Assembly: GCA_034933245.1 (NCBI GenBank) | Contig: JAYFNX010000013.1 | Location: forward strand, 939 to 64,938 | Source of the DNA: Candidatus Pelethousia sp. | GTDB taxonomy: Bacteria; Bacillota; Clostridia; Christensenellales; CAG-138 | Reading direction: 5' to 3' | Length of the DNA stretch: 64,000 nucleotides | Shown: positions 1 through 64,000 of the stretch, piece after piece | Position numbering within the stretch: position 1 is the first letter of the stretch | Layout of the letters: each line of letters starts with the position of its first letter | The notes under the pieces: generated by a model | What the model was told of the DNA's origin: nothing | What the model saw: the letters and a program-made list of their open reading frames with translations, nothing else | Databases searched by the model: none | Translations under genes and position numbers: made by a program

Positions 1-40
1 GCAAAAGCGGGCCCGTGTTTCCTTTGGAAAGGATTGTACC

Positions 41-976
41 ATGAGCGAATATAAGACAAACCTTAGCACGAAACTCGGTTCTTTGACCTTGAAGAACCCG
101 GTAATGCCTGCTTCGGGCGCTTACGATTATTTTGAAAATAATGCGAATCTGTTCCCAATGTCCGAACTGGGCGCGGTAATGGTTAAAAGTGTACATTTTG
201 AGGTGCGTCAAGGCAATCCTCCGCCCCGGGTAACGGAGGCGCAAAGCGGAATGATTAACGCGGTGGGCATTCCTTCCATGGGCATGGAGCGGTTTTTGAA
301 GGAACAGCATCTTGCACGGTATGCCGAACTGGGCGCGCCTATGGTACTCAGCATTTCAGGCAGTACGCCGGAACAATATGGCGCGGCCGTTTCCATTTTG
401 GCGGATGATGCGCGGGTTTCGGCATTGGAGTTGAATCTCTCTTGCCCGAATGTGGGAACAGGCCTTCCCTTTTCTTCGGACCCTGCTTTGCTGGAACGGA
501 CGATGAAAGGTGTGCGGCCCCATACCAAACTTCCTATTTTTGTAAAGCTTTCCCCCAATGTGGCGGATATTCGTCCCATTGTTAAAGCTGCGCAGGAAAG
601 CGGTGCGGATGCGCTGGTAATTGCCAATACCTATCGGGCTATGAAGATCGATATTCGCAAACAACGCTCTGTCTTGGGCAGGGTGTCCGGGGGATTTTCC
701 GGCCCGGCCATTAAGCCTATGACCCTTGCCCTGGTGTATCAGGCCTATGAGGTAGCCGATATTCCCATCATAGGATGCGGCGGTATTTCCGTTTGGCAGG
801 ATGCGATCGAGTACTTCCTGGCGGGCGCCACGGCAATCCAGGTAGGCTGCATCAACTTTACGGAACCCTTGGCCATGCCGAATATTATCCGCGGGGTGGA
901 CAATTATCTACAGGATATGGGCTATGAGAGCCTGTCCCAGATTATCGGTTTAGCCCATCAAAACAACAACGAGTGA
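41..976 (+). CDS. class-1 dihydroorotate dehydrogenase / dihydropyrimidine dehydrogenase (PreA)-like flavoenzyme
   Basis: 311-aa ORF with DHOD/DPD TIM-barrel motifs LKNPVMPASG, ELNLSCPN and GGISVWQDAIEYFLAGATAIQVG. A hairpin lies downstream. Confidence 0.8.
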   Translation: MSEYKTNLSTKLGSLTLKNPVMPASGAYDYFENNANLFPMSELGAVMVKSVHFEVRQGNPPPRVTEAQSGMINAVGIPSMGMERFLKEQHLARYAELGAPMVLSISGSTPEQYGAAVSILADDARVSALELNLSCPNVGTGLPFSSDPALLERTMKGVRPHTKLPIFVKLSPNVADIRPIVKAAQESGADALVIANTYRAMKIDIRKQRSVLGRVSGGFSGPAIKPMTLALVYQAYEVADIPIIGCGGISVWQDAIEYFLAGATAIQVGCINFTEPLAMPNIIRGVDNYLQDMGYESLSQIIGLAHQNNNE

Positions 977-984
977 ACCTATTC

Positions 985-1023
985 ATAAGTAAAGCCTCCG
1001 GATTTCCCGGAGGCTTTACTTAT
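985..1023 (+). terminator. stem-loop after the DHOD-like gene
   Basis: Inverted repeat ataagtaaagcctccgg / ccggaggctttacttat (17-bp arms, 5-nt loop). No clear T-tract follows. Confidence 0.4.
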
Positions 1024-1088
1024 GGGCTATAGGGAGGGCCCCTGCGTGGTATACTAAAAAACAAGAAACGGGAGGGAGGTGCGTTGCG

Positions 1089-3050
1089 ATGAAAAACCAT
1101 CTGCAGGACCAAACGAGCCCCTATTTACTTCAACATGCGGATAACCCCGTGGACTGGTATCCCTGGAGCACTGAGGCTTTTGCAAAAGCCAAGGAGGAGG
1201 ATAAGCCCATATTCTTAAGCATTGGGTATAGCACTTGCCATTGGTGCCACGTGATGGCCCGCGAATCCTTTGCGGATACGGGTGTGGCCAGCCTACTAAA
1301 CCGCTATTTTGTTTCCATAAAAGTGGACCGGGAAGAACGGCCGGATATAGACGCGATCTATATGGCCGTATGCCAGGCGTTTACAGGGGGCGGAGGTTGG
1401 CCTTTAAGCCTGTTCCTTACGCCTGAACAAAAGCCGTTTTTTGCGGGCACCTATTTTCCCAAAGCTGGCCGGGGCAATCAGATGGGCTTTACCGCACTGC
1501 TGGCCGCTATTGCGGGGGGATGGCGGGAGGACCGCAAAGCTTTGCTGCAATCTGCGGAAAAGATTGTAGCCTATGTGCGGGAAATGGAAGCATATCGCCC
1601 GGCAGGAAAAGCAAGCGAAAACGAGGCCACGTATCTTGTCAAACGGGGCTTGGACTGGTTTGTAAGCAATTTCGACGCAATCGACGGCGGGTTTGGCTCC
1701 GCGCCCAAGTTCCCTATGGGGCATCAGCTTTTGTTTTTATTGGATCACCACGGGGCCACAGGGGACGAGAAAAGCTTAGCGATGGCCGAAAAGACCTTGG
1801 CGCAGATGTATAAAGGCGGATTATTTGACCACATTGGCCACGGTTTTTGCCGTTATTCCACCGATAGACGCTTCCTCGTTCCCCATTTTGAGAAGATGCT
1901 CTACGATAACGCCCTTCTTATTTTGGCCTATAGCAAGGCATATTCCCTTACCGGCGCATCGTTTTATGTCCGGGTCGCCAAGGAAACGGCAGAGTATGTT
2001 CTGCGAGAAATGCGCGGTTCGGACGGCTGCTTCTACAGTGCGCAGGATGCGGATAGCCAAGGAGAGGAGGGCAAGTATTATACCCTTACCTATGAAGAAA
2101 TCCTTGCTTTACTGGGACAAGAAGCGGGCAACGCTTTTTGTTCCCATTATGGAATTACGTCCTTGGGAAATTTTGAGGGGAAGAACATTCCAAACCTGCT
2201 GCACGATCCTGCCGAGGAAGCGGATTTTGACGGGTCGCGAGAGGCTGTTTATGCTTACCGGCTGGGTCGATACCCCTTACATTTGGACGACAAATGTCTA
2301 ACGGCCTGGAACGGATTGATGATCGTTGCGCTTGTTCAGCTTTTCCGGGTTTTAAAGGAAGAACAATATTTGGACGCCGCGCGGAAAGCGGAGACGTTTT
2401 TGCATCAGAATCTTATGGAAGAAGCATGCCTGCGGGTTAGCTTTCGCGCCGGGCAAAAGGGTGGCCCCGGGTTCTTGGAAGACTATGCGTTCTATGGCTT
2501 GGGCCTGATGGCGCTCTATGACGCCACTTTGAACGTCGATTATCTTCACCGGGCCCTTGCATTGGTGAAAAAGACGATTCAAGAATTTTACGACGAGGCG
2601 AACGGTGGCTTTTTTCTTTCAGGACAAGGAAATGAACGGCTTATTTTATCCACAAAGCCCACCTATGATGGCGCGTTGCCCAGCGGAAATTCCGCAATGG
2701 CTCACTTGCTTTTGGGAGTGTCCCGGCGGACGAAGAGCCCGCAAATACGGGATTACGCCGAAAAACAATGGCAATATATGCTTAACCTGGCAGGAGAACA
2801 TCCGGCGGGCTACAGCTTTTTTATGAGCGCACTGCTCTCGGAATTGTACCCCCCCGTTCAAGTCGTTTGCGTGTTGGCGGATCCTGCTGATCGGGAGAAA
2901 ATTCGCAAGCGGATACCATTGGAAACCGTTATTTCCATGCAAGAAAAGCCGACAGAAGGCTATAACCTGCTGCATGGCAAAACGACTTTCTATACCTGTA
3001 AAGGTCACGCCTGTTTGCCGCCGACCAACGATATGGAGGCGGCGCTATGA
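1089..3050 (+). CDS. thioredoxin-domain protein, YyaL/DUF255 (N-acylglucosamine 2-epimerase-like) family
   Basis: 653 aa. The N-terminus [31 protein letters not shown] is typical of the DUF255 thioredoxin-like domain. A long alpha/alpha-toroid-like C-terminal region follows. Confidence 0.8.
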
Positions 3051-4348
3051 GCTCAATTTGGCAAGCCGGGGTGGAACTGCCCGCTTTTGCACAGTTGGAA
3101 GAAGACCTAAAAGCAGAGGTTCTGATTATCGGCGGGGGACTCGCAGGCTTACTGTGCGCCTATTTTCTGCATAAGGCGGGGGTGGACTATATTCTGGCGG
3201 AGGCAGAGACCATCTGCTCGGGAACCACAAAGGATACAACGGCAAAAATTACCGCGCAGCACGGCTTGCTTTACCACAAGCTCCTTCAAGATGCCGGCCT
3301 GGAAAAGACGCGGCTATATCTGACGGCTAACCAGCAGGCTCTCACACAATATGAAAGCCTTTGCCAAAATATTGCCTGCGGCTTTGCGCAAAAAGATGCT
3401 TATGTTTATAGTCTGGACGACGGCGAAAAGATAGACAGGGAGATGGAGGCTTTGGCGAGGCTGGGCTATGAGGCGCGCTTTGCATCCGAACTGCCACTGC
3501 CTTTTCGGATAGCCGGGGCGGTACGGTTTGTGAACCAAGCCCAATTTAACCCCCTTCGCTTTGCGGGGGGCATTGCTCATGGCCTTCGGATCTTCGAGCA
3601 TACCAAGGTGGTGAAGCTGGGAGATCATACGGCCGTTACCGCCAAAGGAACCATAACGGCGGAGAAGATCGTGGTGGCCACACATTTCCCCATTTTCAAT
3701 AACCACGGGGGATATTTCCTCAAGCTATACCAGCATCGGTCCTATGGGGTTGCCTTGGAGAACGGGCCGGATGTGCATGGCATGTATGTGGATGAAGCGC
3801 AAAATGGCATGTCATTTCGAAACCATGAAAACTTCCTACTCCTTTGCGGAGGGGATCACCGCACGGGTAAGAAGGGAGGAAACTGGGCGGAGTTGCGCGC
3901 CTTCGCACAGCGGCATTATCCGGCCGCAAAGGAGCGCTATTATTGGGCCGCCCAGGATTGCATGAGCCTGGACGGCGTACCCTATATTGGCCCTTATTCC
4001 AAAGCCACGCCGGACCTGTTTGTGGCTACGGGGTTCAACAAATGGGGCGTGACGGGTTCCATGGCGGCGGCTATGCTCCTTACCGATCTGGTCCGGGGCA
4101 GGGAAAACCCGTTCGCTTCGGTCTTTTCACCAGCGCGGAGCATGTGCAAGCCACAGCTCTTCTTAAACGGGCTGGAATCCACCCTTGGTCTTTTAACGCC
4201 TACCCGGCCCCGATGCCCCCATTTGGGTTGTGCGCTCAAATGGAACCCTGTGGAACATAGCTGGGACTGCCCCTGCCATGGTTCCCGCTTCAGCGAAGAG
4301 GGAAACCTTATCGATAATCCGGCTACGGGCGGCCTAAAAGGAAAATGA
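3047..4348 (+). CDS. FAD-dependent oxidoreductase with C-terminal Rieske [2Fe-2S] domain
   Basis: 433 aa with dinucleotide-binding motif [17 protein letters not shown]. The C-terminus has CPHLGC...CPCHGSRF Rieske ligands. The ATGA start overlaps the upstream stop. Confidence 0.75.
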
Positions 4349-4381
4349 AAAGCCCATCCAGAGACGCATGCCATTGGAAGG

Positions 4382-5656
4382 TTAAATCTCCGCCTGGCGG
4401 CCCGCGGTGTATACGGCTGCAATGGTGGATTTATCCGCAAGATACAGCACGCGCTCCAACCGCTCCTCCAAGGTGATGGAAGGATTATAGGCAAAATTCC
4501 CATCGTTGAATACCACGGCATGCAGAGGCTCGCCCAGGCCGAAACCCGGCTGCGCGCCGAAGAATGCCTGGCCCGCCGTGGTGATAAGGTAAAAGGCTTC
4601 CCGCACGGTCAGGAAAGCCTCCTGCTTCCCACTTTGGAGCCAACGCATTTTTGAAGCGCGGATGGCTTCCGTGGCAACATCGGTCATGGAGAGCTTGGCA
4701 CCGCCGGCAATATCGCTGCCCATGCCCACAAGAAGCCCTTCATCCAGCATTTTGCGCAGGGGCGCAATGCCGCTTGCAATGTTGGTGTTGGAATCCGGAC
4801 AATGGATGGCCCATACCCCGGCCGCCTTCATGGCCGCCCGTTCTACCGCATCGCTGTAAACGCAGTGCGCCATCAAGGTGTGTTCGTTCCAAAGGCCATA
4901 TTTTGCATAAGTTTGCCAATATTGTTCGCAGGTAGGGTGCAGTTCCTTAACCCAGGCGATCTCATCCAGATTCTCGGAGAGATGGGATTGGATGGGGATA
5001 TCGGGATGCGCCTTGGCGATTTCACCCAGGCCGGCCATAAGCGCATCGGTACAACTGGGGGTGAAACGGGGGGTCAGAATGGGCTTCATATATTTATAAA
5101 CATCGCACTCTTCGATAAAACGGACGGTCTCGGCGAGGGATCCCTCCGTTGTTTCCGTAACGCTTGGCGCGCTGTTACGGTCCATATTTACCTTCCCGAC
5201 ATAGCCGGTAACGCCGGCTTTTTCCAACTCGCGCATAAGAACATGGGTTCCTTCCCGGTGGATACTGGAAAAGGCGCATATGCGGGTTGTCCCCCTGCGG
5301 ATGAGCTCTTTGGCCAAGCGGCGGTATACGGTTTTTGCATATTCCGTGTCCAGAAAGCGGGCCTCCGTGGGGAACGTATAGGTATGGAGCCAATCCAGAA
5401 GCTGTAAGTCCATCCCCAAGCCCAGCATAGGGAACTGAGGGGCATGCAGGTGAAGATCCGAAAAGGCAGGGGTAATGAGCGCATCCCCATAGCTGATAAC
5501 CTCCGCGGGACAGCCTGCGGGTAGCTTCTGACAAATGGCTTCTACGATTCCGTTACGGGTGAGAATGTAACCACCGGGGATAGTGGTGAGCTCACCCAAG
5601 GCGGGCGCAAAAACAAGATTCCCTCGCAGGGCGCATAAACCTTGCATGGTACGCAT
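4382..5656 (-). CDS. guaD: guanine deaminase (amidohydrolase superfamily)
   Basis: 424 aa with the metal-site motif PAFSDLHLHAPQ and QSHLSENLDEIAWV, both characteristic of guanine deaminases. HCPDSN lies near the C-terminus. Confidence 0.8.
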   Translation of the reverse strand: MRTMQGLCALRGNLVFAPALGELTTIPGGYILTRNGIVEAICQKLPAGCPAEVISYGDALITPAFSDLHLHAPQFPMLGLGMDLQLLDWLHTYTFPTEARFLDTEYAKTVYRRLAKELIRRGTTRICAFSSIHREGTHVLMRELEKAGVTGYVGKVNMDRNSAPSVTETTEGSLAETVRFIEECDVYKYMKPILTPRFTPSCTDALMAGLGEIAKAHPDIPIQSHLSENLDEIAWVKELHPTCEQYWQTYAKYGLWNEHTLMAHCVYSDAVERAAMKAAGVWAIHCPDSNTNIASGIAPLRKMLDEGLLVGMGSDIAGGAKLSMTDVATEAIRASKMRWLQSGKQEAFLTVREAFYLITTAGQAFFGAQPGFGLGEPLHAVVFNDGNFAYNPSITLEERLERVLYLADKSTIAAVYTAGRQAEI

Positions 5657-5742
5657 GAAATGACCTCCTTACAGATATGCGGATATAGATTTCAGGCCGC
5701 AAAGAAGGGGCGGGAAGAGGGCCGACGGGGCCCTCCGCTTCC

Positions 5743-6345
5743 TCAGAAGGATTTGGAGACCTCGGCTTTGAGCTGCTCCAACTCCTGCTTGCAGTCAATG
5801 TCCCTAAGTTCCACATCTTGATCCACCTGGTAGAGCAGCAGCGCATCCTCATGGGCGCAGATCACATGGCTACCGCCGTTTTCCGCAGAAAGGGCGCGGA
5901 GCTCACCAAAAAAACTTTTGGGGAAGATGGCGGGATTTCCCCGCCGCTTGCCATAGCCCATGGCCACAATGTGCCCGGGTCTGGCCTGCTGGTAAAATTC
6001 AAGTTCGCCCAGCACCGTTTCCTGCCGGAGGCAAGGCTGATCCGCCACCATGAACATGGCTGCATCCACCTCGCCTATGGCATCCAGGCCCAAGGTGATG
6101 GTGCGGCTGATACCGGCGGCAGGATCCGGGTTTAAAATGGAATCAAAACCGTATGTTTCCCCCAACTCTAATACGGAAGGATACTGGCTTACCACAACAA
6201 CCCGTTTAAAAGCACCCTTGGGAATGGCTGATAGGGCATGCTCAACGAGGGGCTTACCCATAAAATCGGCCAGAAGCTTGTTTTCTCCAAAACGGGAAGC
6301 GTTTCCCGCAGCCATGAGCACACAGCCAAGTTTCTGCTTTTTCAA
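5743..6345 (-). CDS. MobA/MocA-like nucleotidyltransferase (molybdenum cofactor cytidylyltransferase-like, YgfJ type)
   Basis: Motif LGCVLMAAGNASRFGENKLL matches the MobA-like NTP transferase P-loop. The tracked ORF reaches 6393. I prefer the TTG at 6345, which overlaps the upstream TGA (TTGA coupling). The start is uncertain. Confidence 0.65.
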   Translation of the reverse strand: MKKQKLGCVLMAAGNASRFGENKLLADFMGKPLVEHALSAIPKGAFKRVVVVSQYPSVLELGETYGFDSILNPDPAAGISRTITLGLDAIGEVDAAMFMVADQPCLRQETVLGELEFYQQARPGHIVAMGYGKRRGNPAIFPKSFFGELRALSAENGGSHVICAHEDALLLYQVDQDVELRDIDCKQELEQLKAEVSKSF

Positions 6346-7703
6346 TCGATTATACACCTGCTTCTGTGAATATATTTCCCTTGGCCGGCGCATAGGAACG
6401 CACCGGCCTCGACAACGAGTTCGCCGCCTACCAGTACATCCCTTGCCCGGCCCTGAACGGCGAAACCCGCATAGGGGGAGTTATCACAATTATGTGCGTG
6501 ATTCGTGTCGGTAATGCGCCCCGTGTAGCTGGGATCCCATACCAGCAGATCCGCCGCCTTGCCCTGGGCGATCTGGCCGTGGTCCGGCATGCCGAAAAGC
6601 CGTGCCGCGTTGGTGGAAAGGAGAGCGACCATGCGCTCCAAGGATAGGCGACCTTCGCACACGCCATAGGTATAAAGAAGCTGACCCCGATGCTGCACGC
6701 CGGGAGCGCCGTTGGGAATTTTTGAAAAATCATCCTTTCCCATAGCTTTTTGCGCCATGGTGAAGGAGCAATGATCCGTTCCAATGGTATCGATTTCTCC
6801 GACATGAAGGCCCTGCCAGAGAGATTCATTATCCCAGGATTTGCGAAGGGGCGGGCTCATAACAAATTTGGCGCCATCCGCATCCTGATAGCGCTGGTCC
6901 GTCAGCAACAGATATTGGGGGCAGGTCTCCAGGAATACCTTTTGGCCGCGGGCCCTCGCCCGGCGGGCTTCATCTAAACCTTGGGCCGTGGAAAGATGCA
7001 CCACATAGGCGGGGGCGTGGGCAAGCTGGGCGATGCGCAGAAAACGGTTCACCGCTTCGGCCTCAATGGCGGCGGGGCGGGAAAGGGGATGGCCGTAGGG
7101 AGCGGTGATACCGCTTTCCTTTACCTGACGAACCATCTGCAGCAATACATCCCAGTTTTCACAGTGTACGCCAATGAGAGAACCCAAGCGGGCGGCTTCC
7201 TGCAAAGCCTGAAAAATTTGCCCGTCATCCACGCGGAGGGCATCGTAAACCATGTACATTTTATAAGAAGTAACGCCTTGCTCGCACATGGCCGTCATTT
7301 CCCGGCGCACGCCTTCGTCCCACCGGGCAATGGCCATGTGGAAACCATAGTTACAGCTCGAACCACGGGCCTTTTCGTGCCATTGCGCCAGCGCTTTTTG
7401 CAGGGAACCCTCCCGTTCCTGGGTGGCAAAATCCAACACGCAGGTGGTGCCGCCCAAAGCGGCAGCCTTGGTCCCCGTAACAAAATCGTCCGCCGTAACG
7501 GCGCTGCCCGTGTCCAAGTCGAAATGGGTATGGGTGTCAATAAAACCGGGAAGAACATAACATCCCTTTGCATCGATGATCTTGGCGCCGGCGGCGGCAA
7601 GATTCTGGCCCAAGGAAATTATGCGGCCGGCCTCCACCAGAACGTCCAACCTGGCGCGCCCGCCCGCGTTTACAATGGTACCGTTTTTAATAAGCGTTTG
7701 CAT
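6342..7703 (-). CDS. D-hydantoinase / dihydropyrimidinase
   Basis: Motifs GFIDTHTHFDL and SYKMYMVY (carbamylated-Lys region). The start is set at MQTLIKNG (ATG 7703), which is preceded by GGGAGG. The longer tracked ORF start (7772) has no RBS. Confidence 0.8.
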   Translation of the reverse strand: MQTLIKNGTIVNAGGRARLDVLVEAGRIISLGQNLAAAGAKIIDAKGCYVLPGFIDTHTHFDLDTGSAVTADDFVTGTKAAALGGTTCVLDFATQEREGSLQKALAQWHEKARGSSCNYGFHMAIARWDEGVRREMTAMCEQGVTSYKMYMVYDALRVDDGQIFQALQEAARLGSLIGVHCENWDVLLQMVRQVKESGITAPYGHPLSRPAAIEAEAVNRFLRIAQLAHAPAYVVHLSTAQGLDEARRARARGQKVFLETCPQYLLLTDQRYQDADGAKFVMSPPLRKSWDNESLWQGLHVGEIDTIGTDHCSFTMAQKAMGKDDFSKIPNGAPGVQHRGQLLYTYGVCEGRLSLERMVALLSTNAARLFGMPDHGQIAQGKAADLLVWDPSYTGRITDTNHAHNCDNSPYAGFAVQGRARDVLVGGELVVEAGAFLCAGQGKYIHRSRCIID

Positions 7704-8131
7704 GATGAAGCCTCCCATGAACGATTGAAAACTGCAAAACAAATGAGCTGGCAAAAGAAAAAGCGACCGCATGGATATAGAATACCACAGCGGCGCTCAT
7801 AGTAGACCGATAGGCGGCCCGTAGAAACGTTCGCGCCATTCCCGCGAACCTATATGAGCCTAATAACTTATTTATAGGATACCATTTTGCGAGGCGCTTT
7901 GCAAGCAACTGCCGATGTATTTAAAATAACATAACGAATTCTTTAAATTATTTGCGTTCGGGGGGTTACTATACGTGAAGGCATATGTTATACTACAGGA
8001 TAATAAAAAGAAAACTAAAAAAGTTTGCCCTCTACTAACACATTTTTTGCCAAACTATTCACAATCCGTAGGCTTCTCCACATTGTTGCCGCCGCGGCAA
8101 AAGCAGGAAAAGAAGGAGGTATGCGCATCAA

Positions 8132-9823
8132 ATGAAACAACATGAGCTGATTCGCGCGGCCCTTACGGGAGACGCGACGTTGGTTATTAAAAATGCAAAC
8201 GTGGTGAATGTATTTACCGGGGAAATTATTCGTGCCGATGTGGCCCTTTACGAGGATACCATCATTGGTGTTGGCAGTTTCCATTGCGAAAACGAAATGG
8301 ATGCCGGCGGCGCATACCTGTGCCCCGGTTTTATCGATGGGCATGTCCACATCGAATCCTCCATGGTGATTCCGGAGAGCTTTTGCCGGGTCATCATGCC
8401 CCACGGCACCACCACCATCATTGCCGATCCGCATGAGATCGCCAATGTGGCGGGCGTGGCGGGGATACGGGCCATGTATAAACTTACCGATGATCTGCCG
8501 CTGCGCGTTCTGTTCATGATGCCAAGCTGCGTGCCCGCAACCCCTTTTGAACACAGCGGGGCGGAGCTGGTGGCCGAGGATATGGAGCAGTTCCTGCGAA
8601 AAAGCCGCATCCTGGGCCTGGGCGAAGTGATGGATTATGTATCCACCGTCAATGGAAAACGGGAAATGATGGATAAGCTGCGCTTGTTCGATGGAAAGCC
8701 CATAGACGGCCATGCGCCCCTGCTTTCCGGCCGGGAACTCAACGCCTACCGGGTGGCGGGCCCCTCCACGGACCATGAGTGTTCCAATTATGAGGAGGTG
8801 CTGGAAAAGCTGCGCACGGGCATGCGGATTCTTATCCGGATTGGCTCCGCAGCCAACGGCATTGAGGAACTTTTACGTAAGATCGTAGAGAACAAACTGC
8901 CTACGGATAACATGTTCTTCTGCACGGACGATAAGCACTTGGAGAACATACGCGCCGAAGGACATATCAATTGCATAGCAAAGCTGGCCGTTTCCTGCGG
9001 CATGCCGCCGGTGGAAGCCGTGCGCATGGCCAGTTACAATGCCGCCCGGGCCTATGGCCTTAAAAACGTGGGCGCTATTGCCCCCGGGTACAAGGGAGAC
9101 ATGGTTCTCTTTGAGGACCTGAAAGATTTCAAGGCTTTGCGGGTATTCACCCGCTTTGGAAGGCTTTACGATCCCGCCTTTACCATGAACATGCCCATCC
9201 TGCCCCCCGCCGTGTATAACAGCGTACGTGTAGATAGGCTAAACGAAGGCGACCTGCGCCTTTCGGCCAGGGAGACCATGCCCGTTATCGGCTTAATTCC
9301 CGGGCAGCTTGTCACAAAGCGGCTGGACTGCAAGGTGCGGCGGGATGCCGCCGGTAGCTTCCTGCCGGATGAGAAGCTGGCGAAGCTGGCCGTTATCGAG
9401 CGGCACCACAGCACCGGCCATATTGGGCTGGGCATTGTGGAAGGCTTGCATATTCAAAACGGCGCCATTGCTTCTACCGTGGCGCATGACAGCCATAACC
9501 TGGTTGTGGCCGGCGACAACGATAGGGATATGTTGTTAGCCGTGGAAGCGCTTAAGGAATGCGGCGGCGGCTATTGCGTGGTAAGCAGGGGCATTGTGCT
9601 GGCACGCCTGCCCCTTCCCATTGCGGGCTTGATGTCCGAAGCGCCCATTGAGGATGTACTCGCCCGCCAGCAGGCCCTTCTAAGCGCGGCAGCCAGCATT
9701 GGATGCGGCGGCCAGAGCGATCCCCTTGTTACCCTTAGCTTTCTGGCCTTGCCGGTAATTCCGGATATACGGCTAACCGACGAGGGACTTTTTGACGTGA
9801 CGACCATGAGCTTCATTAGATAA
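8132..9823 (+). CDS. ade: adenine deaminase
   Basis: 563 aa. GFIDGHVHIESSM and the overall N-terminal pattern match adenine deaminase. An AGGAGG RBS lies upstream. Confidence 0.85.
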   Translation: MKQHELIRAALTGDATLVIKNANVVNVFTGEIIRADVALYEDTIIGVGSFHCENEMDAGGAYLCPGFIDGHVHIESSMVIPESFCRVIMPHGTTTIIADPHEIANVAGVAGIRAMYKLTDDLPLRVLFMMPSCVPATPFEHSGAELVAEDMEQFLRKSRILGLGEVMDYVSTVNGKREMMDKLRLFDGKPIDGHAPLLSGRELNAYRVAGPSTDHECSNYEEVLEKLRTGMRILIRIGSAANGIEELLRKIVENKLPTDNMFFCTDDKHLENIRAEGHINCIAKLAVSCGMPPVEAVRMASYNAARAYGLKNVGAIAPGYKGDMVLFEDLKDFKALRVFTRFGRLYDPAFTMNMPILPPAVYNSVRVDRLNEGDLRLSARETMPVIGLIPGQLVTKRLDCKVRRDAAGSFLPDEKLAKLAVIERHHSTGHIGLGIVEGLHIQNGAIASTVAHDSHNLVVAGDNDRDMLLAVEALKECGGGYCVVSRGIVLARLPLPIAGLMSEAPIEDVLARQQALLSAAASIGCGGQSDPLVTLSFLALPVIPDIRLTDEGLFDVTTMSFIR

Positions 9824-9845
9824 TGAGATTAGGAGGAGATACCGA

Positions 9846-12128
9846 ATGAGCATAGGACAAAGCATCAAACGCGTGGACGCTTTGGATAAGGTAACGGGCC
9901 GCGCCAAATATACGGATGATCTGGCGGATAAGGGAGCCCTCGTCGCCAAAATCCTCCACTCCACCATAGCCAACGGACGGGTGAAAGCGATTGATACATC
10001 CGAAGCGGAGAAGATCGAGGGCGTGGTGAAGATCGTCACCTGCTTTGATGTTCCCCAGTTTAAATTCCCCACGGCGGGCCATCCCTGGAGCACAGACCCT
10101 TCCCACCAGGATGTGGCCGACCGGTTGCTCCTGACCAGCCGCATCCGCTTCTACGGGGACGATGTAGCAGCCGTGGTGGCCGAAAACGAGGTCGCCGCCA
10201 TGCAGGCGGTGCGGGCCATTCAGGTGGAATATGAGGAATATCCTATTGTACTGGACGTGCAAAAGGCCATGGAGCCGGACGCGCCCCAGCTCCACGAGGA
10301 ATTTCCGGGAAACATTCTCAAACACACCCAGATTCGCCTGGGCAACTATGCGCAAGCCATTCAGGAGCCGGGCCTCATGAAGGTGGAGGGCTGGTATGAT
10401 ACCCCGGTAGTACAGCATTGCCATATTGAAAATCACATTACCTATGCCTATCAGGAAGGCAAGCGGTTGACGGTGGTCGCTTCTACCCAAATCCCGCATA
10501 TCGTTCGCCGGATTGTCGGCCAGGCCTTGGGCATTCCCTGGGGGGATGTTCGCCTCATTAAGCCCTATATCGGAGGCGGGTTCGGCAACAAACAGGACGC
10601 CCTCTATGAGCCCTTGTGCGCCTACCTGTGCACGGCGGTGGGGGGCCGCCTTGTGAAGCTGGATGTGAGCCGGGAGGAAACCTTTGTTTGCAACCGGGTG
10701 CGCCATGCTATCCGTACCCATATCATCAGCTGGCTCCGGCCGGATGGTACCTTTGCGGCCCGCAAAATCGAATGCTTTTCGGACCAGGGCGCATATGCTT
10801 CCCACGGCCACGGCGTGGTTGCCAAGGGTATGGGCGCATTCCCGCAGCTTTACCCCTGCCCGAACGTAGAGGGGGATGCGTATAGCGTATTCACCAATAA
10901 GCCCGTGGCAGGCGCCATGCGGGCCTATGGTATACCGCAAGCCATGTTTGCCGGCGAGAGCCACATAGATGATATCGCGAAGGTAATGGGCGTTACCCCG
11001 GAATCCTTCCGCCGCAGCCACCTGATGCCGGTGGGGTACGTGGATGGCTTTAGTAAAAATGAAAACTACTACGATACGTTTAACCAGTGCCTTGACAAGG
11101 GCAAGGAATATATAGATTATGACCGCAAACTTGCCGCATACGCCAATCAAACGGGCGCGGTGCGCCGTGGCATTGGGATGGCCGTTTTCTGGTATAATAC
11201 AGCCGTATGGCCCATCAGCCTGGAATCTAGTTCCTGCCGCATGGTACTCAACCAGGATGGTTCCATGCAGCTGCAGATGGGCGAAACGGAGATCGGCCAA
11301 GGGGCGGATACGGCCTTTGCCCAGATGGCTTCTGAAACCTTGGGCATTCCTGTGGAGAAGGTGCATGTGATGTCCACCCAGGATACCGATATAACCCCCT
11401 TCGGAACAGGCGCATATGCTTCCCGCCAGACTTACGTGGGCGGTTTTTCCATCCGGCAGACGGCTCTCATCATGAAGGAGCGCATTCTGAAATATGCGAC
11501 GGAACTTACCCGTGTCGCAACCTACGATTTGGATCTTGTGGATGGAACCATTGTGCGTACAACCGACGGCCGCAAACTCCTTACGCTGGAGCAACTGGCC
11601 ACCGAGGCGCTTTACAGCCTCAGCCACAGCGAGCATATTACGGCGGAAAGCACTTACCAAATCAGGAACAACGCCTATTCCTTCGGCTGCAGCTTTGCGG
11701 AGGTGGAGGTGGATATTCCCTTGTGCAAAGTGAAGCTGCTGGATATTGTAAACGTGCATGACTGCGGGCGGCTCATCAACCCCGCCCTGGCGGAAGCCCA
11801 AGTGCACGGCGGCATGAGCATGGGCATTGGATATGGCCTTTCCGAGCAACTCCTCTTCGACGAAAAGACGGGAAGGCCGCTCAATAATAACCTGCTGGAC
11901 TATAAGCTTTCCACCACCATGGATCATCCGGATCTTGCGGCGCGGTTTGTGGAAAACTATGAACCTACCAGCGCTTATGGCACCAAGGCTTTGGGTGAAC
12001 CCCCGGCCTGCCCCGGCGCGCCCGCTATCCGCAATGCTATATTAAACGCAACGGGCGTCGCCATTAACCGCGTACCCATTACACCCCACGTCCTCTTTGC
12101 AAGGTTCAAAGAGGAAGGGCTCATATAA
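9846..12128 (+). CDS. xanthine dehydrogenase-family molybdopterin-binding large subunit
   Basis: 760 aa. The a/b-hammerhead N-terminus (VDALDKVTGRAKYTDD) is present. GGGFGNKQD and GEPPACPGAPAIRNA are typical of XDH/aldehyde oxidase Mo subunits. Confidence 0.85.
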   Translation: MSIGQSIKRVDALDKVTGRAKYTDDLADKGALVAKILHSTIANGRVKAIDTSEAEKIEGVVKIVTCFDVPQFKFPTAGHPWSTDPSHQDVADRLLLTSRIRFYGDDVAAVVAENEVAAMQAVRAIQVEYEEYPIVLDVQKAMEPDAPQLHEEFPGNILKHTQIRLGNYAQAIQEPGLMKVEGWYDTPVVQHCHIENHITYAYQEGKRLTVVASTQIPHIVRRIVGQALGIPWGDVRLIKPYIGGGFGNKQDALYEPLCAYLCTAVGGRLVKLDVSREETFVCNRVRHAIRTHIISWLRPDGTFAARKIECFSDQGAYASHGHGVVAKGMGAFPQLYPCPNVEGDAYSVFTNKPVAGAMRAYGIPQAMFAGESHIDDIAKVMGVTPESFRRSHLMPVGYVDGFSKNENYYDTFNQCLDKGKEYIDYDRKLAAYANQTGAVRRGIGMAVFWYNTAVWPISLESSSCRMVLNQDGSMQLQMGETEIGQGADTAFAQMASETLGIPVEKVHVMSTQDTDITPFGTGAYASRQTYVGGFSIRQTALIMKERILKYATELTRVATYDLDLVDGTIVRTTDGRKLLTLEQLATEALYSLSHSEHITAESTYQIRNNAYSFGCSFAEVEVDIPLCKVKLLDIVNVHDCGRLINPALAEAQVHGGMSMGIGYGLSEQLLFDEKTGRPLNNNLLDYKLSTTMDHPDLAARFVENYEPTSAYGTKALGEPPACPGAPAIRNAILNATGVAINRVPITPHVLFARFKEEGLI

Positions 12129-12142
12129 GGAGGGATTCGCAC

Positions 12143-13024
12143 ATGTACGATATGAAAGCACTATACGAAGCGGCGAGCGTGGCGCATGCCGTCTCCCTGC
12201 TTCAGGAGCATCCGGGCGCGAAAATCATTGCCGGCGGCAGCGATGTGCTGGTTCAGATGCGGGAAGGAAAGCTTGCGGGCTCAGAATTGGTGAGCATTTA
12301 TCTGTTGGATGAGCTCCGGGGTGTGACTATGCTGGAGGACGGCGCGCTGCGTATCGGCTCGCTTACCAGTTTTTCGCATATTACCAAGGATCCTCTCATT
12401 CAACAGCACATTGCGGTGCTGGGCGAGGCGGTGGATATGGTGGGCGGCCCGCAGGTCCGTAACATCGGCACCATTGGCGGGAACACCTGCAACGGCGTAA
12501 CCAGTGCGGATTCCGCATCTACCCTTATGGCCTATGATGCCGTGATGGAGGTGGAGGGCCCGGAGGGCAAACGCCTGATTCCCATCCGGGAATGGTATAT
12601 AAGCGCGGGCAAGGTGAGCCTGAAGCCCGCTGAAATGCAGGTGGCGATTCGTATTCCCAAGGAGTGTTATGAAGGCTATAAAGGCCATTATATCAAATAC
12701 GCCATGCGCAATGCCATGGACATTGCCACGCTGGGCTGCTCGGCAAACGTGAAGCTTTCGGCGGATAAAAAGACCATTTTGGATGCGCGCCTCGCCTATG
12801 GCGTGGCTGGCCCCGTTCCCATGCGCGCGCCTTCCGCGGAGGCGGCAGTGAAGGGAAAACCCGTAAACGAAGCGTCCATCGAAACCTTTGGCGAGGCCGT
12901 ATCCCAGGATGTAAAGCCTCGGGACAGTTGGCGCGCCAGCAAAGCTTTCCGCCTGCACTTAGCCGAGGAGCTGGCCAAACGGGCGCTACGCGAATCCATC
13001 CGCCTTTCGGGAGGTGAACTGTAA
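12143..13024 (+). CDS. xanthine dehydrogenase-family FAD-binding subunit
   Basis: 293 aa with IIAGGSDVLVQMR and NIGTIGGN motifs of the CO-DH flavoprotein/XdhB family. It sits second in the operon. Confidence 0.8.
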   Translation: MYDMKALYEAASVAHAVSLLQEHPGAKIIAGGSDVLVQMREGKLAGSELVSIYLLDELRGVTMLEDGALRIGSLTSFSHITKDPLIQQHIAVLGEAVDMVGGPQVRNIGTIGGNTCNGVTSADSASTLMAYDAVMEVEGPEGKRLIPIREWYISAGKVSLKPAEMQVAIRIPKECYEGYKGHYIKYAMRNAMDIATLGCSANVKLSADKKTILDARLAYGVAGPVPMRAPSAEAAVKGKPVNEASIETFGEAVSQDVKPRDSWRASKAFRLHLAEELAKRALRESIRLSGGEL

Positions 13025-13521
13025 TGCATGAGACCCAATATAAGCTCGTTAGATGTACGTTGAACGGCAAGCGTGTGGAAACAATGGTGGATGTTCGGGC
13101 ATCCCTAACGGATATGCTTCGCAACGATTACCGCCTTACGTCCGTAAAAAAAGGCTGCGAGGTGGGGGAATGCGGCGCATGCAATGTGCTCATTGACGGC
13201 GAGTGCTTCAATAGCTGTATTTATCTGGCTGTTTGGGCAGATGGCAAGAATATCCGTACCCTAGAGGGCCTTTTGGGCCCGGATGGCGAGCTTTCGGATA
13301 TTCAGCAAGCTTTTATCGACGAAACGGCTGTGCAGTGCGGTTTCTGCACCCCCGGCTTCATTATGACGGCCGTGGAGATATTGGAATCCGGCAAGGAATA
13401 TACCCGGGATGAGCTGAGAAAGCTCCTTTCAGGCCATTTGTGCCGCTGCACGGGCTATGAGAACATTCTCAACGCCGTGGAAAAAACCATGAAAAACTGG
13501 TTGGCGGCAAAAAATAACTAA
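13024..13521 (+). CDS. xanthine dehydrogenase-family (2Fe-2S)-binding small subunit
   Basis: 165 aa with both cluster motifs: GCEVGECGACNVLIDG and QCGFCTPGFIM...CRCTGY. Its start overlaps the upstream stop. Confidence 0.85.
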   Translation: MHETQYKLVRCTLNGKRVETMVDVRASLTDMLRNDYRLTSVKKGCEVGECGACNVLIDGECFNSCIYLAVWADGKNIRTLEGLLGPDGELSDIQQAFIDETAVQCGFCTPGFIMTAVEILESGKEYTRDELRKLLSGHLCRCTGYENILNAVEKTMKNWLAAKNN

Positions 13522-13590
13522 AGAAGGCGCGTCCTGCCTTTTTAGAACCACGGCCGAAAGTTCCGGCTCGATTCAACCCTAACAACACAA

Positions 13591-13626
13591 AAAAGCCCGG
13601 TGCAGACAGGATGCGCCGGGCTTTTA
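13591..13626 (+). terminator. intrinsic terminator after the xdh-like operon
   Basis: Stem gcccgg...ccgggc is flanked by an A-run upstream and TTTT downstream, so it could work in both directions. Confidence 0.5.
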
Positions 13627-13672
13627 ACCGTTTAACGAGGGCTTATGAACTTTATGTTGTCCTGCTCGTGGC

Positions 13673-14278
13673 TTAATTTAAAAGCAGGATTTTTACATCC
13701 ACATTGTTCGCGGGAGGGGTATCGCAGGAAAAGACTATGTAACCTTCCAGTAGCTCGCAGCCGCGTATGCCCGCCGCCATATATGCGGCGGCGCTGGCCG
13801 GGGCAGGCGTTACGATCACATTGCTCTGCGTTGTGACGCCCGGTGCTGGTATGCTTTGCATTGCATCTGTCCAGGCGGTTTGTACCAAGGTGCCGGAAAG
13901 AATATCCGCTATAATACCTGCCCCTTGCGGTCCCGTTTCTCCCGGCGGGCCGGGGATACCCTGGGAACCCGGCTCGCCCTGGGGGCCCACAGGCCCCTGA
14001 GGACCGGTTTGGCCCGGCGGACCCTGGGGCCCGTCGAAGGCGTTGGTCGCAACGGCGTCTTCCAACGTAACGGCGATGCTCTCCGCACGAACTGCGGCGG
14101 TCTGTGCAATTTCGGCGGCTTGGGCCAGTTGGTCATACACGTTGGAGCCGATATCCGGCGTAAGAACCAGGTCCTCCGGGCCGATGATCCCTTCCGCCTG
14201 GGCTTCCATTCGGATCTGCTCACTGGGGAATACATGCACGGTCATACCATGCAGATCTTTCGTTGTGTACAGGCTCAT
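13673..14278 (-). CDS. collagen-like repeat protein (phage fibre-like)
   Basis: Start set at MSLYTTKDL (ATG 14278, GGGGGTG RBS, ATGA overlap with the upstream gene). It contains 13 consecutive G-X-Y triplets. Confidence 0.65.
13916..14032 (-). repeat. collagen-like (Gly-X-Y)x13 coding repeat
   Basis: Translated [39 protein letters not shown]. Confidence 0.8.
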
Positions 14279-14610
14279 TGCTTCACCCCCAGGATCGTAC
14301 ATTCTACGCTGGCGGGCTGGCTCGGGGCCCCCCCGCTGCAACTGAGCAAAAGAGCATTATCCAGCGCGGCATACATTTGGGTGCCGGCGCTTTCTCCGCC
14401 TGTGCTCACGCGCATGGTAAATTCCGCATCCTGATCCGTCCTGTAATATCCGCGAAGCTCCGCGTTGCCTCCGGCACTGGTGCGCAGGAACACGGCCACG
14501 GGCAGGAGGGTAAGAGGCATTTCTAAGAGCTGGCTATCTTCAATGCCCGTAAATGTTTTGGCTGCCACATCCAGATGCATTTCCATGCCGTAGGTCCAGT
14601 TTAAGATCAT
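14275..14610 (-). CDS. hypothetical phage structural protein
   Basis: Start at [11 protein letters not shown] (ATG 14610, GGGAGG RBS). ATGA overlaps occur at both ends. No recognisable motif. Confidence 0.45.
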
Positions 14611-15029
14611 GTTGTTCCTCCCATTATCAGAATGTTGACGTTTAGATCGTAGCTTGGAAGTTTTTTGCTGGCAAAGGTTAAAGCGCCCCATCCCTGTACG
14701 CTGCAACGCACCCGCGCAGCCATATATTCATCATAATTATTGGGATGGGAGGCCACCAATGCCAGGGAGCTGCCGCGCATATTCTGCACGGATACGGTTT
14801 GTACGCATCCGTAGCTATAGACGGTCCAGGCGCTTTGGGGTAAGGTGACGGTTTGGATGAAGGGCATGGGGGCGTAATCGTGCGCATGCTCCGCGGGTGC
14901 CGCTCCGATGCTTTCGGGCGTAATGGGATCGCTGCCGGCGGCTGCATGGGTTTCTCCATGGCCTAAAACCAAGCTGGTGCCTCCTACGCCATTGTCCAAC
15001 ACCTTATTGGTTCCAAAGTAAACTGCCAT
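14607..15029 (-). CDS. phage tail-fibre/receptor-binding-like protein
   Basis: 140 aa. The motif GHGETHAAAGSDPITPESIGAAPAEH resembles the H..H..GSDPI motif common in phage fibre and HylP-like proteins. Confidence 0.5.
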   Translation of the reverse strand: MAVYFGTNKVLDNGVGGTSLVLGHGETHAAAGSDPITPESIGAAPAEHAHDYAPMPFIQTVTLPQSAWTVYSYGCVQTVSVQNMRGSSLALVASHPNNYDEYMAARVRCSVQGWGALTFASKKLPSYDLNVNILIMGGTT

Positions 15030-15631
15030 TAAGATTCTCCTCCTTCTTCCGGTTCCTGCGCCACCTCTGCATACCGCCGTACCGAAAAAGTGGTCACTTT
15101 GTCCGTAATTAGATTCTCACAGGCTGCTGCCGCCTCTTGCGCCTGGGTGGTTACAAGTAGAGCTTCTTGGCGTAGGGTTTCCACCTGATCCATCAGCGTA
15201 CGGAGCATGGGAAGCTCTTGGGTGGAAACCAAAGCGTCTGCAGAAAGCATGGCAGGGCGGCAGGTAAAGTTGAACTTTGCCGTGGTTATCAGAGTGGACA
15301 GGCTTGCATCCGAATAGATTTGCAGCTCGCATTCTACCATGCCTGGTGCGAAGGAACCGGGGAATAGCTGGATGTGCACCTCGTTATTCAGGGCGCCTCT
15401 TAATAGAATGCCGCCTTGGGCTAGAGCGCTGTCCTGGGCGGCGGTGCCGTTGGACTTTGAAAACACGGCAATGACCCGGCAGCCGCTTAGATCCACCGGC
15501 TCCCCTCCATCCGTTAGGGAGATGCGCAGCAGGTTGCCCGTATCTCCCTCCACTACTGTAAAAGCCCGGTTGCCGATGGAGGAGGCAATGTCCAGGGCTA
15601 TATCAAAGGACTTCCTTACCGTGCTGGCCAT
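15029..15631 (-). CDS. BppU-like (baseplate upper protein N-terminal domain) phage protein
   Basis: 200 aa. The N-terminus FTVVEGDTGNLLRISLTDGGEPVDLSG resembles the BppU/DUF2479 Ig-like domain. This is a recollection-level match. Confidence 0.5.
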   Translation of the reverse strand: MASTVRKSFDIALDIASSIGNRAFTVVEGDTGNLLRISLTDGGEPVDLSGCRVIAVFSKSNGTAAQDSALAQGGILLRGALNNEVHIQLFPGSFAPGMVECELQIYSDASLSTLITTAKFNFTCRPAMLSADALVSTQELPMLRTLMDQVETLRQEALLVTTQAQEAAAACENLITDKVTTFSVRRYAEVAQEPEEGGES

Positions 15632-15640
15632 AGCTTCCTC

Positions 15641-16558
15641 CTATTTGCCGATGTAGCGTTCGCGCAAGCTAAGATAGGAACCACTTCCCAGGGAGGCAAG
15701 CAGTTCATCTCTGCGTACCTTCCAATAGCTTTGGTTGCTGGTGAAAAGCTGCGTACGCTGGCTGTCTGAAAGATTCTCCACATAGGAGAGATAATCGCTG
15801 CGCGTTAGGTTATTTGAGACCTGCGCGGTTCCGGAATCCGCACGTTTTGTGGATTTTACGGACGTGGCGCTGTTGGCCGCGCTTTGAGAAAGGGCGTTCT
15901 GCCGAGCCATATCGTTGCTATACCAATCCCCAGCCAGGCTTAGGGCCGCCTGCTGGGCGGATTGTTGGGCCTGCTGGTTGGATTGTTGGGCGGCTAGGCG
16001 CATCTGGTCGTAGCTTTGCAAGCTGGCGGCAATGCGTTCGGCCAAGGTTGCCCCATATTGGGCTTCCATCTCGCCGATGTCCTCCTGGGCGCTGGCATTT
16101 TCGCGCTCCTTGACGCTTGAGATATAGCTGCTGCTTCCCATGCCCCGGGAAACCGCATCCGCATCCAGCTCTGCCTTGGTTGTTTGGCTGGCGCTTTGGC
16201 GGCGGGCAATGGCTGTTTCCAGGCTGGGCTGCAGGGCTTCCTGCCATTGGGTGCGGATGGCGTCCGCGCTCGGGATATCCACCTCTGTGGTGGGGATGCT
16301 GATTTGGTTGAGAATGGCACGGTAATAGCTGTTGAACAAATCCGTGCCCGCACCGCTGTCCGCGCTCCATTTGCCGCCGGATAAGGATGCGCTTTGCTGC
16401 CGGCCCGCACTATATTGGTCATAGGCCGCCTGGGTCTGCGGGCCCCAAATGCCGTCCGCGGTTACGCCCAGCATCCGTTGGTATTCCTTCACAGAAGAGG
16501 CGCTGTTTACGCCGCTGGGAGGGGTGTAGCCGGGGGAATAATATTGTGATCTTGCCAT
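15641..16558 (-). CDS. phage protein with N-terminal peptidoglycan-binding (PG_binding_1-like) motif
   Basis: 305 aa with YQRMLGVTADGIWGPQTQAAYDQY. The rest is Q/S/A-rich and low in complexity. Confidence 0.55.
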   Translation of the reverse strand: MARSQYYSPGYTPPSGVNSASSVKEYQRMLGVTADGIWGPQTQAAYDQYSAGRQQSASLSGGKWSADSGAGTDLFNSYYRAILNQISIPTTEVDIPSADAIRTQWQEALQPSLETAIARRQSASQTTKAELDADAVSRGMGSSSYISSVKERENASAQEDIGEMEAQYGATLAERIAASLQSYDQMRLAAQQSNQQAQQSAQQAALSLAGDWYSNDMARQNALSQSAANSATSVKSTKRADSGTAQVSNNLTRSDYLSYVENLSDSQRTQLFTSNQSYWKVRRDELLASLGSGSYLSLRERYIGK

Positions 16559-16585
16559 AAGGGAAATCCTCCTTGCTTGTGCTGT

Positions 16586-16780
16586 TTATTCCAGGAGCGA
16601 GAGCCGCGCTTCCAGCTCCTCCATTTTTTTTGTAAGAATGGTGAAATTCTGATTCAGATTGTTTTCGTTGGCTTTCACGCTTTCCAAATGGCGCTGCAAA
16701 TCTTGGTTCTCTTCCCTTGCGGGAAGAAGAATGTAATAAAGCGCCCGCATGCCCAAGGCCGTCATTCTACCCGCCTCCAT
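16586..16780 (-). CDS. small coiled-coil hypothetical protein
   Basis: 64-aa ORF that overlaps the end of the upstream gene. It has a heptad-like C-terminus. Coding status is uncertain. Confidence 0.3.
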   Translation of the reverse strand: MEAGRMTALGMRALYYILLPAREENQDLQRHLESVKANENNLNQNFTILTKKMEELEARLSLLE

Positions 16781-18183
16781 GTTTCAAAGCTAAGTTCGGC
16801 GCCGCCGCTCAGATGGAAATGCCCGCCGGCCTCGTTATAGAACCGCAGCCGGAAGGCTCTGCCCGCATTGCCCAGCGGCACCTCCAAAACCTCGCTCTCT
16901 TCCCTGGGAAGGAGCAGACGGTGGGTGGCCGTGTTGCCACCCACGCATACGTCCACAAGCAGGGCCGCGTTCTTTTCACAACCGCCCCGCAGGGATAAGC
17001 TGCGCATGGCTTTGATGCCGCCCTTGTCAAACAGGTCGGTGAGGGGCGTTTGCCACCAGGCCTGGATGTCCTTCCCATCGTAGCTGTCCCCCTCTCCAAA
17101 ACGGTATATGTAGCGTTCCTGGTTAATTAGATACAGCCTGCCGTCCCATGCTGCCAAGTCCCCGATGGAAAAGCCCCGGCGGAACATATAGGTGCGCCGA
17201 ACCAAATCGTATTCCACCAGAACGTCTCCATCAGGGGCGGCCAGAGAGAAGTAGAGCTTATTGCGGGCAAGGGCGCCCCGTGACTTCTCTACGCCGGCTA
17301 CTTTCAACGTTTTGGAAATGCGGCGTGCGTCGGCAAGGGGTGCGGCATTTACGCCATTAAAGCAGCATAGCCCTCCTTCTGTCATAAAATAGAGCTGATC
17401 CCCTTGGGCTACAAGGGCTGTATGCGCGGCTTGCTCCACTTCGGCATCTACCCGTTCTATGGTGAAATTGCTGGGCTTATCCCCGATGAGCCGATAGATG
17501 CTTCGCTTTTTGAAAATAAGCAGTTGGTTCGAGAGGGCGTAAAGCCCCAGGACAGGATCGCCCGCAATGCTGCCCACTTCCGCATGGCCGCCGGAAACGT
17601 TGGGGGAGTCCGCCACATCTGCCCAGCTTTCGATGCTGCGGTCATTGCCGGGCAATTGGGACCAATAAAGCCGGTTGGGAAAGCTGGGATCGCCCGCGGC
17701 GAAAAGTCTGTCCCGGTAAATGGCCAGATACTGAACGGGTTTATCCGAAAGGCCTTCCGCGCTACCAAATTCTTCGGCAAGGGTTCCGTTGTATTTGACG
17801 ATGGCCTGCTCGCCGCTGGCGATTAAAAGATAACCCACGCTGTTAATTTGGACCTGCGCAAAATCCAACCGGTTGGAAGCTAATCCGCCGGCAAAGGCAT
17901 AGATGCGCCCCCAGCTCCCGTTTTTATAGGCGTAAAGTTCCCGGCCGGCGGCCACGATCACTTGATCCTCATCCGCCCGGCGAAAGAGATAAAGCCTATG
18001 CGGTTCCCCTACGCCGGGGATCGGGACGGAAATATGGCGCACATAGCCCTTTGCCACGGTAAGATCGCCATCCTTGGTGTCCATGTTGCAGGCGTCAGGG
18101 CTGAAGGCGGGGTTGAGACCGTTTTCGCTTTGGGACTGGTCTATGCCCGCAAAGGCATCCATCCTGTAAATCTTGCGCGCCAT
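16762..18183 (-). CDS. phage structural protein (unknown; repeat/beta-rich)
   Basis: 473 aa, co-directional and tightly packed within the block. No portal or terminase motifs are recognisable. Confidence 0.5.
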   Translation of the reverse strand: MARKIYRMDAFAGIDQSQSENGLNPAFSPDACNMDTKDGDLTVAKGYVRHISVPIPGVGEPHRLYLFRRADEDQVIVAAGRELYAYKNGSWGRIYAFAGGLASNRLDFAQVQINSVGYLLIASGEQAIVKYNGTLAEEFGSAEGLSDKPVQYLAIYRDRLFAAGDPSFPNRLYWSQLPGNDRSIESWADVADSPNVSGGHAEVGSIAGDPVLGLYALSNQLLIFKKRSIYRLIGDKPSNFTIERVDAEVEQAAHTALVAQGDQLYFMTEGGLCCFNGVNAAPLADARRISKTLKVAGVEKSRGALARNKLYFSLAAPDGDVLVEYDLVRRTYMFRRGFSIGDLAAWDGRLYLINQERYIYRFGEGDSYDGKDIQAWWQTPLTDLFDKGGIKAMRSLSLRGGCEKNAALLVDVCVGGNTATHRLLLPREESEVLEVPLGNAGRAFRLRFYNEAGGHFHLSGGAELSFETWRRVE

Positions 18184-18187
18184 CCGC

Positions 18188-18730
18188 TCACCACCTGTTC
18201 ACCAGCCGATAGCTCGCAGCCTCCCCCATATGCGGTCGCAAATCTGCCTTGCCGGCTTCGTACATTTGAAAATAAATGTTGCTCCCCCGCTGGAGGGAAA
18301 CATCCCCGGAAGCCCGTTCCCGGGCGACCACATAACACACGATCAACCCGTGGCACCAGGCCGGAAGACCTGGCTCGTCGGTGGAAGCGCGCATCTCCTG
18401 GGGCGTGTAGCGGTAGCAAACCTCCACTTTGCCAGGGCCGCCTGAAAGGACGATTGTGCCGGAAACGGAGCCGGGCGCAAAAGGCTCCACCTTGTCGCAG
18501 CGGCGGATGGAGAGCACCTTTACGCAAGGCAGCGAAAACTTTCCGGTATCCAGAACACCATCCCCGCTTTCCAAAGTTTCCATGCTTCTGGGCTGGTATG
18601 CTTTGGCTAGGTCCGCCACGGCTTCATTGGCAAACCGGGTAAACTTATCCCGCCAAATGTCCAGCGTCTGCGCATCATGTCCTCTGTCAAGCTGGGCGAG
18701 GGCGGAAACGATGATATCGTTGAGGGTCAT
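18188..18730 (-). CDS. hypothetical phage protein (possible head-tail adaptor position)
   Basis: Start set at MTLNDIIVSAL (ATG 18730, AAGGGGGA RBS). The positional inference is the only support. Confidence 0.45.
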   Translation of the reverse strand: MTLNDIIVSALAQLDRGHDAQTLDIWRDKFTRFANEAVADLAKAYQPRSMETLESGDGVLDTGKFSLPCVKVLSIRRCDKVEPFAPGSVSGTIVLSGGPGKVEVCYRYTPQEMRASTDEPGLPAWCHGLIVCYVVARERASGDVSLQRGSNIYFQMYEAGKADLRPHMGEAASYRLVNRW

Positions 18731-18743
18731 GGCAGGTTCCCCC

Positions 18744-19025
18744 TTACTCCGAAAGCTTTTTTCCGCGGTTGCCTTTATAAGGCCGGACGCGGGCTTCACT
18801 CAAAAGCTGCACCTGTTCGTTTTGGCGGATAAGCTCACCAAGGCTTTTGGGAACGGCCACCTGAATACCTCTTCGGATGCGGAAAAAATAGCCGTTGATG
18901 CCACCCTCCCAGGGGGTATCCTCCGGATTTCCACCAATCATGAGCTGTACCTTGGGCTCGACCATAAGCTGCTCTCCCACAGCGCCGCCCAGACGGTCGA
19001 TCTCTTTGTCCGTAATGTAACGCAT
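18744..19025 (-). CDS. hypothetical phage protein
   Basis: 93-aa ORF directly downstream of the capsid gene on the same strand. Confidence 0.4.
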   Translation of the reverse strand: MRYITDKEIDRLGGAVGEQLMVEPKVQLMIGGNPEDTPWEGGINGYFFRIRRGIQVAVPKSLGELIRQNEQVQLLSEARVRPYKGNRGKKLSE

Positions 19026-19101
19026 GGTTTTTCCTCCTTGTTACTTGCTTTGCCAAAGGGCCAAGGGACAGATGTCCCTTGGCCCCGCAATGAAATGACG
19101 G

Positions 19102-20295
19102 CTAGGCGCTTACCGCGTGCTCAATGCGCAGAATCCATAGGTCGTTCAGAATGGCGGCGGTATAAGCGGCCACTTTTGCGCCTACGGTGGCGCGCTGATC
19201 CAGCGGATCCTGCGTACCCGCGCTGCCATGGGGTTTGATGATGATCTGCAGAGCGCCGCTGCCCGCCACATCCACCACGCCATAGGCATCTTTGCCGAAA
19301 ACGAGGGTGGCGTGTACGTCCATAGCGGTTTTGCTGGTGGCGTCCACCATGCCGGCATCTTCGCTATATACGATGGCATCGGCGGAGAGGGAAACGCTTT
19401 GCGTTAGGGTGACGGTATTGGTGTCCGGGTCAAACGAGGCGATGGTATAGTTGCCGTCACCGATGGAAATAGGATTACCCGTTTTGCTCAGATATGCGGC
19501 CTCGGCTTCCGAAGGCGCGTTTTTAAGAAGAAAAGCTGGGCTGGCGCTCGTGGAGGCGGAAACTTTGTTGTGTACGCTCTGGCGGAATACCTTTGCTTCG
19601 GTGGATTCCACAAATACCACGCCGAAGAGCCTGCCGATCTCGCCGCTGTAGATCTGTTCCGCATTGGAATATTTGGAAACATCCTGCCAGAGCGGATCGT
19701 TCTGCAAATCGTAGGTGGCATCCGGGGAACAGATGCAAATGAAGTGGGGCTTGCGTTCCTCTTCACAGAAGGGCCGGGCTTTGGCCCGCTTGAGGGTGCG
19801 GACGGCCTTGCGGATTTCCTCAACGGTAAGCTTGTCGTCAGAGGTGAGGGCGGCGCGGCTACTTTTGCCGCCGGCCCGCTGCACATTGTTGCCGGCGTTG
19901 ATGGCGTCCCGGGTTACCCACTCCACCACGGTGCCAAGCTGCTCGCCCAAAAGTTCGGCGCTCTCGGCGATCACCTGGTCATAGCCGGTCATATCCAGCA
20001 GGTCTGAAACCTCCACATAGGCGCCGTATTGGCTCACCACCGCTTCCACGTTGCTCTGGGAGAGAGCTTGACCGCTGGGGGTTACGCCCTCCTCTAAAGC
20101 CTGCATAGCGTCGTTTACATCAAAAAGATTCCAGCGGCGAAATTCCACGCGCCTGCCGTTGTTGCGGGGAATGGGGCGCATCTGGCCAAATTTGGCATGT
20201 ACGAACCGGGTTCGGACACTCTCCAGAAGCTGCCTGTCATAAAAGGTTTTGTCAAGGTAGGTGGTGCCTAGGGTGTTGATGGTGGTATTGGTCAT
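19102..20295 (-). CDS. major capsid protein, N4-gp56-like family
   Basis: 397 aa. The N-terminal pattern YLDKTFYDRQLLESVRTRFVHAKFGQMRPIPRNNGRRVEFRRW matches my recollection of the N4-gp56 family MCP signature. Confidence 0.7.
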   Translation of the reverse strand: MTNTTINTLGTTYLDKTFYDRQLLESVRTRFVHAKFGQMRPIPRNNGRRVEFRRWNLFDVNDAMQALEEGVTPSGQALSQSNVEAVVSQYGAYVEVSDLLDMTGYDQVIAESAELLGEQLGTVVEWVTRDAINAGNNVQRAGGKSSRAALTSDDKLTVEEIRKAVRTLKRAKARPFCEEERKPHFICICSPDATYDLQNDPLWQDVSKYSNAEQIYSGEIGRLFGVVFVESTEAKVFRQSVHNKVSASTSASPAFLLKNAPSEAEAAYLSKTGNPISIGDGNYTIASFDPDTNTVTLTQSVSLSADAIVYSEDAGMVDATSKTAMDVHATLVFGKDAYGVVDVAGSGALQIIIKPHGSAGTQDPLDQRATVGAKVAAYTAAILNDLWILRIEHAVSA

Positions 20296-20331
20296 ATGGT
20301 TTCTCCTTCCTTAGTTTAAAGATTGGCCTTT

Positions 20332-20865
20332 TCACAAGGCTGGATGCTTGCCTTGGGCGGCGGCCAGCGCCAACCGCTTTTTTATTGCGGCAAACTCCGT
20401 GCTGGACATGTTGGCATAATCCTGCCGGCTTTCGGCTGGCACGCCGCCCCGAATGGGGCTGGGCAGGCTGCGCCGGGCCATGAGCTTTTCCAAAAGGTCC
20501 CGTGCGCCGATATCCCGCTCCCGTTGGACGTCTTCACCGGCGGCCTTTTCCGTGTCATAAAGACGTAGGGCAGCTGCCGCGGGCATTTCGAGAAGCGGCT
20601 TTGCAAAAGCTTTGTCAGCCAGATATCCCTCCACATCCGCTACCCGCCCCGCCTCCTGCAACCGCACAAGATCCTGCGCCGCGCAAGCGCAAAGGACTTC
20701 TCTGCCGCCTGGGGCGGCATATAGCAGCGCCTGCGCGGCTTGTTCCTCTCCCGCTCCCGTTTCCGCCGCGAGGCGCTGGATGAACTGCCTGCCAATGATA
20801 TAGGCCGGTTCGCTTTCCAGCAGCCCTGCCAGCATTTCAGCGAGCATATTTGGGTTCTGCTCCAT
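20332..20865 (-). CDS. scaffold-like protein (positional call)
   Basis: 177 aa, acidic and Ala-rich, predicted helical, immediately upstream of the capsid gene. Confidence 0.45.
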   Translation of the reverse strand: MEQNPNMLAEMLAGLLESEPAYIIGRQFIQRLAAETGAGEEQAAQALLYAAPGGREVLCACAAQDLVRLQEAGRVADVEGYLADKAFAKPLLEMPAAAALRLYDTEKAAGEDVQRERDIGARDLLEKLMARRSLPSPIRGGVPAESRQDYANMSSTEFAAIKKRLALAAAQGKHPAL

Positions 20866-21298
20866 TCTCGCTCCTTTCTATTGCCTGTTCCGGTCAGGCA
20901 AACCAAAAATAAAGAGAAGGTCAAAATGGCCTTCCCAAGTGAAAAGGCAGCCTGTATGGCCGCCCTTTCTACGGTATTGATTATAGCAGTGGATGGGTGC
21001 TTAGAAAAGGACATCTTTCGTGCGTTTTTCAGGCACAAACCAGCGGAACAAAATAAACGTTTACAAAAACATTTCTAGCGAATATAATAGATGCGATTCT
21101 TTCACGAGATAGCTAGGCGTTATGGAAACCATGGTTGACTTCCCTCCGAAATTCGGATTAAACCCTTATTACACATGGAAAAATCGGCTTGTGCCGGGAT
21201 TGCAATATGCGTTAGGTAGGATGAAATATAACTTTTAATTATAACACAAGTAGAAACTTATGGTGAAAATAACCAACGGATAAAAGGAGGATGCGACG

Positions 21299-22411
21299 TT
21301 GCAGCTTTTTGTTGAGCTTTTCGGCAACATCGGAAATTTTACCCCGCAGCAGGGTACGATGATTCTTATTGGCGCTGTGCTGATCTGGTGCGCCATCAAG
21401 CGGGAAATGGAGCCCACCCTGCTTCTGCCCATGGGATTTGGTGCAATTTTGGTAAATTTGCCCATGGTAAATACAGAGGCCATTGAGACCCTTTTTGAAG
21501 CGGGCATTGCTTCGGAACTGTTTCCGTTGCTGCTTTTCATCGGCATTGGTGCTATGATCGACTTTGGACCCCTGCTCTCCAATCCGAAGATGATGCTCTT
21601 TGGCGCGGCGGCGCAGTTCGGCATCTTTTTCACCTTGGGCATGGCCGTTTTAGTAGGGTTCAAGCTTGAGGATGCGGCCAGCATCGCCATCATTGGCGCG
21701 GCGGATGGCCCCACCAGCATATATGTAGCCAACTATTTTCAATCCACCTATCAGGGGGCGATTATGGTGGCGGCCTATAGCTATATGGCCTTGGTGCCCA
21801 TCGTTCAGCCGCCGGTGATTCGCCTTTGTACCACGAAAAAAGAGCGGATGATCCGTATGCCCTATAACCCCAAGGCGGTTTCCAACACCACCCGCATTTT
21901 GTTCCCCATCTTTGTTACGGTGGTGGCGGGAACCATTGCGCCTAAGAGCGCTGAATTGATCGGCTTCTTGATGTTCGGCAATCTGATCCGGGAATGCGGG
22001 GTTCTGGGCAGCCTTTCCGCAAGCGCACAAAACGAGCTGGCAAACCTAATCACCCTGCTCTTAGGCATTTCCGTATCCTTCCGGATGAAGGCGGAAATGT
22101 TCGTCACCTGGGAAACGATGATAATTTTGCTGTTAGGCCTTGTTGCATTCGTCTTTGATACGGTAGGCGGCGTTATGTTTGCCAAACTTCTCAACCTGTT
22201 TAGCAAAACCAAGATCAACCCCATGGTGGGCGCGGCGGGTATTTCAGCCTTTCCCATGTCCAGCCGGGTGATACATAAAATGGGCCGGGAAGAGGACCAG
22301 GCAAACTTCCTTCTCATGCATGCGGCCGGAGCAAACGTAAGCGGCCAAATTGCCTCTGTAATTGCGGGCGGCCTTGTGATTACCCTGGTAGAAAACGCGT
22401 TGGGTATGTAA
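21299..22411 (+). CDS. sodium-translocating decarboxylase beta subunit (OadB/GcdB/MmdB family)
   Basis: 370 aa polytopic membrane protein. The pattern REMEPTLLLPMGFGAILVNLP...IGAADGPTSIY is typical of OadB. The start is TTG, with AGGAGG 10 nt upstream. Confidence 0.85.
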   Translation: MQLFVELFGNIGNFTPQQGTMILIGAVLIWCAIKREMEPTLLLPMGFGAILVNLPMVNTEAIETLFEAGIASELFPLLLFIGIGAMIDFGPLLSNPKMMLFGAAAQFGIFFTLGMAVLVGFKLEDAASIAIIGAADGPTSIYVANYFQSTYQGAIMVAAYSYMALVPIVQPPVIRLCTTKKERMIRMPYNPKAVSNTTRILFPIFVTVVAGTIAPKSAELIGFLMFGNLIRECGVLGSLSASAQNELANLITLLLGISVSFRMKAEMFVTWETMIILLLGLVAFVFDTVGGVMFAKLLNLFSKTKINPMVGAAGISAFPMSSRVIHKMGREEDQANFLLMHAAGANVSGQIASVIAGGLVITLVENALGM

Positions 22412-22426
22412 AGGAGGAAAAGAGAA

Positions 22427-22585
22427 ATGCTGTCGAGCTTTAATCTTCATTTTGATCCGGAAGCTTTTGTGCGGGTGCTTCCCATTTTGGGGAAAGGCAT
22501 TCTGGGCGTATTCGTAGTGATCTGCGCTATCTGGGCTTTTGTTGTCCTGCTTAACAAGATGAGCGCGCGGAAAGAAAAGGAGTAA
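22427..22585 (+). CDS. OadG-like small membrane subunit (52 aa)
   Basis: Not in the ORF track because it is under 60 aa. An ATG follows AGGAGGAAAAGAG. It has a single TM segment (GILGVFVVICAIWAFVVLL) and a basic tail. Its position after the beta subunit fits a gamma subunit. Confidence 0.45.
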   Translation: MLSSFNLHFDPEAFVRVLPILGKGILGVFVVICAIWAFVVLLNKMSARKEKE

Positions 22586-22712
22586 GAAAACAGACTTTGC
22601 CAAATCGGCCCTGCATGGATTGCGGGGCCGATTTTTTGATGGCTTCCCTTGACGGAAGAGGTTTGCCGTGATAAACTTGGTTTATTTAAACAAACCTACT
22701 TGGAGGATCGCA

Positions 22713-23075
22713 ATGGGAGATGGAAAACTGTTTGAAGCGGAGTATCGGCTTATGGATATTATCTGGGAGCTGGAACCGGTGAATTCAACCCAGCTTTCCA
22801 AGGTATGCCGGGAGAAGCTTGGCTGGAAGAAACCCACAACTTATAATATGCTGCGCAAGCTTGTGCAGAAGGGCATGGTACAAAACGAAAACGCCATGGT
22901 TACCGCCCTGTTCAAACGAGAGGAAGCGCGGCGGGCGGAAAGCGACGCTCTCATGGAGCGCGCCTTTAATGGGAACGTGCCCCTTTTTGTAGCCACCCTT
23001 TTGGGGGGGCGCAAGCTTACGGAACAGGAGGCGGCAGAGCTGAAAAAGATGATAGAGGAGGCGGTAGAGCGATGA
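22713..23075 (+). CDS. BlaI/MecI/CopY-family transcriptional repressor
   Basis: Winged-helix pattern EYRLMDIIWE..NSTQLSKVCREKLGWKKPTTYNMLRKLVQKG. ATG 22713 follows GGAGG. An ATGA overlap links it to the downstream M56 gene. Confidence 0.8.
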   Translation: MGDGKLFEAEYRLMDIIWELEPVNSTQLSKVCREKLGWKKPTTYNMLRKLVQKGMVQNENAMVTALFKREEARRAESDALMERAFNGNVPLFVATLLGGRKLTEQEAAELKKMIEEAVER

Positions 23076-25090
23076 CGGATAGCGCTTTCATTACCCTCTT
23101 GAACATGTCTCTCACGGCAAGTTATGCCATTTTAGCCTTGATGCTTCTGCGGCTTATTTTTCGCCAGGCGCCCAAACGGCTGCTTTATGGGCTTTGGGCC
23201 CTGCCCCTATTCCGGCTCCTATGCCCCGTAAGTGTAAAGAGCATGCTTAGCATGCTGCCCAGCGCCCAGCCCATTCCGCCGGATATTGCCACCCAGGCCG
23301 TGCCGGCCATTCATAGCGGCATTGCAGCCCTGAACGCTGCCGTCAATCCGGCTCTTGCCCAATCCGTACCGACGGGGGTGGATAGCGCCTACCCACTTCA
23401 AACCTGGCTCTTTGTAGGAAAGGCCATATGGCTTGTGGGCCTCACGGCCATTCTGTGCTATGCAATCGTCAGCTATACCCGCCTATATTATTGCCTGCGC
23501 TTTGCGGTCAGGGAAGGGAACATTTGGCGCAGCGAAGCGGTGAAAACGCCCATGGTGCTTGGAATTTTCCGCCCCCAGATCTATCTCCCTTTTCATACAG
23601 GGGGGGATGCATGCATTTTGGCGCATGAACAGGCGCATATTGCCCGGGGAGACCATATTGTGAAGCCGCTCGCTTTTCTAATTCTGTGCGTCCACTGGTT
23701 TAATCCTTTGGTATGGATGGGCTATGGGATGATGAGCAAGGATATGGAAGGGGCGTGCGATGAGCGGGTTCTCAAGGCGTATTCCTCAACGCAGCGCAAG
23801 GAATATGCCGCCTGCCTGCTGGACATGGGGGCGCGGCATAGTGGCTTAGCAGTGCCCTTGGCCTTTGGGGAAAGCGATACGGCGGGCCGGATCAAGCGGA
23901 TTCTAAATGATAAGAAGCCCGCATTCTGGCTCATCCTGGTTATAATCCTGGCAGCGCTTGCCCTCTGCATTACCTTGCTTTCCAATCCGCCGGGCAGCAC
24001 ATCCCTGCTGGACGCGGACGATCGCCTAAACTATGGCGATCTGGAACGAGCTACCCTGGTTACAACCATACAGGGGGAAGCGGAAGCTTCCTCCGACCTT
24101 GCGGAAGATGTGCAGGCGGCAATCATCTTCATCCAAAAGCTGCAAGTCCAGGAGGAGCCCGCAAGCAAAAGCAGGGCGGCGGACCGGGATCATACCAATC
24201 GCCTGCGCCTGTTCTTTCCCAGCGGGGGAGAGGGGGCCTATTCGATCGATTTTAACTTTAGTGCGGATTATAGCGAGGTCTGGATCCATGACGGCGTAAA
24301 GCCAGGCCTCTCCTTTCTGCTGGCAGATCCAGCCGCCGCAAGCGCTTATTTTGCAGGGGAGGATGGGACGAACGCTGAAATCATTGGCGGAGCCGATGGG
24401 CCCACAGCCATTTATGTGACGGACAGTGAGAACAACGCTTACATCAGCCCGGACGAAAGCATGGCTATCTATGGGATGGATCTAAGCTTGTTCACCTGGC
24501 GGCAGATCTTGAATGAAAACCCAACGTATTATATCGCCGGGCCCGATGTGGTGGCCGAACTGGCAAAGCTCCCCGTTTCCCCCTATATGATCAAGTCCAG
24601 CCTTACGGTCATCGGGGTATCTGCCCTTCACCCATCCGGCGTGGAGGAAATTCGCCTTTCCCATACGCTCTTGGATGCCGAAGGACAACCGCTTTATTAC
24701 AAGCCAAACGACGGCGGCAGTGCGCCGCTGGATGAAAAGGGGGAGCTGATTCCAGTTGGAACTATAGAAAACGCATCGGCAAACTATACGTATACCCTTC
24801 AACCTTCAGCCCTTGTGGCCCTTTCCTCTAAAATGCAACCCTTCCCGGAAGGCGCCTTGCGTTGCTTCAGCCTGCGCTATCGAATCAGCGGGCAATGGTA
24901 TGAGTGCTGCTTTGTGCTTCGTACGGATGAAGGTATGTATAACATGGCGGATGCAGGGAAAGAGTATCCTCCCATCACCCCACTTCCTACCCCCACGGCG
25001 GCGGAAAGCACATACAACCCCACGCCGGCACCCGAAACTTCTTTCGGCCCGGCCCCAACGCCGGCCGCAACGGCTGTACCCGCACCATAA
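23072..25090 (+). CDS. BlaR1/M56-family membrane metalloprotease-type sensor
   Basis: 672 aa with N-terminal TM segments and the HEQAHIARGDH zinc motif. The long extracytoplasmic C-terminal region has no recognisable SxxK penicillin-binding motif and ends in a Pro/Thr-rich tail. Confidence 0.8.
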   Translation: MTDSAFITLLNMSLTASYAILALMLLRLIFRQAPKRLLYGLWALPLFRLLCPVSVKSMLSMLPSAQPIPPDIATQAVPAIHSGIAALNAAVNPALAQSVPTGVDSAYPLQTWLFVGKAIWLVGLTAILCYAIVSYTRLYYCLRFAVREGNIWRSEAVKTPMVLGIFRPQIYLPFHTGGDACILAHEQAHIARGDHIVKPLAFLILCVHWFNPLVWMGYGMMSKDMEGACDERVLKAYSSTQRKEYAACLLDMGARHSGLAVPLAFGESDTAGRIKRILNDKKPAFWLILVIILAALALCITLLSNPPGSTSLLDADDRLNYGDLERATLVTTIQGEAEASSDLAEDVQAAIIFIQKLQVQEEPASKSRAADRDHTNRLRLFFPSGGEGAYSIDFNFSADYSEVWIHDGVKPGLSFLLADPAAASAYFAGEDGTNAEIIGGADGPTAIYVTDSENNAYISPDESMAIYGMDLSLFTWRQILNENPTYYIAGPDVVAELAKLPVSPYMIKSSLTVIGVSALHPSGVEEIRLSHTLLDAEGQPLYYKPNDGGSAPLDEKGELIPVGTIENASANYTYTLQPSALVALSSKMQPFPEGALRCFSLRYRISGQWYECCFVLRTDEGMYNMADAGKEYPPITPLPTPTAAESTYNPTPAPETSFGPAPTPAATAVPAP

Positions 25091-25168
25091 ACGAATGGAT
25101 CCGTTGGGATGGGCGAAAGCATAAAACTGCCCGGCTTGTAAAACCAAGCCGGGCAGTTTATCGCCGCC

Positions 25169-26524
25169 TTACATGCCTAAATAACGCAGAACCTTGGCGT
25201 TCGCTTGCTCGCTGAGGGCTTCTTCATCCATGTGGGCCAGCCTCCCATTTTGCACGGTTACTTCTCCATTAATAATCGTGGTATCCACAGGGCCTTTGAG
25301 ACCAACGGTGCAAAGAACGCTTTTAGGGTCCAAACATGCGCCCACAAGGTCCATGCGTCGGCTGTCGATGAGGAACAGGTCGGCGCATTTGCCAATGGCT
25401 AATTGGCCAATGTCCGTACGACCAAGAAGGGATGCGCTTCCCCGGGTGGCCATTTTTAGAATGTCATAGCCGGAAGGCGCTTCCCGGCCGCTGTTGAGCC
25501 TATGGAGCAGATAGCAGACGCGCATCTCCTCTAAGAGGTTGCTGCCGTCGTTGCTGGCGCTGCCGTCAACGGCAAGGCCCAGCGGCACCCCCAAGCGCAG
25601 CATTTCGGGAACCCGGGCCACGCCGCTGGAAAGCTTCATGTTGGAAATGGGGCAATGCGCCACGCCCGTATGGGTATGGGCCAGTTTCCGCAATTCCCCG
25701 TCATTAAAATAAATGCCGTGCGCATACCAAACATCGGGCCCAACCCACCCCAGGCTTTCCATATAATCGTAAGGCCGCATGCCGAACTTTTCCAGGGTGA
25801 AGGTCTCCTCATCCTTGGTTTCGCAAAGATGGGTATGGAGCCGTACGCCGTACTCTCGGGCTAACAGTGCGCTTTGGCGCAGCAGCTCCGTGCTTACGGA
25901 AAAAGGGGAACAAGGGGCCAGAACAATCCCCCGCATGGCGCCGGGGCTGTCATCCTTCCATGTCTGGATAAGACGCTGGCTGTCTTTTAATATGGCATCT
26001 ACGGGTTGGACTACGCTATCGGGGGGGAGACCGCCGTCCTTCTTGGAAAGATCCATGCTGCCCCTGCTAACGACCATTCTGATACCCAGCGCGTCCGCCG
26101 CGCGAAATTGCGCGCCGATCAGGTCGCCCGCTCCCCGGGGAAATACGTAATGGTGGTCAAAACAGGTGGTACAGCCGTTTTTCATCAAATCGCCCATTCC
26201 CACCAAGGAAGAAAGAAACATGGCCTCTTCATCCAGGCCTTTCCAGATTTCATAGAGGGTTTTGAGCCAGTCAAAAAGCTCCATGTTTTGAACCTGCGGA
26301 AGGTTGCGGGAGAATACTTGATATAGGTGGTGATGGGTATTCACAAGGCCGGGATAACAGAGCATGTGGCTGGCGTCAAGCACTTCGTCCGCCTCGCGGG
26401 AAAGGCCGACGCCAATGGCCTCAATGAAGCCGTTGCGGCAAAAAATATCTGCTTTTTCGTAGATTTTGTCCGAATCGTCACAGGAAATGATGGCCCGGCA
26501 GTTTCGAATGAGCAAGGTGGGCAT
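25169..26524 (-). CDS. 8-oxoguanine deaminase-like amidohydrolase (chlorohydrolase/SsnA-related)
   Basis: Start at MPTLLIRNCRAI (ATG 26524, GGAGG RBS). PGLVNTHHHLYQ...ELFDWLKTLYEIW...GCTTCFDHHY matches my recollection of the 8-oxoguanine deaminase family. Confidence 0.75.
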   Translation of the reverse strand: MPTLLIRNCRAIISCDDSDKIYEKADIFCRNGFIEAIGVGLSREADEVLDASHMLCYPGLVNTHHHLYQVFSRNLPQVQNMELFDWLKTLYEIWKGLDEEAMFLSSLVGMGDLMKNGCTTCFDHHYVFPRGAGDLIGAQFRAADALGIRMVVSRGSMDLSKKDGGLPPDSVVQPVDAILKDSQRLIQTWKDDSPGAMRGIVLAPCSPFSVSTELLRQSALLAREYGVRLHTHLCETKDEETFTLEKFGMRPYDYMESLGWVGPDVWYAHGIYFNDGELRKLAHTHTGVAHCPISNMKLSSGVARVPEMLRLGVPLGLAVDGSASNDGSNLLEEMRVCYLLHRLNSGREAPSGYDILKMATRGSASLLGRTDIGQLAIGKCADLFLIDSRRMDLVGACLDPKSVLCTVGLKGPVDTTIINGEVTVQNGRLAHMDEEALSEQANAKVLRYLGM

Positions 26525-26689
26525 GCTTCTAACCTCCATTATTCTCTTAAACAAAAAGAGCACCTTTCGATGCTCATAGTGGGGCCGAGGGCGGTCCCGT
26601 AGAAACTCCCGCGCCATATCCGCAGGATTATATGATACGTTATTTGATTAGTATAGCACAGGACGTGCGCCCCGGCAAGGCTTGGTATT

Positions 26690-27880
26690 TTACCAGGGCC
26701 GCCTGCCGCACACAAAATGCTCCCGCCAATAGCTGGTGGAGAAGGAACGCCGCACAACTTTGCCGTTTGCGCTGGAAGCATCGATCATCATCCCGCTGGA
26801 TATTATGATGCCCACATGCCCAACCTTGGAAAAGCCGTTGTTGTAGAAGAAGATCAGGTCGCCCTTCTTAAGCTTGCTCATGCTGGTGATCTTTTCCCAA
26901 TCGTCCACTTGGGAATAGCCTGCGGCAGTCAGCCGCCGCCGGTTGCTGCCCGCTTCCTTGAGACAATAATAAACTAGGCCGCTGCAGTCAAACTTACTTG
27001 GGCCTGTGGAGCCCAGCACATAGGGACTGCCCACTTTGTCCTTTGCTATTTCGATCATTTTGGAGATGTTGGCCTTGCTGCGGGCCTCATGGGCCTTGCT
27101 GGCGCTCTCCTTGGCGTTGGGGGAATAAAGCAATTCGTAGGTTTTTACGCCCGCCAGGCCATCCGCCGATAATCCATTGCGGCCTTGAAACTCCTTAATG
27201 GCTGCGATCGTTTTTTCACCGTAGTAGCCGGTGGTTTCGCTCATGTAGCCCATATCCTTGAGCTGAACCTGCATGCTGGTGATATCGTCCCCTTCCATGC
27301 CTTCCTTCGCAACATATTTGGGCGCGTTTTCGCCGTAGATCAGAGCCAGCGTCTGTTCGCCGGCTACGCCGTCCTCATCCAGCTTGAGGCCAAGCTCTTC
27401 CGAAAAATTAATCTGCCGCTGAAACAGGCGAACAGCAGCCCGGGTGGCAGGACCGTAAAGCTGCGTAGGTTCATCCAACTCCAAGAAGCCGAGTTCCATG
27501 AGCCGTTGCTGTAGCTGCTGCACAGCCTCGCCTTCCACACCTTTGCGAAGGGTCGGGTCTGGCGTGGGGGTGGGGGAGAGGGCAATGGTGGAAACGGGCG
27601 TGGGTGTAATTTCAATTTGAACGATTCCATCCGCTTCTGCATTGGCGGATAGGGACATGGCATGGGCGGTGCCCGTGCCAGCACCATTCTTTCCAAAGAG
27701 GCTCACGCAAAGAACGAGAAGGGCTATCACGCCAACCATACCTCCCGCAATGGCAAGTTTAACGCGGTTGGAGGCATGGCGCAAACTTTCCATAAAGGGC
27801 GAAAAGTAATCCCGCAGATGGCGGAAGAACAGGAGCCTGCTCCGTCTTAAGCTTCTTTTTTTCCGGTTGAATTGGGACAT
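26690..27880 (-). CDS. cell-wall hydrolase: TM anchor + peptidoglycan-binding repeats + C-terminal NlpC/P60 (C40) domain
   Basis: 396 aa with PG_binding_1-like repeats (LQQRLMELGFL.., VQLKDMGYM..). The NlpC/P60 core is FDCSGLVYYCLKEAG...GDLIFF...HVGIII. Confidence 0.8.
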   Translation of the reverse strand: MSQFNRKKRSLRRSRLLFFRHLRDYFSPFMESLRHASNRVKLAIAGGMVGVIALLVLCVSLFGKNGAGTGTAHAMSLSANAEADGIVQIEITPTPVSTIALSPTPTPDPTLRKGVEGEAVQQLQQRLMELGFLELDEPTQLYGPATRAAVRLFQRQINFSEELGLKLDEDGVAGEQTLALIYGENAPKYVAKEGMEGDDITSMQVQLKDMGYMSETTGYYGEKTIAAIKEFQGRNGLSADGLAGVKTYELLYSPNAKESASKAHEARSKANISKMIEIAKDKVGSPYVLGSTGPSKFDCSGLVYYCLKEAGSNRRRLTAAGYSQVDDWEKITSMSKLKKGDLIFFYNNGFSKVGHVGIIISSGMMIDASSANGKVVRRSFSTSYWREHFVCGRRPW

Positions 27881-28172
27881 TCTTTCTCCTAACCCGCTGG
27901 ATGCATATTTAATGATAACATTTTAGCTGTTTTCCCTCCTGTTTTCAATGCGAATGGCCTAGAAGTCAGAGATTATTCACATTCGCATCCTTGCGAGAGG
28001 TTGCAAACAGATTTTGGCAACAAAAAACAATTCGGGTGAATTGGGGAAATCCCTTGTATATCTGGCGAAAATGCGCGATAATGAAAACGTATTTTTTAAA
28101 GTTGTCTCCCGCGTTTGGACGGGTTGAATTTGCAAAATACTATTACAGAAGACGGGAAGGAGTTGGTTTCCT

Positions 28173-28754
28173 ATGCAACAGCTTCAAGAGCGGATCGTGC
28201 GCGAAGGTAAGGTACTACCCGGTAATATTATTAAGGTAGATGGTTTCCTGAATCACAGGGTGGATACGAAGCTCATGCAGTACATTGCGGACGAGTTCGC
28301 AAAACATTTCGATGTCAGTAAGGTCACCCTTGTTCTTACGGCGGAGGCCAGCGGCATTGCTTTGGCTACGGTTTGTGCCGCGCGTTACGGTGTGCCTATG
28401 GTGTTCGCAAAAAAGGCCAAGAGCGATAATATCGAGGGCGGCTTGTTCCGAAGCGATATTTTTTCCTACACATATAAAAAGAAAGTTACCCAGTTGGTTT
28501 CGAAAGAATGGCTCCATGCGGAGGACAAGGTCCTTATTGTGGATGATTTTCTGGCAAACGGCGAAGCCTTGCGCGGCCTGTGCGAAATCGTTGAGCAGGC
28601 GGGCGCGGAACTGATCGGCATTGGGGTTGCCATTGAAAAAGGGTTCCAGGGTGGTGGAGACAGGCTGCGCCAGGCGGGATATGATCTTAAATCCTTGGCC
28701 ATTATTGAGCGCGCAGATACAACAGGCATTGAGTTTCGGGAGGACGAGCCTTGA
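28173..28754 (+). CDS. xpt: xanthine phosphoribosyltransferase
   Basis: 193 aa. [31 protein letters not shown] and the PRPP motif [13 protein letters not shown] are typical of Xpt. Confidence 0.85.
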
Positions 28755-30286
28755 GCATGGAACGCATCGCAGTTCTGGATTTCGGCGGCCAATACAACCA
28801 GCTCATTGCGCGGCGGGTGCGGGAGTTGGGGGTATATAGCGAACTTTTGCCTAGAAATGCCAGCCGGGAGCGCCTTTTGGCAGGTGGACTTTCCGGCATC
28901 ATTCTTACCGGCGGGCCGGATAGCGTGTATGATCCGGAGGCGAAGACCTGCCCGGCTTATGTGTTCGAACTGGGCGTTCCTGTGCTGGGCATTTGCTACG
29001 GCATGCAGTATATCGCGCATGTCTATGGCGGAAAAATCGAGGCAGGGCATCGGGAATATGCGGATACACCCATTGAGATGGGGACACATCCCCTCGCGGC
29101 GGGCATGGATGCCGGGTATGTCTGGATGAACCATAACGACAGCGTTATGGCACTCCCCCAGGGGTTCCAAATCATCGCGCGCACGGCTCACTGCATCGCC
29201 GCCTTCGCGGAGGATGAAAAGCGGCTTTACGGGGTGCAGTTTCACGCGGAGGTTGCGCATACCCCTAAAGGTACCTTGATTTTCCAGAACTTTTTGGAGA
29301 AAATCTGTTGTTGCCGCTGCGATTATAAGCCGGAAAATCTGGCGAATCAGCTCATAGAGCAAGTGCGCAGGCAAGTCGGCGATCAGGGCCGGGTTCTGGG
29401 AGCCCTAAGCGGCGGCGTAGATTCAACCGTGGCCGCGGCGTTAGTGCACAGGGCTGTGGGAGATCGGCTTGCCTGTGTGTTTGTGGATCACGGGCTATTG
29501 CGCCAGAATGAAGCCCAGGAGGTGCAGGACTTTTATCGAAATAGCCTGGGCCTCAACCTAACGGCTGTAAATGCCAAGGATCGGTTCCTCTCAAAGCTTG
29601 CGGGGGTATCTGAGCCGGAGCAGAAGCGCAAGATTATCGGCACCGAATTCGTACGCGTTTTTGAAGAGGAAACCGGAAAGCTGAAAACGCAAAATGAAGA
29701 TTGGTACCTCCTGCAGGGGACGATCTATCCGGATGTGATCGAAAGCGGAACGGATGCCAGCGCAAAGATCAAAAGCCATCATAATGTGGGCGGACTGCCT
29801 GCGGACATGGGCTTTTCAGGGCTGGTGGAGCCTTTACGCATGCTCTTTAAAGATGAAGTGCGTGCGCTCGGGGAGTCTTTGGGGATTCCACGGGAATTGG
29901 TTTGGCGGCAGCCTTTTCCGGGCCCTGGCTTGGCCATCCGGGTTCTGGGGGATGTCACGGAAGAGAAACTTTCCATTCTCCGCCATAGCGATGCCATCCT
30001 TCGGGAAGAAATCGGCTTGGCTGGTTTACAGGAGCAGGTCTGGCAATATTTCACCGTGTTTACGGGCATGCGATCGGTGGGCGTGATGGGCGATCAGCGC
30101 ACCTATGATTACGCCATCGGCGTACGGGCCGTGACCAGCACAGATGCCATGACCGTGGAGTGGGCGGAGCTTCCTTATGCCGTTCTGCGAAAAATATCCA
30201 GCCGTATCATCGCCGAGGTACCCCATGTAAACCGGGTGGTATATGACATAACCTCAAAGCCCCCGGGAACCATCGAGTGGGAATAA
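28751..30286 (+). CDS. guaA: GMP synthase (glutamine-hydrolysing)
   Basis: 511 aa with the GATase domain ([22 protein letters not shown]), the ATP-PPase P-loop [10 protein letters not shown], and the C-terminus KPPGTIEWE. The start is TTG 28751 or ATG 28757. Confidence 0.9.
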
Positions 30287-30384
30287 TTAGCAGAAACCAA
30301 GAAAGCCGCGTAACTACTAGGTATTTAACCTGCTGATTTTAGCTGTGGCAACGTTTTGGCAACACTAATTGCACTATTCAGATG

Positions 30385-30427
30385 AAAAGAGCTAACTGAT
30401 TTTGAGCGTCGGTTAGCTCTTTTTTGT
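30385..30427 (+). terminator. intrinsic terminator after guaA
   Basis: aaaagagctaac / gttagctctttt stem followed by a T-run. The loop contains TGATTTTGAG, a 9/10 match to the ICE att core TGATTTCGAG. Confidence 0.5.
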
Positions 30428-30455
30428 TGTTCGCTTGTACAACTAAGATTCATAT

Positions 30456-30821
30456 CTACCGAACAGGCATAAATTCGAGCACGGTATCCAGCGGACGTTT
30501 TCCACGATTTCTATAGCCCCTATGAGGACGTTCGGTGTTGTAATGGATAAGCCAAAGATCCAAATCTTCCTGAAGTGCCTCCACGCTTTCATAGAAGTTT
30601 TCCCGGAAGGCAATGCGGAAGAACTCGTCCAGCACAGTCTTGTTGAAGCGTTCGATGAAGCGGTTGGTTTTCGGGGATTTGACCTTGGTCCGCCGATGCT
30701 CCATGTCGTTGCGGGCAAGGTAGAGCTCGAACGGATGGTTCTCCGTACCACAGAATTCCCGGCCATTGTCGGTCAGAATAGCCCCTACAGGCAGTCCGCG
30801 TTCCCGGTAAAACGGCAACAC
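30456..30821 (-). pseudogene. IS481-like (rve/DDE) transposase, C-terminal fragment only
   Basis: 121 aa. ILTDNGREFCG...HRRTKVKSPKTNRFIERFNKTV...YNTERPHRGY is the C-terminal half of an integrase-core transposase. The N-terminal HTH and the first catalytic Asp region are absent. Confidence 0.65.
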
Positions 30822-30835
30822 GTCATTATGAACCA

Positions 30836-31537
30836 GTGCAGCGGCGCATTCAGGCTTCTTGCCGGTATGAAGGAATCCAAAGGCATATGTACGGTCTGCG
30901 TTTAAGTGAAATCCTTGGCCTGCGCTGGCAGAACGTCGATCTGCAAAATAACACCTTCGGTGTCGTGGAGCAGTTGCCGTTCAATCTCCCTGCCGGGACA
31001 AAGGATGTTTCCGAAATGGCACCGACGAAATCCAACGACCGCATCTTGCCTATCACGGATTTAACGAAGCCCTATTTTGAACGACAGCTTGCCATGCAGG
31101 AGCGCCGCAAGGAATTGACCGCAGCAGCGGGTGCGACATACTATGATAACGATTTAGTGGTGTCCAAGCCGGACGGCGCACCTTATCGTCGTGACGCGGT
31201 ATCAACTGCTTTCGGGCAACTCATCCGGCACCTCGAAATGCCACATATCCGCTTTCACGATTTGAGACATACGGCGGCGACGAACATGCACCAGCTCACC
31301 GGCGACTTTTATACTGTCGGTGAGATATTGGGGCATACACTCAAAGGCATTGGCATTTCTCTCGGTATCTCCACCAACCTTGAAGCGGTAACGGCACAAT
31401 ATGTCGATGTCCGGCTGGAGCGAAAAAAGACCGTTCTGGAAACCTACCATAAGGCGTTGCATCCGCAGAAAGAGCCGGAGAAGCCCATGAAACCGGCGAA
31501 GCAGAGCAAAAAGAAAAGCAGCGAAATGGAGCTATAA
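30836..31537 (+). pseudogene. tyrosine recombinase/integrase, 5'-truncated (catalytic domain only)
   Basis: YGLRLSEILGLRW (catalytic Arg box), HDLRHTAAT, ILGH and AQYV (Tyr) are present. The N-terminal arm-binding and core-binding domains are missing. The fragment abuts the IS fragment. Confidence 0.7.
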
Positions 31538-31591
31538 ACGACATAAGTTTTTATCGCTCCGCGCTGCTTTTTATAGCTTTTTAGGGAATGT

Positions 31592-31727
31592 GGGCATCAA
31601 ACGGGCATCATGCTATACATTTTCTCTGTATACTTTCTATAAGGCCAAAAATGCTGAGAGCTGGCGGGCATCAAAATCCAGGCAGCATTGGGCATCACTG
31701 AGCCGCAAAGTTCAAATATGGGCAGCA
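31592..31727 (+). repeat. GGGCATCA direct repeats (candidate integrase/Xis arm-type sites, int-proximal arm)
   Basis: Exact copies start at 31592, 31603, 31666 and 31690. A variant, GGGCAGCA, starts at 31720. Confidence 0.6.
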
Positions 31728-31740
31728 TTACAAGATGAAG

Positions 31741-31775
31741 AAAACCCCTGAAAACCTAGTATTTTCAGGGGTTTG
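31741..31775 (-). terminator. hairpin immediately 3' of the tRNA-Ser 3' fragment
   Basis: aaaacccctgaaaa...ttttcaggggttt inverted repeat abutting the CCA end. Confidence 0.5.
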
Positions 31776-31831
31776 TGGCGGAGAGGGTGGGATTCGAACC
31801 CACGTGCGATTGCTCGCAAACTGATTTCGAG
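31776..31831 (-). other. tRNA-Ser 3' fragment = att core copy (anticodon loop to CCA)
   Basis: Reverse complement reads CTCGAAATCAG-TTTGCGAGCAATCGCAC-GTGGGTTCGAATCCCAC-CCTCTCC-G-CCA. There is no matching 5' half. It ends at TGATTTCGAG, where homology to 43124-43133 begins. Confidence 0.65.
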
Positions 31832-32260
31832 GGGCATTTCAGGGCTAAAACCGCCGTTTTTCTTCTTATAAGTTGTTATAGGGTTGCGTCGAAAAGAGTG
31901 TGTTTACTGTGCTATCCGGCGTATCTTTTTATAAGATCAAATAACCGATATACAAGCTCTTTTTAGAAAACCGGGCATCAAAACGGCATCACGGGCATCA
32001 AAAGCCGCAGTCATAGCATACAAGACCTCAAAATCAAAATTTTGCTTGATTTATAATCGCATTTCAAAAGTGTGAGCTATAACCACATTATTTCAACGTG
32101 ATGCCCAATGGCCATAAATCCTTTGGCACCACCTGCATATTTTACTGCTATGTAAATGGAGCTTTTGATGACCAATAAGCTCAGCCGACGAAAAGGAGTT
32201 TTTTTCAGGGCAGCACAAAAATGGCTATTTGGGCATCATCGGGCATCAAAAATTAAAAGG
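31832..32260 (+). repeat. ICE-end arm region with GGGCATCA repeats (homologous to 43134-43303)
   Basis: It starts GGGCATTTC, like 43134. Exact GGGCATCA copies start at 31973, 31993, 32231 and 32241, and an inverted copy lies at 32099-32106. Identity to the arm at 43134-43303 is roughly 65-70 % by eye. Confidence 0.5.
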
Positions 32261-32280
32261 AGAAAAACGATGCAAAAACA

Positions 32281-32631
32281 TTGATTGACAAAGGCATTAT
32301 ACTCCCGTCCGGCGAGATCAACAAGAACAAGATAAACCTTGTCGCCGGAGCCGTCACGCAGCCGTTCGCTGAAATGGTATGGGTGATGACAGGCGGCGAT
32401 ATGGACACTATCAACCGCCTGACGGATGTTTTCGTTACAATGAACACCCCGGCAGACCGGGACAAGCTATTTCGCATTATTCAAATGCTCTACGGGCTTA
32501 TGGGCTTGCGGTTCTCCGAGGAAGCCGTACCGATGGGTGCACACCCGGAGGCGCTTGATTACTTTCTGTTCTCATTCACGTCAGATTTCGGGGAAATTAT
32601 TCATGATTACATAGCAGAAAAGGATAGTTGA
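32281..32631 (+). CDS. conserved ICE-end protein of unknown function (paralog 1 of 3)
   Basis: 116 aa, about 90 % nucleotide identity to 46959-47330 by eye. The RBS-proximal ATG (32270) is out of frame (ATG CAA AAA CAT TGA). The gene therefore either uses TTG 32281 or is frameshifted. Confidence 0.5.
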   Translation: MIDKGIILPSGEINKNKINLVAGAVTQPFAEMVWVMTGGDMDTINRLTDVFVTMNTPADRDKLFRIIQMLYGLMGLRFSEEAVPMGAHPEALDYFLFSFTSDFGEIIHDYIAEKDS

Positions 32632-32654
32632 AGTGCAAGGAAGCAATGTTTTAC

Positions 32655-33482
32655 TTAATCCTTCTGGATTTCACCCGGCTTGAATTTACCACTTTCGATA
32701 TCGCGTTTCATTGCTTCATAAAAGATTTTTGCAAGAGGCTCAATAAGCAGGGCGGTTTCGGCCTTCTCCCAGAACGGCTCGTCGCTCTTGGCGGTCTTGG
32801 GCGTGGTGTTCTTTATCAGGTTGGTAATCAGTTTCAGCGCGTCCTTATCGTCCCGCAGGTAGGCAAAGGGGTTGTAGGCATCGGATTGTTCCATGTTAAT
32901 GAGGTCAAATACCTTGATGTCATAGCCTTTGGCTTCCAGCAGCGGCCCCACGGAACGCAGCATTTCGGCCTTCGGGTCGGCTATGATATAGGAGCAATTC
33001 GCCTGCATGACGTTGGGCTTGGCAAAGTACCGGGTCTTGCCGCTGCCGCTCCCGCCCACAACCAGCACATTGAGGTTGCGGCGGTGCTTGCGCCCGTCCA
33101 TGCCCATGCGCACATGCCGGGTCAGGATGATGTTGCTTTCCGGGTGCTTGTGTTCGGCATATTTGCCGTTCACCTGCCCGGCCTTGCCCCAGCGGGCGCT
33201 GCCGTGTTCCTCCCGTAAGCGGGTATTGCCACGGGTGGCGTAGTAGGCCGATATGCCCAGCCCATAAAGCAAAACAGCAGCCAATAGAAAGGCCGCCGTC
33301 TTATCCGTCCATTGGAGTGCAAAGGGCCGATGTAGGTGATTTGTAATGCTTTCCAGCAGGACATCCAGTTTTGCGCCGGGGATATAGCTTTGGGCCAGCA
33401 GCGCCGCCAGCCATAGTACGGGCGGCAGCAGGGCAATCCAGAGAAGGATCTCCCGGCTGCCGCTTTTGGTCGGGTCGCTCAT
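32655..33482 (-). pseudogene. VirD4/TraG-type coupling protein, truncated and chimeric
   Basis: Start at MSDPTKSG (ATG 33482, AGGAAGGTG RBS). It has TM segments and the Walker A VVGGSGSGKTRYFAKPN. After about 245 aa it switches to IEPLAKIFYEAMKRDIESGKFKPGEIQKD, which is the C-terminus of the 47354-47557 small-ORF family. Full-length relatives are about 600 aa. Confidence 0.7.
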
Positions 33483-33486
33483 ACGC

Positions 33487-34473
33487 TCACCTTCCTTTGT
33501 CCGGGGCAGACTTTTTCGGCGCTTTCGGGGCGCGGGCCTTCTCCTGCGGGGCCTTGCTCTCGCGCTGCGCCTTTGCGTCCTGCACCTTATCCCGGACGGA
33601 CGGCTTTTCCTCCCGCGCCTTTTCCGGCTGCTTACCTTTTTCAGCGGGTGTTTGCGTCGGGGCCGCCTGCTCCTGCGGGCCTTCCCGCATGGGCGGGAGC
33701 TGCCCCATCTGCGCAAACAGGCGATTGACAAGGGGCGCGTCCTCCGCTTGCGCTATCATCTGCATTTGTCCGGGGATGCCCGTTTCATGGAAGGACAGCG
33801 GCACATCCAGCGCCGCCGCCTTTTTTTGCAGGGTTACGGTATCGGCTATTCCTACCGTCACAACCTGCAATTCCTTTCCTTCCCCGAACAGCCGGGATAG
33901 GGGGGATGCGTCCTTTAGCTGCTGGTTTTCCCTTGCTACTTGCAGCACAAGGGCGGCCAGCCTTTCCGCGCCCAGCCCTTCCAGCCGGGCCATTTTTCCC
34001 TCATTCATCTTTTGCCTCGTTTGTTGCAGCCAGCCATTCCCGCGCCCGCTCAACTTGCCGTCGTGTGGAGCGCGGGACACGGCGTTTTTTGGGTTCTGCT
34101 CCGGGGTCGGGTATTCCATCATTTCCATGATGCGGTTCACCTTTACGGCGTCCTCCGCTTTCACTATCACGTCGCAAAGGCCCTTGTCCTTCGTCCTGTT
34201 GTAAATGGCGGTATACAGCACGCCGTATTTCTGCGCCAGCCTGTGGAATTCCGAAATATCGGCCTTCTTCACATGGAAGATGGACAGCGGCTTATCCTCA
34301 TGCAGCAGGCGGCAAATGCTGGTTTTGCCTTTGAGCCTCTTGTTATCTTTCAACAGCGCCAGCAGCAGGGCGGCAAGGTTCTTCGCGCCCAGCCCGGCCA
34401 GCTTGACAGCAGACTCCGTAATTTCGATGCCTTCCTTTACCAATTGGTCGGCGGTATCGCCTCCAATGCTCAT
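33487..34473 (-). CDS. PcfB-family (DUF3801) conjugation protein, two-domain form
   Basis: Start at MSIGGDTADQL (ATG 34473, GGGAGG RBS). Two DUF3801-like segments are present, with a basic C-terminal tail. Confidence 0.7.
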   Translation of the reverse strand: MSIGGDTADQLVKEGIEITESAVKLAGLGAKNLAALLLALLKDNKRLKGKTSICRLLHEDKPLSIFHVKKADISEFHRLAQKYGVLYTAIYNRTKDKGLCDVIVKAEDAVKVNRIMEMMEYPTPEQNPKNAVSRAPHDGKLSGRGNGWLQQTRQKMNEGKMARLEGLGAERLAALVLQVARENQQLKDASPLSRLFGEGKELQVVTVGIADTVTLQKKAAALDVPLSFHETGIPGQMQMIAQAEDAPLVNRLFAQMGQLPPMREGPQEQAAPTQTPAEKGKQPEKAREEKPSVRDKVQDAKAQRESKAPQEKARAPKAPKKSAPDKGR

Positions 34474-34477
34474 ATGC

Positions 34478-34672
34478 TTACCTCCCATCGTCGCGGGAAG
34501 GCCCCGGCTTCTCCGGCTTTTTCTTTTTGCCTTCCAGCGTTTTGAATTCGATTGGCTTATCCTCGCTGTCCATGTAAAGCTGCTCCGTCCGCTGCTGGGC
34601 CTGCTGCAAGGTGTCGATGGCCTTTGTCACATCACGGAACAGGGAAACGTACATTTCCTTGTAATCGGGCAT
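34478..34672 (-). CDS. small hypothetical ICE protein
   Basis: 64 aa, between the relaxase and pcfB on the same strand. Confidence 0.4.
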   Translation of the reverse strand: MPDYKEMYVSLFRDVTKAIDTLQQAQQRTEQLYMDSEDKPIEFKTLEGKKKKPEKPGPSRDDGR

Positions 34673-34691
34673 ACAATCTCTCCTTTCATGG

Positions 34692-36059
34692 TCATATCAT
34701 CTTGAATGGCTCTTGTTTCTTCTTGGCTTGAACAACCTGTTTTTCGGCCTCCTGCCGGGCCTCCGCTCCCCGCGCCTGCCGCTCTTTTTCCCGTATTTCC
34801 GGCGCGGTGGCCTCGATGCGGGCGCATAATCGGGCTTCTTTGCGTAGTTCCCGCAAGCGGGCGGTGGCCTCACTGATTTGTGCGGACAGGTCGGCCATAA
34901 CCGCTTCGTCCTGCGCGTCCCGCCTTTGGGCATACAGCGGCTTGCGGGCTTCGGTGGCAGCTTGGATTTGGCTTTCAATGGCCTGTCTGCGGGCCTGCAA
35001 GTCCTCCGTTGTGGTTATGCCGTTGCGGTACAGGTAAAGGAATTGCTCTTTGTAGCGGTCAAGGCGTATGACATCCTCCCGCAACAAAAAAGCCGCCTTA
35101 TTCGGCAGCTTGCGGCGCTTTACTTTTCCCAGCAAGTACAGGTACTTGAAATATAGGGCCATGAAACCTTTGAGTTTTTTGGGCTTGGTAGGGATGGGCG
35201 GCCCGGTATATCGGCAGCGTTTGGATGGCGGGGCCTGCGGCTTTTTCTCTTGTCCGTCGCGCTGACGGGCCAATCGCTCCCGTATGGCTTCCTCCGTGTA
35301 TTCCTCGCCCAGCGATTTCAGCCGGATAAAACGCTGCCCGCCTTGCGGCTTAACGGCCATGTGCTTGACGTTGGGGCCGTATTTCACGGCGTAACCCTTC
35401 TTTTTCAGGGCTTCAATAAAGGTGCTGAACGTGAAGGATTGCCGGATAATCTCGTCAATGTCGGCGGCTATCATGCCCCGGATGGTGGGCCTCCCGGCTT
35501 TTTCGGCGGCCCACTCTGCATAATGCTTGCCCCGGCCTTTCGGCTCAATGACGGACAGGCCATGTTCCCGGCACAGTTCGTCCGATGTTCCCCGGATGGT
35601 GTGAAAATAGCTTTCGGGGGACGAATGGTATTTGATGCCGTCCACAAAGGACACGGAATTAACAACCACATGATTGTGCAGGTGGTGGCGGTCAAGGTGC
35701 GTGCCAATGACAGCCTCAAAACGCTCCCCGAAACAGCGACGGGCAAACTCCACGCCGATTGCGTGGGCCTGCTCCGGCGTCACCTCTCCCGGCTTGAAAG
35801 ACTGGATGAAGTGATAGGCCAATACGCCGCCCGTCTTGGAAAACCGCTGTTTTGTGGCAACCATTTCCCCGTAGGCAGTACCCGGACGCTGGCAGTTGAC
35901 GGCACTTTCAAATAGCCGCTGCTCCGTTTTATCCGGGTTCAGCGCATAATCCACGGATGCGCCCAGCGTGATTGCCTCGTCCGTCTTTTCAGGATTAGCG
36001 GCGTAGGACACGGCGCGGGCAAGGTGGTTGCGGACGGCGAAAACCTTTGTGTAGGCCAT
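34692..36059 (-). CDS. relaxase/mobilisation nuclease (PF03432-type)
   Basis: 455 aa. The N-terminus has an Ala-Tyr start and the histidine triad HLDRHHLHNHVVVNSV. The C-terminus is a coiled coil. Confidence 0.8.
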   Translation of the reverse strand: MAYTKVFAVRNHLARAVSYAANPEKTDEAITLGASVDYALNPDKTEQRLFESAVNCQRPGTAYGEMVATKQRFSKTGGVLAYHFIQSFKPGEVTPEQAHAIGVEFARRCFGERFEAVIGTHLDRHHLHNHVVVNSVSFVDGIKYHSSPESYFHTIRGTSDELCREHGLSVIEPKGRGKHYAEWAAEKAGRPTIRGMIAADIDEIIRQSFTFSTFIEALKKKGYAVKYGPNVKHMAVKPQGGQRFIRLKSLGEEYTEEAIRERLARQRDGQEKKPQAPPSKRCRYTGPPIPTKPKKLKGFMALYFKYLYLLGKVKRRKLPNKAAFLLREDVIRLDRYKEQFLYLYRNGITTTEDLQARRQAIESQIQAATEARKPLYAQRRDAQDEAVMADLSAQISEATARLRELRKEARLCARIEATAPEIREKERQARGAEARQEAEKQVVQAKKKQEPFKMI

Positions 36060-36063
36060 GCGC

Positions 36064-36369
36064 TCACATCCCCTTTATCCGCTGCCAGATAGCCGCCTGC
36101 ATCCGCATGATGTCCTCCAACGCCTGCGGAGATATGCGCTTGTCACTGTTGGCGATACGGGCGATTTGATTGATGTTGTTGCCGATGGCCGACAGTTCCC
36201 GCAGCAGCGCCCCGTATTCGTCCGGAGGTCGGGGCCGGATGTCTATGCCCATGATTAGGCTGCGGATGAATGGGTCAACTTTAATGCCCGCATGATTCGC
36301 CTGCCGCCTTAAATGGGCCAGTTCCTTTTCGTTCAGCCATACGCTTATATGGTGGTTGCGTTTACGCAT
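36064..36369 (-). CDS. MobC-family relaxosome accessory protein
   Basis: 101 aa with ISVWLNEKELAHLRRQA..., IGNNINQIARIAN, typical of MobC/ribbon-helix-helix mobilisation proteins. Confidence 0.75.
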   Translation of the reverse strand: MRKRNHHISVWLNEKELAHLRRQANHAGIKVDPFIRSLIMGIDIRPRPPDEYGALLRELSAIGNNINQIARIANSDKRISPQALEDIMRMQAAIWQRIKGM

Positions 36370-36385
36370 TTCTCGCCTCCTTCCG

Positions 36386-36503
36386 TCAGCGGGTAATTCG
36401 GGGTTTAAGGGGCTTGCCCCTTACAAGCGGCATTTGGTAGCACAAATGCTATGCTTGCAAGTACAGGACAGCCTTCCGGCTGCCCTGTACTGTACCCGCT
36501 GAA
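36386..36503 (-). promoter_or_regulatory. candidate oriT (hairpin-rich intergenic region upstream of mobC)
   Basis: Three hairpins: aagggg-cttg-cccctt (36407-36422), gcattt..aaatgc (36430-36449), and a 13-bp stem with one mismatch, gtacaggacagcc-ttcc-ggctgccctgtac (36461-36490). Outer inverted repeats cagcgggta / tacccgctg flank them. Confidence 0.45.
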
Positions 36504-37223
36504 TTACCGCGCTTCATGGGATGTTTGGGGCCTGTTTTTCTGCCCTTTGTTTCTCGCCGCTTCTCTTGGAGGATAGGCAAAAACCCGATATTCCTCCGGG
36601 ATTTCCTTGCCATCGTATTCCTCATGGAAGCTGTCGCCTGTTTCCCGCAAATAGCCTTTTTCCGTGATGGTTCCTGTTTCTCCCTGCATCACATCCCGCC
36701 CGTATGCTTCATAGTCAAAATAGTTTTGGATATTCTCCAGGATGTCCAAAGCGGAACATTCGTCAATGAGGTAGTAGCCGTAATCTTCCTCGCTCTGCAC
36801 ATCGGGGTACAGGTCGTAGCAATCAAGGTTTTCCGTAAGGTTGATTAAATCTTGCAGGCTGCCCGTATGCTCTCCATATTCAACGGTAGCTTCATATTTC
36901 TCCAATTCGCCGGGTTCCATTTCATCCAGCATAGAGGCCAGATAATTGAGTTCGTCCAGATTGGCGTATTCCGGCAGGTGGTCGTAAAGGCCGTCAACCA
37001 ATGTTTCATAGTCCGTAATGAAATATTCCTCATAGCGGATGCCGTCAAGCCCGATGCGCTTCAAACATGCCTGCACCTGCTCCGTGGTGGTGGGCAGGGG
37101 CAGCCATTCGCCCACAAGGTCGCCCTCGTTGTACTTGCCTAAGTTGGTGACAAAAGCGGTAATGGGCGCGTCGCTCCGGGCCAGTTCCAGTAGCTTTTCG
37201 GCAAATTCAGTTTGGCTTGTCAC
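36504..37223 (-). CDS. ardA: antirestriction protein ArdA
   Basis: 239 aa, very acidic. The N-terminal motif FVTNLGKYNEGDLVGEWLPLP is typical of ArdA. It uses a GTG start that overlaps the upstream stop (GTGA). Confidence 0.8.
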   Translation of the reverse strand: MTSQTEFAEKLLELARSDAPITAFVTNLGKYNEGDLVGEWLPLPTTTEQVQACLKRIGLDGIRYEEYFITDYETLVDGLYDHLPEYANLDELNYLASMLDEMEPGELEKYEATVEYGEHTGSLQDLINLTENLDCYDLYPDVQSEEDYGYYLIDECSALDILENIQNYFDYEAYGRDVMQGETGTITEKGYLRETGDSFHEEYDGKEIPEEYRVFAYPPREAARNKGQKNRPQTSHEAR

Positions 37224-37591
37224 TGTCCGGCGGCCTCCTTTTCAGCCTGTGGCTGGCCGCGCCTAGCCTTTACCATCAGGACACCTTCAAGGGTAGTGGC
37301 AGTGATGTTCAGACGGTGAGCATAGAGGATTTCACACATCATGCCCTCGCTGACGGTGTTCCCGCACACAAGCAGCACATGGCAGCGGCGCAGCAAGGCA
37401 TTTGCCATTTCCATACCCGCCTTGCGTTCCTCCGGGATGCTCTCGTCAAGGAATTGGGGAAACAGCAGATGCGGGCAGATAGGAGTAAATCCAGCCTCAT
37501 ACGCCTTGCGGCAGTATTCGCGGGCCTTCTCGGTGTTGCGGGCCTCGTCGCCCTTAAAGGGCGAACAGATATATGCAAAGGGCCTTTTCAT
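37220..37591 (-). CDS. DUF4406 / nucleoside 2-deoxyribosyltransferase-like protein
   Basis: 123 aa. FAYICSPFKGD...PICPHLLFPQFLDE...VLLVCG matches my recollection of the DUF4406 pattern. Confidence 0.6.
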   Translation of the reverse strand: MKRPFAYICSPFKGDEARNTEKAREYCRKAYEAGFTPICPHLLFPQFLDESIPEERKAGMEMANALLRRCHVLLVCGNTVSEGMMCEILYAHRLNITATTLEGVLMVKARRGQPQAEKEAAGQ

Positions 37592-37605
37592 GGTAAATTC
37601 CTCCT

Positions 37606-38580
37606 TTAACGTGAAATAGCCGCCCAGTGCTTCGGACGGCTGACTTGTTGTGGCTTTTTCTCTTTTTCTTTTTGAAGAAGGTGTTGCAGGTATTCGTTGT
37701 AGTCCTTACCGATGGGCGGCGGCTCGGCGCTGGTGATGTGGTCGCGGAAAGCGTCGTTTTGCATAAGCGCCGCCCGCAATTTCATCATGCCGTCCCGCCC
37801 CGCCTTGTCGTTGTCCAGATACATGTACACATGGTCTATTTCCGGGTGGTCGGTGAGATATTGGCGCAGGGCCAACGGCGACGTGCCGCTTAATGAAAGA
37901 TAGTGGTATCTGTCCCATACCCCTGTTTTCCGTTTGCGGATGGTGGCAAGGGAAAGGGCGTCAATGGCGCTTTCGCAGACGGCCACAAAGCGACTGCTGG
38001 GCGGGCAGGAAGGCAGCACGAAATTATACCGCTTGTCGCTGCCCTCGATGTCCTGCTTAAAGTCCCCATAGGTTCCCCGGACGGATGCGAAACGTGAGAT
38101 GCCTGCTGCATCCTTGCCCACAAACACGCAGTTGTGATATTCCCGGCTCTCATATAATATCCCGGCTTGGATGCAGCGGTAGATGATTTCCGGGTCGATG
38201 CCCCGGCCCCGCAGGTAGTCAATAGCGGCCCCGTTATCCCGGTTCGGCTCCGGAAGTTCAAAGGGCTTGGGCGGCGGTTCCGGCTTCTTTACCTGCTGAA
38301 AGGAAACGGCAGGGGCGGCGCGTCCGTTGCAAAGCAGGCTGACGGCTTCCACAAAATCCATATCCCGTACTTTAATGAGGTAGTCAAGGGCGGTCTTGCC
38401 GCCGATGCCCCGGCTGAACCAATGCCACTTGCCGTTGCTGATTTTCAGGCTGTCATGGGTAACGGTGCAGTATTCGTGCGGCCCTGTGCGCTTTAGCTCC
38501 TGCGGCTCGTACTGTTGTAGGTAGGAAAGTAGGTCGATTTCCTTTGCCCGCTCGATTTGTTCCTTGCTTACGCCCGGCAT
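37606..38580 (-). CDS. DUF3991 + Toprim domain protein (primase-like, conjugative element type)
   Basis: Start at MPGVSKEQIERAKEIDLLSYLQ (ATG 38580, AAGGAGAG RBS). WHWFSRGIGGKTALDYL is present, and the Toprim region has VAVCESAIDALS...YLDNDKAG. The longer tracked ORF (to 38817) runs through an intrinsic terminator. Confidence 0.7.
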   Translation of the reverse strand: MPGVSKEQIERAKEIDLLSYLQQYEPQELKRTGPHEYCTVTHDSLKISNGKWHWFSRGIGGKTALDYLIKVRDMDFVEAVSLLCNGRAAPAVSFQQVKKPEPPPKPFELPEPNRDNGAAIDYLRGRGIDPEIIYRCIQAGILYESREYHNCVFVGKDAAGISRFASVRGTYGDFKQDIEGSDKRYNFVLPSCPPSSRFVAVCESAIDALSLATIRKRKTGVWDRYHYLSLSGTSPLALRQYLTDHPEIDHVYMYLDNDKAGRDGMMKLRAALMQNDAFRDHITSAEPPPIGKDYNEYLQHLLQKEKEKKPQQVSRPKHWAAISR

Positions 38581-38603
38581 GGTATCACTCTCCTTTTGGG
38601 CAT

Positions 38604-38631
38604 AAAAAAAGGCGCTCATTTCTGAACGCCC
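38604..38631 (-). terminator. intrinsic terminator/attenuator 23 nt upstream of the primase-like start codon
   Basis: On the minus strand: GGCGTTCA-GAAA-TGAGCGCC (8-bp stem including one G-U pair, GAAA tetraloop) followed by TTTTTTT. Confidence 0.55.
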
Positions 38632-38822
38632 GCAGCTTGTTATGGTGGCTTGTATCGCTTTACAGCTTATCCTTTTCCCAGCGGGTAAATGCCTTACCAG
38701 CAGGTGGAAGGGGGTTTTAGGGGGAAACGAAACCCGCCGCGCTCCCGCAAACGGGCAGACTTCCCCCTTCATCGAATAATGTGTTTCATTTTTTGATTTT
38801 AAAACAAAACGGAACACAACTA

Positions 38823-38851
38823 TTGACTTCCGCTTGTATTTAGCATATAAT
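38823..38851 (+). promoter_or_regulatory. near-consensus sigma-A/sigma-70 promoter for the AAA/S8 operon
   Basis: TTGACT (38823-38828), a 17-nt spacer, then TATAAT (38846-38851). An AAGGATGAG RBS precedes ATG 38891. Confidence 0.6.
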
Positions 38852-38890
38852 CAAGCTGTTCCATAATTGATAAAAAGGATGAGTTGAAAC

Positions 38891-39994
38891 ATGAACCACG
38901 ATGAACTACTACCAAAACTAATACGTGCATGTCTTGATAATGATAGGCGTATGGTTGAAGAAATATCTAGTATGATGATTAAAACGCTTAAAAAAAGCAA
39001 ACCAGAAATTGCAAAAGAAATGTCGCAGGCACTTACGTATTCACGAAACGGTGCCTCCGCTTTGCGTTCTGCTGATGTACAACCTTTGCCTATAGATCGA
39101 GAATCTCGTTCCTCTCTTGGGAAGGCAGAAGAACCATTGGAAGTTGAACCGCCTATATTATCTGAGCAAACCATAAATGAATTAATAGATTTTCTTTCTG
39201 AAAGGGAAAAAATCGAACAACTTATTATGGAAGATATTACTCCACCAAACAGCATGCTGTTTGTAGGCCCTCCGGGCGTTGGGAAAACGTATTCAGCAAA
39301 ATGGATATCTTACAAGTTAAACTTACCTCTAGTGACTATGGACTTAGCTACTTCGATATCAAGTTATTTGGGTCGTTCGGGACAGAACATTAAAAGCCTT
39401 TTTGATTACGCACGTTCATTTCCATCAATTTTATTTTTAGATGAATTAGACGCTATAGCAAAGCGTCGTGATGATGCATCAGATTTAGGAGAATTAAAGC
39501 GACTGGTGAACGTTCTCCTAAAAGAAATGGAAACTTGGCCTAGCCAAAGTATTATCATTGCTGCTACCAATCATCCTGATTTATTAGACAAGGCCATTTG
39601 GCGCAGGTTTGATAGAGTAATTCCATTTGACCTGCCAGAGCCCGATCAAAGAAAAGAGCTTATTTTAAGATGCTTTGGGAAATTCGAAAAGAACTTTTCA
39701 AAAATGTCTATAGACTTTATGGTAAAGCAAACAGAAGGGGTTAATGCATCTGATATTTGTAAAATATGCATGCACATAAAAAGGAAAGTCGTTATGAAGG
39801 ATTCTTTGCCTGACCTAATTGCAATAGAAGAAACGTGTACTGGCAACTACAAAGATAGACAAAGTAAAATTGAGGTGTGTAAGATGCTGAAAAATTCATT
39901 TCCTGAATTAAGCGGACGAGATATCTCTCGGATAACTAAAATATCAATAACTTCAGTAAGTCGTTATCTTCAAACAGGAGGAGCGAATAAATGA
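38891..39994 (+). CDS. classical AAA+ ATPase (IetA-like)
   Basis: 367 aa. Motifs: Walker A GPPGVGKT, Walker B ILFLDELD, the second region of homology IIAATNHPDLLDKAIWRRFD, and an N-terminal region of about 110 aa that I cannot place. AT-rich. The ATGA overlaps the downstream gene. Confidence 0.75.
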   Translation: MNHDELLPKLIRACLDNDRRMVEEISSMMIKTLKKSKPEIAKEMSQALTYSRNGASALRSADVQPLPIDRESRSSLGKAEEPLEVEPPILSEQTINELIDFLSEREKIEQLIMEDITPPNSMLFVGPPGVGKTYSAKWISYKLNLPLVTMDLATSISSYLGRSGQNIKSLFDYARSFPSILFLDELDAIAKRRDDASDLGELKRLVNVLLKEMETWPSQSIIIAATNHPDLLDKAIWRRFDRVIPFDLPEPDQRKELILRCFGKFEKNFSKMSIDFMVKQTEGVNASDICKICMHIKRKVVMKDSLPDLIAIEETCTGNYKDRQSKIEVCKMLKNSFPELSGRDISRITKISITSVSRYLQTGGANK

Positions 39995-42261
39995 GTAATA
40001 ATAAACATCCAATACTGGGGCGCGGAGAATTGTATGTGAGCGATATTGAAAAGAGATATTTTGGCGGGCCACCCCAATATCCTCATACCTATACGGAGGG
40101 TAAGCAGAACTTATTGAATGGCTTATCATCTATTAAGGAATCTATAAATGCCAATTCGGAGGTCTTTTTAGAAGAAAAAGTCCTCTGTGTACGCATGGAA
40201 CCCAAATTTGAGGCCAAATCCTACGCTCCCGACATGTTAATGTCTATTGATGGCATCCATCCAATTGGAGGAAGAAAGTACAGCATTACCGAACAAGATG
40301 GTAGTGAAATAAAGGCAAAGCTATATTTTGCTAAAGCTACAGATGATGGTATCAATAATTTATTTTCTACCCTTGAGCAAGGGAAAAAAGACAGCTTTGC
40401 AACATGGCAAAACCAGATAAGTGCAGTTAGAACAATTGATTTATTATCTCACAAAGAAAAAATAGCAGGATTCGCCTCTGACTGGGATAGCGGAATTGTA
40501 GAAATTGTGCTTCATCCAATAGTATGCAATAATGACGCTGCTATAAATAAATTTTTGGAATTGCTCAATTTGCCAGATAACAAGTATAAAATCTCCAGTT
40601 ATTCAGATGGGCCTACATTTTGTGCTGCCGAATGTTCTAGAGAAGATTTAGAACGTATAGCCCTGTTTAACCCGCTTAGAATCGTACATCCTCTTGGAGA
40701 GATTAATATACCCGATTTACGTGAAGGTCAGTTTTTTGCTGCTCCAAAGCCTCCATCTACAAAAGGAAAATCACAAACAATAGTTGGTGTTCTTGATGGT
40801 GGCGCTGATATAACAGTCCCACTATTGAAAAATTATGTTCAGGCATTTGACCTCACCGACGTATCCCCGCAAGATAGTTTTATTTCTCACGGAACATCTG
40901 TTTGCGGGGCTGCATTGTACGGTGCATTGAACTATGCCCAAAGTGCAGACGAACTGCCTGCTCCGTTAGTATCTGTAGAGTCCTACAGGATATTGCCGCA
41001 GCCTTCCACAGGTGACGCACTACAAGATAGCGGGTTATATAGTGCAATTGATAAAGTTGAAGAAATCGTTCCTCAACGCCCAGATATTAGGCTATATAAT
41101 TTATCTTTTGGCCCACGCGGTGCCATTATTGATGATGACATAAGTCGGTTTACATACTCTCTGGATAATTTGACTAATTTACCACATCATCCACTGTTTT
41201 GTGTTGCTGCTGGGAATGATGGAGATTTGCCTTCTCCCTTCAATCGGGTTCAAGCACCCGCCGATTTGGTAAACGGATTGGGCATAGGTTCGTATACATT
41301 TGACAGAAAGGGAAACAAGGTGCGAGCAAATTATAGTTGCATTGGACCTGGGCGGGAAGGGTGTAAAATAAAACCGGATTTATTAGAGTTTGGAGGAAGT
41401 CCAGAACATCCTGCTATTTTAGTTAGTAAAAATCACGGACAGACTGTTGCAAATTGTGGAACAAGTTTTTCATCACCAATTGCCACCGGAAAAATCGGAA
41501 GAATTATTGCATTAAGTGATGAAATCAGCCCCCACATGGCAAGAACGCTGTTAATTCACACGGCTGAAACTTGCGAAGACACAGACATTTGCGAAACTGG
41601 GTTTGGTTTTTGTATTGATGATGTTGATAACATCATCAACTGCCTTGATAATAAAGTAGTCGTTTTATACTCAGGAAGCATTGAGCCAAAACAGAATATT
41701 CGTATGCCGATATTGCTTCCAAACCTTGATAAAATACGAAACAATGCATTAGTTACTTGGACTATTTCTACTATTGGTAAGCCAAATCCAAGTGATGTGG
41801 ATTCATATACCAGCAATTGTGTAGAAGATTATTTTTATCCAGATGATAGGCACTATAGCTATGTCCTCAAGACTCCCAAGAGGATAACAAAACAGGCCCG
41901 ATTAGGTACTCCAGAAGAAGCTAAGCTCATTGCCCTCGGATTTGCTAGGGCAGATTTACCTATCAGCAAACCACCGAAGCAGTTTCTGAGCGAAGACGAG
42001 TTGAGAAATCAACATTTAAAATGGGATACTATTGTAAAAAAATCTCGCTCCATACGGGCATCCTCACTACACAACCCTTTCTTTATATTACATGGTATAA
42101 GCAGGGATTCATTCTCTAATTCGACTATGCAATATTTCGCTGCAATAACAGTGGAAATTCCTAAGTATCCGGGAATTCTGTATGACGATGTACTAAGCGA
42201 GTACCGTAACTTAATGCCTATTCATATAAAGAATCGAAATCAAATCCTTATAGAAGGTTGA
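39991..42261 (+). CDS. S8 (subtilisin-like) serine peptidase with large N- and C-terminal extensions (IetS-like)
   Basis: 756 aa with the catalytic triad context VGVLDGGAD (Asp), HGTSVCGAALYG (His) and GTSFSSPIATG (Ser). No signal peptide is evident, so it is probably cytoplasmic. Confidence 0.8.
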   Translation: MSNNKHPILGRGELYVSDIEKRYFGGPPQYPHTYTEGKQNLLNGLSSIKESINANSEVFLEEKVLCVRMEPKFEAKSYAPDMLMSIDGIHPIGGRKYSITEQDGSEIKAKLYFAKATDDGINNLFSTLEQGKKDSFATWQNQISAVRTIDLLSHKEKIAGFASDWDSGIVEIVLHPIVCNNDAAINKFLELLNLPDNKYKISSYSDGPTFCAAECSREDLERIALFNPLRIVHPLGEINIPDLREGQFFAAPKPPSTKGKSQTIVGVLDGGADITVPLLKNYVQAFDLTDVSPQDSFISHGTSVCGAALYGALNYAQSADELPAPLVSVESYRILPQPSTGDALQDSGLYSAIDKVEEIVPQRPDIRLYNLSFGPRGAIIDDDISRFTYSLDNLTNLPHHPLFCVAAGNDGDLPSPFNRVQAPADLVNGLGIGSYTFDRKGNKVRANYSCIGPGREGCKIKPDLLEFGGSPEHPAILVSKNHGQTVANCGTSFSSPIATGKIGRIIALSDEISPHMARTLLIHTAETCEDTDICETGFGFCIDDVDNIINCLDNKVVVLYSGSIEPKQNIRMPILLPNLDKIRNNALVTWTISTIGKPNPSDVDSYTSNCVEDYFYPDDRHYSYVLKTPKRITKQARLGTPEEAKLIALGFARADLPISKPPKQFLSEDELRNQHLKWDTIVKKSRSIRASSLHNPFFILHGISRDSFSNSTMQYFAAITVEIPKYPGILYDDVLSEYRNLMPIHIKNRNQILIEG

Positions 42262-42265
42262 ATTA

Positions 42266-42305
42266 CAAGGGCTCTCTTTGCTTTAGAGAGCCCTTGCAAT
42301 TTTTG
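42266..42305. terminator. bidirectional terminator between the S8 gene and the convergent ICE-end gene
   Basis: caagggctctc / gagagcccttg stem (42266-42296) followed by a T-run. Confidence 0.5.
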
Positions 42306-42713
42306 TTATAATGGTAAAAAGTCGTCCATATCCAGCAGGAAGGAAAACAAGAAGTATTGCCGGGCCTCCGGGTGGCCTGCCAGCAGTTCCACATCCTCCG
42401 GGAATTGCAGGCCCGCCACATCGTACAGGATACGCAGGACGGCCAGCATTTCCACTTCCCGGCCCTCGCTGTACAGGTGGGTAAAGATGGCCGAAACCCT
42501 GTCCATTGTCCCGGCGTTGTTGCCGGAGAAGGTGAACAGGGTTTCAAGGAACGGGATGGTGACGGCCCCGGATATGAGGTTGATTTTGTCGCGGTTGATG
42601 TCATTTTGAGGTGTGAGGATGCCCTTGCTTTTCAGCGTGTCGTAGGTGATGTTATTTGCATTCACGGTCTTTGCCTCCTTTGCAATCATACGTTTTTCCT
42701 TGCTTCTTCCCAT
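42306..42713 (-). CDS. conserved ICE-end protein of unknown function (divergent paralog 3 of 3)
   Basis: 135 aa. It aligns by eye with 32281-32631 and 46959-47330 (KINL(I/V)(S/A)GAVT.PF..., HPEA..YFLFSF), roughly 40 % identity. Confidence 0.55.
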   Translation of the reverse strand: MGRSKEKRMIAKEAKTVNANNITYDTLKSKGILTPQNDINRDKINLISGAVTIPFLETLFTFSGNNAGTMDRVSAIFTHLYSEGREVEMLAVLRILYDVAGLQFPEDVELLAGHPEARQYFLFSFLLDMDDFLPL

Positions 42714-42740
42714 AGCCTTTTATAGCTGTCCGCACAGTTT

Positions 42741-42834
42741 GATAACATTTTTACAACAATCCATGAAAATGGCTGTCGTGCGGATTCCAGAAAAAGGATG
42801 GATTTTGATAACAATTCGGATAACATTGATAACA
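42741..42834 (+). repeat. GATAACA(A/T)T direct repeats upstream of the ICE-end gene
   Basis: Copies start at 42741, 42807, 42819 and 42828. The last three are spaced 12 and 9 nt apart. They are candidate protein-binding (arm or operator) sites. Confidence 0.5.
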
Positions 42835-42874
42835 ATTAAGGCCGGGGACGATGTTCCACCTTACAGAAGGGCAA

Positions 42875-42901
42875 GAAAAAAGCCCTGAAAAGGGCTTTTT
42901 T
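42875..42901 (-). terminator. intrinsic terminator 3' of tRNA-Ser
   Basis: aaaaaagccct-gaaa-agggctttttt, located 10 nt after the CCA end. Confidence 0.55.
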
Positions 42902-42911
42902 CAAGGCATTT

Positions 42912-43000
42912 TGGCGGAAGAGGTGGGATTCGAACCCACGTGCCCTTGCGGACAACTGCATTTCGAGTGCAGCGCGTTACGACCACTTCGCTACTCTTCC
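42912..43000 (-). tRNA. tRNA-Ser (anticodon CGA), encoded CCA
   Basis: The reverse complement folds by hand as: GGAAGAG/CTCTTCC acceptor stem, a D arm with GTGG, anticodon stem CTGCA/TGCAG with loop CTCGAAA, a 16-nt variable arm (class II), T arm GTGGG-TTCGAAT-CCCAC, then G-CCA. Confidence 0.85.
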
Positions 43001-43037
43001 ATGTTAAATTTTGACGGGCGACGCTCGAAAATTATTA

Positions 43038-43077
43038 TTTCGAGTCAGGGCCGTTATGACCACTTCGATACGCTTCC
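43038..43077 (-). other. orphan tRNA-Ser 5' half ending in the anticodon loop
   Basis: The reverse complement reads GGAAGCG-TA-TCGAAGTGGTCATAACGG-C-CCTGA-CTCGAAA and then loses tRNA character. The breakpoint coincides with the CTCGAAAT/TGATTTCGAG att core. Confidence 0.5.
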
Positions 43078-43123
43078 ATATTTAATTTATTGCATAAACG
43101 GTCGAACTCTATTCATTATCACA

Positions 43124-43303
43124 TGATTTCGAGGGGCATTTTCGGCTTAAAACGGGCATTTTTCGCTTTATAACTTTTTATAGGATAACGCCGGAAGCCC
43201 TGTATTTCAAGGTTTCCGGCGTTTCGTCTTATAAACTCTCGTAACCGCTATACAAGTGCTTTTTTGAGAGTTGGGCATCATTTGGGCACCACGGGTATCA
43301 AAA
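43124..43303 (+). repeat. att core copy (TGATTTCGAG) plus ICE-B end arm with GGGCATCA-type repeats
   Basis: TGATTTCGAG-GGGCATTTT matches 31822-31840. Repeats are GGGCATCA at 43273, GGGCACCA at 43284 and GGGTATCA at 43293. Confidence 0.5.
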
Positions 43304-43927
43304 TTACGCCAGTGTTTTAAACATTTGTTTAACCCCGTCAATCATACTCTGCCTTGTTAGCTCATGCGCAATAAATGGATACTTGTCCCACATATAGTTC
43401 AAGGTTATATCGCCCTTTATGTAGTACAGTATTATATTACATCTTCCTTGTACATACTCGTCATCTTCATTGAGTCTAAGTACATTAATAGTACGTTGCA
43501 CGGTAGCATACTCAGCAGGCGATAACCCCTTGCCGGGAACTATAAGGCAGCTTGGTAAATCAAGGACAAACCATCCGGAGGATATTGAAAAAGGATCGGC
43601 TATTCCAGTTTGGTTTGCTTTGTTTCCATTAGCTTTTTGAGTAGTAAGACGATAATTGCTCCATTCATAGGCCAAATTAGGATTTATACTTTTAGGGATG
43701 AAATGATCTACGGAGACACTTGTTGATGTTCTTGAAAACCATTCACCGGTATAAGCGCAAATACCTCCATACGCCCTATATAAATCATCACTAGCATATT
43801 TCCAATAAGCGTGTTTTGGCCAAAGCTTATTTGTTGGAGTCGGGCATGTTGTTAAAAACGCATTACCGCGTTGGCGAACATCTGCATCAAAGCTTGAAGG
43901 TTCCGGTTGCATAGTAACTGGTATCAT
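43304..43927 (-). CDS. HNH-type endonuclease, PtuB/TIGR02646-like
   Basis: 207 aa. GGICAYTGEW...SVSVDHFIPKS...EWSNYRLTTQKANGNKAN matches the HNH core (D-H...N...N), with the second Cys pair replaced. The ATGA start overlaps the ATPase stop. AT-rich. Confidence 0.65.
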   Translation of the reverse strand: MIPVTMQPEPSSFDADVRQRGNAFLTTCPTPTNKLWPKHAYWKYASDDLYRAYGGICAYTGEWFSRTSTSVSVDHFIPKSINPNLAYEWSNYRLTTQKANGNKANQTGIADPFSISSGWFVLDLPSCLIVPGKGLSPAEYATVQRTINVLRLNEDDEYVQGRCNIILYYIKGDITLNYMWDKYPFIAHELTRQSMIDGVKQMFKTLA

Positions 43928-45789
43928 ATGCTCACCCCATTCTGTTCAGCGAAATATATCCATCTTGGCCAGAATGGGTCAGTTTCCCCCAGTTCTTTGA
44001 GCAACATTTTGTGTGTTTCAATTATTTCGTTCCGATCTGGATTCTCCTGAAGTTGAATACGCTTGGCACGGTTTATAGCGTTTTCAGCTTCTTGGGCCCG
44101 TGCCTGCCCTAAACTAAAGATAGGCGATGTTAACCATGAATTAACGTGTCCATATTTAATGAAGTCCATGTCGGCTAATTCTGCTTCCCCTGTTTCCTTA
44201 TTTGCTGAAAGATGAAACAGTTTATCTGTTTCCGCATTAAAAAAAGTTTCAGCAGACGCCATCACTAAGGGAGAGTGGGTTGATATTAAGAATTGAATTT
44301 CCAGTTCGCTTGATAATATTGTTTGAATATCCAGTAATGCTGGCAAAATAGCCCTTTGCCATTTCGGATGCAAATGAGCTTCTATTTCGTCTATTAGAAT
44401 TACCATCCTCTTTTCGGGTTTTGTGTTTGTTAGCTCTGCACTTACTTTATGTTCGTACCAAGCCCACACAATCAAATACGCAAGTGTAACTATCCGTCTT
44501 ACACCAGCAGACGCATTTACGATTGGAATTTCACCATATGGATGAATAATTGTCGGTATATCCCGAGTATCGTCAATAATTCTGATAGGCTGCCCAGGAA
44601 GCAATTCGCCCATATCGGGAGGCGAAATGCGGCGAAGCACATTTTTGAGTATTTCAAAAGGATATTTTTCGGGCGTACTTTGCCATTTTACCCAGTCTCT
44701 TATTAATCCCTCAATACTTCCGGTAATACCATCCCAGACTTCACTACGTGAAAAGACAGATTTGCGTACAGCATTCGATACATTATATTGCTTTGCAGGG
44801 TCCCAAACTGCATATGAACCATCAACTCGTGCATAAACAATTAATCCTGGAATAGAAGGGGTTTTTTTCGTTCGAGGCCATTGACCAGTTTTCATATCAA
44901 ACACGACATCAACTTTGGATGGTGCACCTTTATCACTCGCAAGTTCGTAAGTAATTACGGACTTCTTTTTTTCTGCCTTTTTGTGTGGCTGCGCTGATAT
45001 ATCTGCCCATGTTCCAGTCAGTGCCCACCAAGCACATTCCATAAGAAATGACTTTCCAAGACCATTGTCGCCCGTGATAATATTCAATCTATTATTGGGC
45101 TCAATAGAAATATCTGCTGTTGGGCCAACATTTTGCAATTCTAAATATGAAAGGGTCGCCCCCCTATTTGGAGCGGCATCAGGTGGAGGCGTTATCTCCC
45201 TACTTAGGTCTACCCATGTAGTCTGTTTTTCTTGGAAGGGCTTCTTTATTGGATACCCTTGAACTTCAATAGAAAACAATCTGTTTTTCTCTTCCGGTGT
45301 GATATCAAACACACTTAGAAAATGCTGCGAAATAGTATCTAAGTCAATATTATCTGGCCATTCTTTATCTTTAAAAACCCAAATCGCCAGGTCAATAATT
45401 GAAAGGCGTTGTTTGTTCTTTAGTAATGCTTCCAGCACATCAATATAATTGTCTGTCCATCCCCACGTCTTTTCCTTTTTTACATGTAGAAATGCTTGAG
45501 AAAAAGTTTGGGTATTTATCGCTTGTAATCCAGAAGATGGGTACTTTTTATCAACCCATAACTTTTTCTTGGCATTTGATGCATATGGTTGATAATAATA
45601 CTGAGAAGAGGGACTTATTTTATGAACTTCCTCCAGAAAAGCTCTCGTATTGCTGTCCATAGGGAAGTCTACTTTCTTGCCAACCGGAAGATTATTTTTT
45701 TTGCAGGATAAGAATGTAATACCGTAAAACGGATGAACATTACTTAATCGTCTTATTGCGGTTAAGATATAGTCTGTTGATAAGTACAT
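43924..45789 (-). CDS. ABC/OLD-type (AAA_15/AAA_21-like) ATPase, PtuA-like, with unplaced ~215-aa N-terminal domain
   Basis: 621 aa. Motifs: Walker A ITGDNGLGKSFLMECAWWALTG, Walker B plus His VILIDEIEAHLHPKWQ, and LISTHSPLVMAS. Residues 1-215 carry no motif I recognise. Its ATG abuts the MTase stop with a 0-nt gap. Confidence 0.7.
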   Translation of the reverse strand: MYLSTDYILTAIRRLSNVHPFYGITFLSCKKNNLPVGKKVDFPMDSNTRAFLEEVHKISPSSQYYYQPYASNAKKKLWVDKKYPSSGLQAINTQTFSQAFLHVKKEKTWGWTDNYIDVLEALLKNKQRLSIIDLAIWVFKDKEWPDNIDLDTISQHFLSVFDITPEEKNRLFSIEVQGYPIKKPFQEKQTTWVDLSREITPPPDAAPNRGATLSYLELQNVGPTADISIEPNNRLNIITGDNGLGKSFLMECAWWALTGTWADISAQPHKKAEKKKSVITYELASDKGAPSKVDVVFDMKTGQWPRTKKTPSIPGLIVYARVDGSYAVWDPAKQYNVSNAVRKSVFSRSEVWDGITGSIEGLIRDWVKWQSTPEKYPFEILKNVLRRISPPDMGELLPGQPIRIIDDTRDIPTIIHPYGEIPIVNASAGVRRIVTLAYLIVWAWYEHKVSAELTNTKPEKRMVILIDEIEAHLHPKWQRAILPALLDIQTILSSELEIQFLISTHSPLVMASAETFFNAETDKLFHLSANKETGEAELADMDFIKYGHVNSWLTSPIFSLGQARAQEAENAINRAKRIQLQENPDRNEIIETHKMLLKELGETDPFWPRWIYFAEQNGVSI

Positions 45790-46659
45790 CTAAATTACCT
45801 GCAATTCGTTTAGTATATAGTTACAAAAATCGGGACTGAGGTCCACGCCAATTGCTTGTCGTCCTGTTTGCAGAGCTACTCGCATTGTTGTTCCGCTACC
45901 GGCAAAGGGATCAAATACAGCACCATCTTCTGGGCATCCAATTTCTAGACAGCGCTCTACTAGTTCATCGGGGTAAGGCGCAGTATCAATTCCGCCAGCT
46001 TTTGGTCTAGCAAGTATTGTCCAAACGTCTTCGTCAAATTTCTTATCGACAAGTGGTTGCCGATTAAAATAATATTTCCTGTCTTTTGCAAACATAAAAA
46101 CATACTCGTAACTACGGCGTGGCCTATCTCTCACAGATTCAGGCAACGCTTTTTCTCTATGCCATATTATTGGGGTGCGCAAAACCCATTTTCTTGCCAT
46201 CATTTCGATTGCAACTCTCCAAGGAACACCAATAATAGACTTCCGTTGAATATCTATTCCCAATCCACCACTCTTATCAACTGGCCTTAGGCCAAAGCGA
46301 CGTTTGTTGCTTTTGGGGTCAGTTCCATGCGATTTACCTTTACCTGAATAATAAGTATCCCCTAGATTTAGGAATAATAAGCCATCTTTTCTTAGTATTC
46401 TGTAGGCTTCATCCATTATGGTACAAAGGGAATTTATATATTCATCAACAGTTTCCTCAAGCCCAATCTGACCATCAATTTTATAGTCTCTTAAGCAATA
46501 ATAAGGTGGAGATGTAACAATGCAATTAACACTTTCATCGGGAATATCGGACATGGCAATTCGAGCGTCACCACAGTACAGTGCCCAGTTTTTATTTCCA
46601 GAGTATGTTCCTGTCCATTTTTTAACACCTGTATCTAGAACTAATTCAGCATTAATCAA
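45790..46659 (-). CDS. beta-class DNA methyltransferase (N4-cytosine/N6-adenine, PF01555-like; SPPY motif)
   Basis: 289 aa. Motif IV IVTSPPYYCLRDY precedes motif I FDPFAGSGTT, which is the beta permutation. The start is TTG 46659, 8 nt after GAGGGTG. Confidence 0.8.
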   Translation of the reverse strand: MINAELVLDTGVKKWTGTYSGNKNWALYCGDARIAMSDIPDESVNCIVTSPPYYCLRDYKIDGQIGLEETVDEYINSLCTIMDEAYRILRKDGLLFLNLGDTYYSGKGKSHGTDPKSNKRRFGLRPVDKSGGLGIDIQRKSIIGVPWRVAIEMMARKWVLRTPIIWHREKALPESVRDRPRRSYEYVFMFAKDRKYYFNRQPLVDKKFDEDVWTILARPKAGGIDTAPYPDELVERCLEIGCPEDGAVFDPFAGSGTTMRVALQTGRQAIGVDLSPDFCNYILNELQVI

Positions 46660-46674
46660 TTAATGTGCACCCTC

Positions 46675-46866
46675 TTAGCTATCGTTTTCATTATTTACCG
46701 GTTGATTTTTTCGTAAATCACTTGGCTTCTGTGCATTAAGCGGGATAGCCCAAACTCGACCGAACTTAATTGCGCCAGATATTCGCTCTTGAGTACACAA
46801 AAGCTGAATTCTTCGTTCGGATATTCCCCACTGGATTGCGGCTTCTTTAGGAGTCATATAATCCAT
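46675..46866 (-). CDS. small helix-turn-helix DNA-binding protein (possible controller/regulator of the island)
   Basis: Start at MDYMTPKEAAIQWGISERRIQLLCTQERISGAIKFGRVWAIP, an excisionase/MerR-like HTH pattern. It is the first gene of the AT-rich operon. Confidence 0.6.
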   Translation of the reverse strand: MDYMTPKEAAIQWGISERRIQLLCTQERISGAIKFGRVWAIPLNAQKPSDLRKNQPVNNENDS

Positions 46867-46900
46867 CGAAACATCTTCTTTCGCACAATTGGATAATAAC

Positions 46901-46929
46901 AGTATATACGTTCGAACGAATAAAAGCAA
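46901..46929 (-). promoter_or_regulatory. candidate promoter of the HTH-MTase-ATPase-HNH operon
   Basis: On the minus strand: TTGCTT (46929-46924), a 17-nt spacer, then TATACT (46906-46901). Confidence 0.45.
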
Positions 46930-46958
46930 TATAATCTTAATCATATAGGAGGTACACC

Positions 46959-47330
46959 ATGCGAACACCTACCAACTTCCTTATGCAAAAGGGCATCATT
47001 AAACCGTCTGGCGAGATCAATAAGGACAAGATAAACCTTGTCGCCGGAGCTGTTACGCAGCCGTTCGCTGAAATGGTATGGGTGACGACGGGCGGCGACA
47101 TGGTCACCATCAACCGCCTGACGGACGTTCTCGTTACGATGAATACCCCGACAGACCGTGACAAGCTGTTTCGCATTATTCAAATGCTCTACGGGCTTAT
47201 GGGCCTGCGCTTCTCCGAGGAAGCCGCGCCGATGGGCGCACACCCGGAGGCGCTTGACTACTTTCTGTTCTCGTTCACGGCAGACTTCGGGGAAATTATT
47301 CATGATTACATAGCGGAAAAGGATAGATAA
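46959..47330 (+). CDS. conserved ICE-end protein of unknown function (paralog 2 of 3)
   Basis: 123 aa, with an AGGAGG RBS at 46946. It is near-identical to 32281-32631. Confidence 0.55.
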   Translation: MRTPTNFLMQKGIIKPSGEINKDKINLVAGAVTQPFAEMVWVTTGGDMVTINRLTDVLVTMNTPTDRDKLFRIIQMLYGLMGLRFSEEAAPMGAHPEALDYFLFSFTADFGEIIHDYIAEKDR

Positions 47331-47353
47331 AGTGCAAGGGAGCAATATTTTAC

Positions 47354-47557
47354 TTAATCCTTCTTGATTTCACCCGGTTTGAATTTACCACTTTCGATAT
47401 CGCGTTTCATTGCTTCATAAAAGATTTTTGCAAGAGGCTCAATAACTTGTTTTTTGTATTCGTCATCGGTAATTTCAACATATTCTAATACTCGACTCTC
47501 ACCAGTATGTAAGTCACATTCGACTACTGAGGGAAGCACATGGGTTTTCTTTTTCAT
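47354..47557 (-). CDS. small hypothetical ICE protein
   Basis: 67 aa. Its C-terminal 28 aa recur as the foreign tail of the truncated T4CP at 32655-32740. Confidence 0.35.
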   Translation of the reverse strand: MKKKTHVLPSVVECDLHTGESRVLEYVEITDDEYKKQVIEPLAKIFYEAMKRDIESGKFKPGEIKKD

Positions 47558-47675
47558 ATGTATTCCTTCCTGCTCCCTTGCAAATCCAGTCTATCACAAG
47601 GTGCAGCATAAGCGGCGTTCTCAAAAAGGACGCCGCTTTTTTTGCGCCCATTTTCGGGAAAGGAGGGTACGCGAT

Positions 47676-48272
47676 ATGTATTTTACTTCCGGCAGCAGCC
47701 GCGCATTTGAAAGCCTTATGCAAGGAAAACCCGGCTTCGACCACTACGACAGCGGCAGCGCCGGAGTATATGAGGATTGCGGCGCTTGCCGCTTCTATCG
47801 CCCGCATTGGAAATACCAGTTTTGCGTTTACGAGGAATGTCCATATATGCCGGGCAGACCGACCGCGTTACCTGCGGTCAAATCCACAGCGAAAGGAGTT
47901 GATGACGAAATCGCCGTTTTCCGCGTGGAAAAGAACAAAGGCTATACCGTAATGAGTAACCACCACCTGCGAAACGATGAATTGACCCTAAAGGCTAAAG
48001 GGCTGCTATCGCAAATGCTGTCCTTACCGGAGAATTGGGACTACACCCTGAAAGGGCTGGCCCTTATCAACCGGGAGCAGATCGACGCCATACGCGAGGC
48101 CGTCCGGGAGCTGGAACGCGCAGGGTACATCGTGCGTTCCCGTGAGCGCGACGGCAAAGGCAGGCTGCGCGGCGCAGACTATATCATTTACGAGCAGCCG
48201 CAAAAACAGCAGCTAACCGCCGCCCCGCCTATATCGGATTTACCTACATTGGAAAATCCAACGCAGGATTAG
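47676..48272 (+). CDS. Cys-rich VLP-like + HTH protein (N-terminal part of a split replication/regulatory gene)
   Basis: ATG 47676 follows AGGAGGG. The Cys-rich segment is YEDCGACRFYRPHWKYQFCVYEECPY. The winged-helix-like segment is GYTVMSNHHLRNDELTLKAKGLLSQMLSLPENWDYT. It ends at TAG 48270, in frame with the next ORF. Confidence 0.6.
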   Translation: MYFTSGSSRAFESLMQGKPGFDHYDSGSAGVYEDCGACRFYRPHWKYQFCVYEECPYMPGRPTALPAVKSTAKGVDDEIAVFRVEKNKGYTVMSNHHLRNDELTLKAKGLLSQMLSLPENWDYTLKGLALINREQIDAIREAVRELERAGYIVRSRERDGKGRLRGADYIIYEQPQKQQLTAAPPISDLPTLENPTQD

Positions 48273-48278
48273 CCTGCA

Positions 48279-48875
48279 TTGGGAAACCCTACGCAGGAAA
48301 ATCCAACGCAATTAATTAAAGAAGAACAAATAACCGACTTATCAAGTACCCAAAAAATCAATACGGATGTATCAAGTACCCATTCCATTCCTATCCTTTC
48401 CCGGCCCCTTCCAAGCGTCCGGGAGGAATTACGCGCTGCCCGGGAAAGGAACGGAACGGAAAAGAGCGACAGCGCAAAAAAGGCTTTTGAGATTTACCGG
48501 GACATCATCAAAGAGAACATCGAGTATGACATTCTTATTCAAGACCCACACACAGACCGGGAGCAGCTTGACGAGATCGTTGACCTGATGCTTGAAACCA
48601 TATGCAGCGCCCGCAAGACAATCCGTGTCGCCGGGGATGACTACCCCGCTGAGATCGTCAAATCCAAGTTCCTGAAGCTGGACAGTATGCACATTCAGTT
48701 TGTTTTCGACTGTCTGCGGGAAAACACGACCAAGATACGCAACATCAAGAAATATCTGCTGGCCGTGCTGTTCAACGCGCCGTCCACGATCAACGGCTAC
48801 TATACCGCGCTTGTCAATCACGATATGGCAAACGGCTTACTCTCTCCCAAGTCCGACGAACCGGAAGGCCGATAA
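48279..48875 (+). CDS. DUF6017-like C-terminal part of the same split gene
   Basis: Same reading frame as 47676-48272, separated only by TAG plus two codons. It begins in NPTQ repeats. The C-terminal domain pattern (IEYDILIQD...IRVAGDDYPAEIVKSKF) matches my recollection of DUF6017. Confidence 0.55.
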   Translation: MGNPTQENPTQLIKEEQITDLSSTQKINTDVSSTHSIPILSRPLPSVREELRAARERNGTEKSDSAKKAFEIYRDIIKENIEYDILIQDPHTDREQLDEIVDLMLETICSARKTIRVAGDDYPAEIVKSKFLKLDSMHIQFVFDCLRENTTKIRNIKKYLLAVLFNAPSTINGYYTALVNHDMANGLLSPKSDEPEGR

Positions 48876-48888
48876 GGGGGTGAGCTGA

Positions 48889-49365
48889 TTGCAGGAAGAA
48901 GTCACCCAAAAGACGATTGCCCTTTCCATCAGGACGGGCAGGCTAACCGGGCGGGTGCTGCAAGCCGCTTTGCGGGAATTTTTGCAGATGTACCGTAAAA
49001 AGCGGGATACGCCCCACAAGGGCAAACAGACCCTACGGCAGCTTATGAAGCACAACACGGGCGTTTCAAACATCGAAATTACCGACCAAAACATCAAGGC
49101 TTTTTCCCATACGGCGAAGAAATACGGCATCGACTTTTCGCTAAAAAAGGACACGACGGCACAACCGCCCCGTTACCTTGTGTTTTTCAAAGGGCGGGAC
49201 GTGGACGTGCTACAACAGGCGTTCCGGGAATTTACCGCCAAGAAGCTGATGCAGGAGCAGAAGAAATCCGTCCGGCGTGATTTGTCGCAGGCCAAGCAAG
49301 AGGCAAAGACCATCGACACCGCCCGCGATAAGGTGAGGAGCATGGACAGGGGGCGCGAACTATGA
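48889..49365 (+). CDS. PcfB-family (DUF3801) protein
   Basis: 158 aa with KGKQTLRQLMKH..VSNIEITDQNIKAFSHTAKKYGIDFSLKKD. It sits immediately before the T4CP gene. Confidence 0.7.
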   Translation: MQEEVTQKTIALSIRTGRLTGRVLQAALREFLQMYRKKRDTPHKGKQTLRQLMKHNTGVSNIEITDQNIKAFSHTAKKYGIDFSLKKDTTAQPPRYLVFFKGRDVDVLQQAFREFTAKKLMQEQKKSVRRDLSQAKQEAKTIDTARDKVRSMDRGREL

Positions 49366-51155
49366 GGCCGGACATCAAGAAGCTGATTATTGCGAACGTC
49401 CCGTATTTGCTGTTCGTGTACCTCTTTGACAAGGTGGGACAGGCATACCGCCTCGCGGCAGGCGCGGCCTTTGCCGACAAGCTGCTGCACATCCTCGACG
49501 GCTTCATGGCCACCTTTGAAAATGCAGCGCCGAGTTTCCACTGGTTCGACCTCGGCATCGGCGTCGCGGGCGCGGCGCTTATCCGCCTGGCGGTGTACGT
49601 GAAAAGCCACAACGCCAAGAAGTACCGAAAGAACATTGAATACGGCTCTGCTCGATGGGGTACGGCGGCAGACATCAAGCCTTACATCGACCCCGTGTTT
49701 GAAAACAATGTCCTGCTCACGCAGACGGAACGCCTGACGATGGACAGCCGCCCAAAGCAGCCCAAGTACGCGAGGAATAAGAACGTGCTGGTGATCGGCG
49801 GCAGCGGCAGCGGCAAAACCCGCTTTTTCGTCAAGCCGAACCTCATGCAGATGCACAGCAGCTACGTCGTCACCGACCCGAAGGGAAGTATCCTGACCGA
49901 GTGCGGACGGCTCCTGTATCAAAAGGGCGGCTACCGTATCAAGGTGCTGAATACCATCAATTTCAGCAAAAGCATGAGATATAACCCTTTCGTCTACATC
50001 CACAGTGAAAAAGACATATTGAAGCTGGTCAACACCATCATAGCCAACACCAAGGGAGAGGGCGAAAAATCCGCAGAAGATTTCTGGGTTAAGGCAGAAC
50101 GCCTATACTATACGGCGCTGATCGGCTATATCTGGTACGAAGCGCCGGAGGATGAGATGAACTTTACGACGCTGCTTGACATGATAAATGCCAGCGAAGC
50201 GCGAGAGGACGACGAGGATTTCAAGAACCCCGTCGATCTCATGTTTGACCGTCTGGAAGCCCGCGACCCGGAGCATTTTGCTTTGAAGCAATACCGCAAA
50301 TATAAATTGGCGGCGGGCAAAACAGCCAAGAGTATTCTTATTTCCTGTGGCGCTCGCCTTGCACCCTTTGATATTGCGGAGGTGTGCGAGCTGATGGATA
50401 CCGACGAAATGGAGCTGGACACCATAGGCGACCGAAAAACCGCCCTGTTCGTCATTATCAGCGACACCGACGACACGTTTAATTTCATCGTCGCCATCCT
50501 CTATACACAGCTATTCAACCTGCTCTGCGACCGCGCCGATGATGTGTACGGCGGGCGCTTGCCCGTCCACGTCCGATGTCTGCTTGACGAATTTGCGAAC
50601 ATCGGCAGCATCCCAAAGTTTGAAAAGCTGATCGCCACCATCCGAAGCCGGGAAATCTCGGCTTCTATTATTTTGCAAAGTCAATCGCAGTTAAAAAGCA
50701 TTTACAAAGACGCCGCCGATATTATCAGCGACAACTGCGACTGTACTTTATTTTTGAGCGGCAGGGGCAAGAACGCAAAGGAAATCTCGGAGGCGTTAGG
50801 CAAGGAAACCATCGACAGCTATAACACTTCCGAGAACCGGGGACGCGAAGTGTCCCACGGACTGAACTATCAGAAATTAGGAAAGGAGCTGATGACACAG
50901 GACGAAATCGCCGTGATGGACGGCGGCAAGTGTATTTTGCAGGTGCGCGGGGTAAGGCCGTTTTTCTCCGACAAATACGACATTACCCGTCACCCCAATT
51001 ACAAATACCTTTCCGACGCCGATAAAAAGAACGCCTTTGATACGGGACGCTATCTTGCTTTCATCCGCAAAACAAAGCAGCGAGCAATCGTAAAGCCGGA
51101 TGAAGTGTTCGACTACTACGAAATAGACCTGTCCGACGAGGACGCCGCCGAATAA
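49362..51155 (+). CDS. VirD4/TraG-type type IV coupling protein (full length)
   Basis: 597 aa with N-terminal TM segments, Walker A VLVIGGSGSGKTRFFVKPN and Walker B region LLDEFANIG. Confidence 0.85.
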   Translation: MRPDIKKLIIANVPYLLFVYLFDKVGQAYRLAAGAAFADKLLHILDGFMATFENAAPSFHWFDLGIGVAGAALIRLAVYVKSHNAKKYRKNIEYGSARWGTAADIKPYIDPVFENNVLLTQTERLTMDSRPKQPKYARNKNVLVIGGSGSGKTRFFVKPNLMQMHSSYVVTDPKGSILTECGRLLYQKGGYRIKVLNTINFSKSMRYNPFVYIHSEKDILKLVNTIIANTKGEGEKSAEDFWVKAERLYYTALIGYIWYEAPEDEMNFTTLLDMINASEAREDDEDFKNPVDLMFDRLEARDPEHFALKQYRKYKLAAGKTAKSILISCGARLAPFDIAEVCELMDTDEMELDTIGDRKTALFVIISDTDDTFNFIVAILYTQLFNLLCDRADDVYGGRLPVHVRCLLDEFANIGSIPKFEKLIATIRSREISASIILQSQSQLKSIYKDAADIISDNCDCTLFLSGRGKNAKEISEALGKETIDSYNTSENRGREVSHGLNYQKLGKELMTQDEIAVMDGGKCILQVRGVRPFFSDKYDITRHPNYKYLSDADKKNAFDTGRYLAFIRKTKQRAIVKPDEVFDYYEIDLSDEDAAE

Positions 51156-51210
51156 AGGGCGGCGTTTTTCCTTTCCACCACAAAACACTTATCTTAATGG
51201 AGGTATAAAA

Positions 51211-51426
51211 ATGGATTTTTTCAATAGTGCAGTTGACGTTTTGCAGACCCTTGTGATCGCCCTCGGCGCGGGCCTGTGCATTTGGGGCGCTATCAACCTT
51301 TTAGAGGGCTACGGCCAGGATAACCCCGGCGCGAAAAGCCAGGGCATGAAACAGCTCATGGCGGGCGGCGGTGTTGCCTTGATCGGCATTGTCCTCGTCC
51401 CTCTGCTCTCCGGCCTTTTCGGTTGA
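51211..51426 (+). CDS. Maff2-family small membrane protein
   Basis: 71 aa with two hydrophobic segments and the GQDNPGAKSQGMKQLMAGG pattern (recollection of Maff2). A 12-bp-stem hairpin follows at 51444-51474. Confidence 0.65.
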   Translation: MDFFNSAVDVLQTLVIALGAGLCIWGAINLLEGYGQDNPGAKSQGMKQLMAGGGVALIGIVLVPLLSGLFG

Positions 51427-51493
51427 TTTCTTATAAACCCTTTCGCGCTCTCCCGTCCCGTGCGGGAGAGCGCGGGAAAGGAGGGATTAACGT

Positions 51494-52357
51494 TTGATAT
51501 GGGATCAAATCGAAGAATGGATCAGGAACGTATTGACGGAGGGCATTATCAGCAACCTTTCGGGGATGTTCGATACCGTGAATACCAAAGTCGGGGAAAT
51601 CGCCGGTGAAGTCGGTGCGACGCCACAGGGCTGGAACTCCGGCATCTTCTCCATGATACAAAACCTTTCCGAAACGGTCATTATCCCGATTGCCGGGGCT
51701 ATCCTTGCTTTCGTGATGTGCTATGAGCTTATCCAGATGGTGACGGAAAAGAACAACATGCACGACATCGACACGTTTATGTTCTTCAAGTGGGTGTTTA
51801 AGACGTTTGCCGCCGTGCTGATCGTCACGAACACATGGAATATCGTCATGGGCATATTCGACATGGCACAGCAAGTCGTCAATCAGAGCGCGGGCGTTAT
51901 CATATCGGAAACGAGCATAGACATCACTTCCACCATAGCCGACCTTGAAACGCAACTTGAAGAATTAAGCATCGGCGGGCTGTTGGGGCTGTGGTTTCAA
52001 AGCCTGTTCGTCGGCCTCACCATGAATATCCTGTCCATTTGTATCATGCTCGTCATATACGGGCGTATGATTGAAATTTACCTTGTGACCTCTCTCGGCC
52101 CGATACCCCTTGCGACAATGGCAAATAGCGAATGGCGCGGCATGGGGCAGAACTATTTGAAATCCCTGCTGGCCCTCGGCTTCCAAGCCTTTTTGATTAT
52201 GGTATGCGTCGGTATTTATGCCGTCCTGATCCAAGGCATTACAGTCACCGGCGACATTTCCGGCGCGATATGGACGTGCATGGGGTATACGGTGTTGCTG
52301 TGTTTCGCGCTCTTTAAGACCGGCAGCATTTCAAAATCCGTGTTCAACGCCCACTAA
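51494..52357 (+). CDS. VirB6/TrbL-like polytopic T4SS membrane protein
   Basis: 287 aa with multiple TM segments. Its position after Maff2 and before PrgI/VirB4 fits. It uses a TTG start after GGAAAGGAGGG. Confidence 0.7.
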   Translation: MIWDQIEEWIRNVLTEGIISNLSGMFDTVNTKVGEIAGEVGATPQGWNSGIFSMIQNLSETVIIPIAGAILAFVMCYELIQMVTEKNNMHDIDTFMFFKWVFKTFAAVLIVTNTWNIVMGIFDMAQQVVNQSAGVIISETSIDITSTIADLETQLEELSIGGLLGLWFQSLFVGLTMNILSICIMLVIYGRMIEIYLVTSLGPIPLATMANSEWRGMGQNYLKSLLALGFQAFLIMVCVGIYAVLIQGITVTGDISGAIWTCMGYTVLLCFALFKTGSISKSVFNAH

Positions 52358-52379
52358 GCGAAAGGAGGACAACTATTCT

Positions 52380-52784
52380 ATGGCCTATGTAAGCGTACCA
52401 AAGGACTTGACGCGGGTTAAGTCCAAGGTGCTTTTTAATCTGACAAAGCGGCAATTGCTTTGCTTCGGGGCGGCGCTTCTCGTGGGAGTGCCGCTGTTCT
52501 TTTTGCTCCGAGACAGCACCGGCACCAGCACGGCGGCGCTCGTTATGATACTCGCCATGCTTCCGGGTTTTCTGCTGGCGCTGTATGAAAAGCACGGACA
52601 GCCCCTTGAAGTGATCGCCGGGCAGATGATACAGACCCTTTTCATCCGGCCAAAAGAGCGGCCTTATCAGACCAACAACCTTTACGCCGCCCTCATGCGG
52701 CAAAATCTCATGGAACAGGAGGTAAAAGCGATTGTCCAAAACGGTAAAGCAGCCAAAAGAAAAAAGAAAGCTGATACGCGCTGA
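52380..52784 (+). CDS. PrgI-family (VirB3-like) protein
   Basis: 134 aa. The N-terminus VPKDLTRVKSKVLFNLTKRQL is followed by two TM segments. It overlaps the virB4 start. Confidence 0.6.
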   Translation: MAYVSVPKDLTRVKSKVLFNLTKRQLLCFGAALLVGVPLFFLLRDSTGTSTAALVMILAMLPGFLLALYEKHGQPLEVIAGQMIQTLFIRPKERPYQTNNLYAALMRQNLMEQEVKAIVQNGKAAKRKKKADTR

Positions 52785-55137
52785 GCGGCGGGAAATTGAG
52801 GCCGTTATCCGCAGATACAAGGGCGACGGCAAGCCGCATACGGCGCAGGACAGTATCCCTTATCTCAATATGTACCCGGACGGCGTTTGCCGTGTGACGG
52901 AGCGCAGCTATTCAAAGTGCATCGAGTTTGAAGACATCAATTATCAGCTCGCACAGCCGGACGACAAGACGGCCACCTTTGAAAATCTCTGCGACCTGTA
53001 CAACTATGTGGACGCCTCAATCCATGTGCAGCTATCCCTTATTAACCGTAAGCTCGACCCGGAGCAGCTTATCCGCAGTTTTGAGATACCGCCGCAGAAC
53101 GACGATTTAGACCCCGTCCGGGAAGAGTGCAGCGGCATCCTCAAAAAGCAGCTTGCCCGTGGGAACAACGGCATTGTGAAAACCAAGCACCTGACCTTTA
53201 CCATCCAGGCCGCCAACCTGAAAGCGGCGCGGGCGCGGCTTTCCCGCGTGGAAACCGACCTGTTGGGCTATTTCAAAGTTATGGGAGCGCCCGCGAGGAT
53301 ACTTGACGGAAAAGAACGTCTTGCCGTGCTGCATGGCGTGTTCCACCCCGACGGGGAGCGTTTCGCCTTTGATTGGGATCGGCTGCCTGCAAGCGGTCTG
53401 TCTACGAAGGACTTTATCGCCCCGCCATCCTTTGCCTTTAAGAACGGGCGCATGTTCCGCATGGGGAAAAAATTCGGCGCGGTAAGCTTCTTGCAGATAT
53501 TAGCGCCGGAGCTGACGGATACCATGCTTCCGGATTTTCTCAATACGGAAACGGGCATCGTCGTCAATCTCCACGTGCAAGCCATCGACCAAAACGAGGC
53601 CATCAAGACGGTGAAAAGGAAGATCACCGACCTTGACCGCATGAAAATTGAGGAACAGAAAAAGGCTGTCCGCAGCGGCTACGATATGGACATCCTGCCG
53701 TCCGACCTCGCCACCTACGGTAAGGAAGCGAAAAATCTGCTGGACGAGCTGCAAAGCCGCAACGAGCGCCTTTTCCTTGTTACGTTCCTGATCCTCAATC
53801 TCGCGGACAGCAGGCAAAAGCTGGACAACGACGTGTTCCGTGCTTCCGGCGTGGCGCAGAAATATAACTGTACCCTTTCCCGGCTGGATTACCAGCAGGA
53901 ACAGGGATTAATGAGCAGCCTGCCCCTCGGCCTGAACCAAATCAAGATACAGCGGGCGCTGACGACTTCCAGCGTGGCCGTGTTCGTTCCCTTCGTTACG
54001 CAGGAGATTTTTCAGGGCGGGCAGGCCATTTACTACGGCCTTAACGCCGTTTCCAACAACATGATTGTACTGAACAGAAAATGCGCCCGGTGTCCGAACG
54101 GGCTTGTGTTCGGCACTCCCGGCAGCGGAAAATCCATGAGCTGCAAGAGGGAGATCACGCACATCATCCTGACGACTCCCGACAATGTGATTATCTGCGA
54201 CCCGGAAGCGGAGTATTACCCGCTTGTGAACCGACTGCACGGGCAGGTTATCCGTCTGTCTCCGACCAGCAGAGACTTTGTAAACCCGCTGGACATCAAC
54301 CTGAATTACTCCGAGGATGAAAACCCGCTGGCGCTAAAAAGCGACTTTGTACTGTCGTTCTGCGAGCTTATCATGGGCGGCAAGTCCGGGCTGGAAGCCG
54401 TCGAAAAGACGGTCATCGACCGCGCCGTGCAGATGATCTACCGTCCGTATTTCGCAGACCCGCGTCCGGAGAATATGCCCGTCCTCTCCGATCTGCACGA
54501 TGCGCTTACGGCACAGCATATCCCGGAAGCCGACCGCGTGGCGCAGGCGCTTGACCTGTACGTTTCCGGCTCCCTTAATTTCTTCAATCACAGGACGACG
54601 GTGGACATCAACAACCGGCTTGTATGCTTCGACATCAAGGAGTTGGGCAAGAACCTCAAAAAGCCGGGTATGCTGATTGTCCAGGATCAAGTATGGAATA
54701 CCGTCACGGTCAACCGCAGTTCCGGGAAAGCGACGTGGTATTTCATTGACGAGTTCCATTTGCTTTTGAAGGAGACACAGACGGCGGCATACAGCGCCGA
54801 GATTTGGAAGCGTTTTCGCAAGTGGGGCGGCATCCCGACAGGCGCGACACAGAACGTCAAAGACCTGTTATCCTCACCGGAAATAGAAAACATCCTTGAA
54901 AACAGCGACTTTATCTATATGCTCAACCAAGCCGCCGGCGACCGGAAAATCCTTGCGGAACGTCTGGACATTTCCCCGCAGCAATTAGCCTACGTCACCA
55001 ACTCCGAACCGGGCGAGGGGCTTTTGTTCTACGAAAACGTGATACTGCCCTTTGTAGACAAGTTCCCGCAGGACACCGAGCTTTACAAGCTTCTCACCAC
55101 CAGACCCAGTGAGGTTGAGCAAGCAAAACCGAATTGA
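52732..55137 (+). CDS. VirB4-like conjugal transfer ATPase
   Basis: 801 aa with Walker A GTPGSGKSMSCK and Walker B YFIDEFHLL. It uses a TTG start 9 nt after AGGAGG. Confidence 0.85.
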   Translation: MSKTVKQPKEKRKLIRAERREIEAVIRRYKGDGKPHTAQDSIPYLNMYPDGVCRVTERSYSKCIEFEDINYQLAQPDDKTATFENLCDLYNYVDASIHVQLSLINRKLDPEQLIRSFEIPPQNDDLDPVREECSGILKKQLARGNNGIVKTKHLTFTIQAANLKAARARLSRVETDLLGYFKVMGAPARILDGKERLAVLHGVFHPDGERFAFDWDRLPASGLSTKDFIAPPSFAFKNGRMFRMGKKFGAVSFLQILAPELTDTMLPDFLNTETGIVVNLHVQAIDQNEAIKTVKRKITDLDRMKIEEQKKAVRSGYDMDILPSDLATYGKEAKNLLDELQSRNERLFLVTFLILNLADSRQKLDNDVFRASGVAQKYNCTLSRLDYQQEQGLMSSLPLGLNQIKIQRALTTSSVAVFVPFVTQEIFQGGQAIYYGLNAVSNNMIVLNRKCARCPNGLVFGTPGSGKSMSCKREITHIILTTPDNVIICDPEAEYYPLVNRLHGQVIRLSPTSRDFVNPLDINLNYSEDENPLALKSDFVLSFCELIMGGKSGLEAVEKTVIDRAVQMIYRPYFADPRPENMPVLSDLHDALTAQHIPEADRVAQALDLYVSGSLNFFNHRTTVDINNRLVCFDIKELGKNLKKPGMLIVQDQVWNTVTVNRSSGKATWYFIDEFHLLLKETQTAAYSAEIWKRFRKWGGIPTGATQNVKDLLSSPEIENILENSDFIYMLNQAAGDRKILAERLDISPQQLAYVTNSEPGEGLLFYENVILPFVDKFPQDTELYKLLTTRPSEVEQAKPN

Positions 55138-55206
55138 CATTTACGCACTATATTTTATAGGGAGGACATGATAAAATAATTTGGGTTAATCTGTGGGGGT
55201 GAGTTT

Positions 55207-56445
55207 GTGATTTCAATGATAACACTAGGAATTGGTCAAATGGAAATAGATTGGGGAAAGAATAGTACCGTCAATAATCACTCTGTTCTTTTTCAGCGGT
55301 GCGACTTAAAACCAATTCCTCACTATGTCAACTATGATACTGAGGAACCTCTTATAAAGATGAAAGAGGGTTTCTCAAGAAAACTCAAGTATGTGAAGCC
55401 AAGGTTAGATTTACTTGGATATGACCTTACTTCAATTCGAACTCAATTTGATGAACTCATTCAAGATCACGAGAACCACGGATGTACTATCCCGTTGACC
55501 TTTGATACTTTTTATGAAGCATTCACAGAAGTGGATTTATCCGTAGCAAGCACAGTGAAATACGAAGTTGAAGGATGTGATAACGGCTATGATCTAGGGG
55601 AATATGTGGCTGAATGCGTCCTACAAATTCCGGAGATAAATCAAAAACTTGTTGGAGAGCCTCCTGAAGATCGCTTCGCTTGGAAGGATGTAATAAACGA
55701 TTTATCCGTTTTTTTAGAAAACCTAAATCCGTACATAACACTTCGAATTTTAGCCGAGAATCCTGCAAACCTTGATTTAGAGGTACAGTGGAACTTTTCT
55801 GATGCGGTGGAAAGTGGTTGGATTAGTCCGGAGGACATCTTCAACGATTTGGCTCCTATAAACCGAGTGCTAATTGTAACAGAAGGTTCCAGTGATACTT
55901 TCGTACTGAAAAAAGCCATTCAAGAAATGCATCCTGAAATAGCTGATTTCTTTGACTTCGTAGATATGAAGGAAAACTATCCGTTTACAGGAACTGGAAA
56001 TTTGTATAATTTCTGCATGGGCTTATGTCGAATCAATGTTCTAAACAATATTATGGTGATTTTTGATAACGACACCGCTGGTGTAGAAAAATATAAACAG
56101 GCAGTATTGCTTAAAAAACCGCAATCGTTTCTTGTAACAAAACTACCTGACCATCCAGATTTCTGTAATATGCAAACAGTTGGACCACAAGGAAACACAA
56201 CAGAAAACATAAATGGAAAGGCCGTTGCCATCGAGTGTTTCCTTGACTTTGACAGCGTGCCTTATCCACCAAGTATCAGATGGACGGAGTACAAAAAGAA
56301 CGAAAAGGCTTATCAAGGGGAACTTGAAAATAAGGACGACTATGTTCGCTCTTTCAAGCAAGCCTGCCTTACGGATTCAACCTACAATAGTAGCAAACTG
56401 AAATACTTAATTAATCATCTGATAAAACAGTGGATAACTCGATAG
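55207..56445 (+). CDS. stand-alone Toprim (OLD/AriB/DUF4435-like) protein with unplaced ~200-aa N-terminal domain
   Basis: 412 aa, AT-rich. Toprim signatures are VLIVTEGSSDTFVLKKAI (Glu) and VIFDNDTAG (DxD). It uses GTG 55207 after GGGGGTGAG. It interrupts the otherwise GC-rich T4SS operon. Confidence 0.6.
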   Translation: MISMITLGIGQMEIDWGKNSTVNNHSVLFQRCDLKPIPHYVNYDTEEPLIKMKEGFSRKLKYVKPRLDLLGYDLTSIRTQFDELIQDHENHGCTIPLTFDTFYEAFTEVDLSVASTVKYEVEGCDNGYDLGEYVAECVLQIPEINQKLVGEPPEDRFAWKDVINDLSVFLENLNPYITLRILAENPANLDLEVQWNFSDAVESGWISPEDIFNDLAPINRVLIVTEGSSDTFVLKKAIQEMHPEIADFFDFVDMKENYPFTGTGNLYNFCMGLCRINVLNNIMVIFDNDTAGVEKYKQAVLLKKPQSFLVTKLPDHPDFCNMQTVGPQGNTTENINGKAVAIECFLDFDSVPYPPSIRWTEYKKNEKAYQGELENKDDYVRSFKQACLTDSTYNSSKLKYLINHLIKQWITR

Positions 56446-56454
56446 CAATAAATC

Positions 56455-56481
56455 AAAACCCGCCAGCCAAGGCGGGTTTTC
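56455..56481 (+). terminator. GC-rich hairpin after the Toprim gene
   Basis: aaaacccgcc-agccaa-ggcgggtttt. Confidence 0.45.
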
Positions 56482-56500
56482 TTATGCCAAAAATCAGGAG

Positions 56501-58591
56501 GTGAAAAATATCAAGCAGCTAAAACCCCGCGATAAAGTCACGCAACGTATGAGCCGCGACGGGCTGATTGAAGAAAATCAGACCACCGGCAGTGTGGAGA
56601 GCGTTTCGGAACGTGACGCGGAACAGAACCTTTCCCCGCAACAGCCGACGCAGCAGTTTATCCAGCCGGACGGGACAGCCCCGCCCTCTGCATCGGAGCA
56701 ATCCCGTCCATCGGGCAACGGCACCGCCGAGAGGATATTAGAGCGCGTGGATACGGCGCATGGCCACCAAACTTCCAAGCGGGCGGTTAATCAAGGCAAT
56801 AAGGCTATGCAGGAGGGCGAGGCCATACGGCAGCGCCCTCCTTCCCGGTTGCAGTTCACCGACGAGGAACGCGCTACGCCGGAGCTGCAAAGGTATGTCC
56901 GCAAATCCGAGAAAAAAGCGGATAAGCTGGACGCGGCGCGAAAGGCCGTGCCTAAACGGACTAAAATTGTCAAAGGACGTATTGTTGACGAGAGCAGCGG
57001 CAGGGGCAAAACCCGGCTCCACTTTGAAAAAACAGATAAGGCACCGCCTAAGTTCAGGCACAATCCCATGAACCGGCCAGCGCAGGAAATCGGCCTTGCC
57101 ATCCACGGGAAAATACATGAGGTTGAACATGAAAACATCGGTGTGGAAAGCGGCCATAAAGCGGAGGAACTTGCGGAGCGGCAGGCCGGGTGCGGCATCC
57201 GCAGCGCCTACCGCCGCCATAAACTCAAACCATACCGGGCGGCGGCAAAGGCCGAACAGAAAGCGGTTAAGGCAAATGCGGACTTCCTCTATCAAAAAGC
57301 GCTGCGCGATAACCCGCAGCTTGCCGCCTCAAACCCTGTTTCCCGTTTCTGGCAGAAGCAGCAAATTAAAAAACAGTACGCCAAAGCAGCACGGGCGGCG
57401 GGCAGAACGGCGCAGACAGCAAAGAAAACAGCGGAAACCACGGCAAAAACCGCGAAGAAAACCGCCAAAACTACCGAAAAGACCGTTTCATTTGTTGTAC
57501 GGCATTGGAAAGGCATCCTGATCGTTCTTGCCGTCCTGCTTATCGTGACGCTGCTGATCGGCGGCCTGCAATCCTGTACATCCATCTTCGGCGGCGCGGG
57601 CAGCGGCATCGTCGCGTCTACCTATCAATCCGAGGACGCGGACATTCTGGCCGCCGAAGCCGTCTATTCCGCTATGGAAGCCGACCTGCAAAACGAACTG
57701 GACAACTACGAAACCCTGCACCCCGGCTACGACGAGTACCGTTTTGACCTTGACGATATAGAGCATGACCCCTATGTTCTGATCTCTATTCTCTCGGCGC
57801 TCAATGAAGGAGCATGGACGATCAACGACGTGCAGGACGATCTTGCCATGCTGTTTGAAAAGCAAGATAGACTCACGCAGACGGTTGAAACGGAAACGCG
57901 GTACAGAACGGAAACGAGAACGGGCAGCTATACATACACCGACCCGGAAACGGGCGAAACGATAACGGAAGAATACGAATACGAGGTTACGGTTCCCTAC
58001 ACCTATTACATATGCAACGTGGAGCTTGAAAACTTCAATCTGTCGCATGTCCCCGTGTATATCATGGACGAGGACACGCTATCCATGTATGCGCTGTATA
58101 TGTCCACTCTCGGCAATCGCTCCGACCTGTTCCCAAGCTCCGGCTATATCTCCAAGTACATCACAAATCCACCCGCAGCATACGACGTGCCCGAAAGTTA
58201 TCTGTCCGATGAAACCTTTGCGGCAATCCTCACCGAAGCGGAAAAGTGTTTGGGCTATCCTTACGTTTGGGGCGGCAGCTCTCCAAGCACGAGCTTTGAT
58301 TGCAGCGGCTTTGTTTCATGGGTGCTCACAAACAGCGGCGCATGCGACACCGGCAGATTAAGCGCACAGGGGCTTTACAACATCTGCACCCCTGTTTCCC
58401 ATAACGACGCGCAGCCCGGCGATCTCATTTTCTTTGTGGGGACATATGACACCCCCGGCGTTTCCCACGTCGGTATTTATGTGGGCGACGGCATGATGAT
58501 CCATTGCGGCGACCCGATCAATTTTTCAAGTATTGATACGAGCTATTGGCAATCCCACTTCTACGCTTTCGGACGCCCGGATTACAACTAA
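56501..58591 (+). CDS. conjugation-associated cell-wall hydrolase (TM + C-terminal NlpC/P60)
   Basis: 696 aa with a basic N-terminal region containing KTAKKTA repeats and a TM segment (ILIVLAVLLIVTLLIGGL). The C-terminus is FDCSGFVSWVLTNSG...GDLIFF...HVGIYVGDGMMIHCG. Confidence 0.75.
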   Translation: MKNIKQLKPRDKVTQRMSRDGLIEENQTTGSVESVSERDAEQNLSPQQPTQQFIQPDGTAPPSASEQSRPSGNGTAERILERVDTAHGHQTSKRAVNQGNKAMQEGEAIRQRPPSRLQFTDEERATPELQRYVRKSEKKADKLDAARKAVPKRTKIVKGRIVDESSGRGKTRLHFEKTDKAPPKFRHNPMNRPAQEIGLAIHGKIHEVEHENIGVESGHKAEELAERQAGCGIRSAYRRHKLKPYRAAAKAEQKAVKANADFLYQKALRDNPQLAASNPVSRFWQKQQIKKQYAKAARAAGRTAQTAKKTAETTAKTAKKTAKTTEKTVSFVVRHWKGILIVLAVLLIVTLLIGGLQSCTSIFGGAGSGIVASTYQSEDADILAAEAVYSAMEADLQNELDNYETLHPGYDEYRFDLDDIEHDPYVLISILSALNEGAWTINDVQDDLAMLFEKQDRLTQTVETETRYRTETRTGSYTYTDPETGETITEEYEYEVTVPYTYYICNVELENFNLSHVPVYIMDEDTLSMYALYMSTLGNRSDLFPSSGYISKYITNPPAAYDVPESYLSDETFAAILTEAEKCLGYPYVWGGSSPSTSFDCSGFVSWVLTNSGACDTGRLSAQGLYNICTPVSHNDAQPGDLIFFVGTYDTPGVSHVGIYVGDGMMIHCGDPINFSSIDTSYWQSHFYAFGRPDYN

Positions 58592-58612
58592 ATCGAAAGG
58601 AGCATTTGACGA

Positions 58613-58867
58613 ATGGCAGCAAACAAAATTGACCGCATCGAACGCGAAATGGAGAAAACGCGGGTAAAAATCACCGAGTTTCAAAACACGCTCAAAGAAC
58701 TTGAAGCGCAGCGCACCGAGCAGGAGAACATGCAGATCGTCCAGCTTGTGCGCTCCATGTGCATGACCCGCGAAGAACTTGCCGCTTTTCTCCGCAGCGG
58801 CGCAATAAACGCTATGCCGGTGAAAACCAAATATCATAAACAGGAGGACAACGATAATGAAGAATAA
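58613..58867 (+). CDS. DUF4315-like coiled-coil protein
   Basis: 84 aa. IDRIEREMEKTRVKITEFQNTLKELEAQRTEQENMQIVQLVRSM matches my recollection of DUF4315. Confidence 0.55.
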   Translation: MAANKIDRIEREMEKTRVKITEFQNTLKELEAQRTEQENMQIVQLVRSMCMTREELAAFLRSGAINAMPVKTKYHKQEDNDNEE

Positions 58868-59528
58868 AATCCGCATATTTGCCGCTTTGCTTGCCGCCCT
58901 CATTTGTTGGGGCGGTTTTTCTGTGACCGCCTACGCAGGCGGCGAGGACTGCGACTACTACACGGAACCGGAGACGACCGAAAGCGCGGAGCCGGAGGAA
59001 ACCGAAAGCACGGAATCGGAGGAAACCGCCACTGAATCGCAGTCTCTTACCCCGGACGGCAATCTTACCCTTGTTGACGATATTGAAAGCGAAACTACCG
59101 AGGATAAACAGTTTATCACCGTCCAGACAAAAGACGGCAACTATTTCTACATCGTCATAGACAGGAGCGACGACACCGACAACGTGTATTTTCTTAATCT
59201 TGTGGATGAAGCGGACTTACTGGCGCTGATTGACGACGAGGATATTCAGTCACAGGACACATCTTCCGTTACGGAAACGACTGCGGAGCCGGAGGAAACC
59301 ACAGAAACAGCCGACGAACAGCAGGAAGATGAAACCGGCAATAACAGTGCCCTTGTCGTCCTTCTTGTGTTATTGCTTCTCGGCGGGGGTGGGGCGCTTG
59401 TTTATTTTAAGCTGATTAAGCCCAAGAAGAACATCAAAGTCGGCGTTGACCTTGATGAATACGATTTTGACGAGGACGCCGAGGATGACTATACCGAGGA
59501 ACAGGAGGACGAGGAATGGGGAATTTAG
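58857..59528 (+). CDS. DUF4366-like acidic surface/membrane protein of conjugative elements
   Basis: 223 aa with a signal-like N-terminus, the core DGNLTLVDDI...KQFITVQTKDGNYFYIVIDR...VYFLNLVDEADLLALI, and a C-terminal TM segment. Confidence 0.6.
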   Translation: MKNKIRIFAALLAALICWGGFSVTAYAGGEDCDYYTEPETTESAEPEETESTESEETATESQSLTPDGNLTLVDDIESETTEDKQFITVQTKDGNYFYIVIDRSDDTDNVYFLNLVDEADLLALIDDEDIQSQDTSSVTETTAEPEETTETADEQQEDETGNNSALVVLLVLLLLGGGGALVYFKLIKPKKNIKVGVDLDEYDFDEDAEDDYTEEQEDEEWGI

Positions 59529-59791
59529 TCCTTTGCCTTAACGTGACTTAATGCCTCTAACAAGTCCTCTCTTGTAACAATCAACTCACATATTTTCTTT
59601 GGGGCTTTTTCTTCGTCTGTCTGCATTGCCATCACATCTACCGTTATAAACTCACCTTTTTGCGTATTTGAGGAATTCGGATGAAACTGCAAATAGCGGC
59701 CAGACACTTGACATTCTACGCATAGTGGCCCCATAGCATTTTTTCTTCTTTCAGAATATGTGATTGGAAACTTAGTAACTTTATCGCTCAT
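59525..59791 (-). CDS. hypothetical small protein (AT-rich insertion)
   Basis: 88-aa ORF, convergent with the T4SS operon, in an AT-rich patch of about 350 bp. No recognisable motif. Confidence 0.4.
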   Translation of the reverse strand: MSDKVTKFPITYSERRKNAMGPLCVECQVSGRYLQFHPNSSNTQKGEFITVDVMAMQTDEEKAPKKICELIVTREDLLEALSHVKAKD

Positions 59792-59870
59792 ACTATCAGC
59801 CCTTTCTTTAGATTCGTAATATCAGTATAGATGACCCCTAATAGAATATCAAGTTGAGTGGAGGGAATAT

Positions 59871-61970
59871 ATGAAACTTGTGATTGCTGAAAAACCTAGC
59901 GTCGCCCGCAGTATTGCGGGCGTTCTTGGTACTACGGAAAAACACGACGGATATTTACAGAGTAACGGATACATTGTAACGTGGTGCATTGGGCATCTTG
60001 TGAGTATGTGCGAGGCTGGAAGCTACGACGAGTGTTTCAAAAAGTGGCGATATGAGGACTTGCCTATTCTGCCGCAGGACTGGAAATACACCGTCCCCGC
60101 AGAGAAGAAAAAGCAGTTTGACGTTATCCGTGAACTGACACAGCGTCCCGACGTGGATGCGCTTATCTGTGCCACCGACGCCGGACGCGAGGGCGAGCTA
60201 ATTTTCCGTTTCGTCTATCTGATGACCAGCTGCACAAAGCCCTTTTCCCGTCTTTGGATCAGCAGCATGGAGGCCGACGCCATCCGCGAGGGCTTCCGAC
60301 ACTTAAAGCCGGGCGGCGAGTACGACGCGCTGTATCAATCGGCCATCTGCCGGGCAAAAGCGGATTGGCTTGTCGGCATCAACGCGACCAGGCTTTTCTC
60401 CGTGCTGTACCATAAGACCCTGAATGTGGGGCGCGTCCAGACGCCTACCCTCAATATGCTGGTGGAGCGCGGCGTCAAAATTTCCACGTTCCAAAAAGAG
60501 AAGTATTACATCGTCCATATCGGCGCGGGCGGCGCGGAGGCGGCAAGCGAACGGATCTCCGATGCCGCACATGCGGACGACCTCAAAACGGCCTGCGAAG
60601 CGTCGCGGGCCGTTTGTGTTTCTGTGAAGCGGGAGAAGAAAACCGAGCAACCGCCCAAGCTATACGACCTCACTACCTTGCAGCGGGAAGCAAGCCGGCT
60701 GTATGGCTTTACCGCCAAGCAGACCCTTGATTACGCGCAAACGCTCTATGAAAAACGACTGCTGACCTATCCGCGAACCGACAGCCGCTATCTCACCGAC
60801 GATATGGGACAGACGGCGGCGGGCCTTGTCGCCGGGCTTCTGCCCCTGCTGCCGTTCACAGGGGGCGCGGAGCTGACGCCGGAGATCGGGCGGGTACTGA
60901 ACAGCGCAAATGTGTCCGACCATCACGCTCTTATCCCCACAGCCGAATTTGTGAAAACGGGCTTTGCCGGGCTTGCAGAGAGCGAAAGGAAACTTATGTC
61001 TCTTGTCTGCTGCAAACTGCTGTGTGCCGTCGCCGCGCCCCATGTTTATGAAGCGGTCACGGCCACCTTTGAATGTGCCGGACAGGAGTTCACCGCGAAG
61101 GGCAAAACCATTCTTTCGGACGGCTGGAAAGAGCTTGACCGGCGTTTCCGGGCATCCATGAAAACCGACGCCGACGAGGACGCGCAGGAGGAAACGGCGC
61201 TGCCGGAGCTTTTCGATGGACAAGCCTTTGAAAACGTCGCCGCCAGCGTCACACAGCATTTCACATCCCCGCCCAAGCCCTACACCGAGGACACGCTACT
61301 TTCCGCTATGGAACGCGCCGGAGCCGAGGATACGCCCGACGTAGCCGAGCGTAAAGGGTTAGGTACCCCGGCCACCCGTGCGGCTATCATTGAAAAGCTG
61401 GTGCAGACCGGGTTTGCCGAGCGCAAAGGCAAGCAAATAATCCCCACAAAAAACGGCATCGATCTCGCCACGGTGCTGCCTGATGTTCTGACCTCTGCCG
61501 CCCTTACCGCCGAGTGGGAAAGCAAGCTGACCGCGATTGCAAAGGGTGAGCTTGACCCCGCCGAGTTCATGCAGGGCATCGAGGACATGACGCGGGAGTT
61601 GGTTTCGACCTGTTCCCATATTTCCGAGGACGGCAAAATACTGTTTCAGCCGGAGAGGAAAGTTGTCGGCATATGTCCCCGCTGTGGCAAAAGCGTTTAC
61701 GAGGGCAAGAAAAACTATTACTGCGGCAACCGCGCCTGCAAGTTCGTCATGTGGAAGAACGACCGCTTTTTCGGGGAACGCAGGACAGCGTTCACCCCGA
61801 AGATCGCCGCCGCGCTGCTGAAAAGCGGCAAGGCGCGAGTAAAGGGGCTGTATTCCGTCAAGACCAGCAAGACCTACGACGGGGCGGTACTTTTGGCCGA
61901 TACGGGCGACAAATACGTCAACTACCGCGTGGAAAGAAACGACAGGAAACTTACGCAGCAGCAAGCATAG
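59871..61970 (+). CDS. topB: type IA DNA topoisomerase (topoisomerase III-like) with C-terminal zinc-ribbon
   Basis: 699 aa with the Toprim N-terminus MKLVIAEKPSVARSIA, DAGREGELIF, the active-site region TYPRTDSRYL, and a C-terminal CPRCGKSVYEGKKNYYCGNRACKF. Confidence 0.85.
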   Translation: MKLVIAEKPSVARSIAGVLGTTEKHDGYLQSNGYIVTWCIGHLVSMCEAGSYDECFKKWRYEDLPILPQDWKYTVPAEKKKQFDVIRELTQRPDVDALICATDAGREGELIFRFVYLMTSCTKPFSRLWISSMEADAIREGFRHLKPGGEYDALYQSAICRAKADWLVGINATRLFSVLYHKTLNVGRVQTPTLNMLVERGVKISTFQKEKYYIVHIGAGGAEAASERISDAAHADDLKTACEASRAVCVSVKREKKTEQPPKLYDLTTLQREASRLYGFTAKQTLDYAQTLYEKRLLTYPRTDSRYLTDDMGQTAAGLVAGLLPLLPFTGGAELTPEIGRVLNSANVSDHHALIPTAEFVKTGFAGLAESERKLMSLVCCKLLCAVAAPHVYEAVTATFECAGQEFTAKGKTILSDGWKELDRRFRASMKTDADEDAQEETALPELFDGQAFENVAASVTQHFTSPPKPYTEDTLLSAMERAGAEDTPDVAERKGLGTPATRAAIIEKLVQTGFAERKGKQIIPTKNGIDLATVLPDVLTSAALTAEWESKLTAIAKGELDPAEFMQGIEDMTRELVSTCSHISEDGKILFQPERKVVGICPRCGKSVYEGKKNYYCGNRACKFVMWKNDRFFGERRTAFTPKIAAALLKSGKARVKGLYSVKTSKTYDGAVLLADTGDKYVNYRVERNDRKLTQQQA

Positions 61971-61992
61971 GGCGTGTAGCCACACTCCCGAA

Positions 61993-62033
61993 AAATCCCC
62001 GCTTTTCTCTTTGGAGAACGGCGGGGATTTCGC
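61993..62033 (+). terminator. hairpin after topB
   Basis: aaatccccgc...gcggggattt (10-bp arms). Confidence 0.4.
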
Positions 62034-62082
62034 TTGTTGGGATATTCCCAAACCCTTATTTTCTATCGAAAGGAGCGTATAA

Positions 62083-64000
62083 ATGAATACTGATATGGAC
62101 ACCATCGGCACACGGCAGGCGGCGGTTTTAACGGCGCAGCCCCCGCAGCCAGTCAAGCCCCTTGTGCTGACCGGGCAAAACAGCGCGGAGCGCATGAAAG
62201 AAATCACCGATAAGCTGGAAGCTGGTATACAGGCTGTTTTCGACGGCGAACAATATGCGGCCTATCTGAAAGCCATGTCCAAATTCCATAATTACAGCTT
62301 TAACAACACCCTACTTATCGTCATGCAGAAGCCGGACGCTTCCCTGATCGCGGGCTTTTCCACATGGAAAAACGAGTTTGAGCGCAGCGTTAAAAAGGGT
62401 GAAAAGGGCATCAAGATACTGGCCCCCACGCCGTTTAAGGTGAAAAAGGAAATGGAGCGCATCGACCCGCAGACGCAGCGCCCCGTCACCGGCAGGGACG
62501 GCAAGCCCGTCACCGAGGAAGTGGAAGTCACAATACCGGCTTTCAAGCCCGTGACGGTGTTTGACGTGTCGCAGACCGAAGGAAAGGAACTCCCGGATAT
62601 TGCCGTTGACGCACTTACCGGCGACGTGGATCAGTACAAGAACTTCTTTGCCGCACTCGAAAAAACGTCGCCTGTGCCGATCGGCTTTGAACAGATCGAC
62701 AGCGGCGCAAACGGATACTATCACCATGAGGACAGGCGCATTGCCATCCAAGAGGGCATGAGCGAATTGCAGACGGTCAAGACCGCCATCCATGAAATCG
62801 CCCATGCGAAGCTGCACGCGATTGACAAGGACGCACCGGAGGAAGAACAGCCCAAGGTTGACCGGCACACCCGCGAGGTACAGGCCGAGAGCGTGGCCTA
62901 TACCGTCTGCCAGCATTACGGGCTGGACACGTCGGACTATTCTTTCGGCTATATCGCCGGATGGAGCAGCGGCAAGGAAATCGCGGAACTGAAAGCGTCC
63001 CTTTCAACGATCCGCACAGCCGCCAGCGAATTGATAACCAAGATCGACGGCCATTTCGCAGAGCTTCAGCAGCAGCGGGAGGCCGCAACGCCCGTTATGG
63101 ACAAGGCTAGCCCGGAGCAGCGGCAGGCGCTTGATAATGAGGTGCGTCAAACGCTGCAAATGTTCGTTGATGCCGATATGAAAAACCACGGCCAACTTAC
63201 GCAGGGAACCCTTGCCGCTATTGCCACGCAGGGCTACGCTTACCAAGACGGCCAACTTGTAAAGGAGCAGGCCGCGCCGCTGATCGACATGCCGGAAGTG
63301 ATTGCAGCCGACGTTTTTGACCTCATGCGGGACTTTGACCCGGAGTTTATGCAGAAGTACGCCGACCGGCGGGATGAACAGGTCTCGGCCACGCTGTACG
63401 ATATTCAAAACGGCAACACGATACCCATTGAGGGGACGCTACGTTACATCAGCCAGGACGAGAACACCCCCGCATCCGTCCGCGCCCGTGCCGACGATCT
63501 CATGCGGCGTATAGACAATTACAAGGAACTGAACAACACTTTTTCCATCTATCAGATCAAAGGCGGCAAAGAAACGCGCCCATACCGTTTTGAACCGCTC
63601 GACCGGCTGGAAATGGCCGGGTTGTCCGTGGACAAGGGCAACTACGATTTGGTCTATACCGCGCCGCTCTCCGACATCGACACGCTGGAAGACATCTACC
63701 GCCGCTTTAATAACGACCATCCGAAGGATTTTATGGGACATTCGCTTTCCGTGTCCGACGTTGTGGTACTCCGTCATGGCGACAGGCAGACCGCCCATTA
63801 CTGCGACAGTTACGGTTTCCGTGAAGTGCCGCAGTTTTTACAGGAACCGCAGCGGCAGCAGGAAAATCCTTTGAAAGCCGCCGAGCTTTCCACCGAGCAG
63901 AACGAGAACATGATTGACGGGCGTATCAACAATACGCCGTCCGTGGGAGAGCTGGAAGCCAAGGTCAAGGCCGGAGAAACAATCTCGCTTTCCGATCTTG
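62083..64000 (+). CDS. large polyvalent ICE protein: ArdC-like N-terminus (ssDNA-binding + HExxH metalloprotease) followed by a YodL-like region; 3' partial
   Basis: Absent from the ORF track because it has no stop in the window. ATG 62083 follows AAAGGAG. It reads MNTDMDTIG...FHNYSFNNTLLIVMQKPDASLIAGFSTWKNEF (ArdC_N-like), AIHEIAHAKLH, and later FSIYQIKGGKETRPYRFEPLDRL...HSLSVSDVVVL (YodL-like). The frame stays open to position 64000. Confidence 0.7.
   Translation, partial: MNTDMDTIGTRQAAVLTAQPPQPVKPLVLTGQNSAERMKEITDKLEAGIQAVFDGEQYAAYLKAMSKFHNYSFNNTLLIVMQKPDASLIAGFSTWKNEFERSVKKGEKGIKILAPTPFKVKKEMERIDPQTQRPVTGRDGKPVTEEVEVTIPAFKPVTVFDVSQTEGKELPDIAVDALTGDVDQYKNFFAALEKTSPVPIGFEQIDSGANGYYHHEDRRIAIQEGMSELQTVKTAIHEIAHAKLHAIDKDAPEEEQPKVDRHTREVQAESVAYTVCQHYGLDTSDYSFGYIAGWSSGKEIAELKASLSTIRTAASELITKIDGHFAELQQQREAATPVMDKASPEQRQALDNEVRQTLQMFVDADMKNHGQLTQGTLAAIATQGYAYQDGQLVKEQAAPLIDMPEVIAADVFDLMRDFDPEFMQKYADRRDEQVSATLYDIQNGNTIPIEGTLRYISQDENTPASVRARADDLMRRIDNYKELNNTFSIYQIKGGKETRPYRFEPLDRLEMAGLSVDKGNYDLVYTAPLSDIDTLEDIYRRFNNDHPKDFMGHSLSVSDVVVLRHGDRQTAHYCDSYGFREVPQFLQEPQRQQENPLKAAELSTEQNENMIDGRINNTPSVGELEAKVKAGETISLSDL

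Follow-up and report, generated by a model that had tools for sequence, protein, structure and literature searches.

A DNA methyltransferase gene coupled to Septu ptuA and ptuB: a candidate restriction-modification cassette in Candidatus Pelethousia sp.

The cassette and its setting

The window, that is, the whole stretch of 64,000 nucleotides analyzed here, carries at 43304-46866 an array of four minus-strand genes. They encode a small helix-turn-helix (HTH) protein, a beta-class DNA methyltransferase (MTase) with an SPPY motif, a PtuA ATPase of 621 aa, and a PtuB of 207 aa. From HTH to PtuB, the junctions measure 15, 0, and -4 nt: the HTH stop codon TAA (46677-46675) is followed by a 15-nt gap containing GAGGGTG, 8 nt ahead of the TTG at 46659 where the MTase starts; the PtuA ATG (45789-45787) follows the MTase stop TAG (45792-45790) without a gap; and the ATGA at 43927-43924 is the overlap of the PtuA stop with the PtuB start. 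The genes for MTase, PtuA, and PtuB are translationally coupled. The array is AT-rich (GC 0.39-0.41, against ∼0.5-0.58 in the flanks), so that coordinates and composition agree with the compact operon, and with each of its junctions, of a preliminary description made from the letters of this DNA.

The cassette occupies 3.7 kb in place of the 301 nt found in a paralogous junction of the same window, where 31822-32003 corresponds to 43124-43303 at 72% and 32305-32746 to 47004-47445 at 92.5%. The homology runs up to 43303, one base ahead of the PtuB stop codon, and picks up again at 47004. At the left insertion boundary (43273-43303, not assigned to a strand) lies a GGGCAYCA-repeat motif ending ...ATCAAAATTA; in the empty junction, this motif (32231-32257) is followed at once by the first gene of the conjugative-element module. 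A conjugative element inserted beside tRNA-Ser carries the cassette as cargo; this cargo status had been proposed from the junction that lacks it. IetAS and ArdA are found nearby in the window.

The first gene (46675-46866, minus strand) encodes a 63-aa, HTH_17-like protein predicted to bind DNA, although its Pfam matches (HTH_59 and HTH_17) are weak and below cut-off. Mechanical prediction gives a longer frame (GTG 46968, 97 aa) that spans the putative promoter; the true start is placed at ATG 46866 because the homologue in locus L173 begins at the aligned Met. This homologue, 52% identical, is encoded 21 nt ahead of the MTase in L173/L174, and L012 has another ∼570 nt upstream of its MTase. 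In all, homologues occur in ∼3 of 85 cassettes, and the gene is missing from most loci. A few others have nonhomologous HTH genes, recurrently just upstream of the MTase, as the HTH_17 gene of L227, or fused to it, as the HTH_17 domain of L182; this is the place of controller proteins in restriction-modification (R-M) systems. The HTH gene is a lineage-specific, sporadic, and optional accessory rather than a core part, and its product is probably a transcriptional controller of the cassette.

Upstream, on the same strand, lies a putative promoter (46901-46929), TTGCTT (46929-46924) and TATACT (46906-46901) separated by a 17-nt spacer, with 8 of 12 consensus positions matched. The letters named in the preliminary description are there, but the promoter stays putative: TTGCTT matches TTGACA at only 3 of 6 positions, a consensus promoter scan did not call the site, and promoter-like sites in the AT-rich stretch are not enriched (18 seen against 12.7 ± 3.6 expected).

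The encoded proteins

The MTase (45790-46659, minus strand, 289 aa, TTG start) belongs to the beta class of N4/N6 enzymes, with SPPY as motif IV at residues 50-53 and FAGSGT as motif I at residues 252-257. It matches PF01555 (E = 4e-40) and PADLOC MTase_II PDLC03387 (E = 3e-81), in agreement with the family first suggested. SPPY recurs in all 57 of 57 linked orthologues, themselves 55-83% identical across phyla, and N4-cytosine MTases are among the nearest solved structures. The enzyme is probably the modification arm of the cassette; the N4-cytosine preference proposed for it, and with it an m4C product, is read from the invariant SPPY motif only.

PtuA (43924-45789, minus strand) consists of an N-terminal domain (residues 1 to ∼210; 45160-45789) and an ABC-type ATPase body (residues ∼211-621; 43924-45159). 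PADLOC model PDLC00270 covers it over 1-621 of 627 positions with E = 6e-258, and PDLC00307 also matches; in Pfam, the ATPase body is recognized by AAA_21, AAA_15, and AAA_23. Walker A (GDNGLGKS, 240-247), signature (SAGVRR, 427-432), Walker B (ILIDE, 464-468), and H-loop (THSP, 504-507) are all in place, and the catalytic residues do not vary among 21 homologues. PtuB (43304-43927, minus strand), the predicted cleavage arm, matches PDLC00348 (E = 5e-65) and Pfam HNH_4; its motif residues are D74-H75 and N91/N100/N102, and in an alignment of 74 orthologues the conserved columns fall in this D-H...N...N stretch. The best 50 Foldseek matches listed for the full-length PtuA model are all solved PtuA chains, with E. 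coli Septu and retron PtuA structures at the top. The NCBIfam retron models score far under their cut-offs (85 vs 500 bits for PtuA; 31 vs 150 bits for PtuB with NF041761). By PADLOC models and predicted fold, the two are true Septu proteins, the identity first assigned to them.

The N-terminal domain of PtuA is a different matter. AlphaFold2 gives it a confident fold (pLDDT 90.7, pTM 0.88), yet no significant Foldseek match was found in PDB or BFVD, the only ones being insignificant matches of winged-helix type, and neither the Pfam library used nor a PDB sequence search returned a match, so that it is as hard to place as it had seemed at first. The domain is not strongly basic (median pI 7.0), and it has a conserved motif, YPSSGLQAINTQTF, at residues 83-96.

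Distribution of the module and of its parts

Does this arrangement recur elsewhere? The survey comprised 80 species-level genomes with a long PtuA, from many phyla, and 77 of their loci could be assessed for the MTase. The enzyme is encoded directly upstream of PtuA in 61 of the 77 (79%; 58 full-length and 3 cut by a contig end), and PtuB, or its start, lies immediately downstream in 79 of 80 loci; at L009, the sole locus where PtuB was not detected, the contig ends just after PtuA. The MTase-PtuA-PtuB arrangement is far beyond chance: the same order with tight gaps (-16 to +17 nt) recurs in 58 other species. The module is found in Bacillota, Spirochaetota, Pseudomonadota, Cyanobacteriota, Acidobacteriota, Bacteroidota, Planctomycetota, Chloroflexota, and Verrucomicrobiota, and PtuA identity among the sampled loci ranges from 42 to 66%. 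The linkage of homologues to an MTase had been chosen beforehand as a point on which the proposal could fail; the 61 loci, together with six that keep remnants, stand against none of 65 sister loci with a short-form PtuA, which has the N-terminal domain in 0 of 65 (Fisher p = 2e-25 for MTase linkage, long vs short form). Averaged over pairs, the MTases are 64% identical, the PtuA proteins 48%, and the PtuB proteins 43%, the same conservation order as in R-M systems, and the three proteins co-diversify (Spearman 0.40-0.57). Literature searches found no published account or named system with this architecture; the three-gene module is widespread and apparently undescribed.

A functional MTase is absent in 16 of the 77 species (∼21%), of which 6 retain remnants and 10 show no trace, and PtuA and PtuB are intact in all of them. 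Since the pair persists without the enzyme in about one-fifth of the species, co-expression with the MTase is not universally obligatory, and on this point the preliminary description, which had called it so, does not hold.

These losses also bear on the N-terminal domain. In an MTase-less clade of Nostocales, it falls -5.5 to -6.2 SD off the trend relating its conservation to that of the ATPase domain; dN/dS is 0.55 for the N-terminal domain and 0.18 for the ATPase domain, against 0.14 and 0.07 in MTase-bearing cyanobacteria, and the loss affects the positions of the motif at residues 83-96. Only the N-terminal domain is relaxed, in a single old lineage that lost the MTase, and the co-evolution signal between the two comes from one ancient loss event. 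P0003, a close relative (78% identical), has no functional MTase and an intact motif.

The same pair also occurs on other restriction machines. The N-terminal domain is fused to AAA_5 McrB-type motors in P0124, P0125, P0126, P0130, P0259, P0268, and L182 (hhalign probability 99.5%), followed by genes for RE_LlaJI (LlaJI.R2) or McrC nucleases, and in these operons it is 38-40% identical to that of the window. The MTases ahead of the fusions belong to the orthogroup of the window enzyme in L223 and L227, at 63-70% identity to it, and are 48% identical to it in L182. In a third variant, the domain sits on a different ABC ATPase and is again preceded by a PF01555 MTase. The domain occupies the position of the DNA-recognition domain in restriction subunits of the McrB/LlaJI.R1 type, and the MTase travels with it even when ATPase and nuclease are swapped for unrelated families. 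In LlaJI, which restricts unmethylated DNA, the McrB-like R1, whose N-terminal half is unique, is the sole specificity determinant (PMC1459862), and McrB homologues recognize DNA by unrelated N-terminal domains (PMC7680126). Together with the relaxation observed without the MTase, this position lends strong indirect support to the suggestion that the domain may read a DNA target or its methylation state.

Proposed function and comparison with known systems

How might such a cassette work? Given that the same MTase and domain serve McrBC/LlaJI-type restriction enzymes, it is most likely an R-M-type defense system in which the PtuA/PtuB complex of Septu would be the restriction arm, a reading held with moderate confidence. 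The MTase, probably acting on N4 of cytosine, would mark a fixed motif on host DNA and, being translated first from the shared mRNA, would supply the modification with or before the restriction. The N-terminal domain would bind the cognate site in its unmethylated state, such as it has on phage or plasmid DNA entering the cell, and binding would license the PtuA oligomer to activate the bound PtuB, which would cut the invader. We infer the DNA binding, its block by methylation, the m4C base, and DNA as the substrate of PtuB. The hybrid put forward at the outset is well supported by the comparative evidence. Against it stand the 16 species that keep PtuA/PtuB without a functional MTase, when in a classical R-M system loss of the modification enzyme with restriction intact should be lethal unless another MTase has the same specificity; so do the lack of detectable similarity between the N-terminal domain and any known DNA-binding fold, and its neutral median pI. 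Moreover, the characterized Septu and retron PtuAB systems act as triggered effectors; instead of restricting dsDNA, they can cleave tRNA-Tyr or ssDNA (PMC13096335, PMC12640716).

The context-dependent choice of substrate by PtuAB (tRNA-Tyr, ssDNA, or plasmid nicking) leaves room for the domain to sense unmethylated sites on the invader while PtuB degrades the tRNA of both host and phage, or else other RNA or ssDNA, and translation halts; the comparative support for methylation-gated recognition is silent on what is cleaved. The sister architectures, however, use DNA endonucleases (PD-(D/E)XK LlaJI.R2 or McrC), which makes DNA cutting the simplest reading, and the window PtuB is only distant, on the NF041761 score, from the tRNA-cleaving retron PtuB; such abortive infection by sensing is improbable. 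A guard or toxin-antitoxin-like arrangement offers another model: the sensor and antitoxin of a PtuAB toxin would be the MTase itself or what it reports, the methylation or SAM state, with the N-terminal domain docking PtuA on the MTase, and phage anti-restriction factors (DNA mimics, SAM hydrolases) that disturb the enzyme would free PtuAB for abortive infection, possibly by tRNA cleavage. Its parallels are the RT-msDNA of retron-Septu and the Type I enzyme EcoprrI, which masks the PrrC anticodon nuclease. RT-msDNA is the antitoxin of PtuAB in type I-A retrons, Septu EcB88 and retron-Eco7 cleave tRNA-Tyr, and ABC-ATPase nucleases inside R-M loci (PrrC, RloC) are a precedent (PMC12065111); the unusual conservation of the MTase, as for a protein-protein partner, and an N-terminal domain without a recognizable DNA-binding fold fit as well. 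Conversely, the same pair serves machines of the McrB/LlaJI.R2 and McrBC kinds, in which DNA recognition belongs to the N-terminal position; no restriction enzyme stands beside the MTase as a phage target; and loss of an antitoxin would be as harmful as that of a protective MTase, so that the MTase-less loci do not speak in its favor. No relation between domain and MTase was found by hhalign, which has no bearing on binding. On balance this model is unlikely. Could the genes simply be neighbors, an orphan Type II MTase next to a standard Septu of two genes, its long N-terminus serving some unrelated purpose? Defense genes do cluster in islands (here IetAS and ArdA), PADLOC would label the genes apart as MTase_II and Septu, and the ∼21% of species with PtuAB only fit as well. 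Yet order and near-zero spacing are kept in 58 species of at least nine phyla, the short-form loci lack the MTase, and the MTase stays with the N-terminal domain when ATPase and nuclease are replaced; these neighborhood statistics effectively refute chance proximity, and the spread of PtuA identities speaks against one recently spread mobile element.

Among known systems, the nearest in its parts is Septu type I, a PtuA ABC-ATPase with a PtuB HNH nuclease (Doron et al. 2018), represented by the E. coli PtuAB structures 8EE4/8EEA. The window proteins belong to the same families, with Walker A, Walker B, signature, and HNH residues intact, and share the overlap of ptuA stop and ptuB start. Septu type I, however, lacks a modification enzyme and consists of two genes, with a PtuA of ∼420-550 aa, whereas here PtuA has the additional domain of ∼210 aa and an SPPY MTase is coupled upstream in about 80% of species. 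That canonical Septu consists of two genes, as first stated, is correct, and the sole three-part variant described is retron-linked (PMC8565338). Those type II Septu or type I-A retrons (Retron-Eco7/Ec78, Eco4/Ec83; RT-msDNA with PtuA and PtuB) likewise join PtuAB to an upstream third component, for specificity or sensing, in one operon (PMC8565338, PMC12640716), but there it is a reverse transcriptase with msDNA instead of a DNA MTase and a PtuA-fused domain.

The logic is that of LlaJI-type R-M (MTases, McrB-like R1, PD-(D/E)XK R2), which also combines MTase, NTPase with a unique, specificity-determining N-terminal domain, and separate nuclease (PMC1459862), and of the MTase-linked McrBC relatives, which share homologues of MTase and domain with the window and pair them with RE_LlaJI or McrC. 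The motor here is an ABC ATPase and not an AAA+ GTPase, the nuclease HNH and not PD-(D/E)XK, and LlaJI itself works with two m5C MTases, while its N-terminal domain is B3-like. PrrC and RloC are anticodon nucleases that a complete Type I R-M enzyme keeps in a latent state. With PrrC/EcoprrI and RloC, compared at the level of the ABC fold, the cassette shares an ABC-type ATPase that controls a nuclease and is genetically linked to DNA-modification genes (PMC12065111); it differs in that the modification gene is just a Type II-like MTase, accompanied by an HNH partner and a dedicated N-terminal domain. Finally, Hma (helicase, m5C methylase, ATPase) is, according to PADLOC, a methyltransferase-bearing gene set frequently found near Septu type I. 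It is a separate three-gene operon, found also away from Septu, while the window MTase is a PF01555 N4/N6 enzyme encoded inside the ptuAB operon itself.

Genes and mobile setting of the cassette

The cassette consists of four minus-strand open reading frames, lying where the preliminary description had placed them and joined exactly as it had read them: a small HTH gene of 63 aa (start ATG 46866, end 46675), a gene with a TTG start for an SPPY beta-class DNA methyltransferase (MTase; 45790-46659), ptuA for the ATPase (43924-45789) and ptuB for the HNH protein (43304-43927). The HTH stop codon (TAA, 46677-46675) is followed by a 15-nt spacer that holds GAGGGTG 8 nt ahead of the MTase start, the MTase stop codon (TAG, 45792-45790) lies directly against the PtuA ATG at 45789, and an ATGA at 43927-43924 links ptuA to the overlapping ptuB. 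The HTH start was set by alignment: a mechanical start at GTG 46968 was ruled out, as a 52%-identical homologue starts at a Met aligned with ATG 46866. The catalytic motifs are intact in the MTase (SPPY, 50-53, motif IV; FAGSGT, 252-257, motif I), in PtuA (Walker A, 240-247; signature, 427-432; Walker B, 464-468; H-loop, 504-507) and in PtuB (D74-H75; N91/N100/N102). Those of the MTase fit the general forms [SDN]PP[YF] for motif IV and FxGxG for motif I. The block is indeed AT-rich, with a GC content of 0.39-0.41 against about 0.5-0.58 in its surroundings. As for the promoter proposed earlier, TTGCTT-17-TATACT, the sequence is there, but it is weak (3/6 and 5/6 matches) and was not called by a consensus scan, which found no enrichment of promoter-like sites in the cassette stretch.

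The view of the cassette as cargo holds: homology with a paralogous junction stops at 43303, against the PtuB stop codon, and restarts at 47004. On one side lies an intact tRNA-Ser(CGA) gene (42912-43000, minus strand), 300 nt from the end of PtuB, and on the other a conjugation module (T4 coupling protein, VirB4-like ATPase). A degenerate copy of the tRNA-Ser 3' half and its upstream region is found at 31741-32003 (72-77% identical, 156 nt deleted), and the arrangement suggests that related elements integrated in tandem or successively at tRNA-Ser. Small paralogous ORFs with no Pfam match occur at 32281-32631 (plus), 42306-42713 (minus) and 46959-47330 (plus). The DNA of 32290-32589 and 46989-47288 is 89% identical, while the ORF at 42306-42713, with 36% protein identity to its paralogues (E = 3e-28), is inverted, so that inverted paralogues bracket the Septu cassette and the tRNA. 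The motif GGGCAYCA occurs 11 times (31592-32248, 43273-43291, 46991), clustered at two paralogous junctions; the array, which could be one of iterons or recombination sites, stops exactly at the cassette edge (43303).

The same low-GC stretch carries, across tRNA-Ser from the cassette, a second defence system: an IetA-like AAA ATPase (38891-39994, plus; Pfam AAA, E = 5e-33) whose gene overlaps that of an IetS-like S8 subtilase (39991-42261, plus; PADLOC IetS, E = 4e-50; NCBIfam IteS below cut-off). An antirestriction protein, ArdA (36504-37223, minus; Pfam, E = 2e-44), is encoded in the adjacent mobile-element module, next to genes for a MobA/VirD2 relaxase (34692-36059) and for a Toprim/DUF3991 primase (37606-38817); one element carries both an anti-restriction gene and a cassette resembling restriction-modification (R-M). 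Relatives of the cassette also reside on other mobile elements, with Mob_Pre, serine recombinases or integrase remnants. At two clostridial loci (L014, 4184-5086; L021, 4182-5081), a gene of ~300 aa just upstream of the MTase encodes what looks, by its sequence, like an AbiEii-type nucleotidyltransferase toxin, which, if the call is correct, would be a further sign of a defence-island context.

A Septu pair and its methyltransferase

PtuA matches the PADLOC profile PDLC00270 end to end (residues 1-621 on 627 profile positions, E = 6e-258), as well as PDLC00307 (E = 7e-149) and Pfam AAA_21, AAA_15 and AAA_23; PtuB matches PDLC00348 (E = 5e-65) and, above cut-off, Pfam HNH_4. When the AlphaFold2 model of full-length PtuA (pLDDT 83.8) was compared with the PDB by Foldseek, all of the 50 best matches were solved PtuA chains (probability 1.00, E about 1e-14), from E. 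coli Septu (8EEA/8EE4/8SUX) and the retrons Eco7/Ec78/Ec83. The TM scores were only 0.4-0.55 because the N-domain (residues 1 to ~210) is unmatched. Profiles, fold matches and intact motifs together bear out the likeness first noticed, so that the ATPase and HNH proteins are genuinely a PtuAB of Septu. PtuAs with such a long N-terminus are already catalogued as a subfamily, albeit an uncharacterised one. Septu is known for a PtuA6:PtuB2 assembly, an ATP-inhibited nuclease activity and an anti-phage phenotype.

The MTase matches Pfam PF01555 (E = 4e-40) and PADLOC MTase_II PDLC03387 (E = 3e-81). Its SPPY is invariant in 57/57 full-length MTases extracted from loci with long PtuA, that is, PtuA with the N-domain, and a motif IV of SPP[YF] is typical of N4-cytosine (m4C) methyltransferases. 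The solved structures nearest to it include both N4C (8S9M, M.PvuII 1BOO) and N6A (M.RsrI, M.MboIIA) enzymes; judged by its sequence, the MTase is probably an m4C enzyme.

Is the MTase a constant partner of this PtuA? Relatives of long PtuA were collected at 80 species-level loci in GTDB representative genomes, spanning Bacillota, Spirochaetota, Pseudomonadota, Cyanobacteriota, Acidobacteriota, Bacteroidota, Planctomycetota, Chloroflexota, Verrucomicrobiota and others, and MTase linkage was scored in the 77 with enough upstream sequence. Directly upstream of PtuA stands a full-length MTase orthologue in 58 and an MTase cut by the contig end in 3 (together 61/77); 6 have internally deleted remnants and 10 no MTase. 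The distance from MTase stop to PtuA start is -16 to +17 nt, and PtuB or its start comes next after PtuA in 79/80 loci, the exception (L009) being a contig that ends just past PtuA. The closest sister group consists of short-form PtuA of about 380-430 aa, aligning only to residues ~200-621 at about 38% identity; here the MTase was found at 0/65 assessable metagenome loci and was also absent from 4 plasmid loci. Rare linkage to an MTase had been named beforehand as the outcome that would count against a hybrid system; with 61/77 long-form against 0/65 short-form loci (Fisher's exact test, p = 2e-25), it is therefore not what was found. MTase-PtuA(long)-PtuB is the composition of the module, in which the presence of the MTase goes with that of the N-domain. 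Mean pairwise identity is highest for the MTase (64%), followed by PtuA (48%) and PtuB (43%), and the three co-diversify (Spearman 0.40-0.57).

The phage GenBank collection yielded no PtuA homologue, and the plasmid collection only short-form relatives. SPPY MTases of a sister clade, 42-51% identical to that of the window, occur on about 10 viral contigs, with PtuAB absent nearby; those on IMG/VR contigs of 23-72 kb (L183-L191) share a GDTYYS... loop with it. These orphan enzymes could serve as counter-defence against such systems, or could simply be a sister clade. Internal stop codons interrupt two PtuA orthologues. One (L026) still has a full MTase; at the other (L046) the MTase is reduced to a remnant and PtuB is truncated as well, so that it is a decaying copy.

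The HTH gene is an optional accessory and not a core fourth gene, since a homologue accompanies only about 3/85 cassettes (upstream of the MTase at L173/174 and L012 only). HTH genes that are not homologous to it fill this position elsewhere: those of E. coli and Lonsdalea are of HigA/Xre type and overlap the MTase, and others are found at L023, L227 (HTH_17) and L231 (HTH_3). This recurring pattern resembles R-M controller proteins. At L182 (IMGVR_UViG_3300049216_000628, 1647-2828), an SPPY MTase with 48% identity carries HTH_17 as an N-terminal fusion, a Rosetta-stone case that connects what the window has as separate HTH and MTase genes.

The N-domain and its other partners

The preliminary description could not place the N-terminal region of the ATPase, and the present searches agree. 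The N-domain is modelled confidently by AlphaFold2 (pLDDT 90.7, pTM 0.88), and it had no match in the Pfam and NCBIfam libraries used, none in PDB sequences by profile search even at E <= 10, and no structural neighbour by Foldseek against PDB and BFVD at E <= 0.001. The best Foldseek match, FokI (E = 0.67, TM 0.17), and scattered winged-helix proteins are too insignificant to count as evidence. A target-recognition domain common to N-domain and MTase was also considered, and hhalign between them found nothing. Searched exhaustively with a profile, 1.84 billion representative proteins gave only 292 clusters; in the 150 best matches listed, the N-domain lies at the start of the protein or no more than ~80 residues from it, and in full-length proteins it is at residues 1-5.

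The full-length representatives comprise 50 of PtuA type, 6 with a McrB-type AAA_5 motor and 1 with a different AAA_15/21 ABC ATPase, the latter fusions found among representatives of 554-670 aa. At every assessable non-PtuA fusion locus, a PF01555 MTase lies upstream or adjoining. The MTase precedes an N-domain-AAA_5 protein and RE_LlaJI at L223-226 and, behind an HTH_17 gene, at L227; at L231 (protein P0124), an HTH_3 gene and the MTase precede N-domain-AAA_5-McrB_lid and McrC; at L182, the HTH_17-MTase fusion and a PD-(D/E)XK-like protein are convergent with N-domain-AAA_5; at L230, the order is MTase, N-domain-ABC and a 145-aa protein; and L228 has an MTase near the fusion. The MTases of L227 and L223 are 70% and 63% identical to that of the window, inside the range of PtuA-linked orthologues, and their N-domains are 38-40% identical to that of the window, with the motif of residues 83-96 kept. 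P0124 is annotated in precomputed form with PF28530 (DUF8426) and McrB_lid; DUF8426 probably covers residues ~208-417 and not the N-domain, because 0/120 long PtuAs list PF28530. Directly downstream of the RE_LlaJI operon of L227 (5062-6266) are an SRA-HNH nuclease (ScoMcrA-like, modification-dependent) and a NUDIX protein, which places methylation-blocked and methylation-dependent systems side by side.

In LlaJI, which restricts unmethylated DNA, the McrB-like R1, which has a unique N-terminal half, is the sole specificity determinant, and R2 is the nuclease (PMC1459862); McrB homologues generally recognise DNA by structurally unrelated N-terminal domains (PMC7680126). Given these precedents, position and partnership make the N-domain most probably the cognate reader, for the MTase, of DNA targets.

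The fate of the N-domain where the MTase is missing points the same way. In a Nostocales clade without MTase, it has diverged 5.5-6.2 SD beyond the prediction from the ATPase domain, as compared with deviations within about +/-2.5 SD at loci with recent MTase loss. Its dN/dS there is 0.55 (ATPase 0.18), against 0.14 (ATPase 0.07) in MTase-bearing cyanobacteria. The decaying positions are the otherwise invariant motif YPSSGLQAINTQTF (residues 83-96), which recent losses keep, and its degeneration after an old loss is consistent with escape. As this decay is a single evolutionary event, it is suggestive of N-domain/MTase co-evolution and not a statistical proof.

Mechanism and relation to known systems

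The best-supported model, and a rather likely one, is that of an R-M system with a Septu restriction arm, as first proposed. The analysis shows the order of the genes, their translational coupling and conservation, the families they belong to and the tie between MTase and N-domain. The MTase, probably an m4C enzyme, would mark self DNA; the N-domain would bind cognate sites lacking methylation on incoming DNA; and binding would license the PtuA ABC oligomer to activate PtuB. To judge from N-domain/MTase co-evolution and the LlaJI/McrBC-type reuse, the nuclease would cut unmethylated cognate sites and be blocked by methylation. Binding to DNA, the response to methylation, the base modified and the substrate are inferences in this model.

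The main difficulty is that intact PtuAB is retained in 16/77 species that lack an intact MTase; one of them is a 78%-identical relative, its N-domain motif unchanged. In a classical R-M system, loss of M should be lethal, and restriction genes should not be kept without it. A second protecting MTase elsewhere, a very recent loss or a non-classical dependency are possible explanations. The MTase might instead act as a guard or antitoxin, with a parallel in the RT-msDNA of retron-Septu, which we consider unlikely. Or the module might sense epigenetic state and respond with an abortive nuclease that acts on tRNA or ssDNA; such cleavage is known for some PtuAB (PMC13096335, PMC12640716), and yet we would give this little chance. 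That two systems lie merely side by side is extremely improbable and, with the MTase tracking the N-domain, effectively refuted. A bolder reading, decidedly unlikely at present, takes the N-domain for a new fold and a sequence-specific, methylation-sensitive reader that forms, with the m4C MTase, a portable specificity cartridge for unrelated NTPase-nucleases (PtuAB, McrBC/LlaJI, another ABC ATPase). Unmethylated invader DNA would then trigger PtuAB, maybe with an abortive tRNA/ssDNA response over simple restriction. If true, this would be the long-sought PtuAB trigger and would link epigenetic non-self sensing to abortive infection.

The R-M model with a Septu arm is directly testable, since the module is native to 4/5,426 complete E. 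coli genomes. In E. coli ESBLEC_HM24 (L179, NZ_CM143993.1, 4375377-4379083), a HigA-type HTH gene overlaps the MTase, followed by the AAA ATPase and HNH genes (module proteins WP_021517959/958/957). Next to it are the endonuclease gene of a Type III R-M system, an integrase with a frameshift and a relaxase. How stand-alone Septu recognises infection would find here a concrete answer: methylation-based self/non-self discrimination via a dedicated reader domain. The N-domain, if a methylation-sensitive (possibly m4C-sensitive) DNA binder, could also serve as a reagent.

As for precedents, no description of the MTase-PtuA-PtuB operon or of the N-domain was found in the openly accessible full-text literature, so far in line with a system not already named. 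Defence-annotation tools split such loci into "Septu" and an unrelated "MTase_II", so that the module is probably miscounted. Two Septu types are in print, PtuAB (type I) and the retron form (type II), and the PADLOC authors mention only a loose co-occurrence of Septu with the separate Hma m5C system (PMC8565338). Where Septu type II / retron I-A has a reverse transcriptase and msr/msd ncRNA upstream of ptuAB, the window has MTase and HTH genes, and its proteins score far below cut-off against the retron-specific NCBIfam PtuA and PtuB models. At least three different motor-nuclease effectors have been joined, by recombination, to one pair of MTase and putative reader, which blurs the line between "restriction-modification" and "new" defence systems. 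LlaJI and McrBC enzymes combine an AAA+ GTPase with a PD-(D/E)XK McrC/R2, whereas the window combines an ABC ATPase with an HNH nuclease, the MTase and N-domain being the only parts in common. The module is Septu by membership and R-M/LlaJI-like by logic.
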